Assembly (NCBI GenBank): GCA_021163815.1
Contig: JAGGTJ010000025.1
Coordinates: 5,821 to 69,820 of the forward strand
Direction of reading: 5' to 3'
DNA: 64,000 bases
Origin: Deltaproteobacteria bacterium
GTDB lineage: Bacteria; Desulfobacterota; DSM-4660; Desulfatiglandales; Desulfatiglandaceae
Part shown: positions 1-64,000 of the stretch, piece after piece
Layout of the letters: each line of letters opens with the position of its first letter
Numbering within the stretch: the stretch's first letter is position 1
Notes under the pieces: model-generated
Databases searched by the model: none
What the model was told of the DNA's origin: nothing
Seen by the model: the letters and a program-made list of their open reading frames with translations, nothing else
Program-made: the position numbers and the translations under genes

Positions 1-380
1 CAGACAAAACCGTTGATCTTTTCTGTTCCAAGATATTTTTTTTCAGCAATGTCCTTGATATCATTCTGGTCTATCTGTGCTAGCATTTGTCCTTTCTGTG
101 TACCGGGCATTTCCATGTACATCCTGTTTTTTGGCATAATTGTCCATATCAAATTCTTGTCTCTACGAAAAATTATAATTGGATGTCCGCCACCTGGTGA
201 GATAATTTCTTCCCTGAAATTTTTTCCTTTTACAAATATCTTGCCCTTCACAGAATAGTTGGGTGTGGATTGTATCATGTCTGCTGAAAATTCTGCTGCA
301 CATACGAGGCCTCCTGTGCAGATAAAAAACATGGCAGCAATAAAAAAGGTGCAAAATAAAGACAATCTGTTTGTTTTCAC
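1..380 (-). CDS. periplasmic DUF4412/LolA-like protein, N-terminal part (C-terminus lies beyond the window start)
   Basis: Hand translation of the minus strand from GTG at 380, with AAGGAG 8 nt upstream. It gives a signal-peptide-like VKTNRLSLFCTFFIAAMFFICTGGLVCAAEF, then GKIFVKGKNFREEIISPGGGHPIIIFRRDKNLIWTIMPKNRMYMEMP. The frame is open to position 1 and absent from the ORF track because it is truncated. Confidence 0.5.
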   Translation of the reverse strand, partial: MKTNRLSLFCTFFIAAMFFICTGGLVCAAEFSADMIQSTPNYSVKGKIFVKGKNFREEIISPGGGHPIIIFRRDKNLIWTIMPKNRMYMEMPGTQKGQMLAQIDQNDIKDIAEKKYLGTEKINGFV

Positions 381-610
381 GGTAATTTCTCCTTTTGTTG
401 TTATTGTTGGCAGACAGGCACAGAAGTTGGGGCAAAAGAGGAGATTATGCCAAAGGTTTTGTGCCATCTTTATGTTTATGAACTGATTTATAGTTGCATA
501 AACAGTTGACTATAGTTGTGTCCTGTCTTTGTTAGTGCATTTGCTGTTAATTTATTTTATTATATTATATTTAGTATAACATCTTAACTTGACCATGTCT
601 TTATTAATTT

Positions 611-700
611 TACCGTAAAAATACACAAAATCATGCTGAAAGGCCAGTGTGTATTTTCATGTTCGTGGGTGGCTAGGATATCTTGAATCCGGCTACACCT
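611..700 (+). repeat. dispersed intergenic repeat family A, copy 1
   Basis: taccgtaaaaatacacaaaatcatgctgaaaggccagtgtgtattttcatgttcgtgggtggctaggatatcttgaatccggctacacct aligns by eye to the 42492-42586 copy. Confidence 0.85.
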
Positions 701-734
701 ATTTTTGAATAGGTATAACAAAAAGGAGTAGATT

Positions 735-1586
735 ATGGCAAATATACGTCCTGCTGTTTTTGCACGTATGGGTTGGTACCCTGATACAAAGGAGGAGTGC
801 ATAAAACTTATACGCCAGTGGAGTTCACTTAAGGTTGATGCCAAAACTGCTGATATTAGAGGTATGGGAGGTATAGTTCCTCATGCAGGCTGGTATTTTT
901 CGGGAGAGATTGCCTGTCAGGTATATACCTTTTTAAGCAAGGCACAGCCTGATATTGTAGTTGTTTTTGGCAAGCATTTGTCTGTTTCTTCTCCAAGGAG
1001 TATTATGGTTGACGGCCTTTGGGAGACGCCTTTGGGAGATATTCAGATCGAATCCGAAATCGCTTCGGCCCTTGTTGATGAATATGATTTCGTCGTTGAA
1101 ACCTGTTCACGTTTTGAAGAAGACAATACCATTGAGGTACAGCTCCCCTTTATAAAATATTTTTTCCCTGAGGCGCGGCTTTTGCCTATGGGCATGCCTC
1201 CTACTCCCGAGAGTCTGGATATCGCACGTCGTACAGGGGCCCTTTGCCTGTCTAAGGGGTTTAAAGCCATTGCCGTAGGTTCTACGGATCTTACGCATTA
1301 TGGTCCTAACTATGGTTTTATGCCGGCCGGTTTTGGTGAAAAGGCCCTGAAATGGGCATACCATAATGATGAGAGAGTAATTAAGCGTATGTGTGCTATG
1401 GATGCCTTTGGGGTAATAGAAGAGGCCCTGGCTCACCATAATGCATGTTGTCCCGGCGCGTGTGCATCTGCCATCACTATGGCTAAAAATATGGGGGCAA
1501 TCAGGGGGGAGGCCCTGGTATACGGTACAAGTTATGATAAATCCCCTGGCTCGAGTTTTGTGGGATATGTCGGGCTTGTTTTTTAG
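735..1586 (+). CDS. MEMO1-family protein (AmmeMemoRadiSam system protein B-like)
   Basis: 283 aa; RPAVFARMGWYP and GGIVPHAGWYFSGEIA match the MEMO/AmmeMemoRadiSam B N-terminal signatures; AAGGAG RBS before the ATG. Confidence 0.65.
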   Translation: MANIRPAVFARMGWYPDTKEECIKLIRQWSSLKVDAKTADIRGMGGIVPHAGWYFSGEIACQVYTFLSKAQPDIVVVFGKHLSVSSPRSIMVDGLWETPLGDIQIESEIASALVDEYDFVVETCSRFEEDNTIEVQLPFIKYFFPEARLLPMGMPPTPESLDIARRTGALCLSKGFKAIAVGSTDLTHYGPNYGFMPAGFGEKALKWAYHNDERVIKRMCAMDAFGVIEEALAHHNACCPGACASAITMAKNMGAIRGEALVYGTSYDKSPGSSFVGYVGLVF

Positions 1587-1678
1587 CAAACCGGTATGGC
1601 CGGTTTTAGCATATTCTGGCCACCTACGGAAAAATACAGACTGATTTTTCAGCACGGTGTTGTGTGTTTTCACGGTAA
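1587..1678 (-). repeat. family A repeat, copy 2 (inverted relative to copy 1)
   Basis: The reverse complement of caaaccggtatggccggttttagcatattctggccacctacggaaaaatacagactgatttttcagcacggtgttgtgtgttttcacggta matches the family A consensus. It starts right at the stop codon of the preceding CDS. Confidence 0.85.
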
Positions 1679-1740
1679 AATCTGAACATGATGACAGTAT
1701 TGGCAAAATAGCCAGTTATAGATGTCCAACAGGTGATGGT

Positions 1741-1772
1741 GGCATAAACCAGCTTCCTGCGACGCTATCAAC
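1741..1772 (-). repeat. short repeat family F (CTGATRGCGTCGTAAAAAGCTGGTTTATG-like), copy 1
   Basis: ggcataaaccagcttcctgcgacgctatcaac; related copies at 7065, 24647 and 27080; shares its terminus with family B. Confidence 0.6.
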
Positions 1773-1827
1773 AGGTTGTTTGGCGGACAAAAAGAGATAG
1801 AAATTGCTGGATAAAAACAGGTCTTAA

Positions 1828-4800
1828 ATGAAAAAAATAAAAAGATGGTTACATGTTGTTTTATTTGCAAACACCCTGTTTGTAACTGCGGTATCAGTAC
1901 TGTGTTTCATGCTTGCATCTGATGCTTACAGTGCGGAAAGATTAAGTATTGTTTTCGGTGCCTGTGTAACGGGTGTATCCATTTTCCTGTGGTTTGTCAT
2001 ACTCAAGCTTTGTTCTGCGTATGAGGCAGAAAAAAGACGTATAGAGGATAATCTGCGCAAAAATGAGAACAGGCTTTTTGCTACACTTAACAGCATAGGT
2101 GATGCCGTTATTGCTGTTGACAGGCAAGGCAGTGTAACACAGATAAACCCTGTTGCGGAAAAACTGACCGGCTGGCCAGAGGATGATGCCATTGGAAGGC
2201 CTGTCTCTGATGTGTTTTGTATAAAAGGGGCTGAAAAGGATGAGTTTGTCCAAGATCCCTCTAAGGAGATCCTTGAGACAGGTACCACTGCGGAGGCTGA
2301 TAATCATACGGTGCTGATATCCCGGGATGGCAGCGAATATCACATATCAGGAAACAGAACACCTGTTCTTGACCAAGAAGGGACGACTCTCGGGGCGGTT
2401 GTGGTCTTCAGGGATGTCACGGAACGGTATAAAAGAGATGAAATGATGAGGATTATGCAGTTTTCCATAGACAATGCCCCTGAAGAAATCCTGTGGCTGA
2501 ACTCTGACGGCAGTATCTGTTATATGAATGATGCTGGATGTCGGTCTCTTGGCTATAGCAGGGAAGAGATCCTGTCCATGACGGTATATGATATTAACCC
2601 GCAACTGAAAAAGAACATTTGGCAGGCCTTCTGGGAGAATGTAAAGAGACATAGGCATGTCCTTGCAGAGTCTGTTCGCAAAAGAAAAGATGGATCAGTA
2701 TACCCTGTTGGGATAGTAGCTGGCTACATAGAGTTTGATGACCGCGATATCTGCTGTGTGTTTGTAAGGGATATAACGGAGCAGAAAAGGGCCAGAGAGA
2801 TACTTGAAGATAATTACAATGAGCTGCAGCAGTATATAGACAATAATCTGACATTTACTGCACGTCTTACATCAAACGGTATCCTCACCATGATAAACAA
2901 CACAGCAGTGGAGGCTACCGGTTGCAGCAAGGACGAACTGATCGGAAGACCGTTTTCTGATACCTACTGGTGGAGACATGATGAAGATGTAAGAAACGAG
3001 CTGAAGAAATGGATTAAAAGGGCATCAAAAGGTGAAATCATAGCCACTGAGACGTCATTAAATACGATCCACGGGGTGAGATATGTGTTTTTCAGCCTTA
3101 ATCCTGTCATAGATAAATGCGGAAATATTGTCTATGTCATTGCCGAGGCACAGGATATAACAGATATCAAAAAGGCCCAGAATATCCTTAAAAAATCTTA
3201 TGAGCTTTTCAATTCCATATCGACCTTTGCAGGGATTTTGGATGTCAGCGGCAGGCTTGAATTTGTAAACAAAACAGCCGTACTGTCCCTCGGATATGAG
3301 GAGGAAGATATGATCGGCGTACAGTTTTGGAATAATGGATATATTGATCCTCTCAGCAGGGAAGATGTCAAAAAGGCCGTGTTTACTGCCCTGAAAGGGA
3401 AAGCAACGCGGATAGAGATCATATGTGTGACAAGGGAAGACAGGAAACTGCCGGTACTGTTCAATGCCCTGCCAATACTTGAGAATACAGGTGTGGTATC
3501 AGGGGTAATTGTTGAAGGTGTGGATATTTCCGAGCTCAGGGAAACGGAAAAGATGTATGAGATACTGTTAAATGCATCTCCTGACGGCATTATAATGGCA
3601 GATATGAGTACCTGTAAAAACCTGTATGGAAACCCGGCCATATGCCGTATGTTGGGATACACGGAAAAGGAGCTTAAGGAGAAAACCATATATGATTTTT
3701 ATCCCAAAGATGTAGTTGCACAAATAACATCATTGACAGGATCTGAAGCAGAAACAGGGACACATGTTATAGAGGATATCCCTGTTTTAAAGAAAGATGG
3801 CGACCTCGTTGATACAGAGATGAGTATAACCACTGTCAGAGCGGACGGAATGGAGATTATGGTAGGCTTTGTGCGGGATATAACCGAAAAAAAGAGGCTT
3901 GAAAAGCAGATGATGCAGATGCAGAAAATGGAGGCCATTGGTGCCATTGCTGGTGGAATTGCTCATGATTTTAACAATATTCTGTCTCCCATCCTGGGAT
4001 ATGGAGAGCTGATTAAACAGAGGGCCAATGATGAATATTATGTGACGAGGTATGCAGAACAGATTATTCAGTCTTCTTCCCGTGCCAGAGATCTTGTGCA
4101 GCAGATCCTTACCTTCAGCCGCCAGAACGATGAGGAAAAAAGGCCTGTGTTGATACAGCCCATATTGAAAGAGGTCTTAAAGCTTTTGATGTCATCTGTC
4201 CCATCTAACATTGAAATACGAAAGTATGTGGACCCTGATTGCGGTGCGGTTATGGCCAATTCCATTCATATGCATCAGGTTTTTATGAATCTTTGCATCA
4301 ATGCATTCCAGGCCATGCCGGATGGCGGCATATTGGAGGTAAGACTGACGGAAAAAGAAGTCGCCATTGATAACGATCCCCCTGAAAGGTATGTCAATAT
4401 CACTGTCAGGGATACGGGGTGCGGTATTGATCCTGTTATACGGGATAGGATTTTTGAGCCGTATTTTACGACAAAGGGTCCAGATAAGGGGACAGGAATG
4501 GGGCTTGCCATTGTCTATGGAATCGTTAAGGATGCCGGTGGATATATAGATGTGAAAAGTGAGCCAGGCAAGGGCACAACCTTTAATATTTATCTGCCCT
4601 TGATAGAGCAAAAAAATGCAGCGACAGAGGCTGTAACCGAAGAGGGCCTTAAGGGGGGCAATGAGTGTATTCTTGTGGTTGATGACGAGGAGATGATTGC
4701 GCTTATGTTACGCGAGATGTTGGAGGCTTTGGGTTACAGTGTTTCACACAGAACGAGCAGCGTGGAGGCATTAAACCTGTTTAAGGCGAAGTCTGATTCG

Positions 4801-5055
4801 TTTGACCTTGTTATTACAGATATGACCATGCCAAACCTGAATGGGCTGGAATTGATATCAAAAATAAAAAAAATCAGGCCTGACATACCTGTATTTATAT
4901 GTACTGGTTTCAGTGAACAGTTGACAGATGAAGAGGCAGAAGCCCTTGGGATTGCCATGACCGTTATGAAACCTGTCTCCTTAGAACATCTTGATTCGGC
5001 TGTCAGGGATGTATTGGAAAAGAGAAAAAATCGGCAGGTTAATATTGATATGTAA
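1828..5055 (+). CDS. multi-PAS hybrid sensor histidine kinase with C-terminal receiver domain
   Basis: 1075 aa; N-terminal TM segments, several PAS-like blocks, H-box [18 protein letters not shown], HATPase G-boxes ([15 protein letters not shown]), receiver [23 protein letters not shown]...[10 protein letters not shown]. Confidence 0.9.
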
Positions 5056-5057
5056 TG

Positions 5058-5132
5058 TGGTAGGCACGGTGGGATTTGAACCCACGACCCCTACCGTGTC
5101 AGGGTAGTGCTCTCCCCCTGAGCTACGTGCCT
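5058..5132 (-). tRNA. tRNA-Val (anticodon GAC), CCA encoded
   Basis: Hand-folded cloverleaf: AGGCACG/CGTGCCT acceptor, GCTC/GAGC D stem, CTACC-CTGACAC-GGTAG anticodon arm, GTGGG-TTCAAAT-CCCAC T arm, discriminator A plus CCA; 75 nt. Confidence 0.93.
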
Positions 5133-5173
5133 GTGTAAATCCTCCTGCTTATTATCAATTCTTTTCATAATTG

Positions 5174-5731
5174 TCAAGCAGTATCGCCATTAGAAGGAAG
5201 ATCATTGCTGATTATCTTAAACCAGTTTATCATATAGCCAAGGCCTGAGGCAATGGTCAGGATACCGGTCATAAAAAAGGCTGCTGTTATAATGTCTGTT
5301 GTGAATACGCCAAAACATGTGTTTACAAGTACTATGCATATGGTTCCAAGTTGGGCGCAGGTGGTTATCTTACTCAATATTGATGGTTTCATGTTAAAGC
5401 TCACGCCGTTTAACAGGAGAATCAGTATCCCCAACATTATTGTTATGTCCCGGCTGATAACAGCCGCAGTGAGCCATGACGGGATGATTCCTTTAACTGC
5501 AAGGGTAAGAAAGGCGGTAATAAGCAGGATCTTGTCTGCAAGAGGATCCATGTATGCGCCGATTCTGCTTTTTTGACTGAAAACCCTGGCAATCATACCG
5601 TCTACGCCGTCGCTTACACCTGCAATAATAAAAACAATCAGCGCTGCAAATGTCCTGTTGTTTATCAGATAAACAAGGAATACGGGAGTAAGAATGATTC
5701 GGATCAGGGTTATAAGATTGGGGATAGTCAT
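5174..5731 (-). CDS. pgsA: CDP-alcohol phosphatidyltransferase (phosphatidylglycerophosphate synthase-like)
   Basis: 185 aa polytopic membrane protein with an exact DG-x2-AR-x8-G-x3-D-x3-D motif (DGMIARVFSQKSRIGAYMDPLAD). Confidence 0.75.
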   Translation of the reverse strand: MTIPNLITLIRIILTPVFLVYLINNRTFAALIVFIIAGVSDGVDGMIARVFSQKSRIGAYMDPLADKILLITAFLTLAVKGIIPSWLTAAVISRDITIMLGILILLLNGVSFNMKPSILSKITTCAQLGTICIVLVNTCFGVFTTDIITAAFFMTGILTIASGLGYMINWFKIISNDLPSNGDTA

Positions 5732-5894
5732 TTGGTTGTGACCTTTGTCTACATTTTTGAATATGATCTTTTTGCGCTGGTTTCAGCCTGTTTTATTCCA
5801 AGGATTATTCCTCTGTCTTTGGAGAATCCAATAAAGGTCACTGAAAAGGGAATATCTTTGTTTTGAAGGATTATTCTTAAGAAACTATCTCTGT

Positions 5895-7016
5895 TTACCT
5901 CCGATTCAACTGCAAAGGAGACGGAATGTTGCCCCAATCTGTCTGCCTGAGAGATTTTACTGGGGCTACCCTGTCTTTGAGAAATGATTTGAATGCCTTT
6001 AACTGAATAAAACTGTTTACACCTGTAAGTTCAATGTTAATCAGATAGACTGTTTTTTGTCCGGATCGTACATAGTGAAAAAGAACCGGTGCTATTTTTG
6101 ATGCCGTACGATCCAGGATCTGTTCCATGATTGAAGATAAACTGTCCGTATCACTGTTCCCGCTGATTGCCTCAGTCTGACGATCCTGATAGATTTCAAT
6201 ACCGTTTTTTACATCAATTGCCCTTAACGATATGGTTACCCTGTTTTTTTCAATGAGGGTATACCCTGCTATAACAATATCGGCAGGCAGGATCTTTGCC
6301 CATGAAACAAGATCCGTGTCCTGAAGATCAAAATATGTCAGATTTTTGTATCTGTTAATATCAAAAGGTACGGATGTTCTGTCTACAGGTATCATGTGCC
6401 TTTTTTGGAATGTCTTTGCAAGGAGAATCTCTGTCAGGGTTATGGGGGGATATCCCTCCGGGTCCTTCCACCAGTAAGATCTTTTTCCGTTTCTGGTTTC
6501 AGAGACCATGAACAACACCTTAATTACAGGCATATCTTCATGCAAAAGTCCTGCTGCTTCAAGATACTGTCTGATAATCTCTCTGTTAATTTTCAGCCGG
6601 ACCATTACCGTGTATGTCCCTCTGTTTTGTTCTTCTCCTATTATCTTGAAGCTGGTAATGCCTTTTTTTGCCTTTGGTATTATGTCTGAAACGAACCACT
6701 GTAAACTATCTGCCGGAATTGTCGGATGTATATTGTTCAACAGATAGTTTTCTATACCTTTGGTCTGTGCATTCGCAATTGCCCGTTTTTTCGCCGTGGC
6801 TATATCGTTATTTGTTATTCTGGACATTCCCATTGCTACTACTTCGTTTTTACTACTATGGTTGTCGGTACCCAGGGCAGAAGATCTTCTTACTGAACCG
6901 GATATACACAGACAGATCATGAGCAGTATAACCAAAATATGTAAATTCCGGTTATCTGTATGTCCTGTAATTGCATTATGCCACTGTATCTTCTGTACGT
7001 CTTTTCTCATTGTCAT
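5895..7016 (-). CDS. hypothetical secreted or lipoprotein-like protein
   Basis: 373-aa ORF with an N-terminal hydrophobic segment (LHILVILLMICLCISGS); no family recognised. Confidence 0.45.
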   Translation of the reverse strand: MTMRKDVQKIQWHNAITGHTDNRNLHILVILLMICLCISGSVRRSSALGTDNHSSKNEVVAMGMSRITNNDIATAKKRAIANAQTKGIENYLLNNIHPTIPADSLQWFVSDIIPKAKKGITSFKIIGEEQNRGTYTVMVRLKINREIIRQYLEAAGLLHEDMPVIKVLFMVSETRNGKRSYWWKDPEGYPPITLTEILLAKTFQKRHMIPVDRTSVPFDINRYKNLTYFDLQDTDLVSWAKILPADIVIAGYTLIEKNRVTISLRAIDVKNGIEIYQDRQTEAISGNSDTDSLSSIMEQILDRTASKIAPVLFHYVRSGQKTVYLINIELTGVNSFIQLKAFKSFLKDRVAPVKSLRQTDWGNIPSPLQLNRR

Positions 7017-7064
7017 ATAAAAACCTTATGCGTGATATCCCCTTTGTCCAATCTCTGTATCAGT

Positions 7065-7094
7065 CTTAATGGCGTTGTAAAAAGCTGGTTTATG
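7065..7094 (+). repeat. family F short repeat, copy 2
   Basis: cttaatggcgttgtaaaaagctggtttatg. Confidence 0.55.
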
Positions 7095-7269
7095 TTGCTT
7101 TGCCGCATCCTATGAAAAACGAACTCGATCAATACCCCAAGTCTTGACAAAATAGCCGGCGACGTATCAGGCAATAGGTGCCATGTTTTGAGATTGATGC
7201 TTCGTACCTGTTAAAAGGTTTGAGAATACGGCACTTCCTGTAAATTAAGTTCGTTGGAAGAATTTGCCA

Positions 7270-8571
7270 CTATTTCATCTTTTTGTTTGCGTAATTGATG
7301 AATCTGGTTCTGTTACGGAAATTATACGATAAATCAACATCTGCAAGTCCTTTTTTTATGAGATGAGCATTAAGAAAGGTCTTATTTTTTAGATACACAT
7401 AGGCCATCAAGTTATTGTTATTATCATACTTAATCTTATCAAATTTCATAAAAACACGTTGATTTTTGGTCTTTAATCTCAAAAATTCCATAGCCTCGCT
7501 GTTAACTGTGTTTTTTTGCTTAATACCTATCAGCCTAATTATTGAATTGTCATTCAATCTTAATAACTCAGGGCTTATAATTTCTTTAACAGAATAATAG
7601 TCTTCCCTTTGCACAGATTCACTGCTGTCTATTTTAGAACCGAACTGGAGTTTTTTGGGATCAATTTTTTTATCAAGAGCATGAAAGTCCCTAAAAATAT
7701 ATGGTAATTTTTTAATATCTTTTTCGAAATCAATGTTCAAATTGCCTTGTTCTACAAACTCATATTTTGCACCGAATAACGATTGCTGTTTTATCTGCAA
7801 CTTATTTTTAATAGTTGGAATAAATTCTGAATTTATTTCATAACCTACAGAATTCCTATCTAAGTTTTTGGCTGCCAAAGATGTAGTGCCGCTACCCAAA
7901 AATGGATCAAGTACTGTCTCTTCAACAAAAGAAAACATCTTAATCAATCTTTTTGGTAATTCTTCCGGAAACATTGCAATATGTCCATCTTGCCTTACAC
8001 CCCCAAAATTCCAATGTCCGGAAAAATATTTTTTCCATTCTTCTTTTGTCATTTTTGACAGCTCTTTGATTTTTTTATCCGGTTTTTTGGGCCTTCCCAG
8101 TTTTTTGAATAATAAAATAAACTCATAATCGATTGATAATATACCATTTCGGGGATATGGGAAGCTCCCCATTATACTTGCCCCGCCAGTAGTATTTGTT
8201 GTTGTTTTCTTTTGCCAAATAATAGCTCCCATATAGTCAAAACCAATACTCTCACAAAATTTTATTATTTCAGTTCGTATTGGTATTACCTTATAACGAC
8301 CATAATAAACCGAACGGGCAAATTGATCTCCTATATTGATGCACAATCGACATCCATTATCAAGTACACGGTAGCATTCTTTCCAAACGAGATTTAGATT
8401 GTTAATATAGCTCTCGTAGCTATCGTTAAATCCTATTTGTTCGTTTGTCCCATAATCCTTTAGTTGCCAATAGGGTGGAGATGTTATGACAAGATGAATA
8501 GAATTATCATTTAATTCCACCATATACCGGCTATCGCCTCGGATGATTCTATGATGGGTCTGAATACTCAT
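7270..8571 (-). CDS. orphan beta-class N4/N6 DNA methyltransferase fused to a degenerate SNase (thermonuclease)-like C-terminal domain
   Basis: 433 aa; motif IV LVITSPPYW precedes motif I VLDPFLGSGTTSLAA. The C-terminus IRLIGIKQKN...NNNLMAYVYLKNKTFLNAHLIKKGLADV resembles an SNase fold but lacks the IDxPE and Arg catalytic residues. GC is about 25-33%, against about 45% in the flanks. Confidence 0.8.
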   Translation of the reverse strand: MSIQTHHRIIRGDSRYMVELNDNSIHLVITSPPYWQLKDYGTNEQIGFNDSYESYINNLNLVWKECYRVLDNGCRLCINIGDQFARSVYYGRYKVIPIRTEIIKFCESIGFDYMGAIIWQKKTTTNTTGGASIMGSFPYPRNGILSIDYEFILLFKKLGRPKKPDKKIKELSKMTKEEWKKYFSGHWNFGGVRQDGHIAMFPEELPKRLIKMFSFVEETVLDPFLGSGTTSLAAKNLDRNSVGYEINSEFIPTIKNKLQIKQQSLFGAKYEFVEQGNLNIDFEKDIKKLPYIFRDFHALDKKIDPKKLQFGSKIDSSESVQREDYYSVKEIISPELLRLNDNSIIRLIGIKQKNTVNSEAMEFLRLKTKNQRVFMKFDKIKYDNNNNLMAYVYLKNKTFLNAHLIKKGLADVDLSYNFRNRTRFINYANKKMK

Positions 8572-8592
8572 AAAAGATTACCTCAATAGTTT

Positions 8593-8869
8593 TACCTAAA
8601 ATCTGCATAAACTATTTTCAAGAAGGAAATGATGTTTTTAATACCAACATATTAGAGGAATGTTGTGCTTGCGTGACACGCATCGATTTAAATGTGGCCA
8701 TAAAAGGTTGTGGTTTTTGGAAATAGTTTACCCCCCACAAGCGTCGATTTTATTGAATCTGTGGCATTGGCAAGGATTTGATCGTAGTACCTCCGCGTCC
8801 TTGCCGCCTTGCAGTTGCTGCCGCATGCAGGTCTTCGGTAAGCTTGATGTTTGCAGGGTTTAGGTTTCA
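8593..8869 (-). repeat. repeat family D, copy 2 (with about 100-nt internal extra segment)
   Basis: acctaaaatctgcataaactattttc ... tttaccccccacaagcgtcgattttattgaatctgtggcattggcaaggatttgatcgtagtacc...cttcggtaagcttgatgtttgcagggtttaggt matches the reverse complement of 47996-48164. Confidence 0.8.
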
Positions 8870-8923
8870 TTTCTCTCAGCGAACCCGTTATTATACATGG
8901 GGCTTTTTCACGGCTGAATCCTC

Positions 8924-9874
8924 TTATGCCGTTTTTTTCTCATCTGTTTCCATCAGAAAAGACCTGATCTTTTCTGCAAGCTTGTCGATATCGTCTGGTC
9001 CTGTCCATATCATCTTCTGATCTGCCCTGAACCATGTTATCTGCCGTTTGCCATATCTCCGTGTATCTCTTTTAAGGTATTGTATTGCCTCATCAAAAGA
9101 CCATATCCCTTTCAGATAATTGACCATATGTCTGTAGCCGAGGGATTTGATGGGCTTAAGGTCAGGTGAATACCCTTGCTTCAGCAGTTCTTCTGTTTCT
9201 TCAAGAAGCCCTGCTTTTACCATGTGATCGGCCCTTTTGTCTATATTGTGGTACAGTTTTTGTCTGTCTGTATATAGAAAAAAGCCGAGGATGTTATAAC
9301 GGGATTCTGTTTGGTCCTGTTTCATTGCCAGCATAGAAGGTGTATGCCCGGTCAAACAGATGATTTCCAAGGCCCTTACAATCCTCAAGGTATCATTGGG
9401 GTGGATTTTGGCTGCATATTCGTGATCCACACGTTCAAGTTCCCTGTACAGTTTTTCTGGTCCGTGCTTAATGCATTGATGGCGTAAAAATTCCCTTAAT
9501 TTATGGTCTGCAGGGGGGCAGGGGATAAGTCCGTAAACAAGACTTTTTATGTAAAGGCCAGTTCCTCCTACAACAAAACAGGTCTTTTTCCTTTTATGTA
9601 TATCTCTGATAATGGAAGAGGCCATGGCTGCATATATTGCTGCATTAAATTCCTGATCGGGATCTATCAGATCAAGCATATGATGACGGATCCCTTTCTG
9701 TTCCCCGGGCCCTGGTTTGGCCGTTCCTATATCCATCTTACGGTAAACCTGCATTGAATCTGCACTTACTATCTCACCGTTAAAACGCAGGGCAAGTTCA
9801 ATTCCTGTGGATGTCTTTCCGCTTGCCGTGGGGCCTGCTATGATAATTATCTTTGGTTTTAGCTGCTTATACAT
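8924..9874 (-). CDS. miaA: tRNA dimethylallyltransferase
   Basis: 316 aa; IIIIAGPTASGKTSTGIELA P-loop and SADSMQVYRKMDIGTAKP. Confidence 0.92.
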   Translation of the reverse strand: MYKQLKPKIIIIAGPTASGKTSTGIELALRFNGEIVSADSMQVYRKMDIGTAKPGPGEQKGIRHHMLDLIDPDQEFNAAIYAAMASSIIRDIHKRKKTCFVVGGTGLYIKSLVYGLIPCPPADHKLREFLRHQCIKHGPEKLYRELERVDHEYAAKIHPNDTLRIVRALEIICLTGHTPSMLAMKQDQTESRYNILGFFLYTDRQKLYHNIDKRADHMVKAGLLEETEELLKQGYSPDLKPIKSLGYRHMVNYLKGIWSFDEAIQYLKRDTRRYGKRQITWFRADQKMIWTGPDDIDKLAEKIRSFLMETDEKKTA

Positions 9875-9879
9875 AGATA

Positions 9880-11595
9880 TTAAGGAATTCTTTTGAACAT
9901 CTTTTCGAGTTCCGTATAGGTTATTTCCTTAAATACAGGTCTACCGTGTGGGCAATTTGTAGGAAGGTCTGCCATGCCAAGACGTCTGACAAGATCTGTC
10001 ATCTCTTCACGGGCCATTTTATGTTTCGCCCTGATTGCACTGTGACAGGCCATAATGGAAAGTATCTTATCAAATAGTATTTCCCTGACCCGGGTATCTT
10101 TTTTGAGCTCTAAAAGCAGTTCCGGTATCAGGGAGTTCCAGTTAACCGTGTCTAATACAGCAGGGTATGACCTTAACAGAAAGGTGTTGCCGCCGAAATG
10201 CTCAAGTTCTATGCCAAGTTCTGCAAGCCTTTGAGCATTTTCAAGGGCTATTGTACTTTCTTTGGCTGACAGTTCGATCTGGATTGGTGTGATAAGTCTC
10301 TGAGATGCCATAGGCGATACGGCAATCGTCTCTTTAAGCGTTTCATAGACCAGTCGTTCATGGGCAGCATGCTGATCAATAAGCATGAGCCCTCTTTCTG
10401 TTTCGCAGATGATATACGAGTTACCAAGCTGACCAATAACAGCAGGCAGGTCTTTTTTTGGAGAAATGTCGGTGTCTTTTTCATCTGTATCTGAAAAAAT
10501 CCACTCCTGATCGTCCTCAAATTCCATGGCCGGGGGTTCTGAGATGTAATGGCTCCCTGTATTTCCGATGAAAGTGGATGTGCTGCCAATTCCTGCATAG
10601 GTATGATTAATGCTCTTAAGTGCACTTTCCACTGTGGATACGATAGCCCTGAAGACCTTGAAACTGTCGTGGAACCTTATCTCTTCCTTGGCTGGATGTA
10701 CATTGACATCTATTTTTGATGGATCGATGGTGATAAAAACCACTGCCTGGGGATATTGCCCTTTCATTAGCCTTTGTCCGTAACCTTCTATCACGGCACG
10801 GGTTACAAATCTGTCCCTTATGTTTCGGTTGTTTACATAAACAAACAGTCTGTCCCCCCTCTTTCTTGCAAACTCCGGCAGACCGAGACACACATCTATT
10901 GCAAGATCTGGTGTCTCGTTTGTATGCTGCAACATCTTTTCTGCAACCTGTCTTCCCATGAGGGAAGATAGGCGATGAAGAATATTTCCTGTGGCAGGCA
11001 GCCTCGTTAATATCTTTTCTCCCTGTTTCAGGGTGAAATGGATGTGTGTAAAAGGGAGTGCGGTTTTTATTACAATATCCTGGACATGATTGGTCTCTGT
11101 CTGGGGGGTGCGCAGGAACTTCCGTCTGGCAGGGACATTGTAAAAGAGATTCTTCACCTCTATTGCTGTTCCGGCAGGAGAGCTTGTTTCGTCGATGGAC
11201 TTCAGTGTTTCCCCTTCAATCGTAAGGGTATGTCCGACCATATCATCCCGTGTACGGGATATAATCTTCATCTTTGATACAGAGGCAATGCTTGGTATTG
11301 CTTCTCCCCTGAAGCCAAGGGTGTTTACATGAAAAAGGTCCTCGGTGGTTTCGATTTTACTTGTGGCATGTCTTTCTATGCACAACAGGATATCATCCCT
11401 TGTCATACCCGTCCCATTGTCCGTTACCTTTATAAGGTCAATGCCCCCTCTCTTTATAGTTATATCTATTCTGTCTGATTTTGCATCGATGCTGTTGTCC
11501 ATCAGTTCACGGACAACCGAGGATGGGCGGGTAACAACCTCTCCCGCTGCTATCTGGGAGGCTATTTTTTCAGGAAGGATACGTATAGTACTCAT
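9880..11595 (-). CDS. mutL: DNA mismatch repair protein MutL
   Basis: 571 aa; IRILPEKIASQIAAGEVVTRPSSVVRELMDNSIDA, GFRGEAIPSIASVS. Confidence 0.93.
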   Translation of the reverse strand: MSTIRILPEKIASQIAAGEVVTRPSSVVRELMDNSIDAKSDRIDITIKRGGIDLIKVTDNGTGMTRDDILLCIERHATSKIETTEDLFHVNTLGFRGEAIPSIASVSKMKIISRTRDDMVGHTLTIEGETLKSIDETSSPAGTAIEVKNLFYNVPARRKFLRTPQTETNHVQDIVIKTALPFTHIHFTLKQGEKILTRLPATGNILHRLSSLMGRQVAEKMLQHTNETPDLAIDVCLGLPEFARKRGDRLFVYVNNRNIRDRFVTRAVIEGYGQRLMKGQYPQAVVFITIDPSKIDVNVHPAKEEIRFHDSFKVFRAIVSTVESALKSINHTYAGIGSTSTFIGNTGSHYISEPPAMEFEDDQEWIFSDTDEKDTDISPKKDLPAVIGQLGNSYIICETERGLMLIDQHAAHERLVYETLKETIAVSPMASQRLITPIQIELSAKESTIALENAQRLAELGIELEHFGGNTFLLRSYPAVLDTVNWNSLIPELLLELKKDTRVREILFDKILSIMACHSAIRAKHKMAREEMTDLVRRLGMADLPTNCPHGRPVFKEITYTELEKMFKRIP

Positions 11596-12659
11596 TTTTT
11601 AAACAGGCCGCCGTCTGATCTGCATTTTTTCGACAGGTTGCACAAAAGGTCCATGCAAAGACCTGCAAGCTTGGGTGACATGGTGCCCATACCACAGGCT
11701 GGAGTAAGGATTGATTGATGAACTATCGTGTTGGCATCAATACCCCAGTCTGTTATCTGTGTGATTCCCTTGGCAAGTTTTATGAAAAGTTCTTCGACGG
11801 ATTCATTCCCGCTGAGACTTGAGGTGGGGACAATACCCCAGGCAAGGATGTTTCCGTTTTTAAGAAAGGCAGATATTTCATCACGGTATAACAGAAAATG
11901 TTCCATGTAATCAAAGGCGTCAAAATTGATTATGTCAGGGTTGGCCTCTGTTATCAGTGACCAGTCTGTGTTGCTGCAGCAATGTATACCGATCAGGGCA
12001 TTGGATTTTTCTTTCAGATAGCCTATGACTTCTTTTAACATGGAAACTGCTCCCTCTTTCTGAATGGAAGAGAAGGCGGATCCAACACCGGACAATGAAG
12101 GTTCGTCTAAGAAAAGGATTGGGTGCCTATTTGTTTCCTCCATCTTTTTGATCTGCCATAATGCCTTGATGGAGAGTCCCTTTGTAAATGCCTCTGCAAT
12201 GTCCGGGTTGTTTATAACAGGTATGTTGTTATGGTCATTTATTGCAGATGTAAATGTAACAGGTCCGACTGTCTGTCCCTTAATGAACTGTCCAGATGGC
12301 TCTGTCTCTACAGAAAGCAGATCTATGAGCTCATAAAGGCCACAGGCATAATCTTTACTTATTGCAAAGTAATCAAGGTCGTCTGACAGGAAATGTTCAT
12401 AAAATTCCACCAGACCTGCCTCTGTCTCTGCTGCGGTTATCCTTGTTTCTCTCTTTTCACTGTCTACCTCAAGAAGAGGAAGACCCTCTGTATACTGAAT
12501 AATCATATCTTCGAGAGGGCTTTTTCTGACAAACTGGGGCCAGAATGGAATATCAGGCAGTCTTGTAACAATTTCCTTACATGTTGCCTTAGTGTCGAGA
12601 AAGGGGACACTCCCCACACAGGTAGGCAGGGAATCAAACAGTGTTTTTTTTTCAGGCAT
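11592..12659 (-). CDS. UROD/MetE-like superfamily protein (cobalamin-independent methionine-synthase-like fold), function unknown
   Basis: 355 aa; ILFLDEPSL resembles the MetE IQIDEPAL motif and IGIHCCSNTDW is a metal-ligand-like block; ATGA overlap with mutL. Confidence 0.4.
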   Translation of the reverse strand: MPEKKTLFDSLPTCVGSVPFLDTKATCKEIVTRLPDIPFWPQFVRKSPLEDMIIQYTEGLPLLEVDSEKRETRITAAETEAGLVEFYEHFLSDDLDYFAISKDYACGLYELIDLLSVETEPSGQFIKGQTVGPVTFTSAINDHNNIPVINNPDIAEAFTKGLSIKALWQIKKMEETNRHPILFLDEPSLSGVGSAFSSIQKEGAVSMLKEVIGYLKEKSNALIGIHCCSNTDWSLITEANPDIINFDAFDYMEHFLLYRDEISAFLKNGNILAWGIVPTSSLSGNESVEELFIKLAKGITQITDWGIDANTIVHQSILTPACGMGTMSPKLAGLCMDLLCNLSKKCRSDGGLFKK

Positions 12660-13482
12660 GATTCATCTCCTTTATCCCTGTCAGCCATCTTTCCATAACC
12701 GTAATCATCCGTTCTGTTTTTTCTCTGATTGCATGAGAATTGTCATGAAAAGAATCGTCAAGCATGGATAAGAGTTGTTTAATACGTTGTTTTGAGGATT
12801 CATCTGCAGGGTTTTTTTCTACAACCTTTTTGTAGGCATTAATGGCCTTATCTATTTTTCCCTGTTTGAAATATAGCTCAGCAATGGTTGGGCTGACAAG
12901 GATGTCTTCCTCTTTTTCCTCATGGCCCTTGCCAACAATGTCCTCTTCAATCCCGTCTGTGTCTGTGCTGTCAGGCATGGTATTATTGAGCATGCTTGAG
13001 ACATCTCTGTCGTCAGGATGAATTGCCATATATTTTTTCAGACTGGCTGCGGCGGCCTGTTCATTGTTTTGTTTTTGTCTTATTTTTGCTGCCAGTTTGT
13101 AAATATAAGAAAGGTTATCCAGCATGGAAGATGCCCTTTCTATCTCCTCTGCGGCCTTGTCTGTAAGCCCTTTATCCATGTAGTATTCTGCCAGTATCCC
13201 CCTTATACGTATATCATCAGGATACCTCTCCAATACCCTGGTGCATGTCTCTTCCATATTGTCTGTTTTGCCATTTTTTTTCATTCTGTCAAGGATCAAA
13301 AAGGCGGTATTCCTTGAAGGGATATTTTCCAGAAGCATGTGTAGAAAGTTGTCGAATTGGATCATGGTTAAATACCTCGTTTGCAACATAAGGGTTTTTA
13401 AAAGCAGTTCTTTTTTGGAAGAATTGCCGTTTTTGAACTGTCTTTTAAAAGCCGTCAGATTTTTATGATGGCGTGGACTCAC
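12652..13482 (-). CDS. TPR repeat protein
   Basis: 276 aa; TPR-like helices (AELYFKQGKIDKAINAYKKVVEKNP; ILAEYYMDKGLTDKAAEEIERA); GTG start overlapping the ftsB stop (GTGA). Confidence 0.6.
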   Translation of the reverse strand: MSPRHHKNLTAFKRQFKNGNSSKKELLLKTLMLQTRYLTMIQFDNFLHMLLENIPSRNTAFLILDRMKKNGKTDNMEETCTRVLERYPDDIRIRGILAEYYMDKGLTDKAAEEIERASSMLDNLSYIYKLAAKIRQKQNNEQAAAASLKKYMAIHPDDRDVSSMLNNTMPDSTDTDGIEEDIVGKGHEEKEEDILVSPTIAELYFKQGKIDKAINAYKKVVEKNPADESSKQRIKQLLSMLDDSFHDNSHAIREKTERMITVMERWLTGIKEMNHA

Positions 13483-13835
13483 CTGTGAGGGCTATCTGAC
13501 TTTTTTTTGTGTATGGACCTGTTGTTAAGGCCCTTTTTTGCCTTCTTGTCTGTGAAGCGGTAGACTATCTCGTTTTTTTTTACAAGGTTTAACTCTTTTC
13601 TCACAAGTTCTTCCACATACTCCCTGTCTGTACGAAGGCGACGTATCTCCTCCTGTAATGCCATGTTTTCTTTTGTCAGTTGATTAATACGTTCTATGTA
13701 TGCCTGTTTCTCCATATATTTTCGGTAAAGATGGAGCAAACCTTGATCTCCAAAACCCAGCCATATAAGGATTAATGATAGCAGACAGGCAATGATCAGG
13801 ATATTTTGCCAATATGTTTTTTGTTTTTCTGTCAT
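13479..13835 (-). CDS. ftsB: cell division protein FtsB/DivIC (septum formation initiator)
   Basis: 118 aa; single TM, then coiled coil and the REYVEELVRKELNLVKKNEIVYRF signature. Confidence 0.8.
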   Translation of the reverse strand: MTEKQKTYWQNILIIACLLSLILIWLGFGDQGLLHLYRKYMEKQAYIERINQLTKENMALQEEIRRLRTDREYVEELVRKELNLVKKNEIVYRFTDKKAKKGLNNRSIHKKKSDSPHR

Positions 13836-13920
13836 GATAAAACCTGTGCTTGAGATAAGACAGAAGGGTCAGATTGCAGTTATCTATGCTAATGGATAAA
13901 CCAGTTTTTTTATAGAACAT

Positions 13921-14071
13921 TGATGAACCTGTAAAAAGTAGAACCGATGGATAGGTAAAAATCTTCATATACAAGGCGTAGCGTTTGGCCATGCGTGAAG
14001 GCATACAGGATGTCAAACCTATGACCAAACGCTATAACAGAGTAGATGGAGACTTTTTACGACGCTATCAG
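13921..14071 (-). repeat. repeat family B, copy 1
   Basis: The reverse complement aligns along about 150 nt with 18878-19027 (ctgatagcgtcgtaaaaagtctccatctact...cgccttgtatatgaagatttttacc...ctactttttacag). Confidence 0.85.
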
Positions 14072-14261
14072 GTTTTAGGTTGAAAAAAAAGGAACATTTA
14101 GGTAAAAGTTCAGTTTAAACTCTTTTTTACGGGTTCATCTATATTTATACTATACAGGAAAAATTTACATCTGTTATGGATTGATCCTGTAAAACTATTA
14201 CATCTTCGGGCTGGAAAGTGAAACCCAAAAATTGATTTGTGAATGGGCATGAGGTAAAAAG

Positions 14262-15071
14262 ATGTTAAAAGTTATTGTTGCCGGTGCAGCCGGCCGTATG
14301 GGGAAACAGATTATAAAAGCCCTGTCTGATGATGACAGGTTTGTTCTTAAAGGAGCCTTTGAATCTCCGGATCATCCGGCAGTTGGTCAGGATGCAGGTC
14401 TATTGGCCGGAGTTGGTTCGTCAGGTGTGATAGTTGAAGATTCTTTTGAGAAGACGGACAGGGATGCAGATGTCCTGATTGACTTTACCACACCTGAAGC
14501 AACATTGAAAAACGTCCGAGTTGCCAAAAGCCGTAACCTTGCCATGGTGATAGGCACTACCGGATTTTCCGATGATATCTTACACGAAATTACTGGAATT
14601 GTCAGCGAGATAAAATGTGTCATGGCTCCTAATATGAGTGTCGGGGTCAATGTCATGTTCAAAATTGCCGGCGAATTGGCAAAGATTTTGGGAAATGATT
14701 ATGACATGGAGATTATTGAGGCCCACCATAATCTGAAGAAGGATGCTCCAAGCGGTACTGCATTACGTCTTGCAGATGTGCTTGCCGGTGCAACGGGGCG
14801 GGATCTGGAATCAACGGCCGTATACTGCCGTAAGGGAATTATAGGTGAAAGGGACCGTGAGGAAATAGGAATTCAGGTGATAAGGGGTGGAGATATAACG
14901 GGTGAGCATACGGTTATGTTTGCGGGAACGGGTGAAAGGATAGAACTGATTCATCGTGCGCATAACAGGGGTAATTTTGCACGGGGGGCCTTGAGGGCCG
15001 CTTTATGGGTGGTAAAACAGCCTGAGGGGCTTTATGATATGCAGGATGTTTTAGGGTTGAAAGATCTGTAA
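14262..15071 (+). CDS. dapB: 4-hydroxy-tetrahydrodipicolinate reductase
   Basis: 269 aa; VIVAGAAGRMGKQII and EAHHNLKKDAPSGTA. Confidence 0.93.
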   Translation: MLKVIVAGAAGRMGKQIIKALSDDDRFVLKGAFESPDHPAVGQDAGLLAGVGSSGVIVEDSFEKTDRDADVLIDFTTPEATLKNVRVAKSRNLAMVIGTTGFSDDILHEITGIVSEIKCVMAPNMSVGVNVMFKIAGELAKILGNDYDMEIIEAHHNLKKDAPSGTALRLADVLAGATGRDLESTAVYCRKGIIGERDREEIGIQVIRGGDITGEHTVMFAGTGERIELIHRAHNRGNFARGALRAALWVVKQPEGLYDMQDVLGLKDL

Positions 15072-15109
15072 ACGGGCATGTGCCTGTTTTTTATCTTAAG
15101 GAGGATGTA

Positions 15110-16285
15110 GTGAATATATTTAAGAAGGCGGAAAGGCTTAAAAGGGTTCCACCTTATCTTTTCAAACAGATAGACAACAAGAAGGCCGAGCTTGTAAGTC
15201 GGGGTGTTGATGTTATTGATCTTGGGGTTGGCGATCCTGATTTGCCTACACCGGCCCATATTATTGATGCATTGGAAATGGCGGCAAGAGATCCGGCCAA
15301 TCACAAATACCCTTCGTATTCCGGGATGAATGATTTCAAGGAGGCAGTTGCGGGTTGGTATTTAAAAAGATTCGGGGTCAGTCTTGATCCTGAAACCCAG
15401 GTTATTTCCCTGATAGGGAGCAAGGAAGGTATAGCGCATTTACCCATGGCCTTTTTAAATCCTGGGGATATGGCCCTGGTGCCGACACCTGCATATCCTG
15501 TATACAACATCGCCACACTGTTTGCAGGCGGTGAATCTTTTTTTATGCCTCTTTTGGAAAAAAACGCCTTTCTGCCTGATCTTGATAGTATCCCTGCTGA
15601 TGTTGTCAGGAGGGCACGAATATTATTTATTAATTATCCCAACAATCCCACGGCAGCCGTTGCCGATCCGGATTTTTTCAAAAAGGTTGTAAGGTTTGCC
15701 AGGGATAATGATATTATAGTCTGTCATGATGCAGCCTATACGGAAATAGCCTTTGATGGGTATCGGCCACACAGTTTTCTTGAAACGGACGGGGCTGTTG
15801 AGGTAGGTATAGAATTTCATTCCTTTTCCAAGACCTATAATATGACAGGATGGCGGATAGGTTTTGCCGTTGGTAATCCGGAAGCAGTTGCTGCCCTTGG
15901 TGCAATAAAGAGCAATATAGATTCAGGGGTGTTCAGGGCCGTTCAGTTGGCTGCCATTGAGGCCATTGAAGGTGATCAGACATGTGTCAGGGAAATGACA
16001 GAAATATATAAGAAACGCAGGGATCTGATGGTTAACGGTCTGAAAGCGGCAGGGTTTGACATGGACATTCCAAAGGCTACATTTTATTTGTGGGTAAAGG
16101 TGCCAAGCCCCTATACTTCAGCGGATATAACCTCTATACTCTTGGAAAAGGCAGGCATTGTTGTAACCCCGGGCAGTGGCTTTGGAGATCCCGGAGAGGG
16201 TTATTTTCGTATCTCTCTGACCCAGGATACCGAAAGGCTTGAAGAAGCGGTCAACAGACTGAAGGCACTTGATTTCAGGAGATAG
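15110..16285 (+). CDS. dapL: LL-diaminopimelate aminotransferase (class I/II aminotransferase)
   Basis: PPYLFKQIDNKKAELVSRGVDVIDLGVGDPDLPTP and PLP-lysine block SFSKTYNMTGWRIGF. Start placed at GTG 15110, 5 nt after AAGGAGG; the track start at 15080 is also GTG. Confidence 0.7.
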   Translation: MNIFKKAERLKRVPPYLFKQIDNKKAELVSRGVDVIDLGVGDPDLPTPAHIIDALEMAARDPANHKYPSYSGMNDFKEAVAGWYLKRFGVSLDPETQVISLIGSKEGIAHLPMAFLNPGDMALVPTPAYPVYNIATLFAGGESFFMPLLEKNAFLPDLDSIPADVVRRARILFINYPNNPTAAVADPDFFKKVVRFARDNDIIVCHDAAYTEIAFDGYRPHSFLETDGAVEVGIEFHSFSKTYNMTGWRIGFAVGNPEAVAALGAIKSNIDSGVFRAVQLAAIEAIEGDQTCVREMTEIYKKRRDLMVNGLKAAGFDMDIPKATFYLWVKVPSPYTSADITSILLEKAGIVVTPGSGFGDPGEGYFRISLTQDTERLEEAVNRLKALDFRR

Positions 16286-16328
16286 TGGCAGGGCTTTTGT
16301 GCCTCAAGGATTTTTGGGTGAACAATAA

Positions 16329-16865
16329 ATGTCCTTTCCAGATTTTTGTTTAAGCAGACCGGTTCCTGTATATCTCGGGATAGGGTCAAACATGGGTGAT
16401 AAAATGGCCAATTGCAATTTGGCGATTGACATGATTGATTCCATGCCCGGTTCTGTTGTAACTCTCAGGTCATCCTTTTACCGAACAGAGCCTGTAGGTG
16501 TTGAAGGACATGACTGGTATATAAACTGCGCAGCATGTATCTTGACGAATACAGATCCCCTTGCTCTTTTGAAGAATCTGCTCGAGATAGAGGCAGCCAT
16601 GGGCAGAAAACGGAAAAAGAAATGGGATCCCAGGTCTATTGATATTGATATCCTGCTGTTTGGGCCGGGCAGGATTATTACTGTGCCAGATTTGAAAGTA
16701 CCGCATCCTCTCATGCATAAACGAAGGTTTGTTCTGGTTCCCATGGCACAGATCGCTCCGGACCTTGTTCATCCTGTTTATAACATGACCATGACAGAAC
16801 TTCTCAATATGTTAGGGAAAGATGGTCAGGCAGTGTCTCCTGTTTCAGATAGTTATTGTTCATGA
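16329..16865 (+). CDS. folK: 2-amino-4-hydroxy-6-hydroxymethyldihydropteridine diphosphokinase
   Basis: 178 aa; VYLGIGSNMGD, RSIDIDILLFG, VPHPLMHKRRFVLVPMAQIAP. Confidence 0.88.
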   Translation: MSFPDFCLSRPVPVYLGIGSNMGDKMANCNLAIDMIDSMPGSVVTLRSSFYRTEPVGVEGHDWYINCAACILTNTDPLALLKNLLEIEAAMGRKRKKKWDPRSIDIDILLFGPGRIITVPDLKVPHPLMHKRRFVLVPMAQIAPDLVHPVYNMTMTELLNMLGKDGQAVSPVSDSYCS

Positions 16866-16964
16866 GATCTTGCGTCTGACAAGGCCGTTTTTTATCAGGG
16901 TTTGCATTAAAAAATATTCTCACGAGATTAGCTTTCTTCCTGTGGATGGGTACCGGGTGATTAA

Positions 16965-17222
16965 ATGCGACTTTTAATCTATATCCTTCTGGGTTATCTT
17001 ATCTATCGTTTATATCGTTTTATAGGCAGCTTTTTTGTTTATAGGGATAGAAACATAACGATGGATAATGACAACACTGTCGATGAGATGGTACAGGATC
17101 CATACTGTAAGACATATATCCCTCTTACAGGGGCATATAAACGCACTATAAATGGAAAGACATATTTTTTTTGTTCTAAGGAATGTGCCGATAATTTCAG
17201 TAAAACCAAGAGGGATTCCTGA
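16965..17222 (+). CDS. small membrane-anchored YHS/TRASH domain protein
   Basis: 85 aa; N-terminal TM, then DPYCKTYIPL...GKTYFFCSKECADNF. Confidence 0.65.
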   Translation: MRLLIYILLGYLIYRLYRFIGSFFVYRDRNITMDNDNTVDEMVQDPYCKTYIPLTGAYKRTINGKTYFFCSKECADNFSKTKRDS

Positions 17223-17361
17223 ACATGGTCTGAGAGACTTGCACACAGACCGAATGTTTTGGCACCTACGGACATAAAAAACCTGTTTTTTCAGCGAGGT
17301 TTTGTGTGCTTTTACGGCTTTTAATGTCACTCAAGTGGAGTAACGTTGTTTTTGTGTGATA

Positions 17362-17494
17362 CGCACCAATTTAAGTGGCCATAAGGATACAGGGTGAATA
17401 ACGGATCGTTCTCTGGCGTTGGCAGGGGCTTCAGTACGTTTTTCCCCTTGCCGTCTTACATCTTCGTTAAGCCGATGTTTGCAGGATTTAAGGT
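17362..17494 (-). repeat. repeat family D, diverged copy 4
   Basis: cgcaccaatttaagtggccataagg...ggcaggggcttcagtacgtttttccccttgcc...gttaagccgatgtttgcaggatttaaggt parallels 8680-8869. Confidence 0.6.
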
Positions 17495-17551
17495 ATGTAA
17501 GGTTATCGCCTGTAGCCTTTCCTTTCAGAGGCCATCAATCAAGGAGGAAGT

Positions 17552-18193
17552 ATGAAATTTTTTATCGATACAGCTAACATAGATGAAATAAAACAGGGCA
17601 TGGATCTGGGAATGGTAGATGGTGTTACGACGAATCCATCGCTTGTTGCTAAGGAGGGCAGGGAATTTACAGGGCTTATAAAAGAGATAACATCTATAGT
17701 AGAAGGACCGGTTAGTGCTGAAGTGGTCAGCCTTGATACGGATGATATGGTCAGGGAGGCAAGAAATCTTGCCAAGATTGCAGATAATATTGTGGTCAAA
17801 ATTCCTCTTGTGGAAGATGGTCTCAAGGCCGTAAAAATTTTAACGCAGGAAGGAATAAAAACAAATGTGACACTCTGTTTTTCTCCTCTTCAGGCCTTGA
17901 TGGCAGCCAAGGCAGGTGCTACATTTATAAGCCCTTTTGTAGGAAGGCTTGACGATATCGGTCACCGGGGCATGGATCTTGTAGAAGAGATTATTACCAT
18001 ATATGACAATTATGGTTTTGAGACAGAGGTTATTGTTGCAAGTATAAGAAACCCCATGCACGTGCTTGATGCTGCACTCATGGGTGCAGATATTTCTACC
18101 ATACCCTTTAAGGTCATTCAGCAGTTAATCAAACATCCCTTGACAAAGATAGGGTTGGACAAATTTCTATCTGATTGGAAAAAGCTTGGATAG
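17552..18193 (+). CDS. fsa: fructose-6-phosphate aldolase / transaldolase (short type)
   Basis: 213 aa; [44 protein letters not shown]. Confidence 0.9.
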
Positions 18194-18273
18194 ATTGTTT
18201 TATCTCCATTCAACAGATTGTTAAATCTTGTGGATTTTTATGTATGAAAAACAGATAGGGACAGTACAGTAAA

Positions 18274-18864
18274 ATGTTACGAGTCATGCGTACATTATTA
18301 TGCCTTTGCCTTGTCTTTATTTCTGCTCTTAGTCTTTCTGCATTTGCTGACATATACCGGTATGTGGATAAAAACGGGGTGTGGCATTTTACCAATGTCC
18401 CGACACAGGGCAGATACCGGTTATTTATAAAAACCGGCAGGAATAGATCTGTCGGTTATGTAAACAGATATATAAAGACATATGAATCTATAATTGCCGG
18501 GGCATCAAACCGTTTCGGGGTCGAATCTTCCTTGATAAAGGCTGTTATAAAAGCGGAATCTGACTTTGATCATTACGCTGTTTCCCGCTACGGTGCCCAG
18601 GGCCTGATGCAGCTCATGCCGCAAACAGCTGATGATATGGAGGTTAAAGATCCTTTTAATCCTGCAGAAAACATATTTGGCGGTACGCGTTATCTGAAAA
18701 TGATGCTTACACGTTTTAACAATAATCTTGCACTGGCCTTGTCAGCCTACAACGCAGGCCCTGAAAATGTGGAAAAATATCATGATGTTCCTCCCTTTCC
18801 CGAGACACGGGCATTCATAAAAAGGGTCCTGCGATACTATCGTATCTATAAGGCCGGTAAGTAA
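18274..18864 (+). CDS. lytic transglycosylase (SLT domain) with DUF4124-like N-terminus
   Basis: 196 aa; signal peptide, IYRYVDKNGVWHFTN, catalytic block AVIKAESDFDHYAVSRYGAQGLMQLMP, AYNAGP. Confidence 0.85.
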   Translation: MLRVMRTLLCLCLVFISALSLSAFADIYRYVDKNGVWHFTNVPTQGRYRLFIKTGRNRSVGYVNRYIKTYESIIAGASNRFGVESSLIKAVIKAESDFDHYAVSRYGAQGLMQLMPQTADDMEVKDPFNPAENIFGGTRYLKMMLTRFNNNLALALSAYNAGPENVEKYHDVPPFPETRAFIKRVLRYYRIYKAGK

Positions 18865-18877
18865 TTTCCATTCATAA

Positions 18878-19027
18878 CTGATGGCGTCGTAAAAAGTCTC
18901 CATCTACTGTGTTATAGTGTTTGGTCATAGGTTAGACATCTTGTATGCTTTCACGCATAACCAAACACTATGCCTTGTATATGAAGATTTTTACTTAGCC
19001 ATCGGGTTTACTTTTTACAGTCTCATC
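18878..19027 (+). repeat. repeat family B, copy 2
   Basis: See 13921-14071; ctgatggcgtcgtaaaaagtctccatctactgtgttatagtgtttggtcatagg... Confidence 0.85.
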
Positions 19028-19717
19028 GGGATTGACCCACTTTTATTACTCCCCTTGTTGCTGTTTTACTGGCTGGTCTACCGCCAAAAACTCCGCTTCT
19101 GCATTGTTTCCCCACCTGGTTATCAATCTGGGATTGGGCTTTTGTGTCCTGGTCACTGGCATGTGGCAGTACTGGCAGATAGCCTCTTTCTCTACCCCAT
19201 GTGAATCTTTTGCTTTGATGATGTTTTGTTGAGGACTGAAAGCTGATTACCAAAAGCGTTCGTTTGGGAAATTGGATTTTTCCGGATGAACAACAAAGAT
19301 TGGGTAAAAAAATACATACTTTCTTTTTGTTTTCCTCTCTTTGTTTTTCCCGCATGGCGAAAACTCCATTACTTCATATCTGTTTGTTTTGCTTGATAAA
19401 ATCGTACAGTCCTGTTTAATGCTGCCTGGTGGTCCAGTGTCTTCGGTTCTTTTGGAGAAGGCGTCCTTCCTGTTTTTTTCGAGACAAAAGTCAATTATAA
19501 TGTTTTATAACATATTGAAATTACAGTAGTTGTTTAGTGCTATTAGGAAAAAGTGGAAGGAACGTAACTATATTGGGTAAAAAAATACCACTTTTTGCTG
19601 GTGTTAGCACAGTTGTAAGGTGATTTTTTTTATGTGGTTTTTGCCTGTTGAAAATTTCAACTGTTATTTCAATCGGTTGTCGAGTACTAAAAAATTTTTT
19701 TAAAAATCCATTTCTGG

Positions 19718-19733
19718 TGGCACGGTTGATGCT
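19718..19733 (+). promoter_or_regulatory. sigma-54 (-24/-12) promoter candidate for the PEP-CTERM gene
   Basis: TGGCACGgttgATGCT: GG-N10-GC spacing is exact and TGGCACG is an exact match; the site lies 85 nt upstream of the ATG at 19818. Confidence 0.6.
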
Positions 19734-19817
19734 GTCTTATGGGCGTAACATGGTTCTCGTATGAGTAGATGGAAAGAGAAGCAATCATTTTTAATTATCA
19801 GATAAAGGAGGAGGTAG

Positions 19818-20507
19818 ATGAAAAAACTAGGGTTAACTTTGGTAATGGCAATGATGGTGATGATGTTCGTTGTCGGGGAAGCATGGGCGTTGCTATATAC
19901 CCCATCTTTGGATAATATTGCAGACTGGGAGTTAGTCTATGCAACAGATAATAGTGGCGTTTCGGGGGGCTCATCTACAGTTTTAGGTTCTTCAGAGAAT
20001 GATGTGAAGACTTATTCAAAGGAAGATGATCGTCCTTACGCTGATCTTGTTAAATTCGATGTAACGTTTGAGAAGGGAAGTTCTAGTTATAAGGGAGGCG
20101 TTGCTTTTGGATCCATTACAGCTCAGGATCTTAGTGGCTTTGACAGTTATTCGTTATCTATCTATAATAGCAATGAGAATCCATGGGAGTATGCGTTGTG
20201 GGTAGGTAATTATGACAATGGTACCTATTCAGTATATCATACTACCCCAGTATCTTTGGCTAATGGTAGTGGGCAACAGTTTACACTGGATTTGTTGTCA
20301 GCACGAACTGCAGGAATAGATTTGACTAATGCGTATATAGGCTTTGCTGTTGGAAGTGATTCCCTACCGTTAGGTAGTAGCCACCCTGATTTTCATTCGC
20401 AAACACATGTAGCCCCCGTTCCTGAGCCTGGAACCATGGTATTGTTAGGCGTCGGTCTTCTGGGTCTGGCCTTCGTTGGTCGGAAGAAACTCAAAATTGA
20501 GGAATAA
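19818..20507 (+). CDS. PEP-CTERM sorting-domain secreted protein
   Basis: 229 aa; signal peptide; C-terminal VPEPGTMVLLGVGLLGLAFVGRKKLK (PEP motif, TM helix, basic tail); AGGAGGAGG RBS. Confidence 0.88.
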   Translation: MKKLGLTLVMAMMVMMFVVGEAWALLYTPSLDNIADWELVYATDNSGVSGGSSTVLGSSENDVKTYSKEDDRPYADLVKFDVTFEKGSSSYKGGVAFGSITAQDLSGFDSYSLSIYNSNENPWEYALWVGNYDNGTYSVYHTTPVSLANGSGQQFTLDLLSARTAGIDLTNAYIGFAVGSDSLPLGSSHPDFHSQTHVAPVPEPGTMVLLGVGLLGLAFVGRKKLKIEE

Positions 20508-20537
20508 ACACCTTATTGTTTCATTGCGATGTAAAAT

Positions 20538-20572
20538 AAAGAAAGCCGCTCAAATGAGCGGCTTTCTTTATT
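20538..20572 (+). terminator. rho-independent terminator
   Basis: aaagaaagccgctc-aaat-gagcggctttcttt hairpin followed by att, 30 nt after the stop codon. Confidence 0.8.
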
Positions 20573-21080
20573 CTCCCATGCTCAACCTTCCTTAATCATC
20601 TGCTTCATGGGCAAAAATATTCTTCCACAGGAAAAAAATGCCTATCAACGCTGATCTTCTTTTATAAAGCTGCTCTTAGGTAGTATTTTTCACCAACCTT
20701 ATCAATGAAATTGATTGTTTTGATTTTTTGGAAACCCTTGCACTGTTAATAACACCGTTTTTGTCAATAATATGCCTACATCCCGCAGTCTGTATCCCTG
20801 CCGTCCCTTGTTGGATACAAAAGAGATATCAAGCTGCGGGATCATTGGTGGGGTGTCTGTATCTTCAGCATAACCCATTGATTTCATTGGTCTTATATAA
20901 TCCTGTTTTTGAAATGAGATAATATTAATCTCTTGGCAGGGTTGTATTATATGGGCAGTAAACAAAAGTGGCATACAGTTTGCTTAGGAAGTAACTACAA
21001 AACATGAAAAACAATTATCCCCTAACCGTTTTTAAGTAGATATGTGGTAGATTTATTTCGATAGTGATGGAGGTAAAACT

Positions 21081-21947
21081 ATGGCGCTGCTCGCTATTAA
21101 TCATAATATGATGGCCCTGTCAGCTTTTAATAACCTTAGCAGAACTTATTCCACTCTGCACAAATCCATAGATCGGTTGTCCTCCGGCCTTAGGATCAAC
21201 AATGCCTCGGATGATGCTGCTGGTTTGGCAATCAGGGAATTAATGCGTTCTGATATAGCAAGTCTGAATCAGGGTGTCAGGAACGCAAATGATGGTATAT
21301 CCATGCTTCAGACCATGGATGGGGCGGCCCAGGTTATCGATGAAAAACTTATTCGTATGAAAGAACTTGCTGAACAGGCTGCAACAGGAACATACAGCAG
21401 TGCCCAGAGAGGTATGATAGACTATGAATTTAACGCAATGAGGAATGAGATTCAAAGGATAGCCAATGCCACGGATTTTAACGGAATTCATTTGTTGGCT
21501 GGCAGTGCAGGACTCGGTTCAGACGGTTTTACTTCCAATACAGTCAAGATTCATTTTGGTACAGGAAATTCTTCTGCACAGGATTTTTACTTTATTACTG
21601 CACAAAACCTTACTACGGGCAGTGCAGGTCTTGGTCTTGACGGACTTTCCCTTACGACTCCGCAAAGTGCTGCAGATGCTTTGCAGAGTATTGATACAGC
21701 AATACTTAAGAAGGACGATGCCCGTGCGCATTTTGGCAGTTTGATGAACAGGCTTCAGGCAACTGCCACCAATCTCGTTACCCAGGCGGAGAATCTTCAG
21801 TCAGCAGAGTCGCAAATTTCGGATGTCGATGTTGCCCATGAAATGACTGTTTTTATCAACAATCAGATTAAGTCTCAGTCAGCGGTTGCCATGCTGGCAC
21901 AGGCAAATTCAATGCCTCAGATGGCACTTAAACTGCTAAACGCTTGA
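21081..21947 (+). CDS. fliC: flagellin
   Basis: 288 aa; INHNMMALSAFNNLSRT...RLSSGLRINNASDDAAGLAIRE N-domain and a C-terminal ...SQSAVAMLAQANSMPQMALKLL. Confidence 0.92.
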   Translation: MALLAINHNMMALSAFNNLSRTYSTLHKSIDRLSSGLRINNASDDAAGLAIRELMRSDIASLNQGVRNANDGISMLQTMDGAAQVIDEKLIRMKELAEQAATGTYSSAQRGMIDYEFNAMRNEIQRIANATDFNGIHLLAGSAGLGSDGFTSNTVKIHFGTGNSSAQDFYFITAQNLTTGSAGLGLDGLSLTTPQSAADALQSIDTAILKKDDARAHFGSLMNRLQATATNLVTQAENLQSAESQISDVDVAHEMTVFINNQIKSQSAVAMLAQANSMPQMALKLLNA

Positions 21948-22063
21948 TTTTGCGCCGGATATTTGCAAACCGTTTGTTTTTGTCTAAGGCCTGAAGGTGT
22001 AATGTTTTAATAACCTGCTGATATTAAAAATATAACTTTTTTGAAAACATTTTATGCAGGGGT

Positions 22064-22154
22064 TACCGTAACACAAAACTGTCCTGAAAAACCGGGCTGT
22101 ATTTTTATGTTCGTGGATGGCCAGGATATTTTGGATCCGGCCATGCCGGTTTAG
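22064..22154 (+). repeat. family A repeat, copy 3
   Basis: taccgtaacacaaaactgtcctgaaaaaccgggctgtatttttatgttcgtggatggccaggatattttggatccggccatgccggtttag. Confidence 0.9.
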
Positions 22155-22178
22155 GTTTTATTATTAAGGAGAAGAAAT

Positions 22179-22601
22179 ATGAATGTAGAACATTATCTTG
22201 AAAAAGATACAGGTATGGATTTCCATGATGAAATTAATCCTCCCGATCCCATGCAGACGATTTTGATGGTTTATGACGGTGCCATAAATTTTTTGAACAG
22301 GGCGGTAGAGTATGCTGATGATGGAGACATAAAGAATAAAAATATATACATAAATAAGGCTGCTGACATAATAGTTGAATTAAATAACTGTCTCGATATG
22401 GAAGCAGGAGGTGAGATTTCGGAAAATTTAAGGTCTATCTATATATTTATAGGACGGCTACTTGTAGAGTCTTTTACAACGGATAAGACCTGGGCATTAA
22501 AGGAGAGCATAAAGATACTTTCTGACCTGAAAGAAGGGTGGACATATGTTGCCAACAGTGTAAATAAGGTAACACGGCCATCAACAACATTTGGAAACTG
22601 A
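22179..22601 (+). CDS. fliS: flagellar export chaperone FliS
   Basis: 140 aa; MQTILMVYDGAINFLNRAVE and LRSIYIFIGRLLVES are typical FliS helices; located 3' of the flagellin gene. Confidence 0.75.
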   Translation: MNVEHYLEKDTGMDFHDEINPPDPMQTILMVYDGAINFLNRAVEYADDGDIKNKNIYINKAADIIVELNNCLDMEAGGEISENLRSIYIFIGRLLVESFTTDKTWALKESIKILSDLKEGWTYVANSVNKVTRPSTTFGN

Positions 22602-22641
22602 AAATATAGTATAAAATTGGGATATTGGCAAAATCATGTTA

Positions 22642-22789
22642 CTTAGATCCTGCAAGTGTCAGTTTTGCCGAAGGTGCAGGGCGCAGATTCGGTAAATCGA
22701 TGCGTGTTATGCAAGCACAGGATTTCTGTAATTAGCTGATATTAGAAGCATAATTTTCTTTTTAAAAATAGTTTATGCAGGTTTTAGGT
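22642..22789 (+). repeat. repeat family D, copy 3
   Basis: cttagatcctgcaagtgtcagttttgccgaagg...tttttaaaaatagtttatgcaggttttaggtg shares both termini with 47996-48164. Confidence 0.7.
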
Positions 22790-22797
22790 GGTGGTAG

Positions 22798-23910
22798 TTA
22801 AACAGACGGGTATCTCCGACCTTTCCAGTGTGCGCCTGCTCCTTTCCAGAAAGATATGGCAGAACTCCAGGTCATGGCAAGATACAGGACAGCGCATACC
22901 GGCAGGGTAATTGCCCTTAATCGTGACAATCTGTAAAAGCTAAGGGTTGGAATATATGTCGTAACCATAATGGCAATTGCTATGCCTGAAAGATATGCTG
23001 ATATTGATGGCCCTGTGAACAGGCCCAGTATGGGGATACAAAACATTATGATCATTGCAGCAGAAACCAGCAGCAGGCATACCACCGAATACCTAAGCTG
23101 GGTAAAGGCGGTTCTTGCCACCATGTCCCATATGGAAGCAAAATTATATGCCCTGAGACTGATAACACTGCGAGTAAGCCCTGTCCAGGTTTTATAACCG
23201 TGTGTCTTCACCCTTTTTGCAAGGGAACAGTCGTCTATCAGTTCATTTTTAAGACTTTCAAAGCCGCCTGTATTTTTTATGACTTCTGTCTTAATCAGTA
23301 TACATCCGCCCGCGGCGGCAGCTACCCTGGAAAGGGGATTGTTTGAAAGGTGAAAAGGGTAGAGGAGTTTGAAAAAATATATAAAAGGAGGCATCAATAA
23401 TTTTTCCCAAAATGTTACCATCCTCAGTGAGGCCATGAGGGATACCATATCAACACCGGATTCCATTTTGTCTAACAGGGCATTTATTATGATAGGCATA
23501 AGAAAGATATCGGCATCCAAGAGCAGGGTAAGTGGAGTGTGAACATGCCTTATTCCCTGTTCAAGTGCCCACAGTTTGCCGCTCCATCCTGAGGGGGTGG
23601 GAGTTCCGTTCAATATCTTAAGATTGGGCATATTTATATTTTTGGCCCTTTTAACCGTACTGTCTGTGGAACAGTCATCAACGAGAACAACCTTAAAGCC
23701 TGTGCCCTGTGCCTTTAATCCTGCCAGGGTGGTCTCAATTACACCCTCCTCATTTCTTGCCGGAATGAGAACTGTCAAAAGACTCAGATCCCTGTCTGCA
23801 GAGGTTGAATCAGAATCCAGAACTTCCCGTGTACGCCAGGGTTGCCAGGGTAATAACAGCAAGACAACCCAGGCAACGAATCCTGCTATAGAAAGATATG
23901 TCCATATCAT
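22798..23910 (-). CDS. family 2 glycosyltransferase, membrane-bound (HpnB-like)
   Basis: 370 aa; TVLIPARNEE...VVLVDDCSTDST, GWSGKLWALEQG, C-terminal TM helices. Confidence 0.65.
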   Translation of the reverse strand: MIWTYLSIAGFVAWVVLLLLPWQPWRTREVLDSDSTSADRDLSLLTVLIPARNEEGVIETTLAGLKAQGTGFKVVLVDDCSTDSTVKRAKNINMPNLKILNGTPTPSGWSGKLWALEQGIRHVHTPLTLLLDADIFLMPIIINALLDKMESGVDMVSLMASLRMVTFWEKLLMPPFIYFFKLLYPFHLSNNPLSRVAAAAGGCILIKTEVIKNTGGFESLKNELIDDCSLAKRVKTHGYKTWTGLTRSVISLRAYNFASIWDMVARTAFTQLRYSVVCLLLVSAAMIIMFCIPILGLFTGPSISAYLSGIAIAIMVTTYIPTLSFYRLSRLRAITLPVCAVLYLAMTWSSAISFWKGAGAHWKGRRYPSV

Positions 23911-24022
23911 AGCAATATGTTGATGAGATCTTTGTATAACTGGTTTTAGACTATTGGTTCCTCGACGTTTCGTGTGGATTTGATTATAAAAGGATTAAAT
24001 CCACATAAGACATCGAAGAGTT

Positions 24023-24211
24023 TTACTTTATTGGTCTTATTCCAAGGTCTTTGCATATCTTTTTTGCGAGATTATTGCTGATTTCTGTGTGCCTTGGAAT
24101 TGATGACCGTCTGTTTTGACTTGAATTCAACCACCATGAATGACGACTTCCTTCTCTGAGAAATTCACAACCCTGGGACCGTAGATATTTCAGCAACTTA
24201 TTGCGTTTCAT
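24023..24211 (-). CDS. hicA: type II toxin HicA (mRNA interferase)
   Basis: 62 aa; LLKYLRSQGCEFLREGSRHSWW...IPRHTEISNNLAKKICKDLGI. Confidence 0.85.
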   Translation of the reverse strand: MKRNKLLKYLRSQGCEFLREGSRHSWWLNSSQNRRSSIPRHTEISNNLAKKICKDLGIRPIK

Positions 24212-24420
24212 ATTGCAATTTTTTCTTCTATATACCCAGAGCCAACAACAGCAATCGCCTCCTGACGATTAAATTCCAAAGCTTCTTTAAGAGTAACGCG
24301 AAGGCTTTTTATTAACTCCTCTCGAGTATGTTCCTGGCAGTTTACACCAGGAATTTCCTCTATCCAGCCTATCCACCAATTGCCTTCTTGTTTTATTATG
24401 GCAGTATATTCTTTTTTCAT
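24208..24420 (-). CDS. hicB: type II antitoxin HicB (UPF0150 fold)
   Basis: MKKEYTAIIKQEGNWWIGWIEEIPGVNCQEHTREELIKSL. Start moved to ATG 24420 (GAGG RBS) because the upstream extension runs into a family A repeat. ATGA overlap with hicA. Confidence 0.8.
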   Translation of the reverse strand: MKKEYTAIIKQEGNWWIGWIEEIPGVNCQEHTREELIKSLRVTLKEALEFNRQEAIAVVGSGYIEEKIAI

Positions 24421-24443
24421 ACATATACCTCTTTTCCAAAACT

Positions 24444-24510
24444 TACTGTAAATATACACAAAACCGTTCTGAAAATCCGGGTTGTGTTTTTATATCTATA
24501 GGGGGATAGG
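24444..24510 (+). repeat. family A repeat, copy 4 (5' half only)
   Basis: tactgtaaatatacacaaaaccgttctgaaaatccgggttgtgtttttatatctataggggg. Confidence 0.7.
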
Positions 24511-24646
24511 AGGGGGTGTCCGATAATTCAAAAAAACAATCTTTTTATCCGTATCTTGTGTCTGCCACTTGCATAATTTCTTATATTGCATCACAAGTTT
24601 TAAGATGCCTTTTCTCAGATAGACTTATTAGGATGTGGCAAAGCGG

Positions 24647-24675
24647 CATAAACCAGCTTTTTACGACGTCATTAT
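24647..24675 (-). repeat. family F short repeat, copy 3
   Basis: cataaaccagctttttacgacgtcattat. Confidence 0.55.
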
Positions 24676-24689
24676 CTTCTATCTCACTT

Positions 24690-24786
24690 TACCATGAAAA
24701 CACACAAAACTATGTTAAAAAAACAGTCTGTATTTTCATATCCGTGGAGTGGCCAGGATATTTTGGATCCGGCCATGCCGGTTTAG
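24690..24786 (+). repeat. family A repeat, copy 5
   Basis: taccatgaaaacacacaaaactatgttaaaaaaacagtctgtattttcatatccgtggagtggccaggatattttggatccggccatgccggtttag. Confidence 0.9.
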
Positions 24787-25406
24787 GCCCGAACAAAGGG
24801 ATTTATCTGTTTTTCGGTTCCAATGGTGGTTATGGGGCCATGTCCGGGGTATACCTTTACATCATCTCCAAGAGGAAACAGCTTTTCCTTTATACTTGAT
24901 ATAAGGGTCTTAAAATCTCCGCCCGGAAGATCTGTACGGCCTATTGAGCCATAAAAGAGTGTGTCTCCGGCAAATACCACACGGTCAGTGAAGAGTGAAA
25001 TACCACCCGGACTATGGCCAGGAGTATGTATGACTTCCAACGTGATTTCCCCGACACGCACCCTGTCTCCATGATCAATTTCCATATCAGGGGGAGGGGA
25101 ATTCTCTCCGTAAAGACCGAAAGACATGGCATTTTCAGCCACCCTGCCCAGCATCGGGGCATCAAGACCATGGATCAGTATCTTAGCACCGGTTGCATCT
25201 TTCAACCCTTTATTGCCGCCCACATGATCAAAGTGACCATGGGTATTTATTATATATCTTGCCTCGAGTCCCGATCTGTTCAACTCCTTCAGTATATTTT
25301 CCACGTCTCCGCCGGGATCAATTACAGCGGCCATTTTTGTGTTTTCACATCCAACAATAAAACAGTTGGTCATAAGGGGACCAACAGCAAGTGTTTTAAT
25401 AATCAT
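24783..25406 (-). CDS. MBL-fold metallo-hydrolase (glyoxalase II-like)
   Basis: 207 aa; INTHGHFDHVGG, HTPGHSPGG. Confidence 0.8.
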   Translation of the reverse strand: MIIKTLAVGPLMTNCFIVGCENTKMAAVIDPGGDVENILKELNRSGLEARYIINTHGHFDHVGGNKGLKDATGAKILIHGLDAPMLGRVAENAMSFGLYGENSPPPDMEIDHGDRVRVGEITLEVIHTPGHSPGGISLFTDRVVFAGDTLFYGSIGRTDLPGGDFKTLISSIKEKLFPLGDDVKVYPGHGPITTIGTEKQINPFVRA

Positions 25407-25657
25407 AATAAAATCCTTTAATATAAACGAACTATAGAAATCTTGTGTTTATATAACATACATCATAAATTTGATGCGGCCATCAAAATTAATGACTGTT
25501 TTATCTTAGTGGTGATTACCATGTCAGTGTCTATCCACGAATTAGGTGGTAGCACTGATGAATTTCCAATTCAGAAACATTGATGAACCTTTAAAAAGTA
25601 CCTTACAAGAACATGGCCTGTATTGCATGTTCTGTCAGTCTGTTCCGGACAAACCTG

Positions 25658-26896
25658 TTATTCTGATGTAAAGATGTACGCAAAGACCTTTGCATCAGAG
25701 ATGATATTGGATATCAGGCAAAATTCATTGGGCTGGTGGGCAGTATCGGATACAGTGGACCAGACCGCTGCAGGCAGACCTGCCTGTCTGAAACAGGCGG
25801 CTACTGTACCACCTCCAATACCCATGGGGCTTGCATCTTTGCCTGTGACGGCCTTTATTGCCATGGCAAGCATCCTTACTACAGGTGCATCGGCAGGGGT
25901 AGGGTTTGGTGCTTCAAGGCGCTGGACTGGGTTAACATCTATCCTGACTTCAGATCTGTTTTCTATTTCCTGTGATATCTCTTTTATGAACCGGAGTACT
26001 TCATCCGTAGTGTATGAAGGAAGGATTCGGCAATCCATGTAAAACACATCTCTGCCCGGAATGGTGTTTACATTATGGACATTGGATTCCACCTTTGTAG
26101 GTTCGAAGGTGGATACAGGAGGACTAAAGATATCGTCATGACAGGCAAATTTTTTCTTTAAGTTTTCAGAGAGAGTAACGATCAGCCTTGCCATTGCCAA
26201 AAGACTGTTTTTTCCCTTTTCAGGTGTGCTTGCATGACACTGTTGTCCCGTAACCGTGAATTTGAGCCATAGCATTGATTTTTCAGCTATTTCTATCATG
26301 GTGCCATCTTCGTTTCCTGCGTCGGGAACAATGATCAGATCATCTTTACTGAACAGCTCTCTATGGTGATTCAGCAGAAAATCCAGGCCATATTTGCTGC
26401 CTGTTTCTTCATCCGCGACAAATACCAGCCCTGTTGATCTTGATGGCCTGTTTTTGTTTTCCAGGATGTATCTTATTGCAAGATAAAAACTGACAAGGCC
26501 ATGTTGGTTGTCCTCAACACCTCTGCCTGTAATACGATCTCCTTCCACAATGATTGTGTAAGGATCACTTTTCCACAGAGACAGGTCTCCTGGAGGAACA
26601 ACATCTGCATGACACAGTACCCATACCGTGGATGTATCGTCAGTCCCATTCCATTTGACCACAAGGTTTGGTCTCGTGCCTCCTTTTGCCCTGTTGTCAG
26701 GTGCATCGTACACTTTAATAAAGTCAGGATGCAGATTATTCATCAGGTCACGTACAAATTCCACCTTGTCATGTTCGCCAGTGCCGCCATTTTCAGGACC
26801 GAGTGCAACCCTTGATGTCAGTTTTGACTGAAGGTCTATTATTTCATCCCGTGAGTTATCTATCTGGTCGAATATCTTCTCCATTCTGTTTGCCAT
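25658..26896 (-). CDS. M20-family metallohydrolase (ArgE/DapE-like)
   Basis: 412 aa; LCHADVVPPG, GRGVEDNQHG, FVADEETGS. Confidence 0.7.
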   Translation of the reverse strand: MANRMEKIFDQIDNSRDEIIDLQSKLTSRVALGPENGGTGEHDKVEFVRDLMNNLHPDFIKVYDAPDNRAKGGTRPNLVVKWNGTDDTSTVWVLCHADVVPPGDLSLWKSDPYTIIVEGDRITGRGVEDNQHGLVSFYLAIRYILENKNRPSRSTGLVFVADEETGSKYGLDFLLNHHRELFSKDDLIIVPDAGNEDGTMIEIAEKSMLWLKFTVTGQQCHASTPEKGKNSLLAMARLIVTLSENLKKKFACHDDIFSPPVSTFEPTKVESNVHNVNTIPGRDVFYMDCRILPSYTTDEVLRFIKEISQEIENRSEVRIDVNPVQRLEAPNPTPADAPVVRMLAMAIKAVTGKDASPMGIGGGTVAACFRQAGLPAAVWSTVSDTAHQPNEFCLISNIISDAKVFAYIFTSE

Positions 26897-26922
26897 TTTT
26901 TTTATATATGTCCTGAAAAACG

Positions 26923-27050
26923 TAATAGCTCAACAAACTGGGGCAGGAGGCTTTTTCCTCTGCTCCGGGCCTCCCGGCAGTCGCGTCAGCAAAAGCCTCC
27001 TACCCTAGCGCTACATTCGCTGTTATTCCTCTAATTGTTGAGCTGGTACT
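26923..27050. repeat. repeat family C, copy 1 (palindromic, MITE-like)
   Basis: Terminal inverted repeats gctcaacaa / ttgttgagc and an inner inverted pair ggcaggaggcttttt / aaaagcctcctacc. Confidence 0.8.
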
Positions 27051-27079
27051 GAAAAAGGTTTAATATTAGGGGCTAAGAT

Positions 27080-27110
27080 CTGATAAACCAGCTTTTTATA
27101 ACGCCATCAG
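27080..27110 (-). repeat. family F short repeat, copy 4
   Basis: ctgataaaccagctttttataacgccatcag. Confidence 0.55.
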
Positions 27111-27130
27111 AATGTAGGGATTAAGAAAAT

Positions 27131-28957
27131 CTACTCTACGGTTACACTCTTTGCCAGATTTCTTGGTTTGTCAATATCCCTTTTCAAAAAATCAGCACAG
27201 TAATATGCAAGCAGTTGACAGGGGATAACTGTCAGGACAGGATATAAAAAATCCAGGGATGGAGGCACCTCGATCACATCATCAGCTATTTTTTTCAATC
27301 TCTCATCTCCCTCTGTAATTATGGCTATTACAGGGCCCTTTCTGCTCTTGATTTCCTGGATGTTGTTCACCATTTTGTCATACATATCATCCTTTGGGGC
27401 AATAGCCACTGTAGGCATGTCCGGATTAATAAGGGCAATAGGCCCATGCTTCATCTCTCCTGCCGCATAACCCTCTGCATGTATATAAGATACTTCCTTT
27501 AATTTTAATGCCCCTTCCATGGCTATTGGATAATTGAATTTCCTGCCTATAAACAACCAGTTGGGATATTTATGGTATTTTTCTGCAACTGCCTGTATAT
27601 GGTTTGCCTGTGCCAGGATCCTTTGAACCCTATCCGGCAATGCCATGATCTCCCTTATCGCCTCAGTTCCCTCTGTCAGAGGTAGGGTTTGATGACGTCC
27701 TATTAACAGGGCTATCAAGGTAAGAATTGTAAGCTGTGATGTAAAAATCTTGGTTGAGGCCACTCCGATCTCCGGGCCTGCATGATTGTATACCCCCGCG
27801 TCAGTCTCTCTTGCAATTGAGCTGCCCACTACGTTGACAATTCCCAAAAGACTGGCGCCCTTCCTTCTTGCCTCTTTTATGGCCGCCAATGTATCTGCCG
27901 TTTCTCCTGACTGACTTAACGCTATGATAAAGGTATTTGGGGGAAAGTTGAATTTACGATATCTGAATTCGGATGCAAGCTCTATTTCCACATCCACTTC
28001 TGTCAGTTTTTCAAAGCAGTATCTTCCAACATAGCCTGCATAGTATGATGTGCCACATGCAACAATTACTATGTGTCGGCAACTCTTTAACTTCTCCCAT
28101 ACGGGCATTATTCCGCCAAGTTTGGGTACCCCCTCGCCCGGTTCTAAGCGGCCTCTTATGGCATTTTCTATTGTACTGGGCTGTTCAAATATCTCTTTAA
28201 GCATAAAGTGGGGAAAGCCGTTCAGGTCTGTGTCCCCTGCAGACCATTCCACTGTTTCGGTATCCCTTTCCACCCGTTTTGCCTGGGCCGTGGAGATGGC
28301 AAAACCGTCTCTTGTTAATGTGGCAAGCTCATTGTCTTTCAGGTGGACAACCTTTTTTGTATAACGTACCATTGCAGATACATCAGAAGCTGCAAAATAA
28401 CCGTTGTCGCTAACACCTATGACAAGCGGGCTCCCTCTTCTTGCAATAACAATTTCTCCCGGGGCATCCTGATGTATGACGGCTATTCCAAATGTCCCTT
28501 CAACTTCAGACATGACGGTTCTGACTGCCTTGTTGAGATCTCCATCAAAATATCTTGCAATCATGTGGGCAAGGACCTCGGTGTCTGTATCAGAAACAAA
28601 AACCACGCCGTCTTTTTCAAGCTTTTTCTTCAGGTTGTAGTAATTTTCTATTATTCCGTTGTGTATGACAAACAGCTTTTTTTCCTGGTCCATATGTGGA
28701 TGGGCATTGATTTCAGTCGGTTCTCCGTGGGTTGCCCATCTTGTGTGCCCGATGCCTGTGTGACCTTCCATCTTTCTGCCATTTAATTTGGCCTCAAGTT
28801 CTGTAATCTTGCCGACTGCCTTGCAGTATTCGATCCTGTCTCCATTATGTACGGCTATTCCTGCAGAATCATATCCCCTGTATTCAAGCTGTTTGAGACC
28901 TTCTATAAGTATTTGTTTTGCAGACTTTTCCCCTATATAACAGACTATTCCGCACAT
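27131..28957 (-). CDS. glmS: glutamine--fructose-6-phosphate aminotransferase
   Basis: 608 aa; MCGIVCYIG N-terminal nucleophile, two SIS domains, C-terminal AKSVTVE. Confidence 0.95.
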   Translation of the reverse strand: MCGIVCYIGEKSAKQILIEGLKQLEYRGYDSAGIAVHNGDRIEYCKAVGKITELEAKLNGRKMEGHTGIGHTRWATHGEPTEINAHPHMDQEKKLFVIHNGIIENYYNLKKKLEKDGVVFVSDTDTEVLAHMIARYFDGDLNKAVRTVMSEVEGTFGIAVIHQDAPGEIVIARRGSPLVIGVSDNGYFAASDVSAMVRYTKKVVHLKDNELATLTRDGFAISTAQAKRVERDTETVEWSAGDTDLNGFPHFMLKEIFEQPSTIENAIRGRLEPGEGVPKLGGIMPVWEKLKSCRHIVIVACGTSYYAGYVGRYCFEKLTEVDVEIELASEFRYRKFNFPPNTFIIALSQSGETADTLAAIKEARRKGASLLGIVNVVGSSIARETDAGVYNHAGPEIGVASTKIFTSQLTILTLIALLIGRHQTLPLTEGTEAIREIMALPDRVQRILAQANHIQAVAEKYHKYPNWLFIGRKFNYPIAMEGALKLKEVSYIHAEGYAAGEMKHGPIALINPDMPTVAIAPKDDMYDKMVNNIQEIKSRKGPVIAIITEGDERLKKIADDVIEVPPSLDFLYPVLTVIPCQLLAYYCADFLKRDIDKPRNLAKSVTVE

Positions 28958-29067
28958 AGTATGTTTTCCTCTCCAACCCTGTATCTTGACAGGGCTTTTT
29001 TATTATGGTCTTTATTGGTGTGCTGTTCAGATGGAACAGAGAGGCGCTTAGAGATATCAGCGGCCTT

Positions 29068-30387
<1,320 letters not shown>

Positions 30388-30396
30388 TCAGGATGT

Positions 30397-30508
30397 TGAT
30401 GGTGTTATAAAAAGTCTCCATATACTATGTTTGATCACACGTGTGACATCATGTATATCTTCAGGCATGGTTAAACGCTATGCCTTGTATATGAAGGTTT
30501 TTACGTAA
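30397..30508 (+). repeat. repeat family B, copy 3 (3'-truncated), abutting a family C element
   Basis: ttgatggtgttataaaaagtctccatatactatgtttgatcac...aaacgctatgccttgtatatgaaggtttttacg. Confidence 0.75.
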
Positions 30509-30834
30509 CAGCTCAACAAACAGGGGCAGGAGGCTTTTTCCTCCGCTTTTGGCCTCCGGGCTGGTCTCTTCAGTAACTTATCTGCGGGGGACACCTGCCC
30601 CTTTAGCATTCCCAGCACTCAACTACTAATCAGAAAATGGTTTGCCGAGAGGCTTGGGTTACCTGATGAAGGACTATGCTTTCTATAGAGTTTTTTGGAG
30701 AGTTGAGTGCTGGGCTACGGTTTTTTCCACTGATAAGTCACGAAAAAACGGCACCCTCCCGACAGTCGCGTCAGAAAAAGCCTCCTACCCCAGCGCCACG
30801 TTCGCTGTTATTTCCCTAATTATTGAGCTGATAC
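30509..30834. repeat. repeat family C, copy 2, carrying a nested insert with its own 14-bp inverted repeats
   Basis: The outer ends match copy 1 (cagctcaacaaacaggggcaggaggctttttcc ... gaaaaagcctcctacccc...ctaattattgagctg). The inner perfect inverted repeat is cccagcactcaact (30611-30624) / agttgagtgctggg (30701-30714). Confidence 0.75.
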
Positions 30835-31212
30835 GTTTTTACCTATCCTTTGATTTTACTTTTTGCGAGTTTATAAAGATCTGAACCTGACAGATAAATT
30901 GGATAGAAGGGGACGTTATGCAAAGGTCTCAACAGGTTATACTATTATAATAGTATTATCGTCAAAACTTTTTTATATCAACTCAGTAAATGGGGAAGGC
31001 CTCTGCCGCCCTTTATTTAGCTGTTAGCTTTTTTCGCTTAGTTAAAGGTAACTGGTCGGGTGATGCTCAGGAGCAAATTGGTTGCATTTTGTTGTTATAA
31101 ATGATAGATCGATCTGGATTGAGGGCCCTCCGTATTTTTTTTGATACTCGGCAGTGAAGAGGATACCCTGGCTTTTGCCATATCGGTTCAATTAAAAAAA
31201 ACAGGTAACCAT

Positions 31213-32622
31213 ATGAATGCAACTATAAATCACGGTACCAGCAAAAAATCCGGTCTTGGCATTTTCTGGAGATTTTTCAGTTCCGTCAAACTGACCATTG
31301 CCCTGCTTGTAATACTTGCTGCTGTATCTGTCATAGGTACGCTGATTCCGCAGAGAGAAGGGGCAATAGATTTTGCTATGGGTATGAATCCCCGACTTTT
31401 TCAGGTATTCATGTCTCTTAACCTGTTCGATATATATCATTCCCTTCTGTTCAGGATTATCCTTGGGTTTCTTGTCATGAACCTTGTTGTCTGTTCCATT
31501 GACAGATTTCCTGTAACATGGAAGCTCTTTTCGTATATACCGTCTCCGGACAAATCCAGAATATTTCAGGATATCCCCACAGAACAGACCTGCATCCTGT
31601 CTGGAAACAGCAAGCACATTCTGAACCGTATTGAAGAGTTTTTACATAAAAGATATGGGAAGGTTTTCTCAAAAAAGGGAGATAAATATTCTTCATTTTT
31701 TGTGCAGACAGGACGGTTTTCCCGTTTTGGTGTTTATATTGTACATTTCAGTATACTTCTTATCCTTGCAGGTGGCCTTGTAGGTTCGTTGTTCGGATTT
31801 GAAGGGTATGTCAACATTGTTGAGAGTGATAAAACTGATAAAATTCATGTAAGGGGGAGCAGGCAGCAGAAAAATCTCGGGTTTGAGATTCGTTGTGACA
31901 GGTTTACGGTTAGTTATTATAAAAGTGGGATGCCAAAGGAGTATAAATCGGAAATTACCTTTATCGTTAATGGTAAGGATGTCAAAAAAGGAACCCTTTT
32001 GGTCAATCATCCGCTACATTTTAGAGGAATTACCTTTTATCAGGCAAGTTATGGTACAATCCCGGGCAAAAAGATTATTCTCAGGGCCGTGATGAACGGT
32101 AAATCCTTCAGCTTCCCTGTTTCGCTGCAAAAGTCTGTTCCGTTGCCGGGCAACGGAGGTGAACTGCTCCTTGAAGATATAAGAGACAATCTTGTAGGCA
32201 TAGGCCCTGCGGTGTTAATATCAATTTTGCCCAGGCATGGAGAGAAGATTTCCATGTGGATATTTAAAAACCCCGCATTGGCAAAATCGCGTCTTCCTGA
32301 ACCCATGCTGAAATCCCCAAAATTTAATCCCTCTGCATTCAGGCCATATACCTTTTTTCTTGAAGGTGTAGACACGGTTTACTATACAGGGCTTCAGGTC
32401 AGTAAGGACCCGGGGGTGCCAATTGTCTGGGCGGGTTGTGTAATCCTTGTAACAGGTCTTTTTATTACCTTCTTTATGTCACACAGGCGCATATGGATAC
32501 GTGCAGAAAATCATAAAAGCGGTGTCAGGGTACGTGTGGCAGGTATGGCAAACAGGGATCCTGTGGGTCTTCGTCGTCATCTGCTTAAACTGACAGATGA
32601 TCTAAGAAAACATGTTTTGTAA
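31213..32622 (+). CDS. resB: cytochrome c biogenesis protein ResB/Ccs1 (system II)
   Basis: FWRFFSSVKLTIALLVILAAVSVIGTLIPQ is a typical ResB N-terminus. Start set at ATG 31213; the track ORF begins at an upstream TTG. Confidence 0.85.
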   Translation: MNATINHGTSKKSGLGIFWRFFSSVKLTIALLVILAAVSVIGTLIPQREGAIDFAMGMNPRLFQVFMSLNLFDIYHSLLFRIILGFLVMNLVVCSIDRFPVTWKLFSYIPSPDKSRIFQDIPTEQTCILSGNSKHILNRIEEFLHKRYGKVFSKKGDKYSSFFVQTGRFSRFGVYIVHFSILLILAGGLVGSLFGFEGYVNIVESDKTDKIHVRGSRQQKNLGFEIRCDRFTVSYYKSGMPKEYKSEITFIVNGKDVKKGTLLVNHPLHFRGITFYQASYGTIPGKKIILRAVMNGKSFSFPVSLQKSVPLPGNGGELLLEDIRDNLVGIGPAVLISILPRHGEKISMWIFKNPALAKSRLPEPMLKSPKFNPSAFRPYTFFLEGVDTVYYTGLQVSKDPGVPIVWAGCVILVTGLFITFFMSHRRIWIRAENHKSGVRVRVAGMANRDPVGLRRHLLKLTDDLRKHVL

Positions 32623-32681
32623 CAGACAGGATATGGATGATGATCGTACCTGCACAACTTTAAAAAAAGGATAGCCTTGTT

Positions 32682-33527
32682 ATGACCAGTTCTACAATAC
32701 TAAGCTATGTGACCTTTATATATTTTACCGGTTTTACCCTCTATCTTCTGATGATGGTTATGGGTAAAAAATCCTTTGGAACGGCTGCGACGTTTGTATC
32801 GTTGGCAGGTCTTGTTGCCCATTCTGCGGCCATTGTATTAAGATGGATGGAGTCATACCAGTTGGGTATTGGTCATGCCCCTTTGTCTAATCTCTATGAG
32901 TCTCTGATATTTTTCTCATGGACAGTTACTCTTTTTTATCTTGTTGTGGAGTGGCGGACAAAAAACCGGGTCCTTGGGGCCTTTGTAATGCCTATATCTT
33001 CCCTCGCCTTGGCCTATGCCTCTTTTTCGCCGTCTGTAAACAGCCGGATTCAGCCGCTGGTGCCGGCTCTTAAAAGCAATTGGCTTATTGCCCATGTGAT
33101 AACATGTTTTTTCTCCTATGCTGCTTTTGCATTGTCTTTTGCCCTGAGTATAATCTATCTCATCAAGTTAAAGAACCAAGGTGCGGGCAGGGCAGGTTCC
33201 TTTCTGAATCGAATCCCAGACAGCAGGGTCTTGGATGAGCTTAATTATCAGATAGTTATCATAGGATTTCTTATGTTGACACTGGGGATTATTACAGGCT
33301 CGGTTTGGGCCCATTCTGCATGGGGAACATACTGGGGATGGGACCCAAAGGAGACATGGTCACTTATTACCTGGCTTATTTATGCCTCTGTGATTCATGC
33401 TCGTATTGCAAGAGGCTGGGAGGGTAAACGAATTGCCGTCTTGTGTATTGTAGGTTTTGCATGTGTGATCTTTACATATTTTGGTGTAAACTATCTTGCC
33501 GGGCTTCACAGTTACGCCAAGTCATAA
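32682..33527 (+). CDS. ccsA: cytochrome c biogenesis protein CcsA (system II haem lyase subunit)
   Basis: 281 aa polytopic protein; WWD-type motif WGTYWGWDPKETWSLITW. Confidence 0.9.
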   Translation: MTSSTILSYVTFIYFTGFTLYLLMMVMGKKSFGTAATFVSLAGLVAHSAAIVLRWMESYQLGIGHAPLSNLYESLIFFSWTVTLFYLVVEWRTKNRVLGAFVMPISSLALAYASFSPSVNSRIQPLVPALKSNWLIAHVITCFFSYAAFALSFALSIIYLIKLKNQGAGRAGSFLNRIPDSRVLDELNYQIVIIGFLMLTLGIITGSVWAHSAWGTYWGWDPKETWSLITWLIYASVIHARIARGWEGKRIAVLCIVGFACVIFTYFGVNYLAGLHSYAKS

Positions 33528-33550
33528 ACCTGTCTTTGATAAATTTGCTC

Positions 33551-34480
33551 TCACAGGTTGATTACTGTCCCTTCCATGGCAAAAAAGGTCTTTACTGATC
33601 CATTCTGAGAATTGTTACAATACCGTGTTGCCATATCGTCAATTTGTGCATCGGTTCTTACAGGGTCGTGATGAAACAGGGCTAACTGTTTGACCCCTGC
33701 CTGATTTGCGGCCTTGATGGCATATTCACAGGAGGAATGTCCCCACCCTTTTTTGGAAGACTTGTATTCTTTTTCTGTGTATTGTGCGTCATATATAAGG
33801 AGGTCAGCCCCCTTAAAAAAGTCTGTAAGCCTCAGGTTCTGTTCTTTTGCCACCTCTTCGCCTTCGATGGCCATTTCTTTGTCATATCCCGGGTCATTGG
33901 GGTCGGTAGAAAACACGTTGACAAATGGTTCTGTATCATATGCTGTACACACGGTTTTTCCCTGGTACTGGAAACAGTACCCAAGGCATAAAATCGGATG
34001 GTTGAGATACTTGGTATGGAGCATAATCCCATCCCCAAGATCAAAGGAACCCTCTTTAAGATCAATATATTCTATATCTGCAGCCAATTCTGTCTGCCTG
34101 ACGGGGAAATACCGGTAGGTTAACTGTCCTCCTACTATCCCCTCGAGGGTGTCCTCCTCGAACGTTACAGGTCCATATACCTTGATTTTTGTTCCTGGAA
34201 TGTATGCAGGGGCAAAAAATGGAAAGCCCATTATATGATCCCAGTGGGTATGAGACAGAAATATTTCTATAGTCAGGTCTTTGTCGGGAAGGTCGTTTGC
34301 AAGCATGTAATTGCCCAGTTCCCTTATTCCGGAGCCTGCATCAATAATAATAACTCGTTTTACCTTGTTAAATCTCAGTTCAATGCAGGCAGTATTTCCA
34401 CCATATTTTACTGTGGCGGGACCAGGACATGGAATGGATCCCCTGACACCCCAAAATTTTACCATTATAGAATTTTCCAT
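33551..34480 (-). CDS. MBL-fold metallo-hydrolase
   Basis: 309 aa; FLSHTHWDHIMGFPFF, ALFHHDP. Confidence 0.75.
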   Translation of the reverse strand: MENSIMVKFWGVRGSIPCPGPATVKYGGNTACIELRFNKVKRVIIIDAGSGIRELGNYMLANDLPDKDLTIEIFLSHTHWDHIMGFPFFAPAYIPGTKIKVYGPVTFEEDTLEGIVGGQLTYRYFPVRQTELAADIEYIDLKEGSFDLGDGIMLHTKYLNHPILCLGYCFQYQGKTVCTAYDTEPFVNVFSTDPNDPGYDKEMAIEGEEVAKEQNLRLTDFFKGADLLIYDAQYTEKEYKSSKKGWGHSSCEYAIKAANQAGVKQLALFHHDPVRTDAQIDDMATRYCNNSQNGSVKTFFAMEGTVINL

Positions 34481-34528
34481 AGCTTTTTGTTTATCGTCGC
34501 CTGTTTTGATGTTTTTTTTGCAGGATCA

Positions 34529-35419
34529 TCAACTTGCTATTTCCAGAAAAATGCTCGCTTTTTCTATCTCTTTTTGCACGATATCGTTAAGCCTACTAAA
34601 AGATTCCTCTGAAAAACCTGCCTTTGCAATCATGTCCTGCATATCGGAGGTGTCCGGATAATCATCTCCGGCTGACCCTATATTAAGAATGTAGGAATAC
34701 ATATTGGCGATACCTACAATCCTTAAGATATCCATGTGTTCTTCTTTGCCTTCCCATATTCTGTGATGATAGGCAAGGACAGATGTCATTGTCTCATCGA
34801 GTTTCCATTTTTCAGCTATCATTTTGCCAACCATCGTGTGATCTGTTTTCATGATTCTTTTTTCCGCAGCCACAAGTGGGATCTCTTCCTCTTTGACCAG
34901 ACTTACTACGGCTGAATAGTCTTTAGCAAAATAATTGTTTAAAGGAACCTTACCTAGGTCATGCAACAAACCTGCCACAAAATACTGATCACGCTGCATG
35001 AATGGAACTTCATTGATTTCTGCCAGCAGCTTAGAGATTACTCCAACGCTCAGGGAATGAAGCCAAAAGGCCTCTGTATCAAGGTTGGGGGTGGTTGCGG
35101 AGGACTTGGTGTGCATGGTCTCCAGAACAGCAGTACTTAATGCCAGATTTTTGACTGTATTCATTCCGAGCATGATGATTGCCCGGGTAAGGGATGTGAT
35201 CTGGTTAGGCAGAGAATAGAAGGCCGAATTTACCAGTTTTAAGACCTTGGCAGTAAGTACAGGATCAAGGGATATTACCCTGTTAAGATCGTTGGGTGAT
35301 GTGTTTGGATTGTTGCATACTTCAGTCACTTTCATGACTGTAGTTGAAAGACTTGGCATGCGATCTATATATTTTTTAATGCGTTTTTCCCTTAATTCAT
35401 CTGTTGTACAAGAATCCAT
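34529..35419 (-). CDS. HDOD domain signalling protein
   Basis: 296 aa; LPSLSTTVMKVTEVCNNPNTSPNDLNRVISLDPVLTAKVLKLVNSAFY, GLLHDLGK. Confidence 0.8.
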   Translation of the reverse strand: MDSCTTDELREKRIKKYIDRMPSLSTTVMKVTEVCNNPNTSPNDLNRVISLDPVLTAKVLKLVNSAFYSLPNQITSLTRAIIMLGMNTVKNLALSTAVLETMHTKSSATTPNLDTEAFWLHSLSVGVISKLLAEINEVPFMQRDQYFVAGLLHDLGKVPLNNYFAKDYSAVVSLVKEEEIPLVAAEKRIMKTDHTMVGKMIAEKWKLDETMTSVLAYHHRIWEGKEEHMDILRIVGIANMYSYILNIGSAGDDYPDTSDMQDMIAKAGFSEESFSRLNDIVQKEIEKASIFLEIAS

Positions 35420-35500
35420 TTTATTCTCTTTTCATACCTTATGCATAAACTGTTTTCAAAAAGGAAATTATGCTTTTAATATCAGCGAATTATAGAAATG

Positions 35501-38500
35501 TTATGCCTGTTCAGAAAACCTTATGTCTTTACCCGCAACCTGTTCCATTTCCTTTATAAGACGGTCGCACGGTGACACGTTGAAATGATTTCCGGCCCTT
35601 ATGGAGACATATCCGCCATCAGACAGCCTGACCATAAAGATCAATCTGCTGTCTCCGGGGAATCTGAAAACGATGTCCTGCAGTTTTTCCAGCATGTCTT
35701 TGGAAATGTCTGCCTCATCAAGCAGCAATTCAACGGATGTGATACTTTTTTGTTTGGCATGTTCCAGTGTGATAACCTTCTGGCCTATAACCTTGAATGT
35801 CTTGGCGTCATCAGTATGTTCAACAGTCCCTGTAACAAGTATTGGCTCTTCACTGCTCAACAGATGGGCAAACTGATTGAAGGTATCCGGAAAAAATATT
35901 ACCTCTACTGAACCGGTCATATCTTCCAGAGATATGATCCCCATTCTGTCTCCCCGTTTTGTCCGTTTCAGTGTAAGTTTGCCTACAATTCCGGCAAGCC
36001 TTACTATAGTTTTATCGGGTATTCCTGGAAGATCCTGAATGGTACAGGAAACAAATTTTTCAATTTCCTTGCCAAATTTTAACAGGGGGTGCCCTGTAAT
36101 ATAAAAACCTAATGCATCTTTTTCCCTCCTGAGCTTTTCCTGCTCGTCCCATTCCTCTGTTTCAGGCAGATCAAACAGCTCGTTTCCAGTACCATCTGAA
36201 AGGCCGAAGGTATCAAACATGCTAAGCTGGTTAGGGTTATGGTTTGCTCCGCAAAACCGTATGATATCGTCAAGGGCAGCAAAAAGTCTGGATCTGTGTA
36301 TACCTGTAAAATCCATGGCGCCACACTGTATCAATCCCTCAAGCACCCTTTTGTTCACCTTGGAGGATCCAAGGCGGTTGCAAAAATCAAAAAGATTTTT
36401 AAACGGGCCGGATCTGTTTCTTTCTTCAATAATCAGTTCAACGGCCTTAATCCCGACGTTTTTGATTGCTGCCAGGCCAAAGCGTATCTTTCCTTCAACC
36501 ACGGTAAAATCGGCCTGGCTTTCGTTAATGTCAGGGGGCAGTATTTCTATGCCCATTTCACGGCATTCAGCAATGTTTTTTATGGTCTTGTCCTGATTGC
36601 CCATGTCCTGGGTCATAAGTGCAGCCATGTACTGAACAGGATAATGGGCCTTCAGGTAGGCAGTTTGGTATGCAATCATGGCATAGGCTGCGGAATGGGA
36701 CTTGTTAAAACCATAGCCGCCAAATTTTTCAATCAAGGTAAAGAGTTCATCTGCCTTTTTACGGGCAATGCCATTTTTTTCTGCACCTGAGACAAATCTT
36801 TCTCTGTGCCTTGCCATTACCTCAGGTTTCTTTTTACCCATGGCCTTTCGCAGTTCATCTGCCTCTCCCATGGAGTAGTTGGCAAGTATCTGCGATATTT
36901 TCATAACCTGTTCCTGATACAGTATAACGCCATAGGTTTCTTTCAGGACTGGTTCAAGTTGAGGGAAAAAATAATTTATCCTTGTTTTGCCGTGTTTCCC
37001 CTTTATAAAGTCATCCACCATGTTGCTGCCAAGGGGCCCTGGCCTGTATAGGGCAACCATACCTATAATATCCTTGAAGGTCTCTGGTGCAAGTCTCCGC
37101 AGATAATCTTTCATTCCCGCACTTTCCAGTTGAAACACCCCTGTTGTTTTTCCGTCTCCGCACAAAAGGTAGGTGGCCTCATCATCAAGCGGAATCCGGT
37201 TTATGTCTATTGTTACTCCAGTGCTCTGTTCTATCAGGTCAAGGGCATGTTTTATCACTGTCATGGTCTTTAAACCAAGAAAATCAAATTTAATAAGACC
37301 AAGCTGCTCAATCCTGTCCATGGTAAACTGGGTCATTATTTCACCATGGCTGCCTTTAAACAGAGGAAGATACTCTACAAGGGGCCTGTCTGATATTACT
37401 ACTCCAGAGGCATGGGTGGATGCGTGCCTTGTTATGCCTTCAAGTTTCCGGGAAATCTTCAGCAGTTTTTTTACGGATTCATCTTTTTCCTCGAGCTTTT
37501 TTAATTCCTCTTCGTTTCTTATGGCATCTTCAAGTTTTACCCCCGGCCCTTCCGGTATCATCTTGGCAATACGATCCACCTTTTTAAGGGGAATGTTGAG
37601 GGCGCGTCCCACATCTCTTATGACACCTCTTGCCTTCATGCTTCCAAAGGTAATTATCTGCCCTACATTATTGTGACCATATTTGTCCGCGACATATCTG
37701 ATAACATCTTCCCTGCCGTTTATACAAAAATCAATATCAATATCAGGCATGGAAATACGCTGAGGGTTGAGAAATCTTTCAAAAAGGAGTCCATACTCTA
37801 TGGGATCGATATTGGTAATATTCAGGCAGAATGCTACCAGGGATCCTGCCGCTGATCCCCTGCCCGGACCCACAGGAATGTTATGATCTTTTGCATATCC
37901 GATGAAATCTGCAACAATGAGAAAATAACCGGCAAAGCCCATATCGTGCAGGGTTTTCAGTTCGAAATCCAATCTTTCCCTGTATTTTTTAACAAGTTCT
38001 TCCGGCAGGTCTCCTCTTTTTTCCTTTAATTCTGCCAATCGTACTTCAAGCCCCGCGTTTGCCTTATCGGTAAGAATCTCCTCAAGACTTTTTGAGCCTT
38101 CAACATGGAATTTTGGATACTTGTATTTACCAAATTCCATGTTATAGTTACACATATCGGCCACCATTGTGGTATTTTTTATGGCATCCTCATACCCTGG
38201 CATGGCAGCCATCATTTCCTCGTAACTTTTGAAATAGAATTCATCAGATGGAAACCTGAGCCTCTTTACATCATCTATGGTTTTGCCTGTCTGAATACAC
38301 AGAAGGACATCATGGGCCTCTGAATCCTCCCTGTTTAAGTAGTGGCAGTCATTTGTTGCAACAAGCGGGATAGAGAGTTCTTCTGATATCTCCCTGAGGC
38401 CTCTGTTGACCATGACCTGCTCAGGCATTTTATTTGCCTGAACCTCCAAAAAGAAACGGTCTTTAAATGTGACGGCCATCTCCTGTGCAATCTTTTTGGC

Positions 38501-38980
38501 CTCATCTGTTTTTCCCCTCTTTATGTGGTAGGGGATAATTCCCTGCAGGCATGCAGACATGGCGACAAGACCCCTGTTATACCTTTTCAGCAATTCCATG
38601 TCTACGCGGGGATGATAGTAAAAACCTTCGATATAACCAAGTGTTACAAGCCTGCTGAGGTTTTTGTATCCCTCCTTATTCATAACCAGCAACACGAGAT
38701 GATAGGCGTTGACCTTTCCTTTACCGGTCTGTGTCCTGTCCCTTCTGTCATGAGGAGCTACATATACCTCGGACCCGACAATGGGCTTGATCCCTGCGCC
38801 CTGTGCCATATCGCATAACTCAACTGCGCCAAACATGTTGCCATGGTCAGTAATAGCTACTGCATCCATACCAAGCTGGTTTGCCTTGTCCAGCATGGAG
38901 CCTATGCGTATGGTGCCGTCAAGAAGGCTGTATTCCGTATGCACATGAAGATGAACAAAAGGGGATTTTTGGTAAGACAT
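35501..38980 (-). CDS. dnaE: DNA polymerase III alpha subunit
   Basis: 1159 aa; PHP N-terminus FVHLHVHTEYSLLDG, PDIDIDF, GLLKFDFLGLKTMT. Confidence 0.96.
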   Translation of the reverse strand: MSYQKSPFVHLHVHTEYSLLDGTIRIGSMLDKANQLGMDAVAITDHGNMFGAVELCDMAQGAGIKPIVGSEVYVAPHDRRDRTQTGKGKVNAYHLVLLVMNKEGYKNLSRLVTLGYIEGFYYHPRVDMELLKRYNRGLVAMSACLQGIIPYHIKRGKTDEAKKIAQEMAVTFKDRFFLEVQANKMPEQVMVNRGLREISEELSIPLVATNDCHYLNREDSEAHDVLLCIQTGKTIDDVKRLRFPSDEFYFKSYEEMMAAMPGYEDAIKNTTMVADMCNYNMEFGKYKYPKFHVEGSKSLEEILTDKANAGLEVRLAELKEKRGDLPEELVKKYRERLDFELKTLHDMGFAGYFLIVADFIGYAKDHNIPVGPGRGSAAGSLVAFCLNITNIDPIEYGLLFERFLNPQRISMPDIDIDFCINGREDVIRYVADKYGHNNVGQIITFGSMKARGVIRDVGRALNIPLKKVDRIAKMIPEGPGVKLEDAIRNEEELKKLEEKDESVKKLLKISRKLEGITRHASTHASGVVISDRPLVEYLPLFKGSHGEIMTQFTMDRIEQLGLIKFDFLGLKTMTVIKHALDLIEQSTGVTIDINRIPLDDEATYLLCGDGKTTGVFQLESAGMKDYLRRLAPETFKDIIGMVALYRPGPLGSNMVDDFIKGKHGKTRINYFFPQLEPVLKETYGVILYQEQVMKISQILANYSMGEADELRKAMGKKKPEVMARHRERFVSGAEKNGIARKKADELFTLIEKFGGYGFNKSHSAAYAMIAYQTAYLKAHYPVQYMAALMTQDMGNQDKTIKNIAECREMGIEILPPDINESQADFTVVEGKIRFGLAAIKNVGIKAVELIIEERNRSGPFKNLFDFCNRLGSSKVNKRVLEGLIQCGAMDFTGIHRSRLFAALDDIIRFCGANHNPNQLSMFDTFGLSDGTGNELFDLPETEEWDEQEKLRREKDALGFYITGHPLLKFGKEIEKFVSCTIQDLPGIPDKTIVRLAGIVGKLTLKRTKRGDRMGIISLEDMTGSVEVIFFPDTFNQFAHLLSSEEPILVTGTVEHTDDAKTFKVIGQKVITLEHAKQKSITSVELLLDEADISKDMLEKLQDIVFRFPGDSRLIFMVRLSDGGYVSIRAGNHFNVSPCDRLIKEMEQVAGKDIRFSEQA

Positions 38981-39278
38981 AGGTGTTGGTATCCTTTAAT
39001 ATCCTTGCGATCTGCAGACAGTTAAAATAGAATAAACATATTCAGGTGCCATCAAACCTGTGATTGCCCGAAATTGAATCTTGACTGGGTACTATCTATA
39101 TCATTTCATGTGAACAGAGTGCAACATTGAGTTTGTTAACCGGTTTTCAGTCATAGTGGGGTTAAATCCTCGAAGTATTCAAGGTCCTTCTGCGATTAAA
39201 CTTTTTGCATACCTTGATCTTGTACAAAATTGCTGTTGTTGAACAGTCTATGAAATTATCAAATATATCAGGTTGCAT

Positions 39279-40550
39279 ATGAAGACAGTTCGTAAAAAGA
39301 TACAGATTCCTCTATCGGAAAGGATGAGACCCAGAAAGTTTGAAGACATGGTGGGTCAGGATCATATCATAGGCCCGGGATGTCTGCTTTCAAATGCTAT
39401 CCGGACAGGGCATCTTTTTTCGGTTATACTATGGGGGCCTCCCGGTTCAGGCAAGACCACTCTGGCGAGGCTCATAGGGGAATATACCCGGCTGCCCTTT
39501 ACCGTGTTTTCAGCAGTAAATTCCGGGGTAAAAGATCTGAAAGGGGTGATAAAAGAGGCCAGGACCATCAGGGATTTGTCAGGAGAGCCCACTATCCTGT
39601 TTGTAGATGAAATACACCGTTTTAACAAGGCTCAACAGGATGCCTTTCTGCCTTACATTGAAAGCGGTCTTATTATTCTGATAGGGGCAACCACACAAAA
39701 TCCATCCTTTGAGATCATATCACCCCTTCTGTCAAGGGCAAGGGTAATGTTACTGAATCCATTGTCTCAGGATAATATCAAGACCATTATTTTAAGGGCC
39801 ATAAGGGATGTAAATAATGGCCTTGGTAGCATGGGTGTTGAAATAACACCGGAGGCGCTTGAATATCTGGCAAGTATCTCACAGGGAGATGCCCGTACTG
39901 CCTTGAACAATCTTGAGGCATCTGCCTATTATGCCAGGCATGTAAGGTCTGACAGGTCTGGACATATTGACCTTGTTACTGTTAAAAGGGCCATAAACAG
40001 AAAGGCCCTTACCTATGATAAGGATGGAGAGGAACATTATAACCTTATATCAGCCTTTCACAAGAGCCTGAGAGGGAGTGATACCCAGGCGTCTGTATAC
40101 TGGCTTTACAGGATGCTTATGGCAGGGGAGGATCCTCTGTTCGTTGCCCGACGAATGATAAGATTTGCCTCTGAAGATGTGGGAATGGCTGATCCCAATG
40201 CCCTTACCGTAGCCCTATCTGCATTTGAGGCATGGCAAAAGGTAGGGCCACCAGAGGCGGAGATAGCCCTTGCCCAGGCCGCTGTATATCTGTCATCTGC
40301 TCCAAAAAGCAATGCCCTTTATATGGCGGAAAAGGCTGTAAAGAAAGAAATCAAACAATCGGGGGCACTCCCTGTCCCTTTGCATTTAAGGAATGCCCCT
40401 ACCAGGTTGATGAAAGAGACAGGATACGGCAAGGGATATCTTTATCCTCACAATTATCCCGGAGCTAAGGTGAAACAGACTTATCTGCCGGATACTATAA
40501 AGGACAGGGTTTTTTATGTACCTACGGACAGGGATAAGATAAACAGATAA
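39279..40550 (+). CDS. rarA: replication-associated recombination protein A (MgsA/RarA AAA+ ATPase)
   Basis: LWGPPGSGKTTLARLI, ILFVDEIHRFNKAQQD, SLRGSDTQASVYWLYRML. ATG 39279 chosen; the track start at 39273 is TTG. Confidence 0.92.
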   Translation: MKTVRKKIQIPLSERMRPRKFEDMVGQDHIIGPGCLLSNAIRTGHLFSVILWGPPGSGKTTLARLIGEYTRLPFTVFSAVNSGVKDLKGVIKEARTIRDLSGEPTILFVDEIHRFNKAQQDAFLPYIESGLIILIGATTQNPSFEIISPLLSRARVMLLNPLSQDNIKTIILRAIRDVNNGLGSMGVEITPEALEYLASISQGDARTALNNLEASAYYARHVRSDRSGHIDLVTVKRAINRKALTYDKDGEEHYNLISAFHKSLRGSDTQASVYWLYRMLMAGEDPLFVARRMIRFASEDVGMADPNALTVALSAFEAWQKVGPPEAEIALAQAAVYLSSAPKSNALYMAEKAVKKEIKQSGALPVPLHLRNAPTRLMKETGYGKGYLYPHNYPGAKVKQTYLPDTIKDRVFYVPTDRDKINR

Positions 40551-40647
40551 TGTTTGTATGGACATTTGGGGTTATAAAAAATGTTATAGCTTCAATGCAC
40601 GGTTCAGTTGTTGCTCTCGTTAAAAATGCCTCATATAAGTTCAGGAT

Positions 40648-42465
40648 ATGAATCATAATATATTAAACAGACTGTACAATTCAGAGACTATCAAACAGAA
40701 AACTGATCTTTTTACCGTGGCTGGGAAGTGGTTCTTTTATTACATCCTGATCGGGCTTATTGCAGGGTTGGGGTCTGTGATATTCCATTACCTGTGTCAG
40801 GTTGGATTTCATTTCTTTATGGATATGCTGGCGGGGTACAGACCACCGGCTCCTGCAGGTGAAGCGCATCTTTTTCATCCATCAAACACCCCCCTTAACC
40901 GCTGGATGCTTTTGTTTATGCCCGCATTTGGAGGGATACTAAGCGGTTGGATTGTCTATACCTTTGCACCAGAGGCAGAGGGGCACGGAACAGATGCGGT
41001 TATTGATGCATACCATGAAAGGGGAGGTTTTATAAGGGGCAGGATACCCTTTGTAAAAACGCTCGCATCGGTATTAACCCTTACTACCGGTGGTTCTGGC
41101 GGCCGCGAAGGGCCAATAGCCCAGATTGGAGCGGGCTTTGGGTCGTTTTTTGCGACCAAGTTAGGGCTTTCAGAGCGTGAGAGGCGTATTATGCTTGCAG
41201 CAGGTATGGGTGCAGGTATTGGAAGCATTTTTCGTGCACCTCTGGCAGGCGCCCTGTTTGCGGCAGAGGTCTTGTATCGTGACCCTGAATTTGAGTCAGA
41301 GGTAATTATACCTGCGGGCATATCGTCTGTTGTGGCCTATTGTGTCTTTTGTCTCGTGTTCGGTTGGGGATCACTGTTTAGGTCAGGCGATTTCATGTTT
41401 GACAATCCTCTTGAGCTTGGACCCTATACCATTCTTGCCTTTGTCCTCGTAGGAGGAGGTTTTTTCTATATCAAATCTTTTTATGGTGTTAACAGGATAT
41501 TTAAATCCATAAACATCCCTAACCATATAAAACCAGCCATCGGAGGTTTGTTGACAGGGACAATAGGCTTTTTTCTTCCTCAGGCGCTCGCTTTTGGCTA
41601 TGGATATGCCGAGATGGCGCTACATAACCAGCTTCCTACCATCCTTCTTGTTGGCATAGCATTTGGAAAGATCCTTACCACCTCTTTTTCTATTGGTTCC
41701 GGGGGCAGTGGCGGGGTATTCGGTCCGTCTATTGTAATAGGAGGCGCATTGGGTGGGGCCGTAGGGAGGATGTTTCACCATATTATTCCAAACATTGTAA
41801 CTCAGCCGGGCGCCTTTGTAGTGGTTGGAATGGCAGGTTTTTTTGCCTCCGTCTCCAATGCCCCTATTTCTACAATAATATTTGTCAGCGAAATGACAAA
41901 CTCTTACCATCTCCTGCTTCCCAGTCTTTTGGTATGTTCCCTTGCATATGTTTTATCAAGACCGTGGACCATATATATAAGACAGGTCCCCTCAAAGATC
42001 AATTCTCCGGCCCACAGGGGGGATTTTTTTCTTGATATTCTTGCCGGGATAAAGGTCAGGGAGTTATTGCCAAAACTGAGAAAGGTTCAGTTGGTGCCTG
42101 AAGATATGCCGTTTGACAATTTCAAGAATCTGTTCAGTACGAGCAGACAGCATTACTTTCCTGTTGTTGACAAAAATAACAGATTGACCGGGATATTTTC
42201 CATCAATGATGTAAGAAGTGTCCTTTTTGATGAAGAGATCAACAGGGTAATCATTATGAAGGATATCGCTAACAGGGATATAATCTTCACGACGCCGTCA
42301 GAGGATCTCAATGAGGTTATGAAAAAATTTACGGTGCGCAATCTGCAAAGGATTCCGGTTGTTAAGGATGATGATCATTCAGCCCTTCTCGGCATGCTGG
42401 ATCGCAGGGAAGTGATAGAATTCTATAATCAGCGTTTAAGGGAGATACAATCTCAAAAAAAGTAA
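40648..42465 (+). CDS. ClC-type chloride channel/antiporter with C-terminal CBS pair
   Basis: 605 aa; GGSGGREGP, GSGGSGGVFGPS, CBS-like tail (HYFPVVDKNNRLTGIFSINDV...RIPVVKDDD). Confidence 0.88.
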   Translation: MNHNILNRLYNSETIKQKTDLFTVAGKWFFYYILIGLIAGLGSVIFHYLCQVGFHFFMDMLAGYRPPAPAGEAHLFHPSNTPLNRWMLLFMPAFGGILSGWIVYTFAPEAEGHGTDAVIDAYHERGGFIRGRIPFVKTLASVLTLTTGGSGGREGPIAQIGAGFGSFFATKLGLSERERRIMLAAGMGAGIGSIFRAPLAGALFAAEVLYRDPEFESEVIIPAGISSVVAYCVFCLVFGWGSLFRSGDFMFDNPLELGPYTILAFVLVGGGFFYIKSFYGVNRIFKSINIPNHIKPAIGGLLTGTIGFFLPQALAFGYGYAEMALHNQLPTILLVGIAFGKILTTSFSIGSGGSGGVFGPSIVIGGALGGAVGRMFHHIIPNIVTQPGAFVVVGMAGFFASVSNAPISTIIFVSEMTNSYHLLLPSLLVCSLAYVLSRPWTIYIRQVPSKINSPAHRGDFFLDILAGIKVRELLPKLRKVQLVPEDMPFDNFKNLFSTSRQHYFPVVDKNNRLTGIFSINDVRSVLFDEEINRVIIMKDIANRDIIFTTPSEDLNEVMKKFTVRNLQRIPVVKDDDHSALLGMLDRREVIEFYNQRLREIQSQKK

Positions 42466-42491
42466 ACATCTTCACGGAACAATATGTATTA

Positions 42492-42586
42492 GCCGTAAAG
42501 ACACACAAAACCGTGCTGAAAACCAGGCTTGTTTTTTTATATCCGTGGGTGGCCAGGATATTTTGGATCCGGCCATGCCGGTTTAG
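42492..42586 (+). repeat. family A repeat, copy 6 (used here as the reference copy)
   Basis: gccgtaaagacacacaaaaccgtgctgaaaaccaggcttgtttttttatatccgtgggtggccaggatattttggatccggccatgccggtttag. Confidence 0.9.
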
Positions 42587-42671
42587 ATGCATGTTTTGGG
42601 ACAGGGCGATTCAAAAATTTTTCCTGCATATTGTCTGATAACTACCTTTATTCCAAAAGCCACAAATATCA

Positions 42672-43169
42672 ATGATACAACCTATTGAAGAAAAGATTGC
42701 CTGGGCAGAAAAGACCTATCTCAGGTTACACCGGACTTTTTCAGAAGATAAAAGGATATCTGAACTTACAGACAGGCTCAAAAAGGCCATATCCCTTTCC
42801 CGTGAAAGGATGTGTGTATCAGGTATTGTGGATATATGCAGAAAATGTGAGTATGAGGAGGGCGGATCATGTTGCGGCAAGGGTATTGAAAACAGGTATG
42901 ACAGGTGGCTGTTGATTATTAATCTTATTCTCGGAATAAAACTGCCTCATGTCAGGGAGATTGATAACAGTTGTTTTTTTCTCGGCCGGACAGGATGCAG
43001 GCTTGCTGCACGCCATGTGATATGCATTAATTATGTATGTGAAAAAATAGAGCGACATGTTCCGTCAGCCTGTCTTAATTCTCTTAAGGAGGCTGAGGGT
43101 GAGGAGATAGAGACACTGTTTTTTCTTCATGAACGACTTATGCAGGTTTACAGGTCCATAAACAGATAG
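42672..43169 (+). CDS. YkgJ-family cysteine-cluster protein (CxxCxxCC-type putative Zn/Fe-binding)
   Basis: 165 aa; CRKCEYEEGGSCCG and CFFLGRTGCRLAARHVICINYVC resemble the two Cys blocks of the family. Confidence 0.45.
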   Translation: MIQPIEEKIAWAEKTYLRLHRTFSEDKRISELTDRLKKAISLSRERMCVSGIVDICRKCEYEEGGSCCGKGIENRYDRWLLIINLILGIKLPHVREIDNSCFFLGRTGCRLAARHVICINYVCEKIERHVPSACLNSLKEAEGEEIETLFFLHERLMQVYRSINR

Positions 43170-43222
43170 TATCAGCTCAATAATCAGGGGAATAACAGCG
43201 AACCTATCCCTGTTTGTTGACC
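43170..43222 (-). repeat. repeat family C, short copy 3
   Basis: tatcagctcaataatcaggggaataacagcgaacctatccctgtttgttgacc matches the two ends of family C with the core deleted. Confidence 0.55.
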
Positions 43223-43237
43223 TATTACAACAGATAG

Positions 43238-43852
43238 ATGATGGATAATGTTCTGAAAGACACGCTTCAGTACATAGCAGACTTTTATGACAGACGTAAG
43301 GTAGGGGATACGGGGCCTCTCGGATTCAGAAGGTCTACAGATATGATGAGGTTAATGGCATGTCTTGTTCCCCTGCTTGAACAGAAGATAATCATTCCTG
43401 GCAAAACCCGTTTTCTTGACCTTGGATGTGCGGATGCAAGGGTAAATGTCTTTTTAAGCTATTTGGTCAAAACCTCTGTAGGTGTTGAACTGGATGAGTG
43501 GACATTGGAAGAACATGAATCTCTGTCAGGGAAACTGTATCCCGGTCTGGAAGAACGTGGACTTATGCTGCCGCCTGAAAATATTTTTCTCTATAATGGG
43601 GATTCTACCTCACCTGTAATCCATGAAAAAATTTTTACTGACACAGGGCTTCGCCTGAGGAACTTTGATGTCTTTTATACCTATCTTGTTATGTACCAGG
43701 AATTTTCCAGGCTTATTTTAAAAGAGGGGAAACAGGGGGCCATCTTTATGGTTTACGGATTGAACAGGATAATGCCGGCGCTGAAGGGGTTTCGACTCCT
43801 TGACAGCATTAGTCCTGTTCAGGGGATATTGGCCGTTTATCAGAAGATCTGA
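43238..43852 (+). CDS. hypothetical protein, possible class I SAM-methyltransferase-like fold
   Basis: 204 aa; RFLDLGCADARVNVFLS resembles an AdoMet motif I; otherwise unassigned. Confidence 0.35.
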   Translation: MMDNVLKDTLQYIADFYDRRKVGDTGPLGFRRSTDMMRLMACLVPLLEQKIIIPGKTRFLDLGCADARVNVFLSYLVKTSVGVELDEWTLEEHESLSGKLYPGLEERGLMLPPENIFLYNGDSTSPVIHEKIFTDTGLRLRNFDVFYTYLVMYQEFSRLILKEGKQGAIFMVYGLNRIMPALKGFRLLDSISPVQGILAVYQKI

Positions 43853-45080
43853 TCTTAAAGAATACAAGCCCCATAAACATAAAAATCATTGAGACAAAAA
43901 AGATGGCCCTGTATCCTGCAAATTCTCCTATGTAACCCAGGGCAATGGAACCAATAAAGGCGCCGGCATCAATTGCCCCTGTGAAAATGCCAGTGACCTT
44001 TCCCCTGATATGGACAGGTTGGTCCCTGATGGCGAGGGAATTCATGCAGGGGAACAGAAAACCATGTCCGCATCCTGATAACATTCCGGATATTACCAGC
44101 ATTATATTTCCTCTGGCAAAGATGAGCATCCCAACTCCTATCCCTGTTATAATGGAGGCATAGGGAATAATTATACGTTCTCCGATGCCGTCAGCAAGCC
44201 TGCCGCCAAAAAACCTTGTTATTACCGCAGAGAATGAATAGGTAATATAATACAGCGAAATAAACTCTATCCCTTGGCTTTTTGCAAAGGGGGCAACAAA
44301 ATTTCCTGTGGCAGCCATGACAAAACCAAAAGATATGGATAGAATAGCTATTGGTATCATCTCCTCTTTTCTGAGGATGGCAAAGAAAGAGACAGAGCCT
44401 TTTGGGTTGTTGGTGCAATATTCGTTGACATCGTCTGTAAGATCAGGGGATGTTTTTATCTTTTGTATTGTTTGCAATTCGTCTTGATCCAGCCATTTTT
44501 GCCCGGGTCTGTATGATTCATGAATAACGGCCTGAAATAACAGCCCTGTGAAGGCAAGAACGGTTGCCGTAACAAAAAAACATGGAAACCCGAACCTCTT
44601 TATTGCCAGTTCGCCTATAACAGGGCCAACAGCCAGGCCTATAAGCCCGGTCATACCAAACATCCCGAGCCCCTCATTCAGTCGTTGTTTTGGTACTATG
44701 TCCGCTATATAGGTAAAGGTCGCTGTAAAGCATATAGCCAACCCGATACCGTGTATGAGTCTAAGGAGGATCAGGAAGGGATAAAAACCGGATAATGGCC
44801 CTTTGCAGAACAGGTAGGATATGGATACAAGGGTCATGCTCATCGATCCTGCAGCATAACTGTTTTTTCGTCCTATCCTGTCAATTATTTCAGAAACCCA
44901 TGGTCGGCAGACAACAGAAGAAAAGGCAAATGCCCCCATTATAATGCCAATATCTGACTTTGATCCTCCATGGGCAGAGATAAACAGAGGGAAGAGAAAG
45001 AAGCACCCAAAACTGGATACTGTAAAAAAGTTTGCAAGACCCATCAGGATGAATGCCTTGGTGTAGAGATCTGATTTCAT
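43809..45080 (-). CDS. MFS transporter
   Basis: About 12 predicted TM helices; EIIDRIGRKNS and GGRLADGIGER loop motifs. ATG at 45080 preferred over the upstream TTG. Convergent 44-nt overlap with the preceding CDS. Confidence 0.8.
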   Translation of the reverse strand: MKSDLYTKAFILMGLANFFTVSSFGCFFLFPLFISAHGGSKSDIGIIMGAFAFSSVVCRPWVSEIIDRIGRKNSYAAGSMSMTLVSISYLFCKGPLSGFYPFLILLRLIHGIGLAICFTATFTYIADIVPKQRLNEGLGMFGMTGLIGLAVGPVIGELAIKRFGFPCFFVTATVLAFTGLLFQAVIHESYRPGQKWLDQDELQTIQKIKTSPDLTDDVNEYCTNNPKGSVSFFAILRKEEMIPIAILSISFGFVMAATGNFVAPFAKSQGIEFISLYYITYSFSAVITRFFGGRLADGIGERIIIPYASIITGIGVGMLIFARGNIMLVISGMLSGCGHGFLFPCMNSLAIRDQPVHIRGKVTGIFTGAIDAGAFIGSIALGYIGEFAGYRAIFFVSMIFMFMGLVFFKIRSSDKRPISPEQD

Positions 45081-45110
45081 TATTGCCAACCGTAAGTGTT
45101 TTTAATGTGT

Positions 45111-45199
45111 CGTGAAAAGGCACAAAATCGTGCTGAAAAACCAGTCTGTATTTTCATGTTCGTGGCATGATCAGGATATTATCCGGCCATGCCGGTGTT
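45111..45199 (+). repeat. family A repeat, copy 7
   Basis: cgtgaaaaggcacaaaatcgtgctgaaaaaccagtctgtattttcatgttcgtggcatgatcaggatattatccggccatgccggtg. Confidence 0.85.
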
Positions 45200-45380
45200 A
45201 AATGTTATGCGAAGACATATTTGTATTTTGCTGCACAAATGCTCCTGTAGATTGATACTGATATTGCAGAAAAAGGATTTATAGATGGAAACTAATTGAC
45301 AAATCATTGGCTTATTAGTTATTCTAATGATTTAAATCCCGATTATGCAAGTGTTGTTTTGATCTGAATCAGGATGAGAT

Positions 45381-45472
45381 CCTTTGAAAATGTTCAGTCT
45401 TTGTTCAGATTCAGGGAAGGTAAAAATTTTAACCGGAAGGATATATTTCCGGAATTAAAATCTGAGCCTGAC
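45381..45472 (+). repeat. repeat family E, copy 1
   Basis: cctttgaaaatgttcagtctttgttcagattcagggaaggtaaaaattttaaccggaaggatatatttccggaattaaaatctgagcctgac is close to the reverse complement of 50157-50255. Confidence 0.8.
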
Positions 45473-45573
45473 CTGCCTGTTGATGGCAGGCACGGAAATT
45501 GAGTAAGGCAAGAACATTGTGCAAGGGTCTCATATTGTTCATATTGTATGCCCATTAAGGATATGGTTTAATC

Positions 45574-46902
45574 ATGTTTGAAAATCTGACAGACAAACTG
45601 AATGCGATATTCAAAAAGGTGACCGGCAAAGGCAAACTTACCGAGGCCAACGTAAAGGATGCCTTGAGAGAAGTTCGTCTTGCCCTGCTTGAGGCTGATG
45701 TCAATTACAGGGTTGTAAAACAGATTATACAACGTATCACCGATCGGGCAATTGGCCATGAGGTTATGCAAAGCCTTACGCCGGGGCAGCAGATCATAAA
45801 GATTGTCAGTGAAGAACTTACCAGCCTTATGGGGGGGGAGGCAAGTACTTTGCAGCTGATTGGCCGTCCTCCATTTTCTTTGATGCTGGTAGGGCTTCAG
45901 GGTTCAGGTAAGACAACAACAGCGGCAAAGATTGCCATGCTTTTAAGGAGGCAGGGAAGGCATCCTTATCTTGTTCCTGCAGATGTATACAGGCCTGCTG
46001 CAATAGATCAGCTTGAAAAGCTGGGGAAATCTATCCAGGTTCCTGTTTATCCATCTGATCCCGCACACAAGCCTGAGGACATATGTCTTCAGGCGATGTC
46101 AGAGGCGGGAAAGCAGGGCTCTGATGTTTTGATTATTGATACGGCGGGGCGTCTGCATATTGATGATGATCTGATGGATGAGCTTGGACGGATAAAACGC
46201 AAGATAAATCCGGTGGAAATTCTTCTTGTAGCCGATGCCATGACAGGGCAGGATGCTGTTAATGTAGCCAAAAAATTCGATGAGATCCTGGACATAACAG
46301 GGGTTATCCTCTCCAAGATGGAGGGTGATGCAAGAGGGGGAGCTGCCCTGTCTATCAAGGCGGTAACAGGGAAGCCCATAAAATTTGTTGGAATCGGGGA
46401 ACAGATAGGCGATCTGGAGGTCTTTCATCCGGAAAGGGTGGCATCTCAGATACTGGGTATGGGAGATATGCTCTCTCTTATTGATAAGGTTCAGTCTCAG
46501 TTTGATGAAAAAGAGGCGGAAAAACTTCAGAAAAAGTTGAAACAAAACAAGTTTGATCTTGATGATTTTTTGTCTCAACTACGCCAGATGAAGAAGATAG
46601 GCTCTCTTGAGCAGATAATGAGCATGATTCCCGGGCTGGGACAGAACAAAAAGCTGAAACAGTTCAAGCCTGATGAAAAAGAACTGATCAAGGTAGAGGC
46701 AATTATCAATTCCATGACCAAGCAGGAGCGGCAGGATTACAGGATTATAAAGGGAAGCAGAAAAAAGAGGATTGCCCGGGGAAGTGGTGTGAAAATTCAG
46801 GATGTAAACCGGCTTTTAAAAAATTTTGCTCAGTCCAAAAAGATGATTGAGCGTTTAACGAGGAAAGGGTATGATAATAATATTATGTCCATGTTTAAGT
46901 AG
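45574..46902 (+). CDS. ffh: signal recognition particle protein Ffh
   Basis: 442 aa; GLQGSGKTTTAAK, DTAGRL, methionine-rich M domain. Confidence 0.95.
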   Translation: MFENLTDKLNAIFKKVTGKGKLTEANVKDALREVRLALLEADVNYRVVKQIIQRITDRAIGHEVMQSLTPGQQIIKIVSEELTSLMGGEASTLQLIGRPPFSLMLVGLQGSGKTTTAAKIAMLLRRQGRHPYLVPADVYRPAAIDQLEKLGKSIQVPVYPSDPAHKPEDICLQAMSEAGKQGSDVLIIDTAGRLHIDDDLMDELGRIKRKINPVEILLVADAMTGQDAVNVAKKFDEILDITGVILSKMEGDARGGAALSIKAVTGKPIKFVGIGEQIGDLEVFHPERVASQILGMGDMLSLIDKVQSQFDEKEAEKLQKKLKQNKFDLDDFLSQLRQMKKIGSLEQIMSMIPGLGQNKKLKQFKPDEKELIKVEAIINSMTKQERQDYRIIKGSRKKRIARGSGVKIQDVNRLLKNFAQSKKMIERLTRKGYDNNIMSMFK

Positions 46903-46935
46903 GTTTTATCCATAATGTGATATTTTTTTGCTGGT

Positions 46936-47029
46936 TACCGTAAAAATAAACATACAAAACCGTATTAAAAACCAGTCTGTATTTTACTGTGTTTGGTCAG
47001 GATATTTTAAATCCGGCCATGCCGGTTTA
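46936..47029 (+). repeat. family A repeat, copy 8
   Basis: taccgtaaaaataaacatacaaaaccgtattaaaaaccagtctgtattttactgtgtttggtcaggatattttaaatccggccatgccggttta. Confidence 0.85.
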
Positions 47030-47121
47030 TCTGTGGATAGGTGGTGGATAGCGGTATTTTTATGAGTTCGTCAATATTATAACATTATAATTAAATGAAA
47101 TCCTGGAGGTTTTTAAGGTAA

Positions 47122-47385
47122 ATGGCTGTAAAAATAAGACTAACAAGACGAGGGGCCAAGAAAAAACCGTTTTATCGGTTGGTAGCTGCTGATTCCAGAT
47201 CGCCACGTGATGGCAAATTCCTGGATATCCTGGGTTATTACAATCCACTGAAGGACCCTGTAGAAATCAAGGTTCACAGGGACAGGGTGGATTACTGGAT
47301 AAAAAAAGGCGCCCTTATGAGCGATTCTGTACGAACATTGCTGAAGAAAGAAAAAAGGTCCATGGCCTCTTCAATGGATGATTAG
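47122..47385 (+). CDS. rpsP: 30S ribosomal protein S16
   Basis: MAVKIRLTRRGAKKKPFYRLVAADSRSPRDGKFLDILGYYNP. Confidence 0.95.
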   Translation: MAVKIRLTRRGAKKKPFYRLVAADSRSPRDGKFLDILGYYNPLKDPVEIKVHRDRVDYWIKKGALMSDSVRTLLKKEKRSMASSMDD

Positions 47386-47762
47386 GCCCTTTCTGCAAAG
47401 GTCTATTTCTCACTGTGTTTTGTAGGTGGGAGGGTGTGCTGTCTGCTGTCTTTGAGATGGAATAGGCAGGACATCTTAATTGCGTTGTTCAGAATTGATT
47501 CGTGGATGGGTATTGATTAATTTCCGTGACTGTTGCCCGGGACAGCAGTTTTTCCTGATTTGCAGGATGTTTTGGTATTGCCAGGGCTGTATACTGTGCT
47601 TAATTTCTTTATTGAAAACTCTATAGTGTCCAAAATCTGCCTGGGATGGACATGAGTCAACTGTGGATAAAAGAGAAAGAAGGAGTCTTTCTGTAACCGG
47701 CTCCTTGTAAGCACCTTAAAATAAACACCTTTGTCAACTCGATATTGCATTGGAGGTAGAAT

Positions 47763-47993
47763 ATGAAAGATCTGATAGCGTACATAGCAAAGGCATTAGT
47801 GGATAAACCGGAAGAGGTGGTTGTAACAGAAGTGGAGGGGGAACAGACCTCTGTTATTGAATTAAAGGTGGCCAAGGATGATCTGGGGAAGGTGATTGGG
47901 AAACAGGGGCGTACTGCCCGTGCAATGAGAACTATCCTCAGCGCAGCATCCACAAAGCTGGGAAAACGTGCAGTCCTGGAAATTATAGAATAA
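47763..47993 (+). CDS. KH-domain RNA-binding protein (YlqC/UPF0109)
   Basis: 76 aa; [48 protein letters not shown]. Confidence 0.88.
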
Positions 47994-47995
47994 CA

Positions 47996-48164
47996 CCTAA
48001 ATCCTGCAAGCGTCGAGTTTGCCGAAGACCTGCCTGCAGCAGGCAGATACAAGGCGGCAAGGGTGCAGACGTACTACGATCAAATCCTTGCCACACAGAT
48101 TTGGTAAAATCGGCGCTTGTGGAGGGTAAACTGTTTTCAAAAATAGTTTATGCAGGTTTTAGGT
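47996..48164 (+). repeat. repeat family D, copy 1
   Basis: cctaaatcctgcaagcgtcgagtttgccgaagacctgcctgcagcaggcag...ggcaagggtgcagacgtactacgatcaaatccttgcc...ttttcaaaaatagtttatgcaggttttaggt; internal hairpins GGCAAGG/CCTTGCC and CTGCCTGC/GCAGGCAG. Confidence 0.8.
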
Positions 48165-48212
48165 AACACTTAACAGACAACAGCAAGAACAGAATTGTAA
48201 ACTGTTTATACC

Positions 48213-48743
48213 ATGTGTAAGTCCAATGATAATCTTGTTCTTATGGGAAGACTGTTGCATGCGCATGGTGTAAAGGGTCTCGCCTTGATCCACTCCTATG
48301 CCGATTCACCGGATGACTTTATTCAGGCGGGAAGTGTGTTTTTGAGAGGCAGGAACGGATGTTTAGATAAATATCAGGTTTCAGATATAAGGCCTCATAA
48401 AAGGCATTATTTAATGAAATTTGTCGGTCTTGATTCAAGGGAACAGGTAGACTCCCATAAGGGCGACGATATCCTGGTGGATAAAAATCTGCTTGTTCGC
48501 GGTGATGACGAGTTTTTCTGGTTTGAACTCATTGGCCTTGATGTCTATCTTGACTCTGGCGTTTGGCTTGGAAGGCTTGACAGAATTATTTCCACAAGGG
48601 CCAATGATATTTACATCGTCAAAAAAGGAAAGGCAGAGGTCTATATCCCCGCTACAGTCGATGTTGTCAGAAAGATTGATCTTGAGGAAAACAAGATGAT
48701 AGTTTCGGATGAGGGAGGTATCCTTGGCTTAAATGAGATTTGA
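48213..48743 (+). CDS. rimM: 16S rRNA processing protein RimM
   Basis: 176 aa; GRLLHAHGVKG, FFWFELIGLDVY; position between the KH gene and trmD. Confidence 0.88.
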   Translation: MCKSNDNLVLMGRLLHAHGVKGLALIHSYADSPDDFIQAGSVFLRGRNGCLDKYQVSDIRPHKRHYLMKFVGLDSREQVDSHKGDDILVDKNLLVRGDDEFFWFELIGLDVYLDSGVWLGRLDRIISTRANDIYIVKKGKAEVYIPATVDVVRKIDLEENKMIVSDEGGILGLNEI

Positions 48744-49491
48744 CATCCTCACCATTTTCCCTGGTCTGTTTTCATCCTTTTTAAGCCATGGTATCTTGGG
48801 ACGTTCCATAGAAAGGGGCCTGATTGATATCAGGCTTGTAAACATCCGTGACTTTACAGATGATCCTCACAGGAGTACGGATGACAAGCCTTACGGTGGA
48901 GGGGCAGGGATGGTAATGACGCCTGGGCCTGTTTTTCGTGCCCTTGATGCGGTTAAAAGGGAGAGTGAAAACTCCTCCGTGATTCTTTTAAGTCCCCAGG
49001 GTAAGAGATTTGATCAGTCATTGGCATGGAAACTGGCCGGGTTTGATCAGCTCATCCTTATATGTGGGCGTTATGAGGGCGTGGATGAACGCATCCGCCT
49101 TGGGTATGCAGACATGGAGATATCCATAGGTGACTATATCCTGAATGGCGGGGAAACAGGGGCCATGGTGATTATAGAGGCGGTAAGCCGTCTTGTACCC
49201 GGAGTCCTTGGCACAGACAAATCCAGCAAGGAGGATACCTTTGAAAACGGTCTCCTTAAGTACCCTCAGTATACAAGGCCAAAGGTATTTAATGGTATGC
49301 ATGTTCCGGATGTCCTCCTGTCAGGAGATCATGAACGGATAAGAATATGGCGCAGGACAGAATCCATTAAAAAGACCTGCAGAAACAGGCCTGACCTGAT
49401 TAAGAAAGCGGATCTGACGAAAGAAGACCTTCTCATTCTGAAACGCCAGAAAGACCTTGCATCTGTTTTGGATGCCGACAAAAACGACTGA
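48733..49491 (+). CDS. trmD: tRNA (guanine37-N1)-methyltransferase
   Basis: 252 aa; MRFDILTIFPGLF, DDKPYGGGAGMVM, ICGRYEGVDERI. Confidence 0.95.
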   Translation: MRFDILTIFPGLFSSFLSHGILGRSIERGLIDIRLVNIRDFTDDPHRSTDDKPYGGGAGMVMTPGPVFRALDAVKRESENSSVILLSPQGKRFDQSLAWKLAGFDQLILICGRYEGVDERIRLGYADMEISIGDYILNGGETGAMVIIEAVSRLVPGVLGTDKSSKEDTFENGLLKYPQYTRPKVFNGMHVPDVLLSGDHERIRIWRRTESIKKTCRNRPDLIKKADLTKEDLLILKRQKDLASVLDADKND

Positions 49492-49556
49492 TCCTGACAG
49501 CTTTTTATAGCAGGAGGTCCGGGGTTTCTTTGTTTTTTTACGGTAAAAGATAAATT

Positions 49557-50132
49557 ATGTCCATATATCTGGGGCTTGTGCATTATCCCGTTTACAACAG
49601 AAATCATGAAACAGTGGCATCGGCTGTCACAACAGTGGATATTCATGATATTGCACGGCTTTCCAGGGCATATGGTGTAAAAAGGTTTTTTGTTGTTACT
49701 CCCCTTACGGATCAGGCATTACTGGTAAAAAAGATAATAGCTCACTGGACCACCGGATACGGTTCCTCTTATAATATGCACAGAAAAGAGGCCCTTGAAC
49801 TGGTTTCAGTGGTTTCTTCTATATCTGAGGCCGTTGAACGGATAAAAAAAACAGAGGAATCCGCTCCCCTGCTTATAGCTACCAGTGCATCGAGACATAA
49901 AGGTAATCCCGTATCTTTCGAAGAGCTTGCAAGAATCATTTCTGTAGGGAGGACTGTTTTTTTGCTTTTCGGAACGGCATGGGGGCTTGAGGAAAACATC
50001 TTTTTAAATGCAGACTATGTATTGGAGCCTGTAACCTGTGCTACAGGATACAGGCATATATCTGTCAGGTCTGCAGTAGCGATAATTATGGATAGGTTAA
50101 TACAAAAATCTCAACATGAGACCTTTGCATAA
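49557..50132 (+). CDS. predicted SPOUT-type SAM-dependent RNA methyltransferase (Methyltrn_RNA_4-like)
   Basis: 191 aa; IYLGLVHYPVYNRNHETVASAVTTVDIHDIARLSRAYGVKRFFVVTP; typical neighbourhood between trmD and rplS. Confidence 0.55.
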   Translation: MSIYLGLVHYPVYNRNHETVASAVTTVDIHDIARLSRAYGVKRFFVVTPLTDQALLVKKIIAHWTTGYGSSYNMHRKEALELVSVVSSISEAVERIKKTEESAPLLIATSASRHKGNPVSFEELARIISVGRTVFLLFGTAWGLEENIFLNADYVLEPVTCATGYRHISVRSAVAIIMDRLIQKSQHETFA

Positions 50133-50156
50133 CGTCCTCTTTTGCCCAGTTTCTGT

Positions 50157-50255
50157 GTCAGGCTCAAATTTTAATCCTCAAAATATTTAATATATTCCTG
50201 CGGTTAAAATTTTTGCCTTCCTTGAACTTGAACAAAACTGAACATTTTGCAAAGG
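50157..50255 (-). repeat. repeat family E, copy 2
   Basis: See 45381-45472. Confidence 0.8.
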
Positions 50256-50299
50256 TTTTAACATATGAACCCTGATGGTTTTCAGGAGGAAGTGGTACT

Positions 50300-50647
50300 A
50301 TGAACAACATATTGGAAAAAATAGAAAAAGAACAGATGCGTATTGATATCCCCGACTTCAGGCCAGGGGATACGGTAAAGGTTCATGTGAAAATAAAGGA
50401 AGGGGGAAAGGAACGAATACAGGTCTTCAAGGGTGTTGTACTACGTAAAAGAAAAGGCACTACAGGCTCTACCTTTACTGTAAGAAAGGTTTCCTACGGG
50501 ATAGGTGTTGAAAGAATATTTCCCTTGCACTCACCGTCAATAGAGAAGATAGAGGTGGTAACAAGGGGCAAGGTCAGAAGGTCCAGGATTTACTATCTGA
50601 GAGGTCTTAAAGGCAAGGCCGCCCGTATTAAGGAACGAAGGTTTTAG
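50300..50647 (+). CDS. rplS: 50S ribosomal protein L19
   Basis: 115 aa; [33 protein letters not shown]. Confidence 0.95.
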
Positions 50648-50664
50648 GTGCCTTTACAGAAAAT

Positions 50665-51291
50665 ATGTTGTCTCTCCCGGATTCCCCGTTTTTTTATGAA
50701 GACCTTGCTTTTAAATCAGGTTATTCCCTGGTAGCAGGTGTTGATGAGGCAGGCCGAGGTTCGTTGGCAGGGCCGGTAGTTGCAGCAGCGGCAATTATAC
50801 CTGCAGAGCACAGGACTTGCGCATTTTGGGATAAGATCAAAGATTCCAAACAGATGTCTGCAATTGCAAGGCAAAAGGCCTTTGCATTTATTGTTGATAA
50901 TGGCATTCCTGTTTCCATTGGTGTTGTATCACGGACATACATTGATACCCATAACATACTCAAGGCCTCCCTCGAGGCAATGAGACGGGCGATTGTTTCT
51001 CTTTCCATGCAGCCTGATTTTATTCTTGTGGACGGTATGCAGGCAGTTCCCATATCAATACCGCAAAAATGTATTAAAAAGGGTGATCAGATAAGCAAAA
51101 GCATATCTGCTGCATCTGTACTGGCAAAGGTTTACAGGGACAGGATTATGGATGCCTATCATGAGATATATCCATGTTATCATTTTAACAGAAACAAGGG
51201 TTATGGAACACGCCAGCATATTGAGGCCTTAAAAACACACGGGCCTGCCCCCATACACCGGCTTACTTTTAAAGGAGTGGTTCAGGTTTGA
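50665..51291 (+). CDS. rnhB: ribonuclease HII
   Basis: 208 aa; VAGVDEAGRGSLAGPVVAAA, DSKQMS, ASVLAKVYRD. Confidence 0.93.
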   Translation: MLSLPDSPFFYEDLAFKSGYSLVAGVDEAGRGSLAGPVVAAAAIIPAEHRTCAFWDKIKDSKQMSAIARQKAFAFIVDNGIPVSIGVVSRTYIDTHNILKASLEAMRRAIVSLSMQPDFILVDGMQAVPISIPQKCIKKGDQISKSISAASVLAKVYRDRIMDAYHEIYPCYHFNRNKGYGTRQHIEALKTHGPAPIHRLTFKGVVQV

Positions 51292-51656
51292 CCAGCCAAA
51301 GAATTGAGCTTGGAAAATGGGGTGAAGATCTGGCCTTCAGGGAACTTAAAAGACTGGGTTATAAAAATATCATACGCAATTATCGTTGTTCTGTCGGCGA
51401 AGTTGATATGGTGGCCATGGATGCCGGCACACTGGTATTTATAGAGGTCAAGACAAGAAGAGGCGCCTGTGTTGCTTATGCCAAGGAGGCTGTAACGGGA
51501 AAGAAAAGAAGACAGCTTTCGAAACTTGCCTTGACATATATAAAAGACAGGGGACTTGGCAACATCTCCGCCAGGTTTGATGTGGTGGCAATAAGCATAG
51601 AAGGAGATAAGGTAAAGACAGAAATCGTAAAAAACGCATTTGATCTGGCCTTCTGA
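51288..51656 (+). CDS. yraN: YraN-family endonuclease (UPF0102)
   Basis: 122 aa; GKWGEDLAFRELKRLGYKNIIRNYRCSVGEVDMVAMDAGTLVFIEVKTRR; TTG start overlapping the rnhB stop. Confidence 0.85.
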   Translation: MTSQRIELGKWGEDLAFRELKRLGYKNIIRNYRCSVGEVDMVAMDAGTLVFIEVKTRRGACVAYAKEAVTGKKRRQLSKLALTYIKDRGLGNISARFDVVAISIEGDKVKTEIVKNAFDLAF

Positions 51657-51723
51657 ATGTCCTGACCACCGACGGTAAAATACAGCCTGGTTTTTAGCAC
51701 GGTTCTGTGTGTTTTTACGGTAT
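51653..51723 (-). repeat. family A repeat, copy 9 (partial)
   Basis: Reverse complement reads taccgtaaaaacacacagaaccgtgctaaaaaccaggctgtattttaccgtcggtggtcaggacatt. Confidence 0.8.
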
Positions 51724-51727
51724 AACC

Positions 51728-52618
51728 ATGACAGGGAAAAGACAGGATAATTGTGAAGAGAATTATGGAACCCTGTACGTTGTTGCAACCCCCATTGGCA
51801 ATTTAGACGATATAACCTTGCGTGCCTTAAATGTCCTTAGGCAGGTCCATAGTGTAGCAGCCGAAAATATTTCCCGTACCAGGGCCCTTTTGAATCATTA
51901 TGGTATCAGGACCAAACTTGCAAGTTACAGAGAACAGAATCATATCAAACAGGCATCCCTTATAATCAGGATACTGCAGTCCGGCGACAGTGTTGCCCTT
52001 GTAACAGATGCCGGCACACCTTGCATTTCTGATCCTGGCGCCTATCTTGTTGACCAGGCATACGAACACAGGATAGGAGTAGTTCCAATACCAGGGCCGT
52101 CTGCATTGACTGCAGCCCTGTCCGTCTCTGGCCTTATTTCAGACAGGTATATGTTTGTCGGGTTTTTGCCCCGCAAGTCCGGAAAAAGGCGCAATATCCT
52201 CAAGGAACTGTCTCAGGAGCAGGCCGCAATGGTTTTTTATGAGGCTCCTCATCGTCTGAATCTTATGCTCTCGGACATGCTAAGTATCTTTGGCAACCGC
52301 CAGGTGGCTGTTTTCAAGGAAATCACAAAGATATTTGAGGACGTAAAAAGAGGACCTTTGAATGTGGTTATTGAGCAACTGACTCCTGAGTGGATAAGAG
52401 GGGAATTCACCGTTGTTGTTGCCGGAAACGATATCATGTCCAAAGATCATGGTCAGGGGAAAGACATTCTGAAAACAGTTGATGCCAGGTTGTTGGAGAA
52501 TACAGGCATTAAAGACATTGCAACTGCTGTTGCAGGCGAAACAGGCCTTTCATACAGGCAGGCCTATAAGATATGCATAGAAAGAAAACTATGCAGGGAA
52601 AAAGACGGTTTTTCATGA
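51728..52618 (+). CDS. rsmI: 16S rRNA (cytidine1402-2'-O)-methyltransferase
   Basis: GTLYVVATPIGNLDDITLRALNVL, DAGTPCISDPG. ATG 51728 chosen because the GTG extension at 51707 lies inside a family A repeat. Confidence 0.9.
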   Translation: MTGKRQDNCEENYGTLYVVATPIGNLDDITLRALNVLRQVHSVAAENISRTRALLNHYGIRTKLASYREQNHIKQASLIIRILQSGDSVALVTDAGTPCISDPGAYLVDQAYEHRIGVVPIPGPSALTAALSVSGLISDRYMFVGFLPRKSGKRRNILKELSQEQAAMVFYEAPHRLNLMLSDMLSIFGNRQVAVFKEITKIFEDVKRGPLNVVIEQLTPEWIRGEFTVVVAGNDIMSKDHGQGKDILKTVDARLLENTGIKDIATAVAGETGLSYRQAYKICIERKLCREKDGFS

Positions 52619-52805
52619 TTGATGTCATGAGTGGCCTTAACATCTGTAAAAAAATCAGCAGGAATTTTACACTCCTTACGAATGCACCCAATGTATCAGT
52701 TCAACAAATGAGGCACTGACAGAAGATTTTTCCGTTTTGAGTTTCCTATCCGGTCTCTTGTGTTGTACCTGCTTTAAGGGGGATTTCCGTCAGTATTTTC
52801 TATAA

Positions 52806-52874
52806 CCCGACATAGCCGGATCCAAAATATTCAGCAGCCTGTTTTTCAGCACGGTTTTGTGTGTTTTTACGGTA
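52806..52874 (-). repeat. family A repeat, copy 10 (internal deletion)
   Basis: Reverse complement reads taccgtaaaaacacacaaaaccgtgctgaaaaacaggctgctgaatattttggatccggctatgtcgg. Confidence 0.8.
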
Positions 52875-52969
52875 AGGTAAATCCGGAAGAGATGGCGCCA
52901 TCCTGACAGTCATGTCAGGGGAACCCTTCTGCCGCTTTTTGTTGAGCTGTTACATGCCAGTTTTATTAT

Positions 52970-53239
52970 ATGGAAACTATAAAGAATTTCAGGATAAATA
53001 ATGAGTTGGGGATTCATGCCAGGACAGCGGCCATGATTGTGGAATTGGCCAAAAAGTTTAATTCCAAGATATACATAAAGAAAAATGACGAGGAAGTGGA
53101 TGGTAGAAGTATCCTGTCTATACTAACGCTTTCATGTCCCAAGGGTTCAGAAATACAGGTAAGGATTGTCGGGGATGATTCACAGGAATTTATGGATGCC
53201 TTGACAGAGCTGATCGAGGACGGATTTGGAGAGGACTGA
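52970..53239 (+). CDS. ptsH: phosphocarrier protein HPr
   Basis: 89 aa; active-site GIHARTAA and regulatory-Ser region DGRSILSILTL. Confidence 0.9.
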   Translation: METIKNFRINNELGIHARTAAMIVELAKKFNSKIYIKKNDEEVDGRSILSILTLSCPKGSEIQVRIVGDDSQEFMDALTELIEDGFGED

Positions 53240-53241
53240 TA

Positions 53242-55014
53242 ATGGCGCATGAAAAAAACACCCCCAAGACCGTATATGGAATTCCTGCTTCTCCGGGTAT
53301 AGTAATAGGCAAGGCTCATGTGGTTGACAGATCAAAGGTCAAGGTGATGTACCATTACCTTATAAGTGATGATCTGGTGGATCAGGAGGTTGCCCGTTTC
53401 AGGGAGGCAGTGGAAAAGGCAAAAGAGCAGCTTACAACCTTGAAAGACCGCCTGCCCGATTACGTAAAGGATCATGCGTTTATACTGGAAAGCCATCGCA
53501 TGATCCTGAAAGACAGCATGGTTTATAATGCTACCATAAAACACATTACTGAAGACAAGATAAATGCTGAGTGGGCGCTCAAGAAGACCTTGCTCGACAT
53601 CAAGAACGTATTCCAGGAGATTGATGATGAATACATCAGTAACAGGATCAGTGATGTGGGAAATGTTGTTGAAAGGATATTGAGAAACCTGTCAGGTAAA
53701 CAGCAGGAAAGTCTTCTGGATCTTAAAGAACGGGTAATCATTGTTGCCCATGACATCTCTCCTGAAGATGCTACAGAACTCAATACAAGCAAGGTAATGG
53801 GTTTTGTCTCTAATGTTGGTGCAAAAACCTCTCATACGGCTATTATAGCTCAGGCCCTGGGTTTGCCTGCTGTTATGGGCCTTGGCAATATTACGGATAT
53901 CGTAGAAGAAGGATGTCTGTTGATTGTCGATGGTAATACCGGCGAGGTTGTCATACAGCCTGATGATGATGCCATCATTTATTACCATGAAAGACAGATT
54001 CAAAGAGAAAGGTATCGCTCTTCCATAATCAGAACAAGTTATCTGCCTGCCAAAACCCTGGATGGTTACGAAATTGCTGTTATGGCCAATACGGAATTTG
54101 CAGGTGAAACAGAGGCGGTAAAAGAAAATGGGGGAGCAGGCATAGGCCTTTACAGAACTGAATTTCTTTATCTTAAAAGCAACGGGTTCCCTTCTGAAGA
54201 GGAGCTGTTCAATGATTATAAACAGGTGGCTGAAAAAATAGCTCCTGACCCTGTTATTATAAGGACATTGGATCTTGGCGGAGACAAGTTCCTGTCATAT
54301 TCCAATAAAAAGGAGGCGAACCCTGCCCTTGGGCTTAGGGCCATACGGTTATCGCTGAAAAATCCCCAGGTATTCAAGGTGCAGATCAGGGCCATTCTGC
54401 GTGCAAGTGCATACGGTAATGTCTGGCTGATGTTTCCCATGATATCAGGGCTTAGTGAAATCCAGGCGGCAAACAGAATACTGACGGAGGTCAAAAAAGA
54501 TCTCGATGATGCGGGGATGGACTATAAGAGGGATATAAGGGTCGGAATTATGATCGAAATCCCGTCTGCCGTTGCCATAGCAGACATACTTGCTCATCAA
54601 ATAGATTTTTTCAGCATCGGAACCAACGACCTGATCCAGTATGCCCTTGCTGTTGACAGGACAAATGAGGATGTTGCCTATCTGTATAAGCCTTTCCATC
54701 CTGCAATTTTAAGGATGATAAGGCAGGTAATAACAGCGGCCGACAAGGCCGGTATAGAGGTTTCGTTATGCGGGGCCATGGCAGGGGAACCGTGCTGTGT
54801 TCCCATCCTTATTGGCGCTGGTATGAAAAGACTAAGTGTAAATATACAGTCTGTTCCCCTTATAAAAAAGATCATACGTTCGATTTCCCTTAAAGATGCA
54901 GAGAGCTGCTTTGAAGATATTATGAAGCTGACAACGGCAAATCAGGTTGAGGCATACATAAAGGCTTTTATGAAGGACCTGTTGCCGGAACTGGGAGAAA
55001 ACGCATTTATATGA
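53242..55014 (+). CDS. ptsI: phosphoenolpyruvate--protein phosphotransferase (Enzyme I)
   Basis: 590 aa; GAKTSHTAIIAQALGLPAV, GLYRTEFLY, FFSIGTNDLIQY. Confidence 0.93.
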   Translation: MAHEKNTPKTVYGIPASPGIVIGKAHVVDRSKVKVMYHYLISDDLVDQEVARFREAVEKAKEQLTTLKDRLPDYVKDHAFILESHRMILKDSMVYNATIKHITEDKINAEWALKKTLLDIKNVFQEIDDEYISNRISDVGNVVERILRNLSGKQQESLLDLKERVIIVAHDISPEDATELNTSKVMGFVSNVGAKTSHTAIIAQALGLPAVMGLGNITDIVEEGCLLIVDGNTGEVVIQPDDDAIIYYHERQIQRERYRSSIIRTSYLPAKTLDGYEIAVMANTEFAGETEAVKENGGAGIGLYRTEFLYLKSNGFPSEEELFNDYKQVAEKIAPDPVIIRTLDLGGDKFLSYSNKKEANPALGLRAIRLSLKNPQVFKVQIRAILRASAYGNVWLMFPMISGLSEIQAANRILTEVKKDLDDAGMDYKRDIRVGIMIEIPSAVAIADILAHQIDFFSIGTNDLIQYALAVDRTNEDVAYLYKPFHPAILRMIRQVITAADKAGIEVSLCGAMAGEPCCVPILIGAGMKRLSVNIQSVPLIKKIIRSISLKDAESCFEDIMKLTTANQVEAYIKAFMKDLLPELGENAFI

Positions 55015-55466
55015 ACAAAAAGATTGTATGCTCGAACAAAAAGGCGAAATATGACTATTTCCTCGATGATTTTTATGAAGCAGGGATGGTGTTGCTGGGA
55101 CCGGAGGTTAAATCCCTAAGGTTGGGGCAGGCAAATCTTACAGACAGCTATGCAAAGATCAAAAAGGGCGAGGTTTTTTTGTACAATATGCATATCAAGC
55201 CCTATGTAAATGCCCGGCATATAAACCTGGATCCTGTAAGGCCAAGAAAACTGCTTTTGAACAAGAGGGAGATAAAACGCCTTATTGGGAAAACAGAGGG
55301 AAAGGGCTATACCCTTATACCAACAAAGGTTTATTTTTTAAACGGTTGGGCAAAGGTGGAAATTGCCTTGGCAAGAGGCAAACGCAAGTACGACAAGCGA
55401 CAGGCCCTTAAAGAAAAAGAGATGAAAAAGGATATGAAAGAGGCCCAAAAAAGGTATAAGTATTGA
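55011..55466 (+). CDS. smpB: SsrA-binding protein SmpB
   Basis: 151 aa; NKKAKYDYFLDDFYEAGMVLLGPEVKSLR, RPRKLLLNKREI. Confidence 0.93.
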   Translation: MNKKIVCSNKKAKYDYFLDDFYEAGMVLLGPEVKSLRLGQANLTDSYAKIKKGEVFLYNMHIKPYVNARHINLDPVRPRKLLLNKREIKRLIGKTEGKGYTLIPTKVYFLNGWAKVEIALARGKRKYDKRQALKEKEMKKDMKEAQKRYKY

Positions 55467-55549
55467 CATTTTCATCGTAAATGATTATTTTATAGCAGTA
55501 AATTGCCCCGATTGTCTGTTTTTATCATCTTTGATGGTAATAACTGTAA

Positions 55550-55903
55550 GGGGGCGAAACGGTTTCGACGGAGATAGTTGAAGTTCAGATTGCATACCGA
55601 GGTTCCATCATCTCGTAAAACAGGTGGATATAAACACAATCGCAGACGATTATTCGTATGCTCTGGCCGCTTAGGCCAGCGTCCTTTTAGTTTTTACCTG
55701 CGGAACTAAAAAGGGCGTCGATCAGCAGGGTAGCTTGGCCGTATTGCCTGTGTGACGGTCAGGTGAACTTTATCACAGGATAGTCCGTTGTTGTAGGTGC
55801 TCGATACCTACGACAGGGATGAAACAATAAATATCGAGCTAAGTATGTAGATGTCTGAATGGAATGTTTCCGGACGGGGGTTCGACTCCCCCCGCCTCCA
55901 CCA
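55550..55903 (+). ncRNA. ssrA: tmRNA (ssrA), tag ORF ADDYSYALAA-stop at 55642-55674
   Basis: 5' GGGGGCGAAACGGTTTCGACGG pairs with 3' CGCCTCC-A-CCA. T-arm-like GGACGGGGGTTCGACTCCCCCCGCC. Resume codon GCA and in-frame GCA GAC GAT TAT TCG TAT GCT CTG GCC GCT TAG. Directly follows smpB. Confidence 0.93.
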
Positions 55904-55918
55904 TTTGAAAAAAGACAA

Positions 55919-55961
55919 CCCGTCTCTCGGCATATCTTTTCCGGGAAGACGGTTTTTTTTA
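55919..55961 (+). terminator. rho-independent terminator of ssrA
   Basis: cccgtctctcgg-catatctttt-ccgggaagacgg hairpin followed by T8. Confidence 0.7.
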
Positions 55962-56295
55962 TTTTCCCCCCCCTTGTTTTCAGATGGCTTGCGCCCATTT
56001 CACATCTTTTTAAAGTACCTCTTTGCTCCTCGTTTCTTCTCCACCTTTCTTCCTCTGTTTGTCCCCAGATTCGCTGGCATTGACAATCACCCCACGATCC
56101 TGCCCCTACACACCCGGTGATATATTCGGGCGGGATAAGTCTTTACCGGCATGTGTTTGTGCCGGGTTATGCCCGGGAGAGCATGGTTTCGGCATGGCTC
56201 TATATTGGAGACACGGCAGTCAGGCGTGGGACGAAGCTCATCCAGTCCGGTATTTGGTCGGAATAAACACCGATCACCATAATTTAGAAAAACAT

Positions 56296-56324
56296 TTGAC
56301 AGCAACTGTCACTAACTGTATATT
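56296..56324 (+). promoter_or_regulatory. sigma-70 promoter with overlapping palindromic operator candidate
   Basis: TTGACA (56296-56301), 17-nt spacer, TATATT (56319-56324). A perfect inverted repeat TGACAG-caa-CTGTCA (56297-56311) overlaps the -35. The site is 62 nt upstream of the HTH gene. Confidence 0.6.
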
Positions 56325-56385
56325 AGATGGGTGTTATGAGGTATCGTGCGAAAACTTTTGCCTTGCGGTCAGAGAGGTATACCTG

Positions 56386-56592
56386 ATGGATGAAAAACCA
56401 GGCGCTGTCATGACCATTGAAGAGCTATCCGCCTATCTGAAGATTCCGAAGTCAACGCTCTATAAGCTCGTTCGGGAAGGCAAGGTCCCTTCCCAGAAGG
56501 TGGGCCGGCACTGGCGTTTCCGGAAGGAGGCCATCGATCGATGGTTGGACGAGACGCAAGCCGAAGAGCCGGATACAAAGGGAGAACAGTAA
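56386..56592 (+). CDS. excisionase-family (MerR-like) helix-turn-helix DNA-binding protein
   Basis: 68 aa from an ATG with a GAGAGG RBS; MTIEELSAYLKIPKSTLYKLVREGKVPSQKVGRHWRFRKEAIDRWL is the classic excisionase-type HTH signature. Confidence 0.75.
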   Translation: MDEKPGAVMTIEELSAYLKIPKSTLYKLVREGKVPSQKVGRHWRFRKEAIDRWLDETQAEEPDTKGEQ

Positions 56593-57068
56593 TGGCTGAG
56601 CCTCTCGCTGATCAGGTCATGCGGAAAATCAAACAGGCTGCCGAGCTTTACCATAGGCTTATGCTGGTCGTAGCTCCGGCAGGAGCGGGAAAAACTACTG
56701 CGCTCACATACGTGAAAGAACGCATAGGCGCACCACTGGTCAACGTCAACCTGGAGCTGTCACGCCGCATGCTTGAACTAACCGAGCGCCAGAGGGCGTT
56801 ACAGCTTCCCCGACTGTTAAGGGAGATTGTAGATGATGCTGCCAGTGAAGTGGTGTTGCTCGACAATTTAGAGATTTTATTTGACGTATCCCTGCAGCAA
56901 GACCCTCTTCGGCTTCTTCAGGGACTTTCTCGTAACAAAACGGTGGTTGCTGCCTGGAACGGTTCCATTGACAAAGACCACATGACCTATGCCGTACCGG
57001 ATCATCCTGAGTTCCGCCGCTATCTGGTCCGCGATTTTCTGGTGGCAAGTCCGGAGGTAACGACATGA
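56592..57068 (+). CDS. brxF: BrxF-like small P-loop ATPase (BREX type 3)
   Basis: 158 aa; TAATG-coupled to the HTH gene; Walker [11 protein letters not shown], Walker [12 protein letters not shown], then [22 protein letters not shown]. Assignment is from remembered family features and gene context. Confidence 0.65.
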
Positions 57069-57102
57069 AGCTGATAGAAGAGATTACAAGGGGGCATACG
57101 CG

Positions 57103-60100
57103 ATGAAATACGGTGACCTGATTCAGTTTGAACCCATTGAGTCCGTGGTCCAACTGCGGGATGCCATTGATGCAACTGCCGCCCGGCAGCTTGTCGAGAC
57201 CTATGTCATTTCCAAAGAGATGGCAGAGAAGCTGGTGGGTTTGGTTATTCCCCAGCTGCAGTTTGAGCAGCCCACCGACAACAAAGGACTTCTGGTGGTT
57301 GGTAATTACGGCACTGGTAAATCCCACCTCATGTCGGTGATCTCCTCTCTTGCGGAACATCCCGACCTTACCGCCAGTCTCAGCAATGCCGACGTAGCGA
57401 ATGCTGCTCAAAAAATCAGCGGCCGGTTCAAGGTGGTCCGTACCGAGATCGGTGCCACCACCATGTCCCTGCGGGACATTCTTGTTGCCGAACTGGAAGA
57501 GCATCTGGCGGCGATGGGTGTGAGCTACAGCTTTCCATCCGCCGACCAGGTATCCAACAACAAACGTTCCTTCGAGGAGATGATGGCCGCCTTCCACCAG
57601 GAATTTCCGGACCATGGTCTACTCCTCGTGGTGGATGAGCTTCTCGACTATCTGCGCACCCGTAAAGACCAGGAGCTTATTCTGGACCTGAACTTCCTCC
57701 GTGAGATCGGCGAAGTTTGCAAGGACCTGCGTTTCCGCTTCATGGCCGGTGTCCAGGAAGCCATTTTCGACAGTCCCCGGTTCTCCTTTGTGGCCGACAG
57801 TATCCGCCGGGTGAAGGACCGCTTCGAGCAGATTCTCATCGCTCGCAAAGACGTCAAGTTCGTGGTGGCCGAGCGATTGCTCAAGAAAACCGGTGAGCAG
57901 CAGGCCAAAATACGCGAATACCTTACGCCCTTCGGCAAGTTCTACGGCCATATGAACGAGCGCATGGGCGAGTTCGTCCGTCTCTTCCCAGTGCATCCCG
58001 ATTACGTCGACACCTTTGAGAGGGTAACCGCGGTTGAAAAGCGCGAAGTGCTCAAGACCCTGTCCCTGGCCATGAAGAAGATGCTCGATCAGGATCTGCC
58101 AGACGACCGGCCGGGGCTCATCGCCTATGACACCTACTGGACTAATCTCCGAGAGAATCCATCCTTCCGGGCCGTGCCAGACATTAAGGCGGTCATCGAC
58201 TGCAGCCAGGTACTGGAGTCCCGCATACAGCAGGCCTTCACGCGTCCGGCTTACAGGCCCATGACGATCAGACTTATCCATGCCCTGTCTGTACATCGGC
58301 TTACTACAGGTGACATTTATGCCCCTCTGGGCGCGACAGCTGAGGAGCTTCGTGACGGGCTTTGCCTCTATCAACCGGGCATCGAGGAACTGGGAGGTGA
58401 TCCGGCCGACGACCTGCTATCCCAGGTAGAGACCGTCCTGCGCGAAATCCACAAAACGGTCAGCGGACAATTTATCTCTTCGAATCCGGACAGCCGGCAA
58501 TTCTATCTGGACCTGAAAAAAATCGACGACTTCGACGCGTTGATCGAAAAACGCGCCGAAAGCCTCGATTCCTCCCAACTGGACCGCTACTACTACGAGG
58601 CCCTGAAACGGGTCATGGAATGTACTGACCAGACTTATGTCACCGGCTACAAGATCTGGCAGCACGAGCTGGAATGGTTGGAGCGCAAGGCTGCACGCCA
58701 GGGATACCTTTTCTTTGGCGCGCCCAACGAGCGATCCACTGCTGTACCGCCGCGGGACTTCTACCTCTATTTCATTCAACCCTTCGATCCACCGCACTTC
58801 AAGGACGAGAAGAAGCCCGACGAGCTGTTCCTCAGGCTTCGCCTAAGTGCGGAGTACGATGTGCGAAGTGCGCAAGAGAAGAACGCACCACGCACGGCGC
58901 ACCACGCACTCGATTTCAGGGAAACCCTGAAATCGTTTGCCGCAGCCCTGGACCTGGCATCCACCTCATCTGGGCAGGCAAAAGCAACCTACGAATCCAA
59001 GTCATCCCATTTTCTGCGGGACCTGGTGCAGTGGCTGCAAAAGCACATGACAGATGCATTCGAGGTCACCTATCAGGGGCGCACAAAGTCACTTACCGAG
59101 TGGGCCAAGGGTAAGTCGATCCGTGAGCTTTCCGGCATCAGCTCCCATGAACGCATCAATTTTCGTGACCTGATTAACACAATTGCCGGGATCTGCCTGG
59201 GAGCTCACTTCCAGGATCAGGCACCTGAGTATCCCTTCTTCTCGGTCCTCATCACCGGGACCAACCGGGAACAGGCCGCCCAGGACGCCTTGCGCGCCAT
59301 TGCCGGTCAGAACCGAACCAAGCAGGCCACCGCTGTATTGGATGCGCTGGAACTACTCGACGGTGAACGGCTTGATCCATACCAGTCGAAGTACGCCAAG
59401 CACATCATCGGCCTGCTCAAGAAGAAAGGGCATGGCCAAGTGGTCAATCGCTCCGAGCTAATCCAGGACGACAAGGGTGTGGAATACATGGATAAAGACC
59501 GGTATCGGCTGGAGCCCGAGTGGGTGATTGTTGTCCTGGCCGCGCTGGTCTACTCCGGTGATCTGGTGCTCGCCATCCCGGGCAAGAAGTACGACGCCAC
59601 CGGCCTTCCACAACTGGCCGGGATCGGCATAGATGAACTGACGCAGTTCAACCATATCGAACGACCCAAGGACTGGAACCTGCCAGCTCTGAAAGCGGTA
59701 TTCGAACTGCTCGGTCTCACACCAGGCATGGCGCAACTGGTCACCCAGGGCAAGGACGAACCGGTCCAGCAGTTGCAAAAGGCCATCTCAGAATCGGTAG
59801 AGAAGCTGGTGCTCCTGCAGCAAACCCTACAAAGCGGACTACTTTTCTGGGGTCGGAACTTACTGACTGAGGAAGAAGCTCAAAAGCTCCGTACCCGGCT
59901 CGACGAGACCAAGACTTTCCTGGAGTCGCTCCAGGCCTATACCTCGCCTGGCAAGCTCAAAAACTTCCGCTACGACGCCCAGGAGGTGACATCCCATCGG
60001 GACGGAATCAATTCCCTTACAGAAATCGAATCTCTCCAGGAATTGGTAGCCGATCTCGGTTCCACTGCCTCCTTCCTGTCCACCGCCGAGGCGGTACTGC

Positions 60101-60888
60101 CCGCGGAACACGAGTGGGTAGATGAGATGAAGAAGGTGCGTGACGAGGTACTCATCCAACTTGGCGATCCAGACAAACGCAGTGCAGCCACCTTCCGCCA
60201 GCAGACTCAGCGCAAGCTCGCAGATCTCAAGAAGACCTACGTGCAGACCTACCTGGCATTGCATGCCAAGGCTCGGCTGGGCGTGAACGAAGACAAGCGC
60301 AAGACCGAACTCATGGGTGACGAACGGCTCAAGGTGTTGCAAAAGCTATCCACTATCGAACTGATGCCGCGTCAGCATCTGACCGACTTTCAAAACCGTC
60401 TTGCCGGTTTGAAGAGCTGCTTCGCGCTCACCGAGCAGGAATTGGATGCAACGCCTGTGTGCCCGCACTGCAACTACAAACCCAGCGCGGAACCACCGGC
60501 TGTACCGGCGGGCACTGTGTTGGATGATCTCGACGAGGAGCTGGACAAGCTGGTGGAGAACTGGACTCAGACATTGCTGACCAACCTGGAGGACCCGACC
60601 ACCAAGGGCAACCTGGACCTGCTCAAGCCCGAGCCCAAGAAGCTCGTGAACGGCTTCATCAAAAAGCGGGCCCTGCCGGACGAAATCAATCAGGATTTCA
60701 TCCATGCCCTTGGCGAGGTGCTTTCCGGGCTCCAGAAAGTTCCGGTCAAGATCGCAGATCTGCGTGCGGCCCTGCTCTCCGGCGGCTCACCGGTAACACC
60801 GGCGGAGATGAAGAAACGGTTCGAGGAATATCTGGACGAACTCACCAAGGGCAAGGAGCCCGGCAAGGTGAGGATTGTGCTGGAGTGA
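57103..60888 (+). CDS. brxC: BrxC/PglY-like large P-loop ATPase (BREX)
   Basis: 1261 aa; N-terminus [19 protein letters not shown], Walker [15 protein letters not shown], Walker [14 protein letters not shown]-terminal CPHCNYKP zinc-ribbon-like element; size and position fit BrxC. Confidence 0.7.
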
Positions 60889-60892
60889 ACAG

Positions 60893-62785
60893 ATGACGCA
60901 GGATGAACTGATAGAACTGCTCAACGCTCATGAATGGCGTGATGTCGAATTCAAGGAAGCCCAGCGTGAGGTTCCACGCAGTGCTTACGAGACTGTTTCT
61001 GCGTTTGCAAATACTGAAGGCGGTCATCTTGTTTTTGGTGTCAGGAAAAATGGACAAGACTTCGAGATGGTCGGAGTCCTTGATGTCGATAAAGTTCAAA
61101 ATGATTTTCTGACTACGCTACGGCAGCCTGACAAGTTGAGTGTCATAGTGAATGTCCGGGAAGAATTATACAAACAAGGAGAGTCAGATCTGCTCGTCTT
61201 CTATGTGCCTGAAGCCCACCGTTCGGAAAAGCCCGTTTTCCTTAACAGAGATATCCGCCGTTCATATGTTCGTAGTGGCGGCTGCGATGTCCGCTGCTCG
61301 GACAATGAGCGAAACCGATTTCTTATGGATGCGGCTGCCGAGCGTTATGACGGCCAGCCTGTCGATCTCGACCTGAATACGGCATTCGATCCGGAGAGCA
61401 TTAATTGGTATCGAGCGGTCTATGAGGGAAGGCCAGGGAACCGTTCTCACGCAACACTATCCGACACGGATTTCCTCAAGGAAATGGGTTTGCTTGTTGA
61501 GCAACACGGCCAGATATCGCCATCGCGCGCAGCGATCTTTCTCTTCGGATCAAATGCGACCCTCCGGCAACTCCTTCCACGGCCGGTAGTGGACTGCCAG
61601 CGGTTCTCGTTGCCTCGCGACAGGGCGGATGCCGGTGAGCGATGGATTGACCGTCTCGTTCTCGACGAAAATCTCATTCGCTCCTGGCAATCCCTTATCG
61701 ATTGGTACCAAAGATTCGCGGAGCGGCCGTTCCGGGTTGACCCGGCATCCTTGCAACGAGACGACGCGCCACCGGACTACCGCGCCTTTCGTGAATCAAT
61801 GGTCAACCTACTCATCCATCAGGATTATTCTGATCATTCCCGGAAAGCGGAGATCCGCCACTATACCGACCAGACCGTTTTCTGGAATCCCGGCGATGCC
61901 TTCGCTACTGATACAGACCTGCTTGAACCCGGCGAAAAGGAGGTGCGCAATCCCAGGATCGTGACCGCTTTCCGGCGCATCGGACTGAGCGAGAACGCTG
62001 GATGGGGATTGCGTGATGTCTTCCGCAACTGGCAGCAGTTGGGCCATGTTCCGCCCACTATCACCAACAACAAGGGGCGTAAGTGCTTTGAACTTGTCCT
62101 CAAAAAAGAAGAACTCCTGTCGGAACATCAGGTTCTTTTCCAGGCAAGCCTCGGTGTGCAACTCACCGACGAACAAGCAAGGGTGTTTGCCTTTGCCTGC
62201 CGGGAAAAGGCGATCACGCTTCCGCAGATCAAGGCCGTGACGGGTCTTGCCGGACCGGATGCCGTGGAGCTTGCCGATACCCTGGTCACAAAAGTCCTCT
62301 TCAGGACCGTCGAGGACGGCAGAAAGTATGCCCTGGCGGAGCACCTGGAGGAACGGTTCCGTCGAACTGACCAAGCCACTGACCAACCAGATGCGCAGGC
62401 TGGGGACTTGATCACTGCACAAGTTCAGCCCGAGAAGCCCGACTTGTCCACTGCACAAGTCGAAGACCAAGCGGGAGACTTGTCCACTGGACAAGTTCAT
62501 ACCTTGACAGAACTTTCCGAAACACACTGGAAAATCATAGAGTTATGCGATGTGCCCCGTCGCCTGGTCGAGATTCTGGAAGCTCTTGGCGTGACCAACC
62601 GGGGTTATTTCAAGGAACACCATCTCGATCCGCTGATTCAGTCCGGGATTGTGGCGATGACCAACCCGAAGAACCCCCGGGCATCGAACCAGAAATATGT
62701 GATTACCGAAGCGGGAGCCCAACTCAAAGCGCGCCGCATGTCTGAGGAAACCGACCGAAGCGAGGACGAGAATGGCGAAGTCTAA
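60893..62785 (+). CDS. AlbA_2 (Schlafen-like) / HATPase_c_4 / winged-helix putative DNA-binding protein
   Basis: 630 aa (ATG 60893, stop 62783-62785). N-terminus EWRDVEFKEAQREVPRSAYETVSAFANTEGGHLVFGV (AlbA_2). Middle NLLIHQDYSDHS...RNPRIVTAFRRIGLSENAGWGL (RecG-like HATPase_c_4). DLxTAQV 12-aa repeats. C-terminal wHTH-like tail KEHHLDPLIQSGIVAMTNPKNPRASNQKYVITEAG. Confidence 0.7.
   Translation: MTQDELIELLNAHEWRDVEFKEAQREVPRSAYETVSAFANTEGGHLVFGVRKNGQDFEMVGVLDVDKVQNDFLTTLRQPDKLSVIVNVREELYKQGESDLLVFYVPEAHRSEKPVFLNRDIRRSYVRSGGCDVRCSDNERNRFLMDAAAERYDGQPVDLDLNTAFDPESINWYRAVYEGRPGNRSHATLSDTDFLKEMGLLVEQHGQISPSRAAIFLFGSNATLRQLLPRPVVDCQRFSLPRDRADAGERWIDRLVLDENLIRSWQSLIDWYQRFAERPFRVDPASLQRDDAPPDYRAFRESMVNLLIHQDYSDHSRKAEIRHYTDQTVFWNPGDAFATDTDLLEPGEKEVRNPRIVTAFRRIGLSENAGWGLRDVFRNWQQLGHVPPTITNNKGRKCFELVLKKEELLSEHQVLFQASLGVQLTDEQARVFAFACREKAITLPQIKAVTGLAGPDAVELADTLVTKVLFRTVEDGRKYALAEHLEERFRRTDQATDQPDAQAGDLITAQVQPEKPDLSTAQVEDQAGDLSTGQVHTLTELSETHWKIIELCDVPRRLVEILEALGVTNRGYFKEHHLDPLIQSGIVAMTNPKNPRASNQKYVITEAGAQLKARRMSEETDRSEDENGEV
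62405..62496 (+). repeat. three in-frame 36-nt tandem repeats, each with an internal palindrome
   Basis: gacttgatcactgcacaagt (62405), gacttgtccactgcacaagt (62441), gacttgtccactggacaagt (62477). Each contains ACTTGT-N7-ACAAGT and encodes DLITAQV / DLSTAQV / DLSTGQV. Confidence 0.85.
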
Positions 62786-64000
62786 GAAAGATGCCGAACA
62801 GCAGCAGTTGTTCAAGACCAGGCTGGTTCCCGGAAAAACGGGATCAGGCAAGCTTTTTGATGAAGAGATAGTCATGGACGACGGCCCGGTAGAGTGTCTC
62901 GGTATGACCTTCGAGAACGACGAAAAACGCCGGGAGTATTTCCTGGAGAAGCTTCGCGAGAAACTCAAGGACCCGGAGTTTCGCAAGATCGAGGGGTTCC
63001 CGATTGGCGAGGATGAGGACATCCTGGCCCTGTCTGATCCGCCGTACTACACCGCCTGCCCGAATCCGTTTATCGAGGATTTCATTAAGCAGTACGGCAA
63101 GCCATATGACCCGGAGACGGACGATTACCGGCGGGAACCGTTTGCTGCGGATGTGAGTGAGGGGAAATACGATCCACTATATAAAATCCATGCATATCCA
63201 ACAAAGGTCCCATTTAGAGCCATTATCAGATACCTCCTTCATTTCACGCAGCCAGGTGATCTGGTTTTCGATGGATTTGCAGGTACAGGTATGACTGGAG
63301 TTGCTGCTGAGATGTGTGGGAATCCTGAAGAAGTTAGCTCCATTGTGGATCCCAGCGATAATCTTCTCAAAGGCCAAAGGTATGCCATACTTTGTGATTT
63401 ATCCACAAATGCTACGCACATTGCGTCCAACTACGTAAGGCACATAGATGCCAGTGATTTCAAAAGACATTTCTCAGCTTATATTGCGAGATGTGAGGCC
63501 AAGATTAAGTGGCTATATCAAACACAAGATCCATCAACAGGACAAATTGGCATCATTAACTATGTTGTATGGAGCGAAGTGTTTTTCTGTGAACACTGTT
63601 CCCAAGAATATTCATATTGGGACTCTGCTGTCACTTACAAACCAGGAGATACTATCGGAAAAGTAGAGAATAAGCAGGTATGTCCTCACTGCGGCGCTGA
63701 AGCTACTAGGCGAACCGTTGAAAATGCAGTTGAAACTGTTTTTGATCCGTTTACTGGCACTACTATTGCTCAGAAGAAACATGTGCCTGTACTTATCAAC
63801 TATAAGATCGGTCAATCGCGACGGGAAAAGATTCCCGATGACTTCGACCTCACACTTTTGAAAAAAATCTCTGATACGCTACCAGAGATAACTGATTCAA
63901 TAAAAACGGCACCTTTGATGCTCAAAGAAGGTGTTGATAAATGGGGTGATCAACAGCGCGAGTATCATCTTGGGATCACTCATGCTCATCATTTTTTTTC
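62772..64000 (+). CDS. pglXI: PglXI-like beta-class N6/N4 DNA methyltransferase, N-terminal about 409 aa (continues beyond the window)
   Basis: Hand translation from ATG 62772 is open to the window end: MAKSKKDAEQQQLF...LALSDPPYYTACPNPF (motif IV)...YPTKVPFRAIIRYLLHFTQPGDLVFDGFAGTGMTG (motif I)...CEHC...CPHCG. It overlaps the preceding gene by 14 nt. It is absent from the ORF track because no stop lies in the window. Confidence 0.65.
   Translation, partial: MAKSKKDAEQQQLFKTRLVPGKTGSGKLFDEEIVMDDGPVECLGMTFENDEKRREYFLEKLREKLKDPEFRKIEGFPIGEDEDILALSDPPYYTACPNPFIEDFIKQYGKPYDPETDDYRREPFAADVSEGKYDPLYKIHAYPTKVPFRAIIRYLLHFTQPGDLVFDGFAGTGMTGVAAEMCGNPEEVSSIVDPSDNLLKGQRYAILCDLSTNATHIASNYVRHIDASDFKRHFSAYIARCEAKIKWLYQTQDPSTGQIGIINYVVWSEVFFCEHCSQEYSYWDSAVTYKPGDTIGKVENKQVCPHCGAEATRRTVENAVETVFDPFTGTTIAQKKHVPVLINYKIGQSRREKIPDDFDLTLLKKISDTLPEITDSIKTAPLMLKEGVDKWGDQQREYHLGITHAHHFF

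Follow-up and report, generated by a model that had tools for sequence, protein, structure and literature searches.

A type 3 BREX operon in a strain-variable defence site beside ssrA in an uncultured deltaproteobacterium

Gene content of the operon

The window, which is the whole stretch of 64,000 nucleotides that was analysed, comes from an uncultured deltaproteobacterium and contains a type 3 BREX operon that begins right 3′ of the tmRNA gene, ssrA (Table 1). We followed it past position 64,000 on two metagenome contigs (L084 and L088) that match the window at 99.9% of nucleotides and reach position 71,621. The order is a promoter with a putative operator, a small HTH gene, brxF, brxC, a gene with AlbA_2/Schlafen, histidine kinase and winged HTH domains, pglXI, a YopA-like pair, a CBASS cyclase, a SLATT effector, brxHII and pglZ, with all genes co-oriented and tightly coupled. 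A sequence-only reading had proposed the order from the HTH gene to pglXI, and searches with Pfam, PADLOC and NCBIfam bear it out. Its TAATG overlap and 14-nt overlap are also correct, while the gap between brxC and the AlbA_2 gene is 4 nt rather than 5.

Table 1. Coordinates of the features beside ssrA, numbered from the first letter of the window
Feature	Position	Strand	Description
ssrA (tmRNA)	55550-55903	+	ARAGORN; Rfam RF00023, 193.5 bits; tag ADDYSYALAA
Type A leader	55904-56163	+	ssrA terminator hairpin and ~200 nt
Sigma-70-type promoter	56296-56324	+	TTGACA-17-TATATT; 11/12 promoter match
HTH_17/excisionase-family DNA-binding protein, MAD1-like	56386-56592	+	68 aa; first operon gene
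brxF	56592-57068	+	158 aa; P-loop, Walker A GAGKT
brxC	57103-60888	+	1261 aa; DUF6079-type BREX ATPase
Accessory gene, cargo slot 1	60893-62785	+	630 aa; AlbA_2/Schlafen, HATPase_c_4, Fic-like_C winged HTH (Pfam)
pglXI	62772-64000 (window part; end 65,621 on L084)	+	first 409 of 949 codons
Low-GC cassette in pglXI	63130-64000, continuing to ~64,750	+	aa ~125-660; 1.6 kb

Type 3 BREX was reportedly defined by Goldfarb and colleagues in 2015 by the genes brxF, brxC, pglXI (brxXI), brxHII, pglZ and brxA. Five of these six are found here in canonical order, counting the partial pglZ. BrxF matches its profiles along its length (PADLOC 268.7 bits over 1-158/158; NCBIfam BREX_3_BrxF 195.3 bits, cutoff 50), as does BrxC (Pfam DUF6079 1906 bits; PADLOC PDLC02482 2084.5 bits, both full length), so neither falls into the unrelated families that would have spoken against the sequence-only reading. 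With the generic NCBIfam BREX_BrxC model BrxC reaches just 50 bits (cutoff 400), and we therefore assign it to the DUF6079 subtype. Across 80 loci from many phyla, one of them assigned to an archaeon, BrxC is 72-90% identical in amino acids, and the gene here has a short variable patch at 58838-58939. PglXI scores 487 bits with PADLOC as the window fragment and 1380.6 bits over 5-918/919 at full length on L084. Its motifs are motif I (FDGFAGTG, residue 166), the zinc-finger pairs CEHC (residue 273) and CPHC (residue 304), and DPPF (residue 528).

Both brxHII and pglZ had been expected beyond the window, and the same-strain contigs contain brxHII and the start of a pglZ. BrxHII, on L088 (P0001), is a Snf2-type helicase of 937 residues (PADLOC PDLC02500 1576.4 bits over 3-931/933; Pfam SNF2-rel_dom and Helicase_C). 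The same-strain sequence stops at 71,621, inside pglZ and short of any brxA position, and holds only the first 77 residues of PglZ (PADLOC PglZ 137.6 bits over 1-77/666). Being a fragment, it falls short of the whole-protein cutoff of NCBIfam BREX_PglZ_3 (96.9 bits over 1-73/642; cutoff 250). The three closest relatives, whose BrxHII is 92-96% identical, have a brxA (PADLOC ~350 bits) right after pglZ, the two genes overlapping by 4 nt.

The first gene of the operon had been described as an excisionase-type HTH. The family assignment stands (Pfam HTH_17 66.7 bits; TIGR01764 64.7 bits; MADS1 63 bits, under its cutoff of 80), but the role is probably a different one. The gene is the conserved first gene of a BREX-3 clade, with homologues 66-93% identical directly abutting brxF in about 26 loci. 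Upstream of it, an inverted repeat (TGACAG-CAA-CTGTCA, 56297-56311) overlaps the -35 hexamer of the promoter, with an AACTGT half-site further on, and this operator motif occurs once in the window compared to 0 in shuffles. The promoter/operator motif is kept in 24 of 80 related loci, spanning phyla, in one copy each and at constant spacing (~296 nt upstream of brxF, ~90 nt upstream of the HTH gene), and is restricted to loci that have an HTH homologue of at least 66% identity. Given this association with a promoter/operator shared by 24 loci, the HTH protein is, judged from these sequence comparisons, more likely to be the transcriptional controller of the operon than an island excisionase. 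It would bind the repeat at the -35 hexamer of its own promoter and control expression in the manner of a restriction-modification C protein or of BrxR; the C proteins are Xre-type, and the BrxR of type 1 BREX is WYL-type.

Two slots in the operon hold accessory genes, and in related loci both are occupied by varied accessory defence genes. For the first, between brxC and pglXI, an inserted AlbA_2 gene had been proposed; Pfam agrees on the domain, but rather than a one-off insertion the gene is the commonest occupant of a recurrent slot, with AlbA_2 and HATPase_c_4 each found in 20 of the 72 ORFs seen there across related loci. It lies in the same position in L009 (86% amino-acid identity), L027 (76%) and L034 (74%). 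The second slot, between pglXI and brxHII and read from the same-strain contigs, holds the YopA-like pair, the CBASS cyclase (PADLOC Cyclase PDLC00814 402 bits; Pfam SMODS 109.6 bits; sub-cutoff in the NCBIfam CBASS cyclase models, 96.9 versus 200) and the SLATT effector (PADLOC 2TM effector PDLC00696 180 bits; Pfam SLATT_4 137 bits). From what is established for BREX, PglXI would methylate a host motif picked by its recognition insert, BrxC, BrxF, BrxHII and PglZ would block replication of unmethylated phage DNA, and the nested Schlafen-type nuclease and cyclase/pore pair would provide back-up layers of abortive infection.

A strain-variable site at the ssrA 3′ end

Conspecific contigs whose core flanks are 97.2-99.86% identical carry other cargo after ssrA and no BREX-3, so the same genes are not shared at ssrA by all relatives, an outcome that would have counted against an island. 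The alternatives are BREX-1, a type I R-M system with CBASS II, and an HTH gene with HsdR; with BREX-3 this makes four contents, all of them defence systems, and near-identical strains thus hold entirely different defence systems at this site. All the variants part ways at the tmRNA 3′ CCA, and in at least eight assemblies the contig ends no more than 100 nt from the end of the tmRNA gene. The type A leader is common to the BREX-3 strain and the BREX-1 strain at 89.6% identity, compared to 99.86% in the adjoining core flank; it therefore travels with the cargo like an island terminus and, by this comparison, is island-borne. More generally, islands with different cargo have leaders of 205-260 nt in common, and there is no homology to other BREX-3 loci left of 56159.

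Composition changes at the same place. The backbone has a GC content of 0.426 (positions 1-55549), which climbs from about 56.2 kb to 0.50-0.59 (56.25-63.0 kb in 500-nt windows), apart from 60.75-61.5 kb, where it is 0.49-0.50; the BREX core genes lie at 0.53-0.57. Both this contrast and the lack of dispersed repeats after ssrA had been noted before, and all nine direct-repeat families that we found are confined to the left of 52,874. A horizontal origin is also indicated by brxC, whose GC content stays at 0.47-0.62 in 46 loci with host flanks of 0.38-0.70, and whose product is 72-90% identical across many phyla. Three marks of a genomic island are present: a start at the ssrA 3′ end, a compositional contrast and replacement in close relatives. 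We conclude, with a probability of roughly 0.85, that this is a horizontally acquired type 3 BREX operon in a strain-variable defence site that starts exactly at the ssrA 3′ end.

As to how it arrived, the locus would most likely belong to a group of ssrA-targeting islands, which insert site-specifically at the 3′ end of the gene, each with a terminator and leader of its own; the recombinase would then lie beyond the 15.7 kb seen. The earlier statement that the window has no integrase or att duplicate holds past the window end: gene calls and HMMs find no integrase in 55,904-71,621, and there is no match with up to 6 mismatches to the 25-mer of the ssrA 3′ end up to 71,621, the distal end and far junction of the island lying beyond. 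In 20 related loci, the top families of the ~7 kb that follow brxA do not include Phage_integrase either, and the three closest relatives lack it there as well.

These absences would fit an alternative that we consider unlikely but worth weighing, namely that the ssrA flank is a recombination hotspot without dedicated mobility genes, where strains swap defence cargos homologously after transformation, transduction or conjugation. Exchange would use ssrA, with or without the leader, as its left homology arm and a conserved core gene as its right one; the leaders common to islands of different cargo could serve as such arms, and in P. aeruginosa, too, ssrA is among the core flanks by which the hotspot cDHS2 is defined (PMC10250203). 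However, pairwise divergence always falls exactly at the tmRNA CCA and not at varied points, and the lower identity of leader A than of the core indicates that it moves with the cargo. In many phyla, moreover, BREX-3 loci are found at tRNA 3′ ends, and the tRNA genes concerned are of many kinds, the signature of tyrosine-integrase targeting. Of 60 related BREX-3 loci, 9 adjoin a tRNA or tmRNA gene, and 13 of the 19 such genes found lie within the 7.5% of sequence immediately before the operon (P = 4e-11).

A broader proposal, which we think doubtful, is that BREX-3 of this clade is a self-contained cassette, regulated by its own HTH controller and operator, that spreads across phyla and repeatedly lands at tRNA/tmRNA 3′ ends without an adjoining recombinase. 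If true, this proposal would imply an integration route undescribed for defence islands, such as a trans-acting integrase or the excisionase-family HTH protein as a directionality or targeting factor. The backbone would then also be a scaffold: as its genes are nearly identical in unrelated hosts, recombination between them would reshuffle the contents of the two slots and the core/recognition cassette of pglXI.

We also considered that the junction of ssrA and BREX-3 is a metagenome assembly or binning chimera, its high-GC part coming from another organism. The compositional contrast is large (+0.14), and BREX-3 genes, at 75-85% nucleotide identity across phyla, fragment assemblies, with contig breaks inside brxC. 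Against this, the junction is spanned at 99.9% identity by three independent assemblies (the window, ENA scaffold L081 to 57,232 and JGI contig L082 to 56,266), the rest of the locus is tiled by overlapping contigs L084-L088, and the conspecific BREX-1 contig also has leader A, all of which makes a chimera highly improbable.

The low-GC cassette of pglXI

The sequence-only reading had given the high-GC range as about 56,100-63,170, which could imply that host DNA returns in the low-GC stretch from ~63,170; its GC of 0.41-0.43 (63.25-64.0 kb in 500-nt windows) is indeed that of the backbone, but we reject this right limit as practically impossible on the same-strain sequence of L084 and L088, where one uninterrupted pglXI frame of 949 residues crosses the stretch, GC is back to 0.55-0.57 at ~64,750 still within that gene, and BREX genes run on to at least 71,621.

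The stretch is instead a cassette within pglXI that spans the methyltransferase core and the embedded target-recognition insert. Its GC content is 0.414 compared to 0.55-0.57 in its flanks (and 0.55-0.60 in brxHII), and its boundaries are sharp, with GC at third codon positions falling from 0.77 to 0.37 at codons ~121-130 and rising from 0.33 to 0.6-0.8 at ~660. None of 73 homologues is more than 41% identical to the central part of the protein, whereas the termini reach 93-94%. An embedded recognition insert with a 4-Cys finger has been described for BrxXI (PMC12839542). The sharp composition boundaries suggest specificity swapping: recombination inside the conserved termini may have brought in a catalytic core together with its recognition insert, which would give the enzyme a new specificity and leave its contacts with the other BREX proteins intact. 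A lower-GC middle is common in the PglXI family (mean -0.06), so the domain itself, and not a recent swap, may account for some of the contrast.

Comparison with known systems

As in type 3 BREX, the matches here are full-length to type 3-specific profiles, apart from the partial pglZ. The domains of BREX-3, a type little characterised experimentally, have been analysed recently (PMC12839542). PglXI agrees with the described protein in its alpha-class order of motif I, an embedded 4-Cys-finger insert and motif IV (DPPF), as well as in a conserved C-terminal region of ~290 residues. Unlike the BREX-3 of that analysis, the operon here opens with an HTH_17 gene under a conserved operator, a gene absent from the paper's text, and has CBASS cyclase/SLATT and YopA-like pairs nested between pglXI and brxHII; the words CBASS, SMODS and SLATT do not occur in that text. 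BrxR is cited there (its reference 16). Like C proteins and BrxR, the small HTH protein is encoded by the first operon gene, downstream of a palindrome overlapping its own promoter; unlike the Xre-type C proteins or WYL-type BrxR, this putative controller has an HTH_17/excisionase-MerR-like fold.

The accessory genes also have known counterparts. Auxiliary effectors that join a Schlafen RNase, a minimal histidine kinase and a winged HTH are linked to BREX or BREX-related loci in at least 1017 taxa (PMC12839542), and the slot-1 gene shares both their domain string (AlbA_2, HATPase_c_4, winged HTH) and their embedding between BREX core genes. Prokaryotic Schlafen tRNases have been reported (bioRxiv 10.1101/2025.07.24.666596); the experimentally characterised RorSlfn5 has a different sensor domain from the slot-1 protein, a putative RNase. 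As in Type I CBASS, the cyclase and 2TM/SLATT effector genes are adjacent and co-oriented; unlike in stand-alone Type I CBASS, the pair is nested within a BREX operon.

Genomic islands linked to tRNA and tmRNA genes are known (Williams 2002, cited in PMC10250203). The site resembles cDHS2 in its ssrA core flank and in its alternative defence systems among strains of one species, a comparison that rests on the left (ssrA) flank, as the contigs stop short of the right one. It differs in lying in another phylum, in that all four contents seen are defence, and in that mobility genes are not found to 71,621.

The locus is thus a further instance of BREX-3 and of a defence hotspot at the ssrA flank, both known kinds, and it does not overturn current views, as nested effectors, embedded recognition inserts and ssrA-flanked hotspots are already in the literature. 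It provides a clean natural example of layered immunity, in that one string of co-oriented genes combines BREX-3 with a Schlafen-type effector and a minimal CBASS. For type 3 BREX, which has been little studied, it gives three starting points for tests: the promoter/operator with its candidate controller, the two cargo slots and the pglXI cassette.

The type 3 BREX operon after ssrA and its continuation past the window

The DNA directly 3′ of ssrA, the tmRNA gene, is a type 3 BREX operon in which accessory defences are nested, at a site that varies between strains; the sequence-only reading was essentially right in both its observation and its interpretation. GC content is 0.426 across positions 1–55549, 0.50–0.59 over about 56.25–63.0 kb and 0.41–0.43 over 63.25–64.0 kb (500-nt windows). 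That reading also held that dispersed repeats stop before the island, which is correct, since all nine direct-repeat families in the window are confined to positions before 52,874. The backbone repeats D1–D3 are families of 40–84 nt, and they break assemblies, as shown by the Logan contig L083, whose first base, 52,847, falls within a copy.

Profile searches identify the island genes of the window. BrxF matches over its full length in PADLOC (268.7 bits) and scores 195.3 bits against NCBIfam BREX_3_BrxF (cutoff 50), and BrxC is full length in both Pfam DUF6079 (1906 bits) and PADLOC BrxC (2084.5 bits). The 630-residue accessory protein encoded after BrxC carries SLFN_AlbA_2, HATPase_c_4 and Fic-like_C domains, and the 409 residues of PglXI inside the window score 487 bits over profile positions 5–383 of 919. 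The ORFs stand as first described, with a TAATG overlap between the HTH gene and brxF and a 14-nt overlap between the AlbA_2 gene and pglXI; only the gap between brxC and the AlbA_2 gene needed correction, from 5 to 4 nt. Within brxC, a patch of about 100 nt (58838–58939) loses nucleotide homology in almost all of 80 related loci while its flanks align at 75–90%, making it a small hypervariable segment in a very conserved ATPase.

Metagenome contigs of the same strain (L084 and L088) were obtained by exact-protein look-ups with the AlbA_2 protein and PtsI, their overlaps being 99.9% identical in nucleotides; an exact look-up of BrxC returned no record. Together with the window they make up a composite of 71,621 nt, in window coordinates, that ends inside pglZ. 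A helicase gene and pglZ had been predicted past 64,000, and brxHII and the start of pglZ are indeed present on these contigs, the 77-residue PglZ fragment scoring 137.6 bits with PADLOC PglZ and 96.9 bits with the NCBIfam BREX-3 PglZ (positions 1–73). In the three closest relatives (BrxHII 92–96% identical) pglZ is followed by brxA, the two overlapping by 4 nt. No brxA, integrase or attR lies within the composite, whose sequence stops short of the island's right-hand end. The 77 PglZ residues matched 80 loci in a metagenome scan, no locus of this strain among them, and the best (99% amino acid identity, L091) is a different locus; a homologue search gave short partial proteins only, at most 95% identical. 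The YopA-like pair between pglXI and brxHII has no match in local copies of Pfam, NCBIfam or PADLOC, and recurs after pglXI in another BREX-3 locus, L078 (72% and 81% amino acid identity).

Features of the ssrA-adjacent island, the backbone repeats and related gap ORFs
Feature	Position	Size	Evidence or remark
Dispersed repeat copies	window 616-706, 22064-22154, 24695-24785, 42496-42586, 45113-45180, 46947-47030		
Further dispersed repeat copies	window 1638-1677, 17280-17319, 51683-51722, 52835-52874		
tmRNA gene (ssrA)	window 55550-55903, + strand		ARAGORN and Rfam
Promoter TTGACA-17-TATATT	window 56296-56324		11/12 consensus matches
HTH gene	window 56386-56592	68 aa	
brxF	window 56592-57068	158 aa	
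brxC	window 57103-60888	1261 aa	
AlbA_2 gene	window 60893-62785	630 aa	accessory
pglXI	composite 62772-65621 (starts in window)	949 aa	PADLOC 1380.6 bits, full length
YopA_M-like gene	composite 65629-66465 = L084:7070-7906		precomputed Pfam match only
YopA_C-like gene	composite 66562-66981 = L084:8003-8422		precomputed Pfam match only
CBASS-type cyclase	composite 67070-67954		PADLOC Cyclase 402 bits; Pfam SMODS
SLATT_4 two-TM effector	composite 67972-68583		PADLOC 180 bits
brxHII	composite 68583-71396	937 aa	PADLOC 1576 bits
pglZ	composite from 71389	first 77 codons	8-nt overlap with brxHII
Winged-HTH-only gap ORFs	L014:13758-14198; L016 ~13770-14129; L019 ~13736-14134; L061 ~13736-14155		in brxC–pglXI gap of related loci

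The low-GC middle of pglXI and the HTH gene

On L084 the GC content is 0.40–0.43 at about 63,160–64,660 and then 0.55–0.57 in the last third of pglXI, with brxHII at 0.55–0.60. The drop at 63.17 kb was considered as the end of the island and rejected, since GC rises again inside pglXI and the BREX genes continue. By codon, GC3 falls from 0.77 to 0.37 at codons ~121–130 and returns from 0.33 to 0.6–0.8 at about codon 660. When 74 full-length PglXI sequences are aligned, residues 31–180 and 570–949 are conserved and residues 181–540 hypervariable; the centre of the window's protein reaches no more than 41% identity with any of the 73 others, compared to up to 93–94% for its termini. Motif I (FDGFAGTG, residue 166), two CxxC pairs (residues 273 and 304) and motif IV (DPPF, residue 528) fall within the low-GC stretch, which thus corresponds to the methyltransferase core, recognition insert and 4-Cys finger of BrxXI, reported to have a methyltransferase core with an embedded recognition insert bearing such a finger (PMC12839542). 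The family commonly shows a middle of lower GC (mean difference −0.06, sd 0.048), and the domain itself may account for some of the contrast; the window's difference of −0.149 is the second most extreme of the 74. Our reading is that the middle of pglXI would be a cassette exchanged by recombination within conserved termini.

The 68-residue HTH protein matches Pfam HTH_17 (66.7 bits) and the excisionase family TIGR01764 (64.7 bits), and reaches 63 bits against the MADS MAD1 model, under its cutoff of 80. An inverted repeat, TGACAG-CAA-CTGTCA, overlaps the −35 hexamer of the promoter preceding the gene. A single copy of the motif TTGACANNAACTNNCANTAACTGT is present in the window, and shuffled sequences have none. 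With up to 2 mismatches allowed, one copy each is present in 24 of the 80 related loci, in every case on the coding strand and about 296 nt before brxF; the motif is confined to loci with a homologue of the HTH (at least 66% identity). That the protein is simply an island excisionase we reject, given that HTH and proposed operator occur together in 24 loci of which only 5 adjoin a tRNA gene. We infer instead that the HTH is probably the operon's own controller, akin to the C proteins of restriction-modification systems or to BrxR.

The BREX-3 module in other genomes

A genome scan gave 80 loci with BrxC 72–90% identical in amino acids, from many bacterial phyla and one Syntrophoarchaeum, and nucleotide identity across brxF–brxC is likewise 72–90% among related loci. 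The archaeal case, L017 (JAOQII010000084.1, assigned to Candidatus Syntrophoarchaeum), encodes a BrxC with 83% identity to that of the window, and an AlbA_2 gene (50% amino acid identity) comes next; this case reflects either inter-domain transfer or mis-binning. The GC content of brxC spans only 0.47–0.62 (sd 0.032) while that of the upstream host flank spans 0.38–0.70 (sd 0.067), from which it follows that the module keeps its own composition; here it stands out as a high-GC island, in GC-rich hosts as a low-GC one.

The order HTH–brxF–brxC–pglXI–brxHII is constant, and two intergenic positions vary. The brxC–pglXI gap (slot 1) ranges from −42 to 7067 nt in 61 loci and the pglXI–brxHII gap (slot 2) from 71 to 6378 nt in 28, with nearly all slot ORFs co-oriented with the operon (70/72 and 46/47, respectively). 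Slot 1 most commonly holds AlbA_2/HATPase_c_4 proteins (20 of the 72 ORFs), and otherwise YhcG/DUF1016 nucleases, AAA_15/21 ATPases and Fic; slot 2 holds mainly AAA_15/21 ATPases, DUF3696 and GmrSD, with a cyclase/SLATT pair once (L024). The window's own cargo recurs, the AlbA_2 gene in three loci (L009, 86% amino acid identity; L027, 76%; L034, 74%) and the cyclase/SLATT pair in L024 and L114.

Some loci have a short (~400-nt) slot 1 encoding only a homologue of the last 120–150 residues (winged HTH) of the AlbA_2 protein, at 33–76% identity; such an ORF is either what a deletion left behind or an adaptor domain standing alone. A third module recurs directly 3′ of brxA, co-oriented with the operon (L183:9188-16413, L185:15592-22814 and L110:12774-19250), and consists of a 726–728-residue methyltransferase-like protein and then a 1229–1429-residue AAA_11/AAA_12 helicase with weak PADLOC matches to DpdJ and MkoA. 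An ADP-ribosylglycohydrolase follows the helicase in L183 and L185.

Strain variation at ssrA and the question of mobility

We sought further ssrA-spanning contigs by an SmpB search followed by exact look-ups, and obtained 14; core-flank identities given below are to window 45,000–55,903. In L174 (99.86%) ssrA is followed by BrxA, BrxB and BrxC of a type 1 BREX and a HEC-02A-like ATPase, in L169 (97.19%) by HsdS, HsdM and then a patatin/cyclase/E2 CBASS, and in L173 by an HTH and a type I HsdR. L177 (with L173, 97.4–97.6%) ends 87 nt past ssrA, and L175 and L176 (97.2–97.5%) end 2–5 nt past it. Two contigs of a sister species have a core flank of 87.3%: L179, with HsdS and then a truncated ORF, ends 1.44 kb past ssrA and is 90.6% identical in nucleotides to L169 after the gene, and L180 ends about 100 nt past it. 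At least 8 contigs stop about 100 nt or less from the tmRNA 3′ end. As a conspecific with BREX-1 at this site, L174 has its HEC-02A-like AAA ATPase (L174:7569-7973, 114 bits) directly 3′ of brxC, so that the type 1 locus too has an accessory gene there; a 209-residue ORF of the same contig gave nothing from NCBIfam or PADLOC.

All variants diverge at the CCA, after which there are two unrelated leaders, A in the window and L174, and B in L169, L173, L177 (which ends inside it) and the sister species (L179–L181). Over its 260 nt, leader A is only 89.6% identical between the window and L174, and the two sequences part at 56,163. Nowhere left of 56,159 does the window have homology to another BREX-3 locus, so that two independent comparisons put the cargo junction at about 56,160. 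Divergence in the leader greatly exceeds that in the adjoining core, and the leader therefore belongs to the incoming element.

Related operons also lie beside tRNA genes. A co-oriented tRNA or tmRNA gene is found within about 1 kb upstream in 9 of 60 loci scanned (a tmRNA in L025, as in the window), the interval being too small for an integrase, and 13 of the 19 tRNA/tmRNA genes found fall inside the 7.5% of sequence just upstream of the operon (P = 4e-11). No repeat of the ssrA 3′ end (GGTTCGACTCCCCCCGCCTCCACCA) and no integrase occurs in the composite up to 71,621. Integrases were likewise absent within 10 kb in the three closest BrxHII relatives, and among 72 ORFs that follow brxA in 20 loci a Pfam census showed them not to be enriched. 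Two matches came from a regex screen for tyrosine-recombinase box II, of which the one inspected was a spurious high-GC shadow ORF. A repeat of the tRNA 3′ end was found in L040 alone among the nine tRNA-adjacent loci. There, the 3′-terminal 30 nt of a tRNA-Lys gene (8456–8531) recur with 2 mismatches at 9175–9204, 644 nt downstream and just before brxF, which suggests serial integrations at the tRNA site beside the operon. In L091 an IS607-type pair follows brxA (12997–14833), made up of a serine recombinase (Pfam Resolvase, 62 bits) and a TnpB-like protein recognized by eye only; metabolic genes lie beyond it, and the operon ends there without an integrase. The sequence comparisons fit an element family that would integrate into the 3′ end of ssrA; the rival reading, exchange of cargo by homologous recombination across the hotspot, still stands.

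Hotspots of defence genes with ssrA at their flank had been described before, for instance cDHS2 of P. aeruginosa (PMC10250203), and nested nuclease effectors in BREX loci, including the same Schlafen-HK-wHTH architecture as in the window, have been reported in a study that makes no mention of nested CBASS (PMC12839542). The locus is thus of known kinds. Beyond this literature we find the conserved HTH/operator pair, the nested minimal CBASS and the sharply bounded pglXI cassette, each of which is testable and none of which would surprise a specialist.

What the first reader, a model, noticed from the sequence alone, without database searches (positions are those of the whole stretch)
60893..62785. 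Non-canonical gene wedged between brxC and pglXI: an AlbA_2/Schlafen-like, HATPase_c_4, wHTH protein
The published BREX type 3 order places pglXI directly after brxC. Here a 630-aa protein sits between them, starting 5 nt after the brxC stop and overlapping pglXI by 14 nt. It therefore appears to be co-transcribed and translationally coupled rather than a later independent insertion. This architecture is usually annotated only as a putative DNA-binding or ATP-binding protein and recurs inside restriction-modification loci without a demonstrated role. It could be a regulator, a sensor or an additional effector of the BREX module.
Basis: partly seen in the sequence, partly recalled or inferred. 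Interest (0 to 1): 0.65.

Follow-up and report, generated by a model that had tools for sequence, protein, structure and literature searches.

The report
Schlafen-ATPase accessory gene inside BREX-3
The gene between brxC and pglXI is real and encodes a Schlafen-nuclease/GHKL-ATPase/winged-helix protein, a kind of accessory module that 2025-2026 papers already report inside BREX loci and predict to be a backup, tRNA-cutting antiphage effector, so this is an ordinary new member of a known but functionally untested class.

Summary
A 630-aa ORF (60893-62785, +) starts 4 nt after the brxC stop and overlaps the pglXI start by 14 nt. Pfam supports SLFN_AlbA_2, HATPase_c_4 and Fic-like_C above the curated cut-offs. 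E14-x4-E19-x-K21, SAFAN and the GHKL Mg/ATP residues E301/N305 are invariant in 62 orthologues.

It is not an oddity. About 72 of the 80 GTDB type-3 BREX loci fetched could be evaluated. In these, the brxC-pglXI junction is a cargo slot. About 29 hold Schlafen-GHKL proteins of several divergent lineages, and about 12 have brxC abutting pglXI. The rest hold DUF1016 nucleases, OLD-family ATPases, Fic, HD, SIR2-HerA and others.

Three 2025-2026 papers already describe this architecture in BREX loci. The Schlafen-GHKL module was characterised in SLFN-pAgo, where ATP-driven oligomerisation licenses tRNA cleavage.

The best reading is a co-transcribed backup abortive-infection effector, possibly guarding BREX as PrrC guards EcoprrI. 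This is inferred, not shown.

New details found here:
- Every sampled orthologue of this lineage (62-86% identity) occupies this same slot.
- Deletion derivatives keep only the C-terminal winged helix, apparently under purifying selection.
- The lineage is enriched in BrxHII-less loci.
- The mammalian third catalytic Asp aligns to Lys52.

Interest is low to moderate.

The parts
60893..62785 (+). Gene X: 630-aa Schlafen-GHKL ATPase ('Schlatpase') protein with two winged-helix domains
60932..61294 (+). Schlafen/AlbA_2 domain (aa 14-134). It contains E14-x4-E19-x-K21 (nt 60932-60955) and S36-A-F-A-N40 (nt 60998-61012).
   Evidence: Pfam. The motifs are invariant in 62 orthologues. The profile matches SLFN5/8/14/11 catalytic regions and PDB 2kyy.
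61778..62077 (+). GHKL-type ATPase domain (PF13749, aa ~296-395). Motifs: N-box E301-x3-N305...H309-x-D311-Y312, N332-P-G334, R352-N353, G364..E367..G370-x-G372.
   Evidence: Pfam; PDB 3lmm match; invariance. E/N correspond by motif to RzAgo E314/N318.
62105..62347 (+). First winged helix (aa ~405-485), with no Pfam match
   Evidence: AF2 model secondary structure H-H-H-beta-beta with pLDDT 74-91 in this stretch only
62363..62515 (+). Disordered acidic linker with three copies of an ~11-13 aa 'DL(S/I)T(A/G)QV' repeat. Copy number is variable in orthologues.
62519..62722 (+). Second winged helix (Fic-like_C, aa ~543-610). This is the only part kept in the deletion derivatives.
60882..60885 (+). 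GGAG Shine-Dalgarno for X, inside the last codons of brxC
62762..62785 (+). 3' end of X. It carries the pglXI Shine-Dalgarno (GAGGA, 62762-62766) and the pglXI start (ATG 62772), giving a 14-nt overlap.
57103..60888 (+). brxC (type-3 BrxC/PglY, DUF6079), 1261 aa
62772..64000 (+). pglXI methyltransferase (cut by the window end; 949 aa in the near-identical contig L002)
56592..57068 (+). brxF. The likely start is ATG 56592, overlapping the upstream stop as TAATG.
56386..56592 (+). Small HTH_17 (excisionase/MerR-like, MAD1-like) gene, first in the operon. A promoter-like site lies at 56296-56324.
55550..55903 (+). tmRNA gene. The BREX island starts just after it.
   Evidence: GC shift

Best explanation
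Gene X is an accessory, co-transcribed 'Schlatpase-wHTH' defence module lodged in the variable cargo slot between brxC and pglXI of a type-3 BREX island.

Proposed mechanism (inferred by homology):
- The N-terminal Schlafen domain is a metal-dependent endoribonuclease that cuts tRNA.
- It is kept silent until ATP binding by the adjoining GHKL domain, together with a phage-dependent cue read through the C-terminal region (two winged helices joined by a repeat linker), drives an oligomeric rearrangement.
- That rearrangement pairs the Schlafen domains into an active nuclease.
- The result is translational arrest, that is abortive infection, as a second layer when BREX is bypassed or inhibited.
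- A plausible trigger logic is that of PrrC with EcoprrI. The module would sit on, or watch, the BREX machinery or its DNA substrate through wHTH2 and fire when that is perturbed.

Shown here: gene, junctions, domains, conserved catalytic and ATP-site motifs, slot variability, and fixed position of the lineage.

Inferred: RNase activity, tRNA as target, ATP-driven oligomerisation, the nature of the trigger, and any contact with BREX proteins.
For: Domains and motifs:
- Three Pfam domains score above their cut-offs.
- E14, E19, K21, SAFAN, E301, N305, H309, D311, NPG and the G-rich lid are invariant in 62 orthologues at 64-86% identity.
- A profile of the family matches the catalytic stretch of SLFN5, 8, 14 and 11, and also 2kyy, 3lmm and 4rgl.

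Precedents:
- In CbCash the catalytic centre is E17-D22-K24 plus Mg.
- In RzAgo the same SLFN + PF13749 pair binds ATP through E314/N318 and tetramerises. Paired SLFN domains then cut tRNA once a target is sensed.
- pSlfn proteins protect E. coli from phage by tRNA cleavage.

Accessory nature:
- Of the 80 GTDB BREX-3 loci fetched, about 72 could be evaluated. About 29 of these hold SLFN-GHKL proteins of several lineages, and about 12 hold nothing.
- The others hold stand-alone defence genes: DUF1016/YhcG nuclease, OLD ABC-TOPRIM, Fic, HD, UvrD, SIR2+HerA and an MmeI-like gene.
- The next junction in this same locus holds a CBASS pair.

Published statements of the same association and prediction.

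Co-expression: Shine-Dalgarno sites and overlaps are present. Terminator-like sites across the scanned region are no more frequent than in shuffled sequence.
Against: - No stand-alone Schlafen-GHKL-wHTH protein has been tested in any paper I could find. Taboada et al. saw defence for only 2 of 7 pSlfn genes and do not say that a HisKinase-HTH form worked.
- The third catalytic acid of mammalian Schlafens (SLFN5 D233, 'GVxD') aligns to K52 here (K44, Q11, E5, D2 among 62 orthologues). Most other slot lineages keep Asp there, so nuclease activity is not assured.
- The AF2 model was poor for the Schlafen and GHKL parts (mean pLDDT 56), so the active site could not be inspected.
- Some features hint at a BREX-linked role beyond an autonomous toxin. 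This lineage has a fixed position in all 11 sampled non-redundant orthologue loci. The wHTH2-only derivatives appear to be under purifying selection. The lineage is enriched in BrxHII-less loci.
Confidence: 0.6

Rival explanations
1. X is mainly a transcriptional regulator of the BREX-3 operon (the old COG2865 reading). The winged helices would bind an operator, and the Schlafen and GHKL parts would serve as ligand- or nucleic-acid-sensing domains rather than as a nuclease.
For: X has two winged-helix domains. Deletion derivatives that keep only linker + wHTH2 stay intact, with dN/dS about 0.3 in L020, L023 and L065. K52 replaces the mammalian third catalytic acid. Some mammalian Schlafens lack catalytic residues and have non-nuclease roles (Introduction).
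Against: - The E-x4-E-x-K and ATP-site residues are invariant.
- The same slot is otherwise filled by effectors, not regulators.
- The operon already starts with a conserved small HTH_17 gene, found upstream of brxF in about 40 of the loci, or with a WYL protein in Roseicitreum.
- At least 12 loci work with an empty slot.
Confidence: 0.15
2. In this lineage X is an integrated working part of a BREX-3 variant rather than an add-on. It could be an ATP-dependent DNA- or RNA-binding subunit that docks on BrxC/PglXI through wHTH2 and partly replaces the BrxHII helicase.
For: - All 11 sampled non-redundant loci with orthologues at 62-86% identity (window, L013, L031, L038, L085, L086, L087, L089-L092) have X in exactly this slot.
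- X and BrxC identities fall together: 86/86, 76/82, 74/80, 74/77, 66/69 and 62/66%.
- BrxHII is absent or only a remnant in 9 of 11 orthologue loci and in all 5 deletion derivatives. Among other loci with PglZ in view, 7 of 27 lack it. Naive Fisher p = 5e-5.
Against: - The window's own lineage and L089 have both X and BrxHII.
- The association rests on about 3-4 independent events. One BrxC clade supplies 10 of the loci.
- The plasmid homologues at 44-46% identity coexist with the helicase.
- Most BREX-3 loci lack this lineage (3 of 80 GTDB loci).
Confidence: 0.15
3. X is a selfish toxin-like passenger, or a decaying remnant, with no benefit to the host. It would be kept only because its 3' end carries the pglXI ribosome-binding site and start codon.
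For: The Schlafen-GHKL part was lost in at least three independent deletions that spare the 3' end. The pglXI Shine-Dalgarno and ATG lie inside X.
Against: The full-length ORF is intact and 64-86% conserved in 61 aligned orthologues from many phyla, with invariant catalytic motifs. Only about 25 nt at the 3' end would be needed for pglXI translation, yet 75-147 aa are kept with dN/dS 0.1-0.6.
Confidence: 0.05

Closest known systems
[quoted passage not shown]
   Same: Same three-part architecture and same placement inside or next to core BREX genes. Both papers predict a backup abortive RNase role.
   Different: Both papers are computational on this point and give no slot-level picture. Added here: the brxC-pglXI junction acts as a cargo slot; one lineage is fixed at this slot; wHTH2-only deletion derivatives exist; K52 sits at the mammalian third-acid position; there is a second winged helix and a variable repeat linker.
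'Schlatpase' supradomain (SLFN PF04326 + GHKL PF13749) of SLFN-pAgo RzAgo (bioRxiv 10.64898/2026.05.29.728809)
   Same: Same two Pfam families in the same order; E-x4-(D/E)-x-K; SAFAN; E-x3-N Mg/ATP residues. PADLOC's pAgo model matches X at aa 29-344. The paper notes that most Schlatpase proteins are small and carry a C-terminal HTH.
   Different: X has no Argonaute sensor. Its presumed sensor is two winged helices. ATP binding, tetramerisation and tRNA cleavage are untested for X.
Prokaryotic Schlafen defence proteins pSlfn (RorSlfn5, DUF262-Slfn; bioRxiv 10.1101/2025.07.24.666596) and CRISPR-associated Cash
   Same: Schlafen nuclease with the E-x4-(E/D)-x-K motif acting as a phage-triggered tRNase. 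HisKinase-HTH fusions make up 19.2% of 5,930 pSlfn proteins.
   Different: The sensors differ: an Ig-like domain binding a T5 tail chaperone, or Csx15 binding cA4. The HisKinase-HTH class itself has no reported phenotype.
PrrC-EcoprrI and RloC (anticodon nucleases embedded in type I R-M operons; established knowledge, and discussed for GHKL-HEPN fusions in PMC3710099)
   Same: An NTPase-regulated RNase gene wedged between the genes of a methylation-based defence system. This is the guard or backup logic.
   Different: Unrelated folds (ABC ATPase + HEPN). No evidence that X binds BREX proteins or responds to anti-BREX factors.
Mammalian SLFN5/11/13/14 RNase domains
   Same: Profile-level similarity over the catalytic strand and the SAFANTEGG box.
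   Different: X has a single lobe only. The third acid (SLFN5 D233) aligns to K52. The C-terminal domains differ.
PDB 3lmm (583-aa uncharacterised Schlafen-GHKL-wHTH protein), 2kyy (AlbA_2 domain) and 4rgl (Fic C-terminal wHTH)
   Same: Sequence matches to the GHKL, Schlafen and wHTH2 parts respectively.
   Different: These are structural-genomics entries with no assigned function. Identity to X is low.

Membership tests
Schlafen/AlbA_2 nuclease domain (PF04326), prokaryotic type | Profile match above the curated threshold | tested here: met
   55.4 bits against a cut-off of 25.3, aa 14-134
Schlafen/AlbA_2 nuclease domain (PF04326), prokaryotic type | Catalytic E-x4-(E/D)-x-K motif | tested here: met
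   E14-WRDV-E19-F-K21, invariant in 62/62. It corresponds to CbCash E17/D22/K24.
Schlafen/AlbA_2 nuclease domain (PF04326), prokaryotic type | SAFAN 'Schlafen box' followed by GG and a hydrophobic strand | tested here: met
   S36-A-F-A-N40-T-E-G-G-H-L-V-F-G-V, with F38, A39, N40, T41, G43 and G44 invariant
Mammalian-type Schlafen three-carboxylate site | Third acidic residue two positions after 'GV' (SLFN5 D233; the SLFN13 D248 and SLFN11 D252 equivalents are from my own knowledge) | tested here: not met
   It aligns to K52, with K44, Q11, E5 and D2 among 62 orthologues. Most other slot lineages have D here. D17, D56/E58 and D66 are nearby conserved acids that might substitute, but this is untested.
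Schlafen tRNase effectors | Phage-triggered cleavage of tRNA | not testable with these tools
   Needs biochemistry or RNA-seq
GHKL ATPase, PF13749 branch ('Schlatpase' partner) | Profile match, with the domain placed directly after the Schlafen domain | tested here: met
   40.8 bits against a cut-off of 26, aa 318-395. 3lmm matches over aa 297-394.
GHKL ATPase, PF13749 branch ('Schlatpase' partner) | N-box Glu/Asn that hold Mg and the gamma-phosphate (RzAgo E314/N318), and a glycine-rich lid | tested here: met
   E301 and N305 are invariant. G364, E367, G370 and G372 are invariant. The correspondence is by motif, not by structure.
GHKL ATPase, PF13749 branch ('Schlatpase' partner) | ATP binding, hydrolysis and ATP-driven oligomerisation | not testable with these tools
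   The AF2 monomer model was of low confidence in this region
BREX-embedded Schlafen-HisK-wHTH accessory effectors (PMC12839542) | Schlafen + minimal histidine-kinase-like ATPase + wHTH, encoded adjacent to or within core BREX genes | tested here: met
Core component of type-3 BREX | Present in essentially all type-3 loci | tested here: not met
   About 29 of about 72 evaluable loci have any Schlafen-GHKL gene in the slot. Only 3 of the 80 loci fetched have an orthologue of X. About 12 have brxC directly followed by pglXI.
PrrC-like guard of a methylation-based defence system | Physical masking by the R-M/BREX complex and activation by a phage anti-restriction factor | not testable with these tools
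   Only the genomic analogy is available
BrxR-type (WYL) BREX regulators | WYL/WCX domains with an N-terminal wHTH, encoded at the head of the operon | tested here: not met
   No WYL match. X lies mid-operon. The head of the operon is an HTH_17 gene.

The most novel reading that the evidence does not exclude
In this lineage the repeat linker plus C-terminal winged helix (wHTH2) would be a BREX-facing adaptor that works on its own. It would dock on BrxC/PglXI or on BREX-site DNA, or tune pglXI expression. In the full-length protein it would couple firing of the Schlafen-GHKL nuclease to the state of BREX. That would make X a true guard subunit of a mostly helicase-less BREX-3 variant rather than an interchangeable passenger.
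Probability: 0.15. Interest if true: 0.65.

Novelty: new member of a known kind. Interest (0 to 1): 0.3.

Why it matters
How BREX stops phage is still unresolved. Accessory effectors embedded in BREX loci are a current explanation for residual or layered defence. The Schlafen-GHKL-wHTH class is reported as the commonest prokaryotic Schlafen architecture, yet no stand-alone member has a demonstrated trigger or phenotype.

This locus adds a clean natural series:
- full-length X with BrxHII;
- X without BrxHII;
- wHTH2-only deletion derivatives;
- an empty slot.

Two cultured plasmid-borne relatives (Roseomonas mucosa AD1 and Roseicitreum antarcticum pRA04) could be used to test whether the module is autonomous or wired to BREX.

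As a discovery in itself it is incremental, because the association and the predicted role are already in print.

Tried and rejected
- AF2 on a 62-sequence alignment gave mean pLDDT 56. The Schlafen and GHKL parts were below 50. I therefore ran no fold search and used only the two confident winged-helix segments.
- NCBIfam has no model for X.
- PADLOC matches X only through the Schlafen-GHKL part of its pAgo and Aga models.
- I looked for a recombination breakpoint in BrxC that would explain cargo exchange, using 100-aa blocks against 14 loci. There was no clear mosaic. L005 is closest along the whole length, including the last block.
- A DNA-level tandem repeat search of the linker found nothing. 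The repeat is visible only in protein.
- Promoter and terminator scans gave counts at the chance level.
- The text held for the NAR paper's supplements contains no 'Schlafen' entries, so its per-subtype counts could not be retrieved.
- GC content does not set X apart from brxC. The island is 52-58% GC, against about 43% for the host part of the window (first 55 kb).
- I rejected the idea that D17 compensates for K52, because lineages that keep the Asp also have D17.
Full report
**1. What is in the sequence**

The ORF list gives 60875..62785 (+) from a TTG. Orthologues all begin MTQDEL, which places the true start at ATG 60893 and gives 630 aa.

- The brxC stop is TGA 60886-60888.
- Four bases separate it from the ATG, and GGAG lies at 60882-60885.
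- X ends at TAA 62783-62785.
- The pglXI ATG is at 62772, after GAGGA at 62762-62766. This gives a 14-nt overlap.

Upstream, a small HTH_17 gene (ATG 56386) ends in TAATG, which is also the brxF start at 56592. A strong promoter-like site lies at 56296-56324 (11 of 12 consensus positions). Terminator-like sites across the scanned 55400-64000 stretch are no more frequent than in shuffled sequence.

The order is therefore tmRNA (55550-55903), HTH_17, brxF, brxC, X, pglXI. It looks like one operon on an island of 52-58% GC, against about 43% GC for the host part of the window (first 55 kb).

A contig that is 99.93% identical to the window over 5,440 nt (L002) extends the locus. After pglXI come a YopA-like gene, a CBASS cyclase with a 2TM effector, and then brxHII.

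**2. What the protein is**

Pfam gives three domains, all above the gathering scores:
- SLFN_AlbA_2 at aa 14-134;
- HATPase_c_4 at aa 318-395;
- Fic-like_C at aa 559-605.

PDB sequence and profile searches hit 2kyy (AlbA_2 domain), 3lmm (a 583-aa uncharacterised protein, matched over the GHKL part), 4rgl (Fic C-terminal winged helix) and the catalytic stretch of SLFN5, 8, 14 and 11.

I aligned X with 61 orthologues at 64-86% identity. The following residues are invariant:
- E14, E19 and K21 (E-x4-E-x-K);
- F38, A39 and N40 of SAFAN;
- E301, N305, H309, D311 and Y312;
- N332-P-G334;
- R352-N353;
- G364, E367, G370 and G372.

E-x4-(D/E)-x-K is the catalytic centre solved in CbCash (E17, D22, K24 and Mg). 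It is also the motif used to define prokaryotic Schlafens. E-x3-N matches by motif the Mg/ATP residues E314/N318 of RzAgo.

The AF2 model was poor overall (pLDDT 56). It was confident only for two winged helices, at about aa 405-485 and 540-605, separated by a disordered linker. That linker holds three copies of a 'DL(S/I)T(A/G)QV' repeat. Orthologues have from 2 to about 13 copies.

One caveat applies. The third acid of mammalian Schlafens (SLFN5 D233 in 'GVHD') aligns to K52. That position reads K44, Q11, E5 and D2 in the family, while most other Schlafen lineages in the same slot keep Asp.

**3. The surroundings: a cargo slot, not an anomaly**

BrxC is extremely conserved. The 120 best database clusters are 84-100% identical across many phyla.

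A scan of GTDB species genomes with BrxC found at least 521 relatives. I examined the best 80 loci. I located BrxC, X and PglXI by tblastn and extracted the ORFs between them. I then annotated cluster representatives with Pfam.

| Occupant of the brxC-pglXI junction | Loci (of about 72 evaluable) |
|---|---|
| Nothing: brxC directly followed by pglXI | about 12 |
| SLFN_AlbA_2 + HATPase_c_4 protein | about 29 |
| Only a 75-147 aa winged-helix ORF homologous to the tail of X | 5 |
| DUF1016/YhcG PD-(D/E)XK nuclease | about 10 |
| Other (see below) | remainder |

- The Schlafen-GHKL proteins fall into several lineages: 74-86% identical to X in 3 loci, 44-50% in 5, and 22-29% in the rest. Three of these loci pair an 872-aa ABC ATPase with the Schlafen-GHKL gene.
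- The 'other' cargo includes OLD-family ABC-TOPRIM, Fic, HD, UvrD, Metallophos + SbcC-like + SIR2 + HerA, an MmeI-like enzyme, AAA_13 and a MORC-like ATPase.
- Many unrelated cargo genes also begin about 0-13 nt after brxC.
- The loci whose BrxC is closest to the window's (L005 at 90%, L006 at 89%, L011 at 87%) carry a distant Schlafen lineage or nothing.
- On a BrxC distance tree the cargo types are interleaved.

Tight junctions are therefore a property of the slot, not evidence about the age of this gene.

**4. The lineage of X**

Every orthologue I looked up lies between brxC and pglXI of a type-3 BREX locus. The set is P0002, P0061, P0107, P0115, P0012, P0024, P0043 and P0101 at 62-86% identity, plus L031 and L038. 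P0002 lies on the same contig as GTDB locus L013.

- Identity of X and of BrxC to the window fall together: 86/86, 76/82, 74/80, 74/77, 66/69 and 62/66%.
- Two plasmids of cultured bacteria carry a 44-46% homologue in the same slot. RefSeq names it 'RNA-binding domain-containing protein'.

The five mini-ORFs are deletion derivatives.
- L018 keeps MTQDELxxLL fused in frame to the linker and wHTH2.
- L020, L023 and L065 share one junction, starting in the last helix of wHTH1.
- L039 keeps 75 aa.
- All five nest inside an X-bearing BrxC clade.
- dN/dS is 0.28-0.57 among L020, L023 and L065, and 0.10-0.31 for the other close pairs. The numbers are small, but they suggest that wHTH2 alone is kept by selection.

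BrxHII is absent, or reduced to a 200-nt remnant, in 9 of 11 orthologue loci and in all 5 derivatives. Among other loci with PglZ in view, 7 of 27 lack it. The naive Fisher p is 5e-5. However, one clade supplies 10 of these loci, so only about 3-4 independent events underlie the association. The window itself and L089 have both genes.

**5. Literature**

[quoted passage not shown] They predict backup abortive effectors.
- The Cash paper (PMC13462974) reports a cluster of Schlafen-ATPase-DNA-binding proteins tightly linked to BREX. It leaves their activation open.
- Taboada et al. show that prokaryotic Schlafens are antiphage tRNases. HisKinase-HTH fusions are 19.2% of 5,930 such proteins, and 69.6% lie within 10 kb of a known defence gene.
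- Kuzmenko et al. name the SLFN + PF13749 pair 'Schlatpase' (58.6% of 103,533 prokaryotic Schlafen proteins, most of them small and carrying a C-terminal HTH). [quoted passage not shown] This pairs single-lobe Schlafen domains into a SLFN11-like nuclease that cuts tRNA after target sensing.

**6. Mechanism and rivals**

The best-supported reading is an accessory Schlatpase-wHTH effector co-expressed with BREX. It would be silent until a phage-dependent cue allows ATP-dependent assembly and tRNA cleavage. A PrrC-like guard arrangement is an attractive but untested trigger.

Three rivals remain:
- an operon regulator, weakened by the conserved catalytic motifs and by the separate HTH_17 or WYL genes at the operon head;
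- an integrated subunit of a helicase-less BREX-3 variant, supported only by the fixed position, the wHTH2 derivatives and the BrxHII correlation;
- a useless passenger, contradicted by the conservation.

**7. Verdict**

The 'non-canonical' framing is wrong, and the class is already described. The gene is a new member of a known, functionally untested kind.

The slot-level census, the lineage-specific fixed position, the wHTH2-only derivatives, the BrxHII correlation and the K52 substitution are modest additions. They could guide experiments.

Noticed in passing
window 55011-55903 and onward: SmpB and the tmRNA gene sit immediately before the BREX island. GC rises from about 43% (host) to 52-58% (island), as expected for an island integrated at ssrA. 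No integrase was seen between the tmRNA gene and the HTH_17 gene.
   Followed up: partly
window 56386-56592: A roughly 68-aa HTH_17 (excisionase/MerR-like, MAD1-like) gene overlaps the brxF start as TAATG, with a strong promoter-like site at 56296-56324. Homologues lie just upstream of brxF in about 40 of the fetched BREX-3 loci. It is a candidate operon regulator. I found no 'excisionase' or 'MerR' mention in the NAR 2026 paper.
   Followed up: partly
L002 7070-10024 (contig 99.93% identical to the window, beyond the window end): The pglXI-brxHII junction of this same locus holds a YopA-like gene (apparently split in two) and a CBASS cyclase + 2TM effector pair. The locus therefore has at least two cargo slots.
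   Followed up: partly
L018 13758-14198; L020 13812-14126; L023 13733-14137; L065 13733-14158; L039 14663-14890: Mini-ORFs between brxC and pglXI are in-frame deletion derivatives of X that keep only linker + wHTH2. There were at least three independent events. dN/dS is about 0.1-0.6.
   Followed up: yes
L013, L031, L038, L085-L087, L090-L092 and the five deletion-derivative loci: Loci with X orthologues or X-deletion derivatives mostly lack the BrxHII helicase, with diverse replacements. L090 and L091 share an unannotated 300-328 aa gene in its place. The association is phylogenetically clustered.
   Followed up: partly
window 62363-62515 (aa ~491-541): The linker between the two winged helices is built from an ~11-13 aa repeat, 'PDL(S/P/V)TxQV'. 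Its copy number ranges from 2 to about 13 among orthologues (linker length 43-167 aa). No DNA-level tandem repeat was detected.
   Followed up: partly
L092 15998-17752: One locus carries a second, distant Schlafen-GHKL gene (584 aa, 25% identical to X) between pglXI and pglZ, in addition to the X orthologue.
   Followed up: no
L017 5076-8851, L072 4427-8208, L081 4672-8447: A conserved two-gene cargo: an 872-aa ABC ATPase (AAA_21/AAA_15) followed by a 390-aa Schlafen-GHKL protein without a wHTH. This suggests an ABC-ATPase-partnered variant.
   Followed up: no
window 57103-60888 (brxC): Type-3 BrxC is unusually conserved. The 120 best database clusters are 84-100% identical and come from many phyla, including Thermodesulfobacteriota, Actinomycetota, Pseudomonadota and Aminicenantes. 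This implies rapid horizontal spread. PglXI is only 47-62% identical in the same loci.
   Followed up: partly
phage records MK448442.1, MK448606.1 and others: Streptococcus satellite phages (Javan series) encode Schlafen-GHKL homologues (25-29% identity) near one end of the element.
   Followed up: no
window 63000-63900: GC drops to 42-46% inside pglXI, in the region of the reported insert/TRD subdomain. This may reflect exchange of the specificity region.
   Followed up: no
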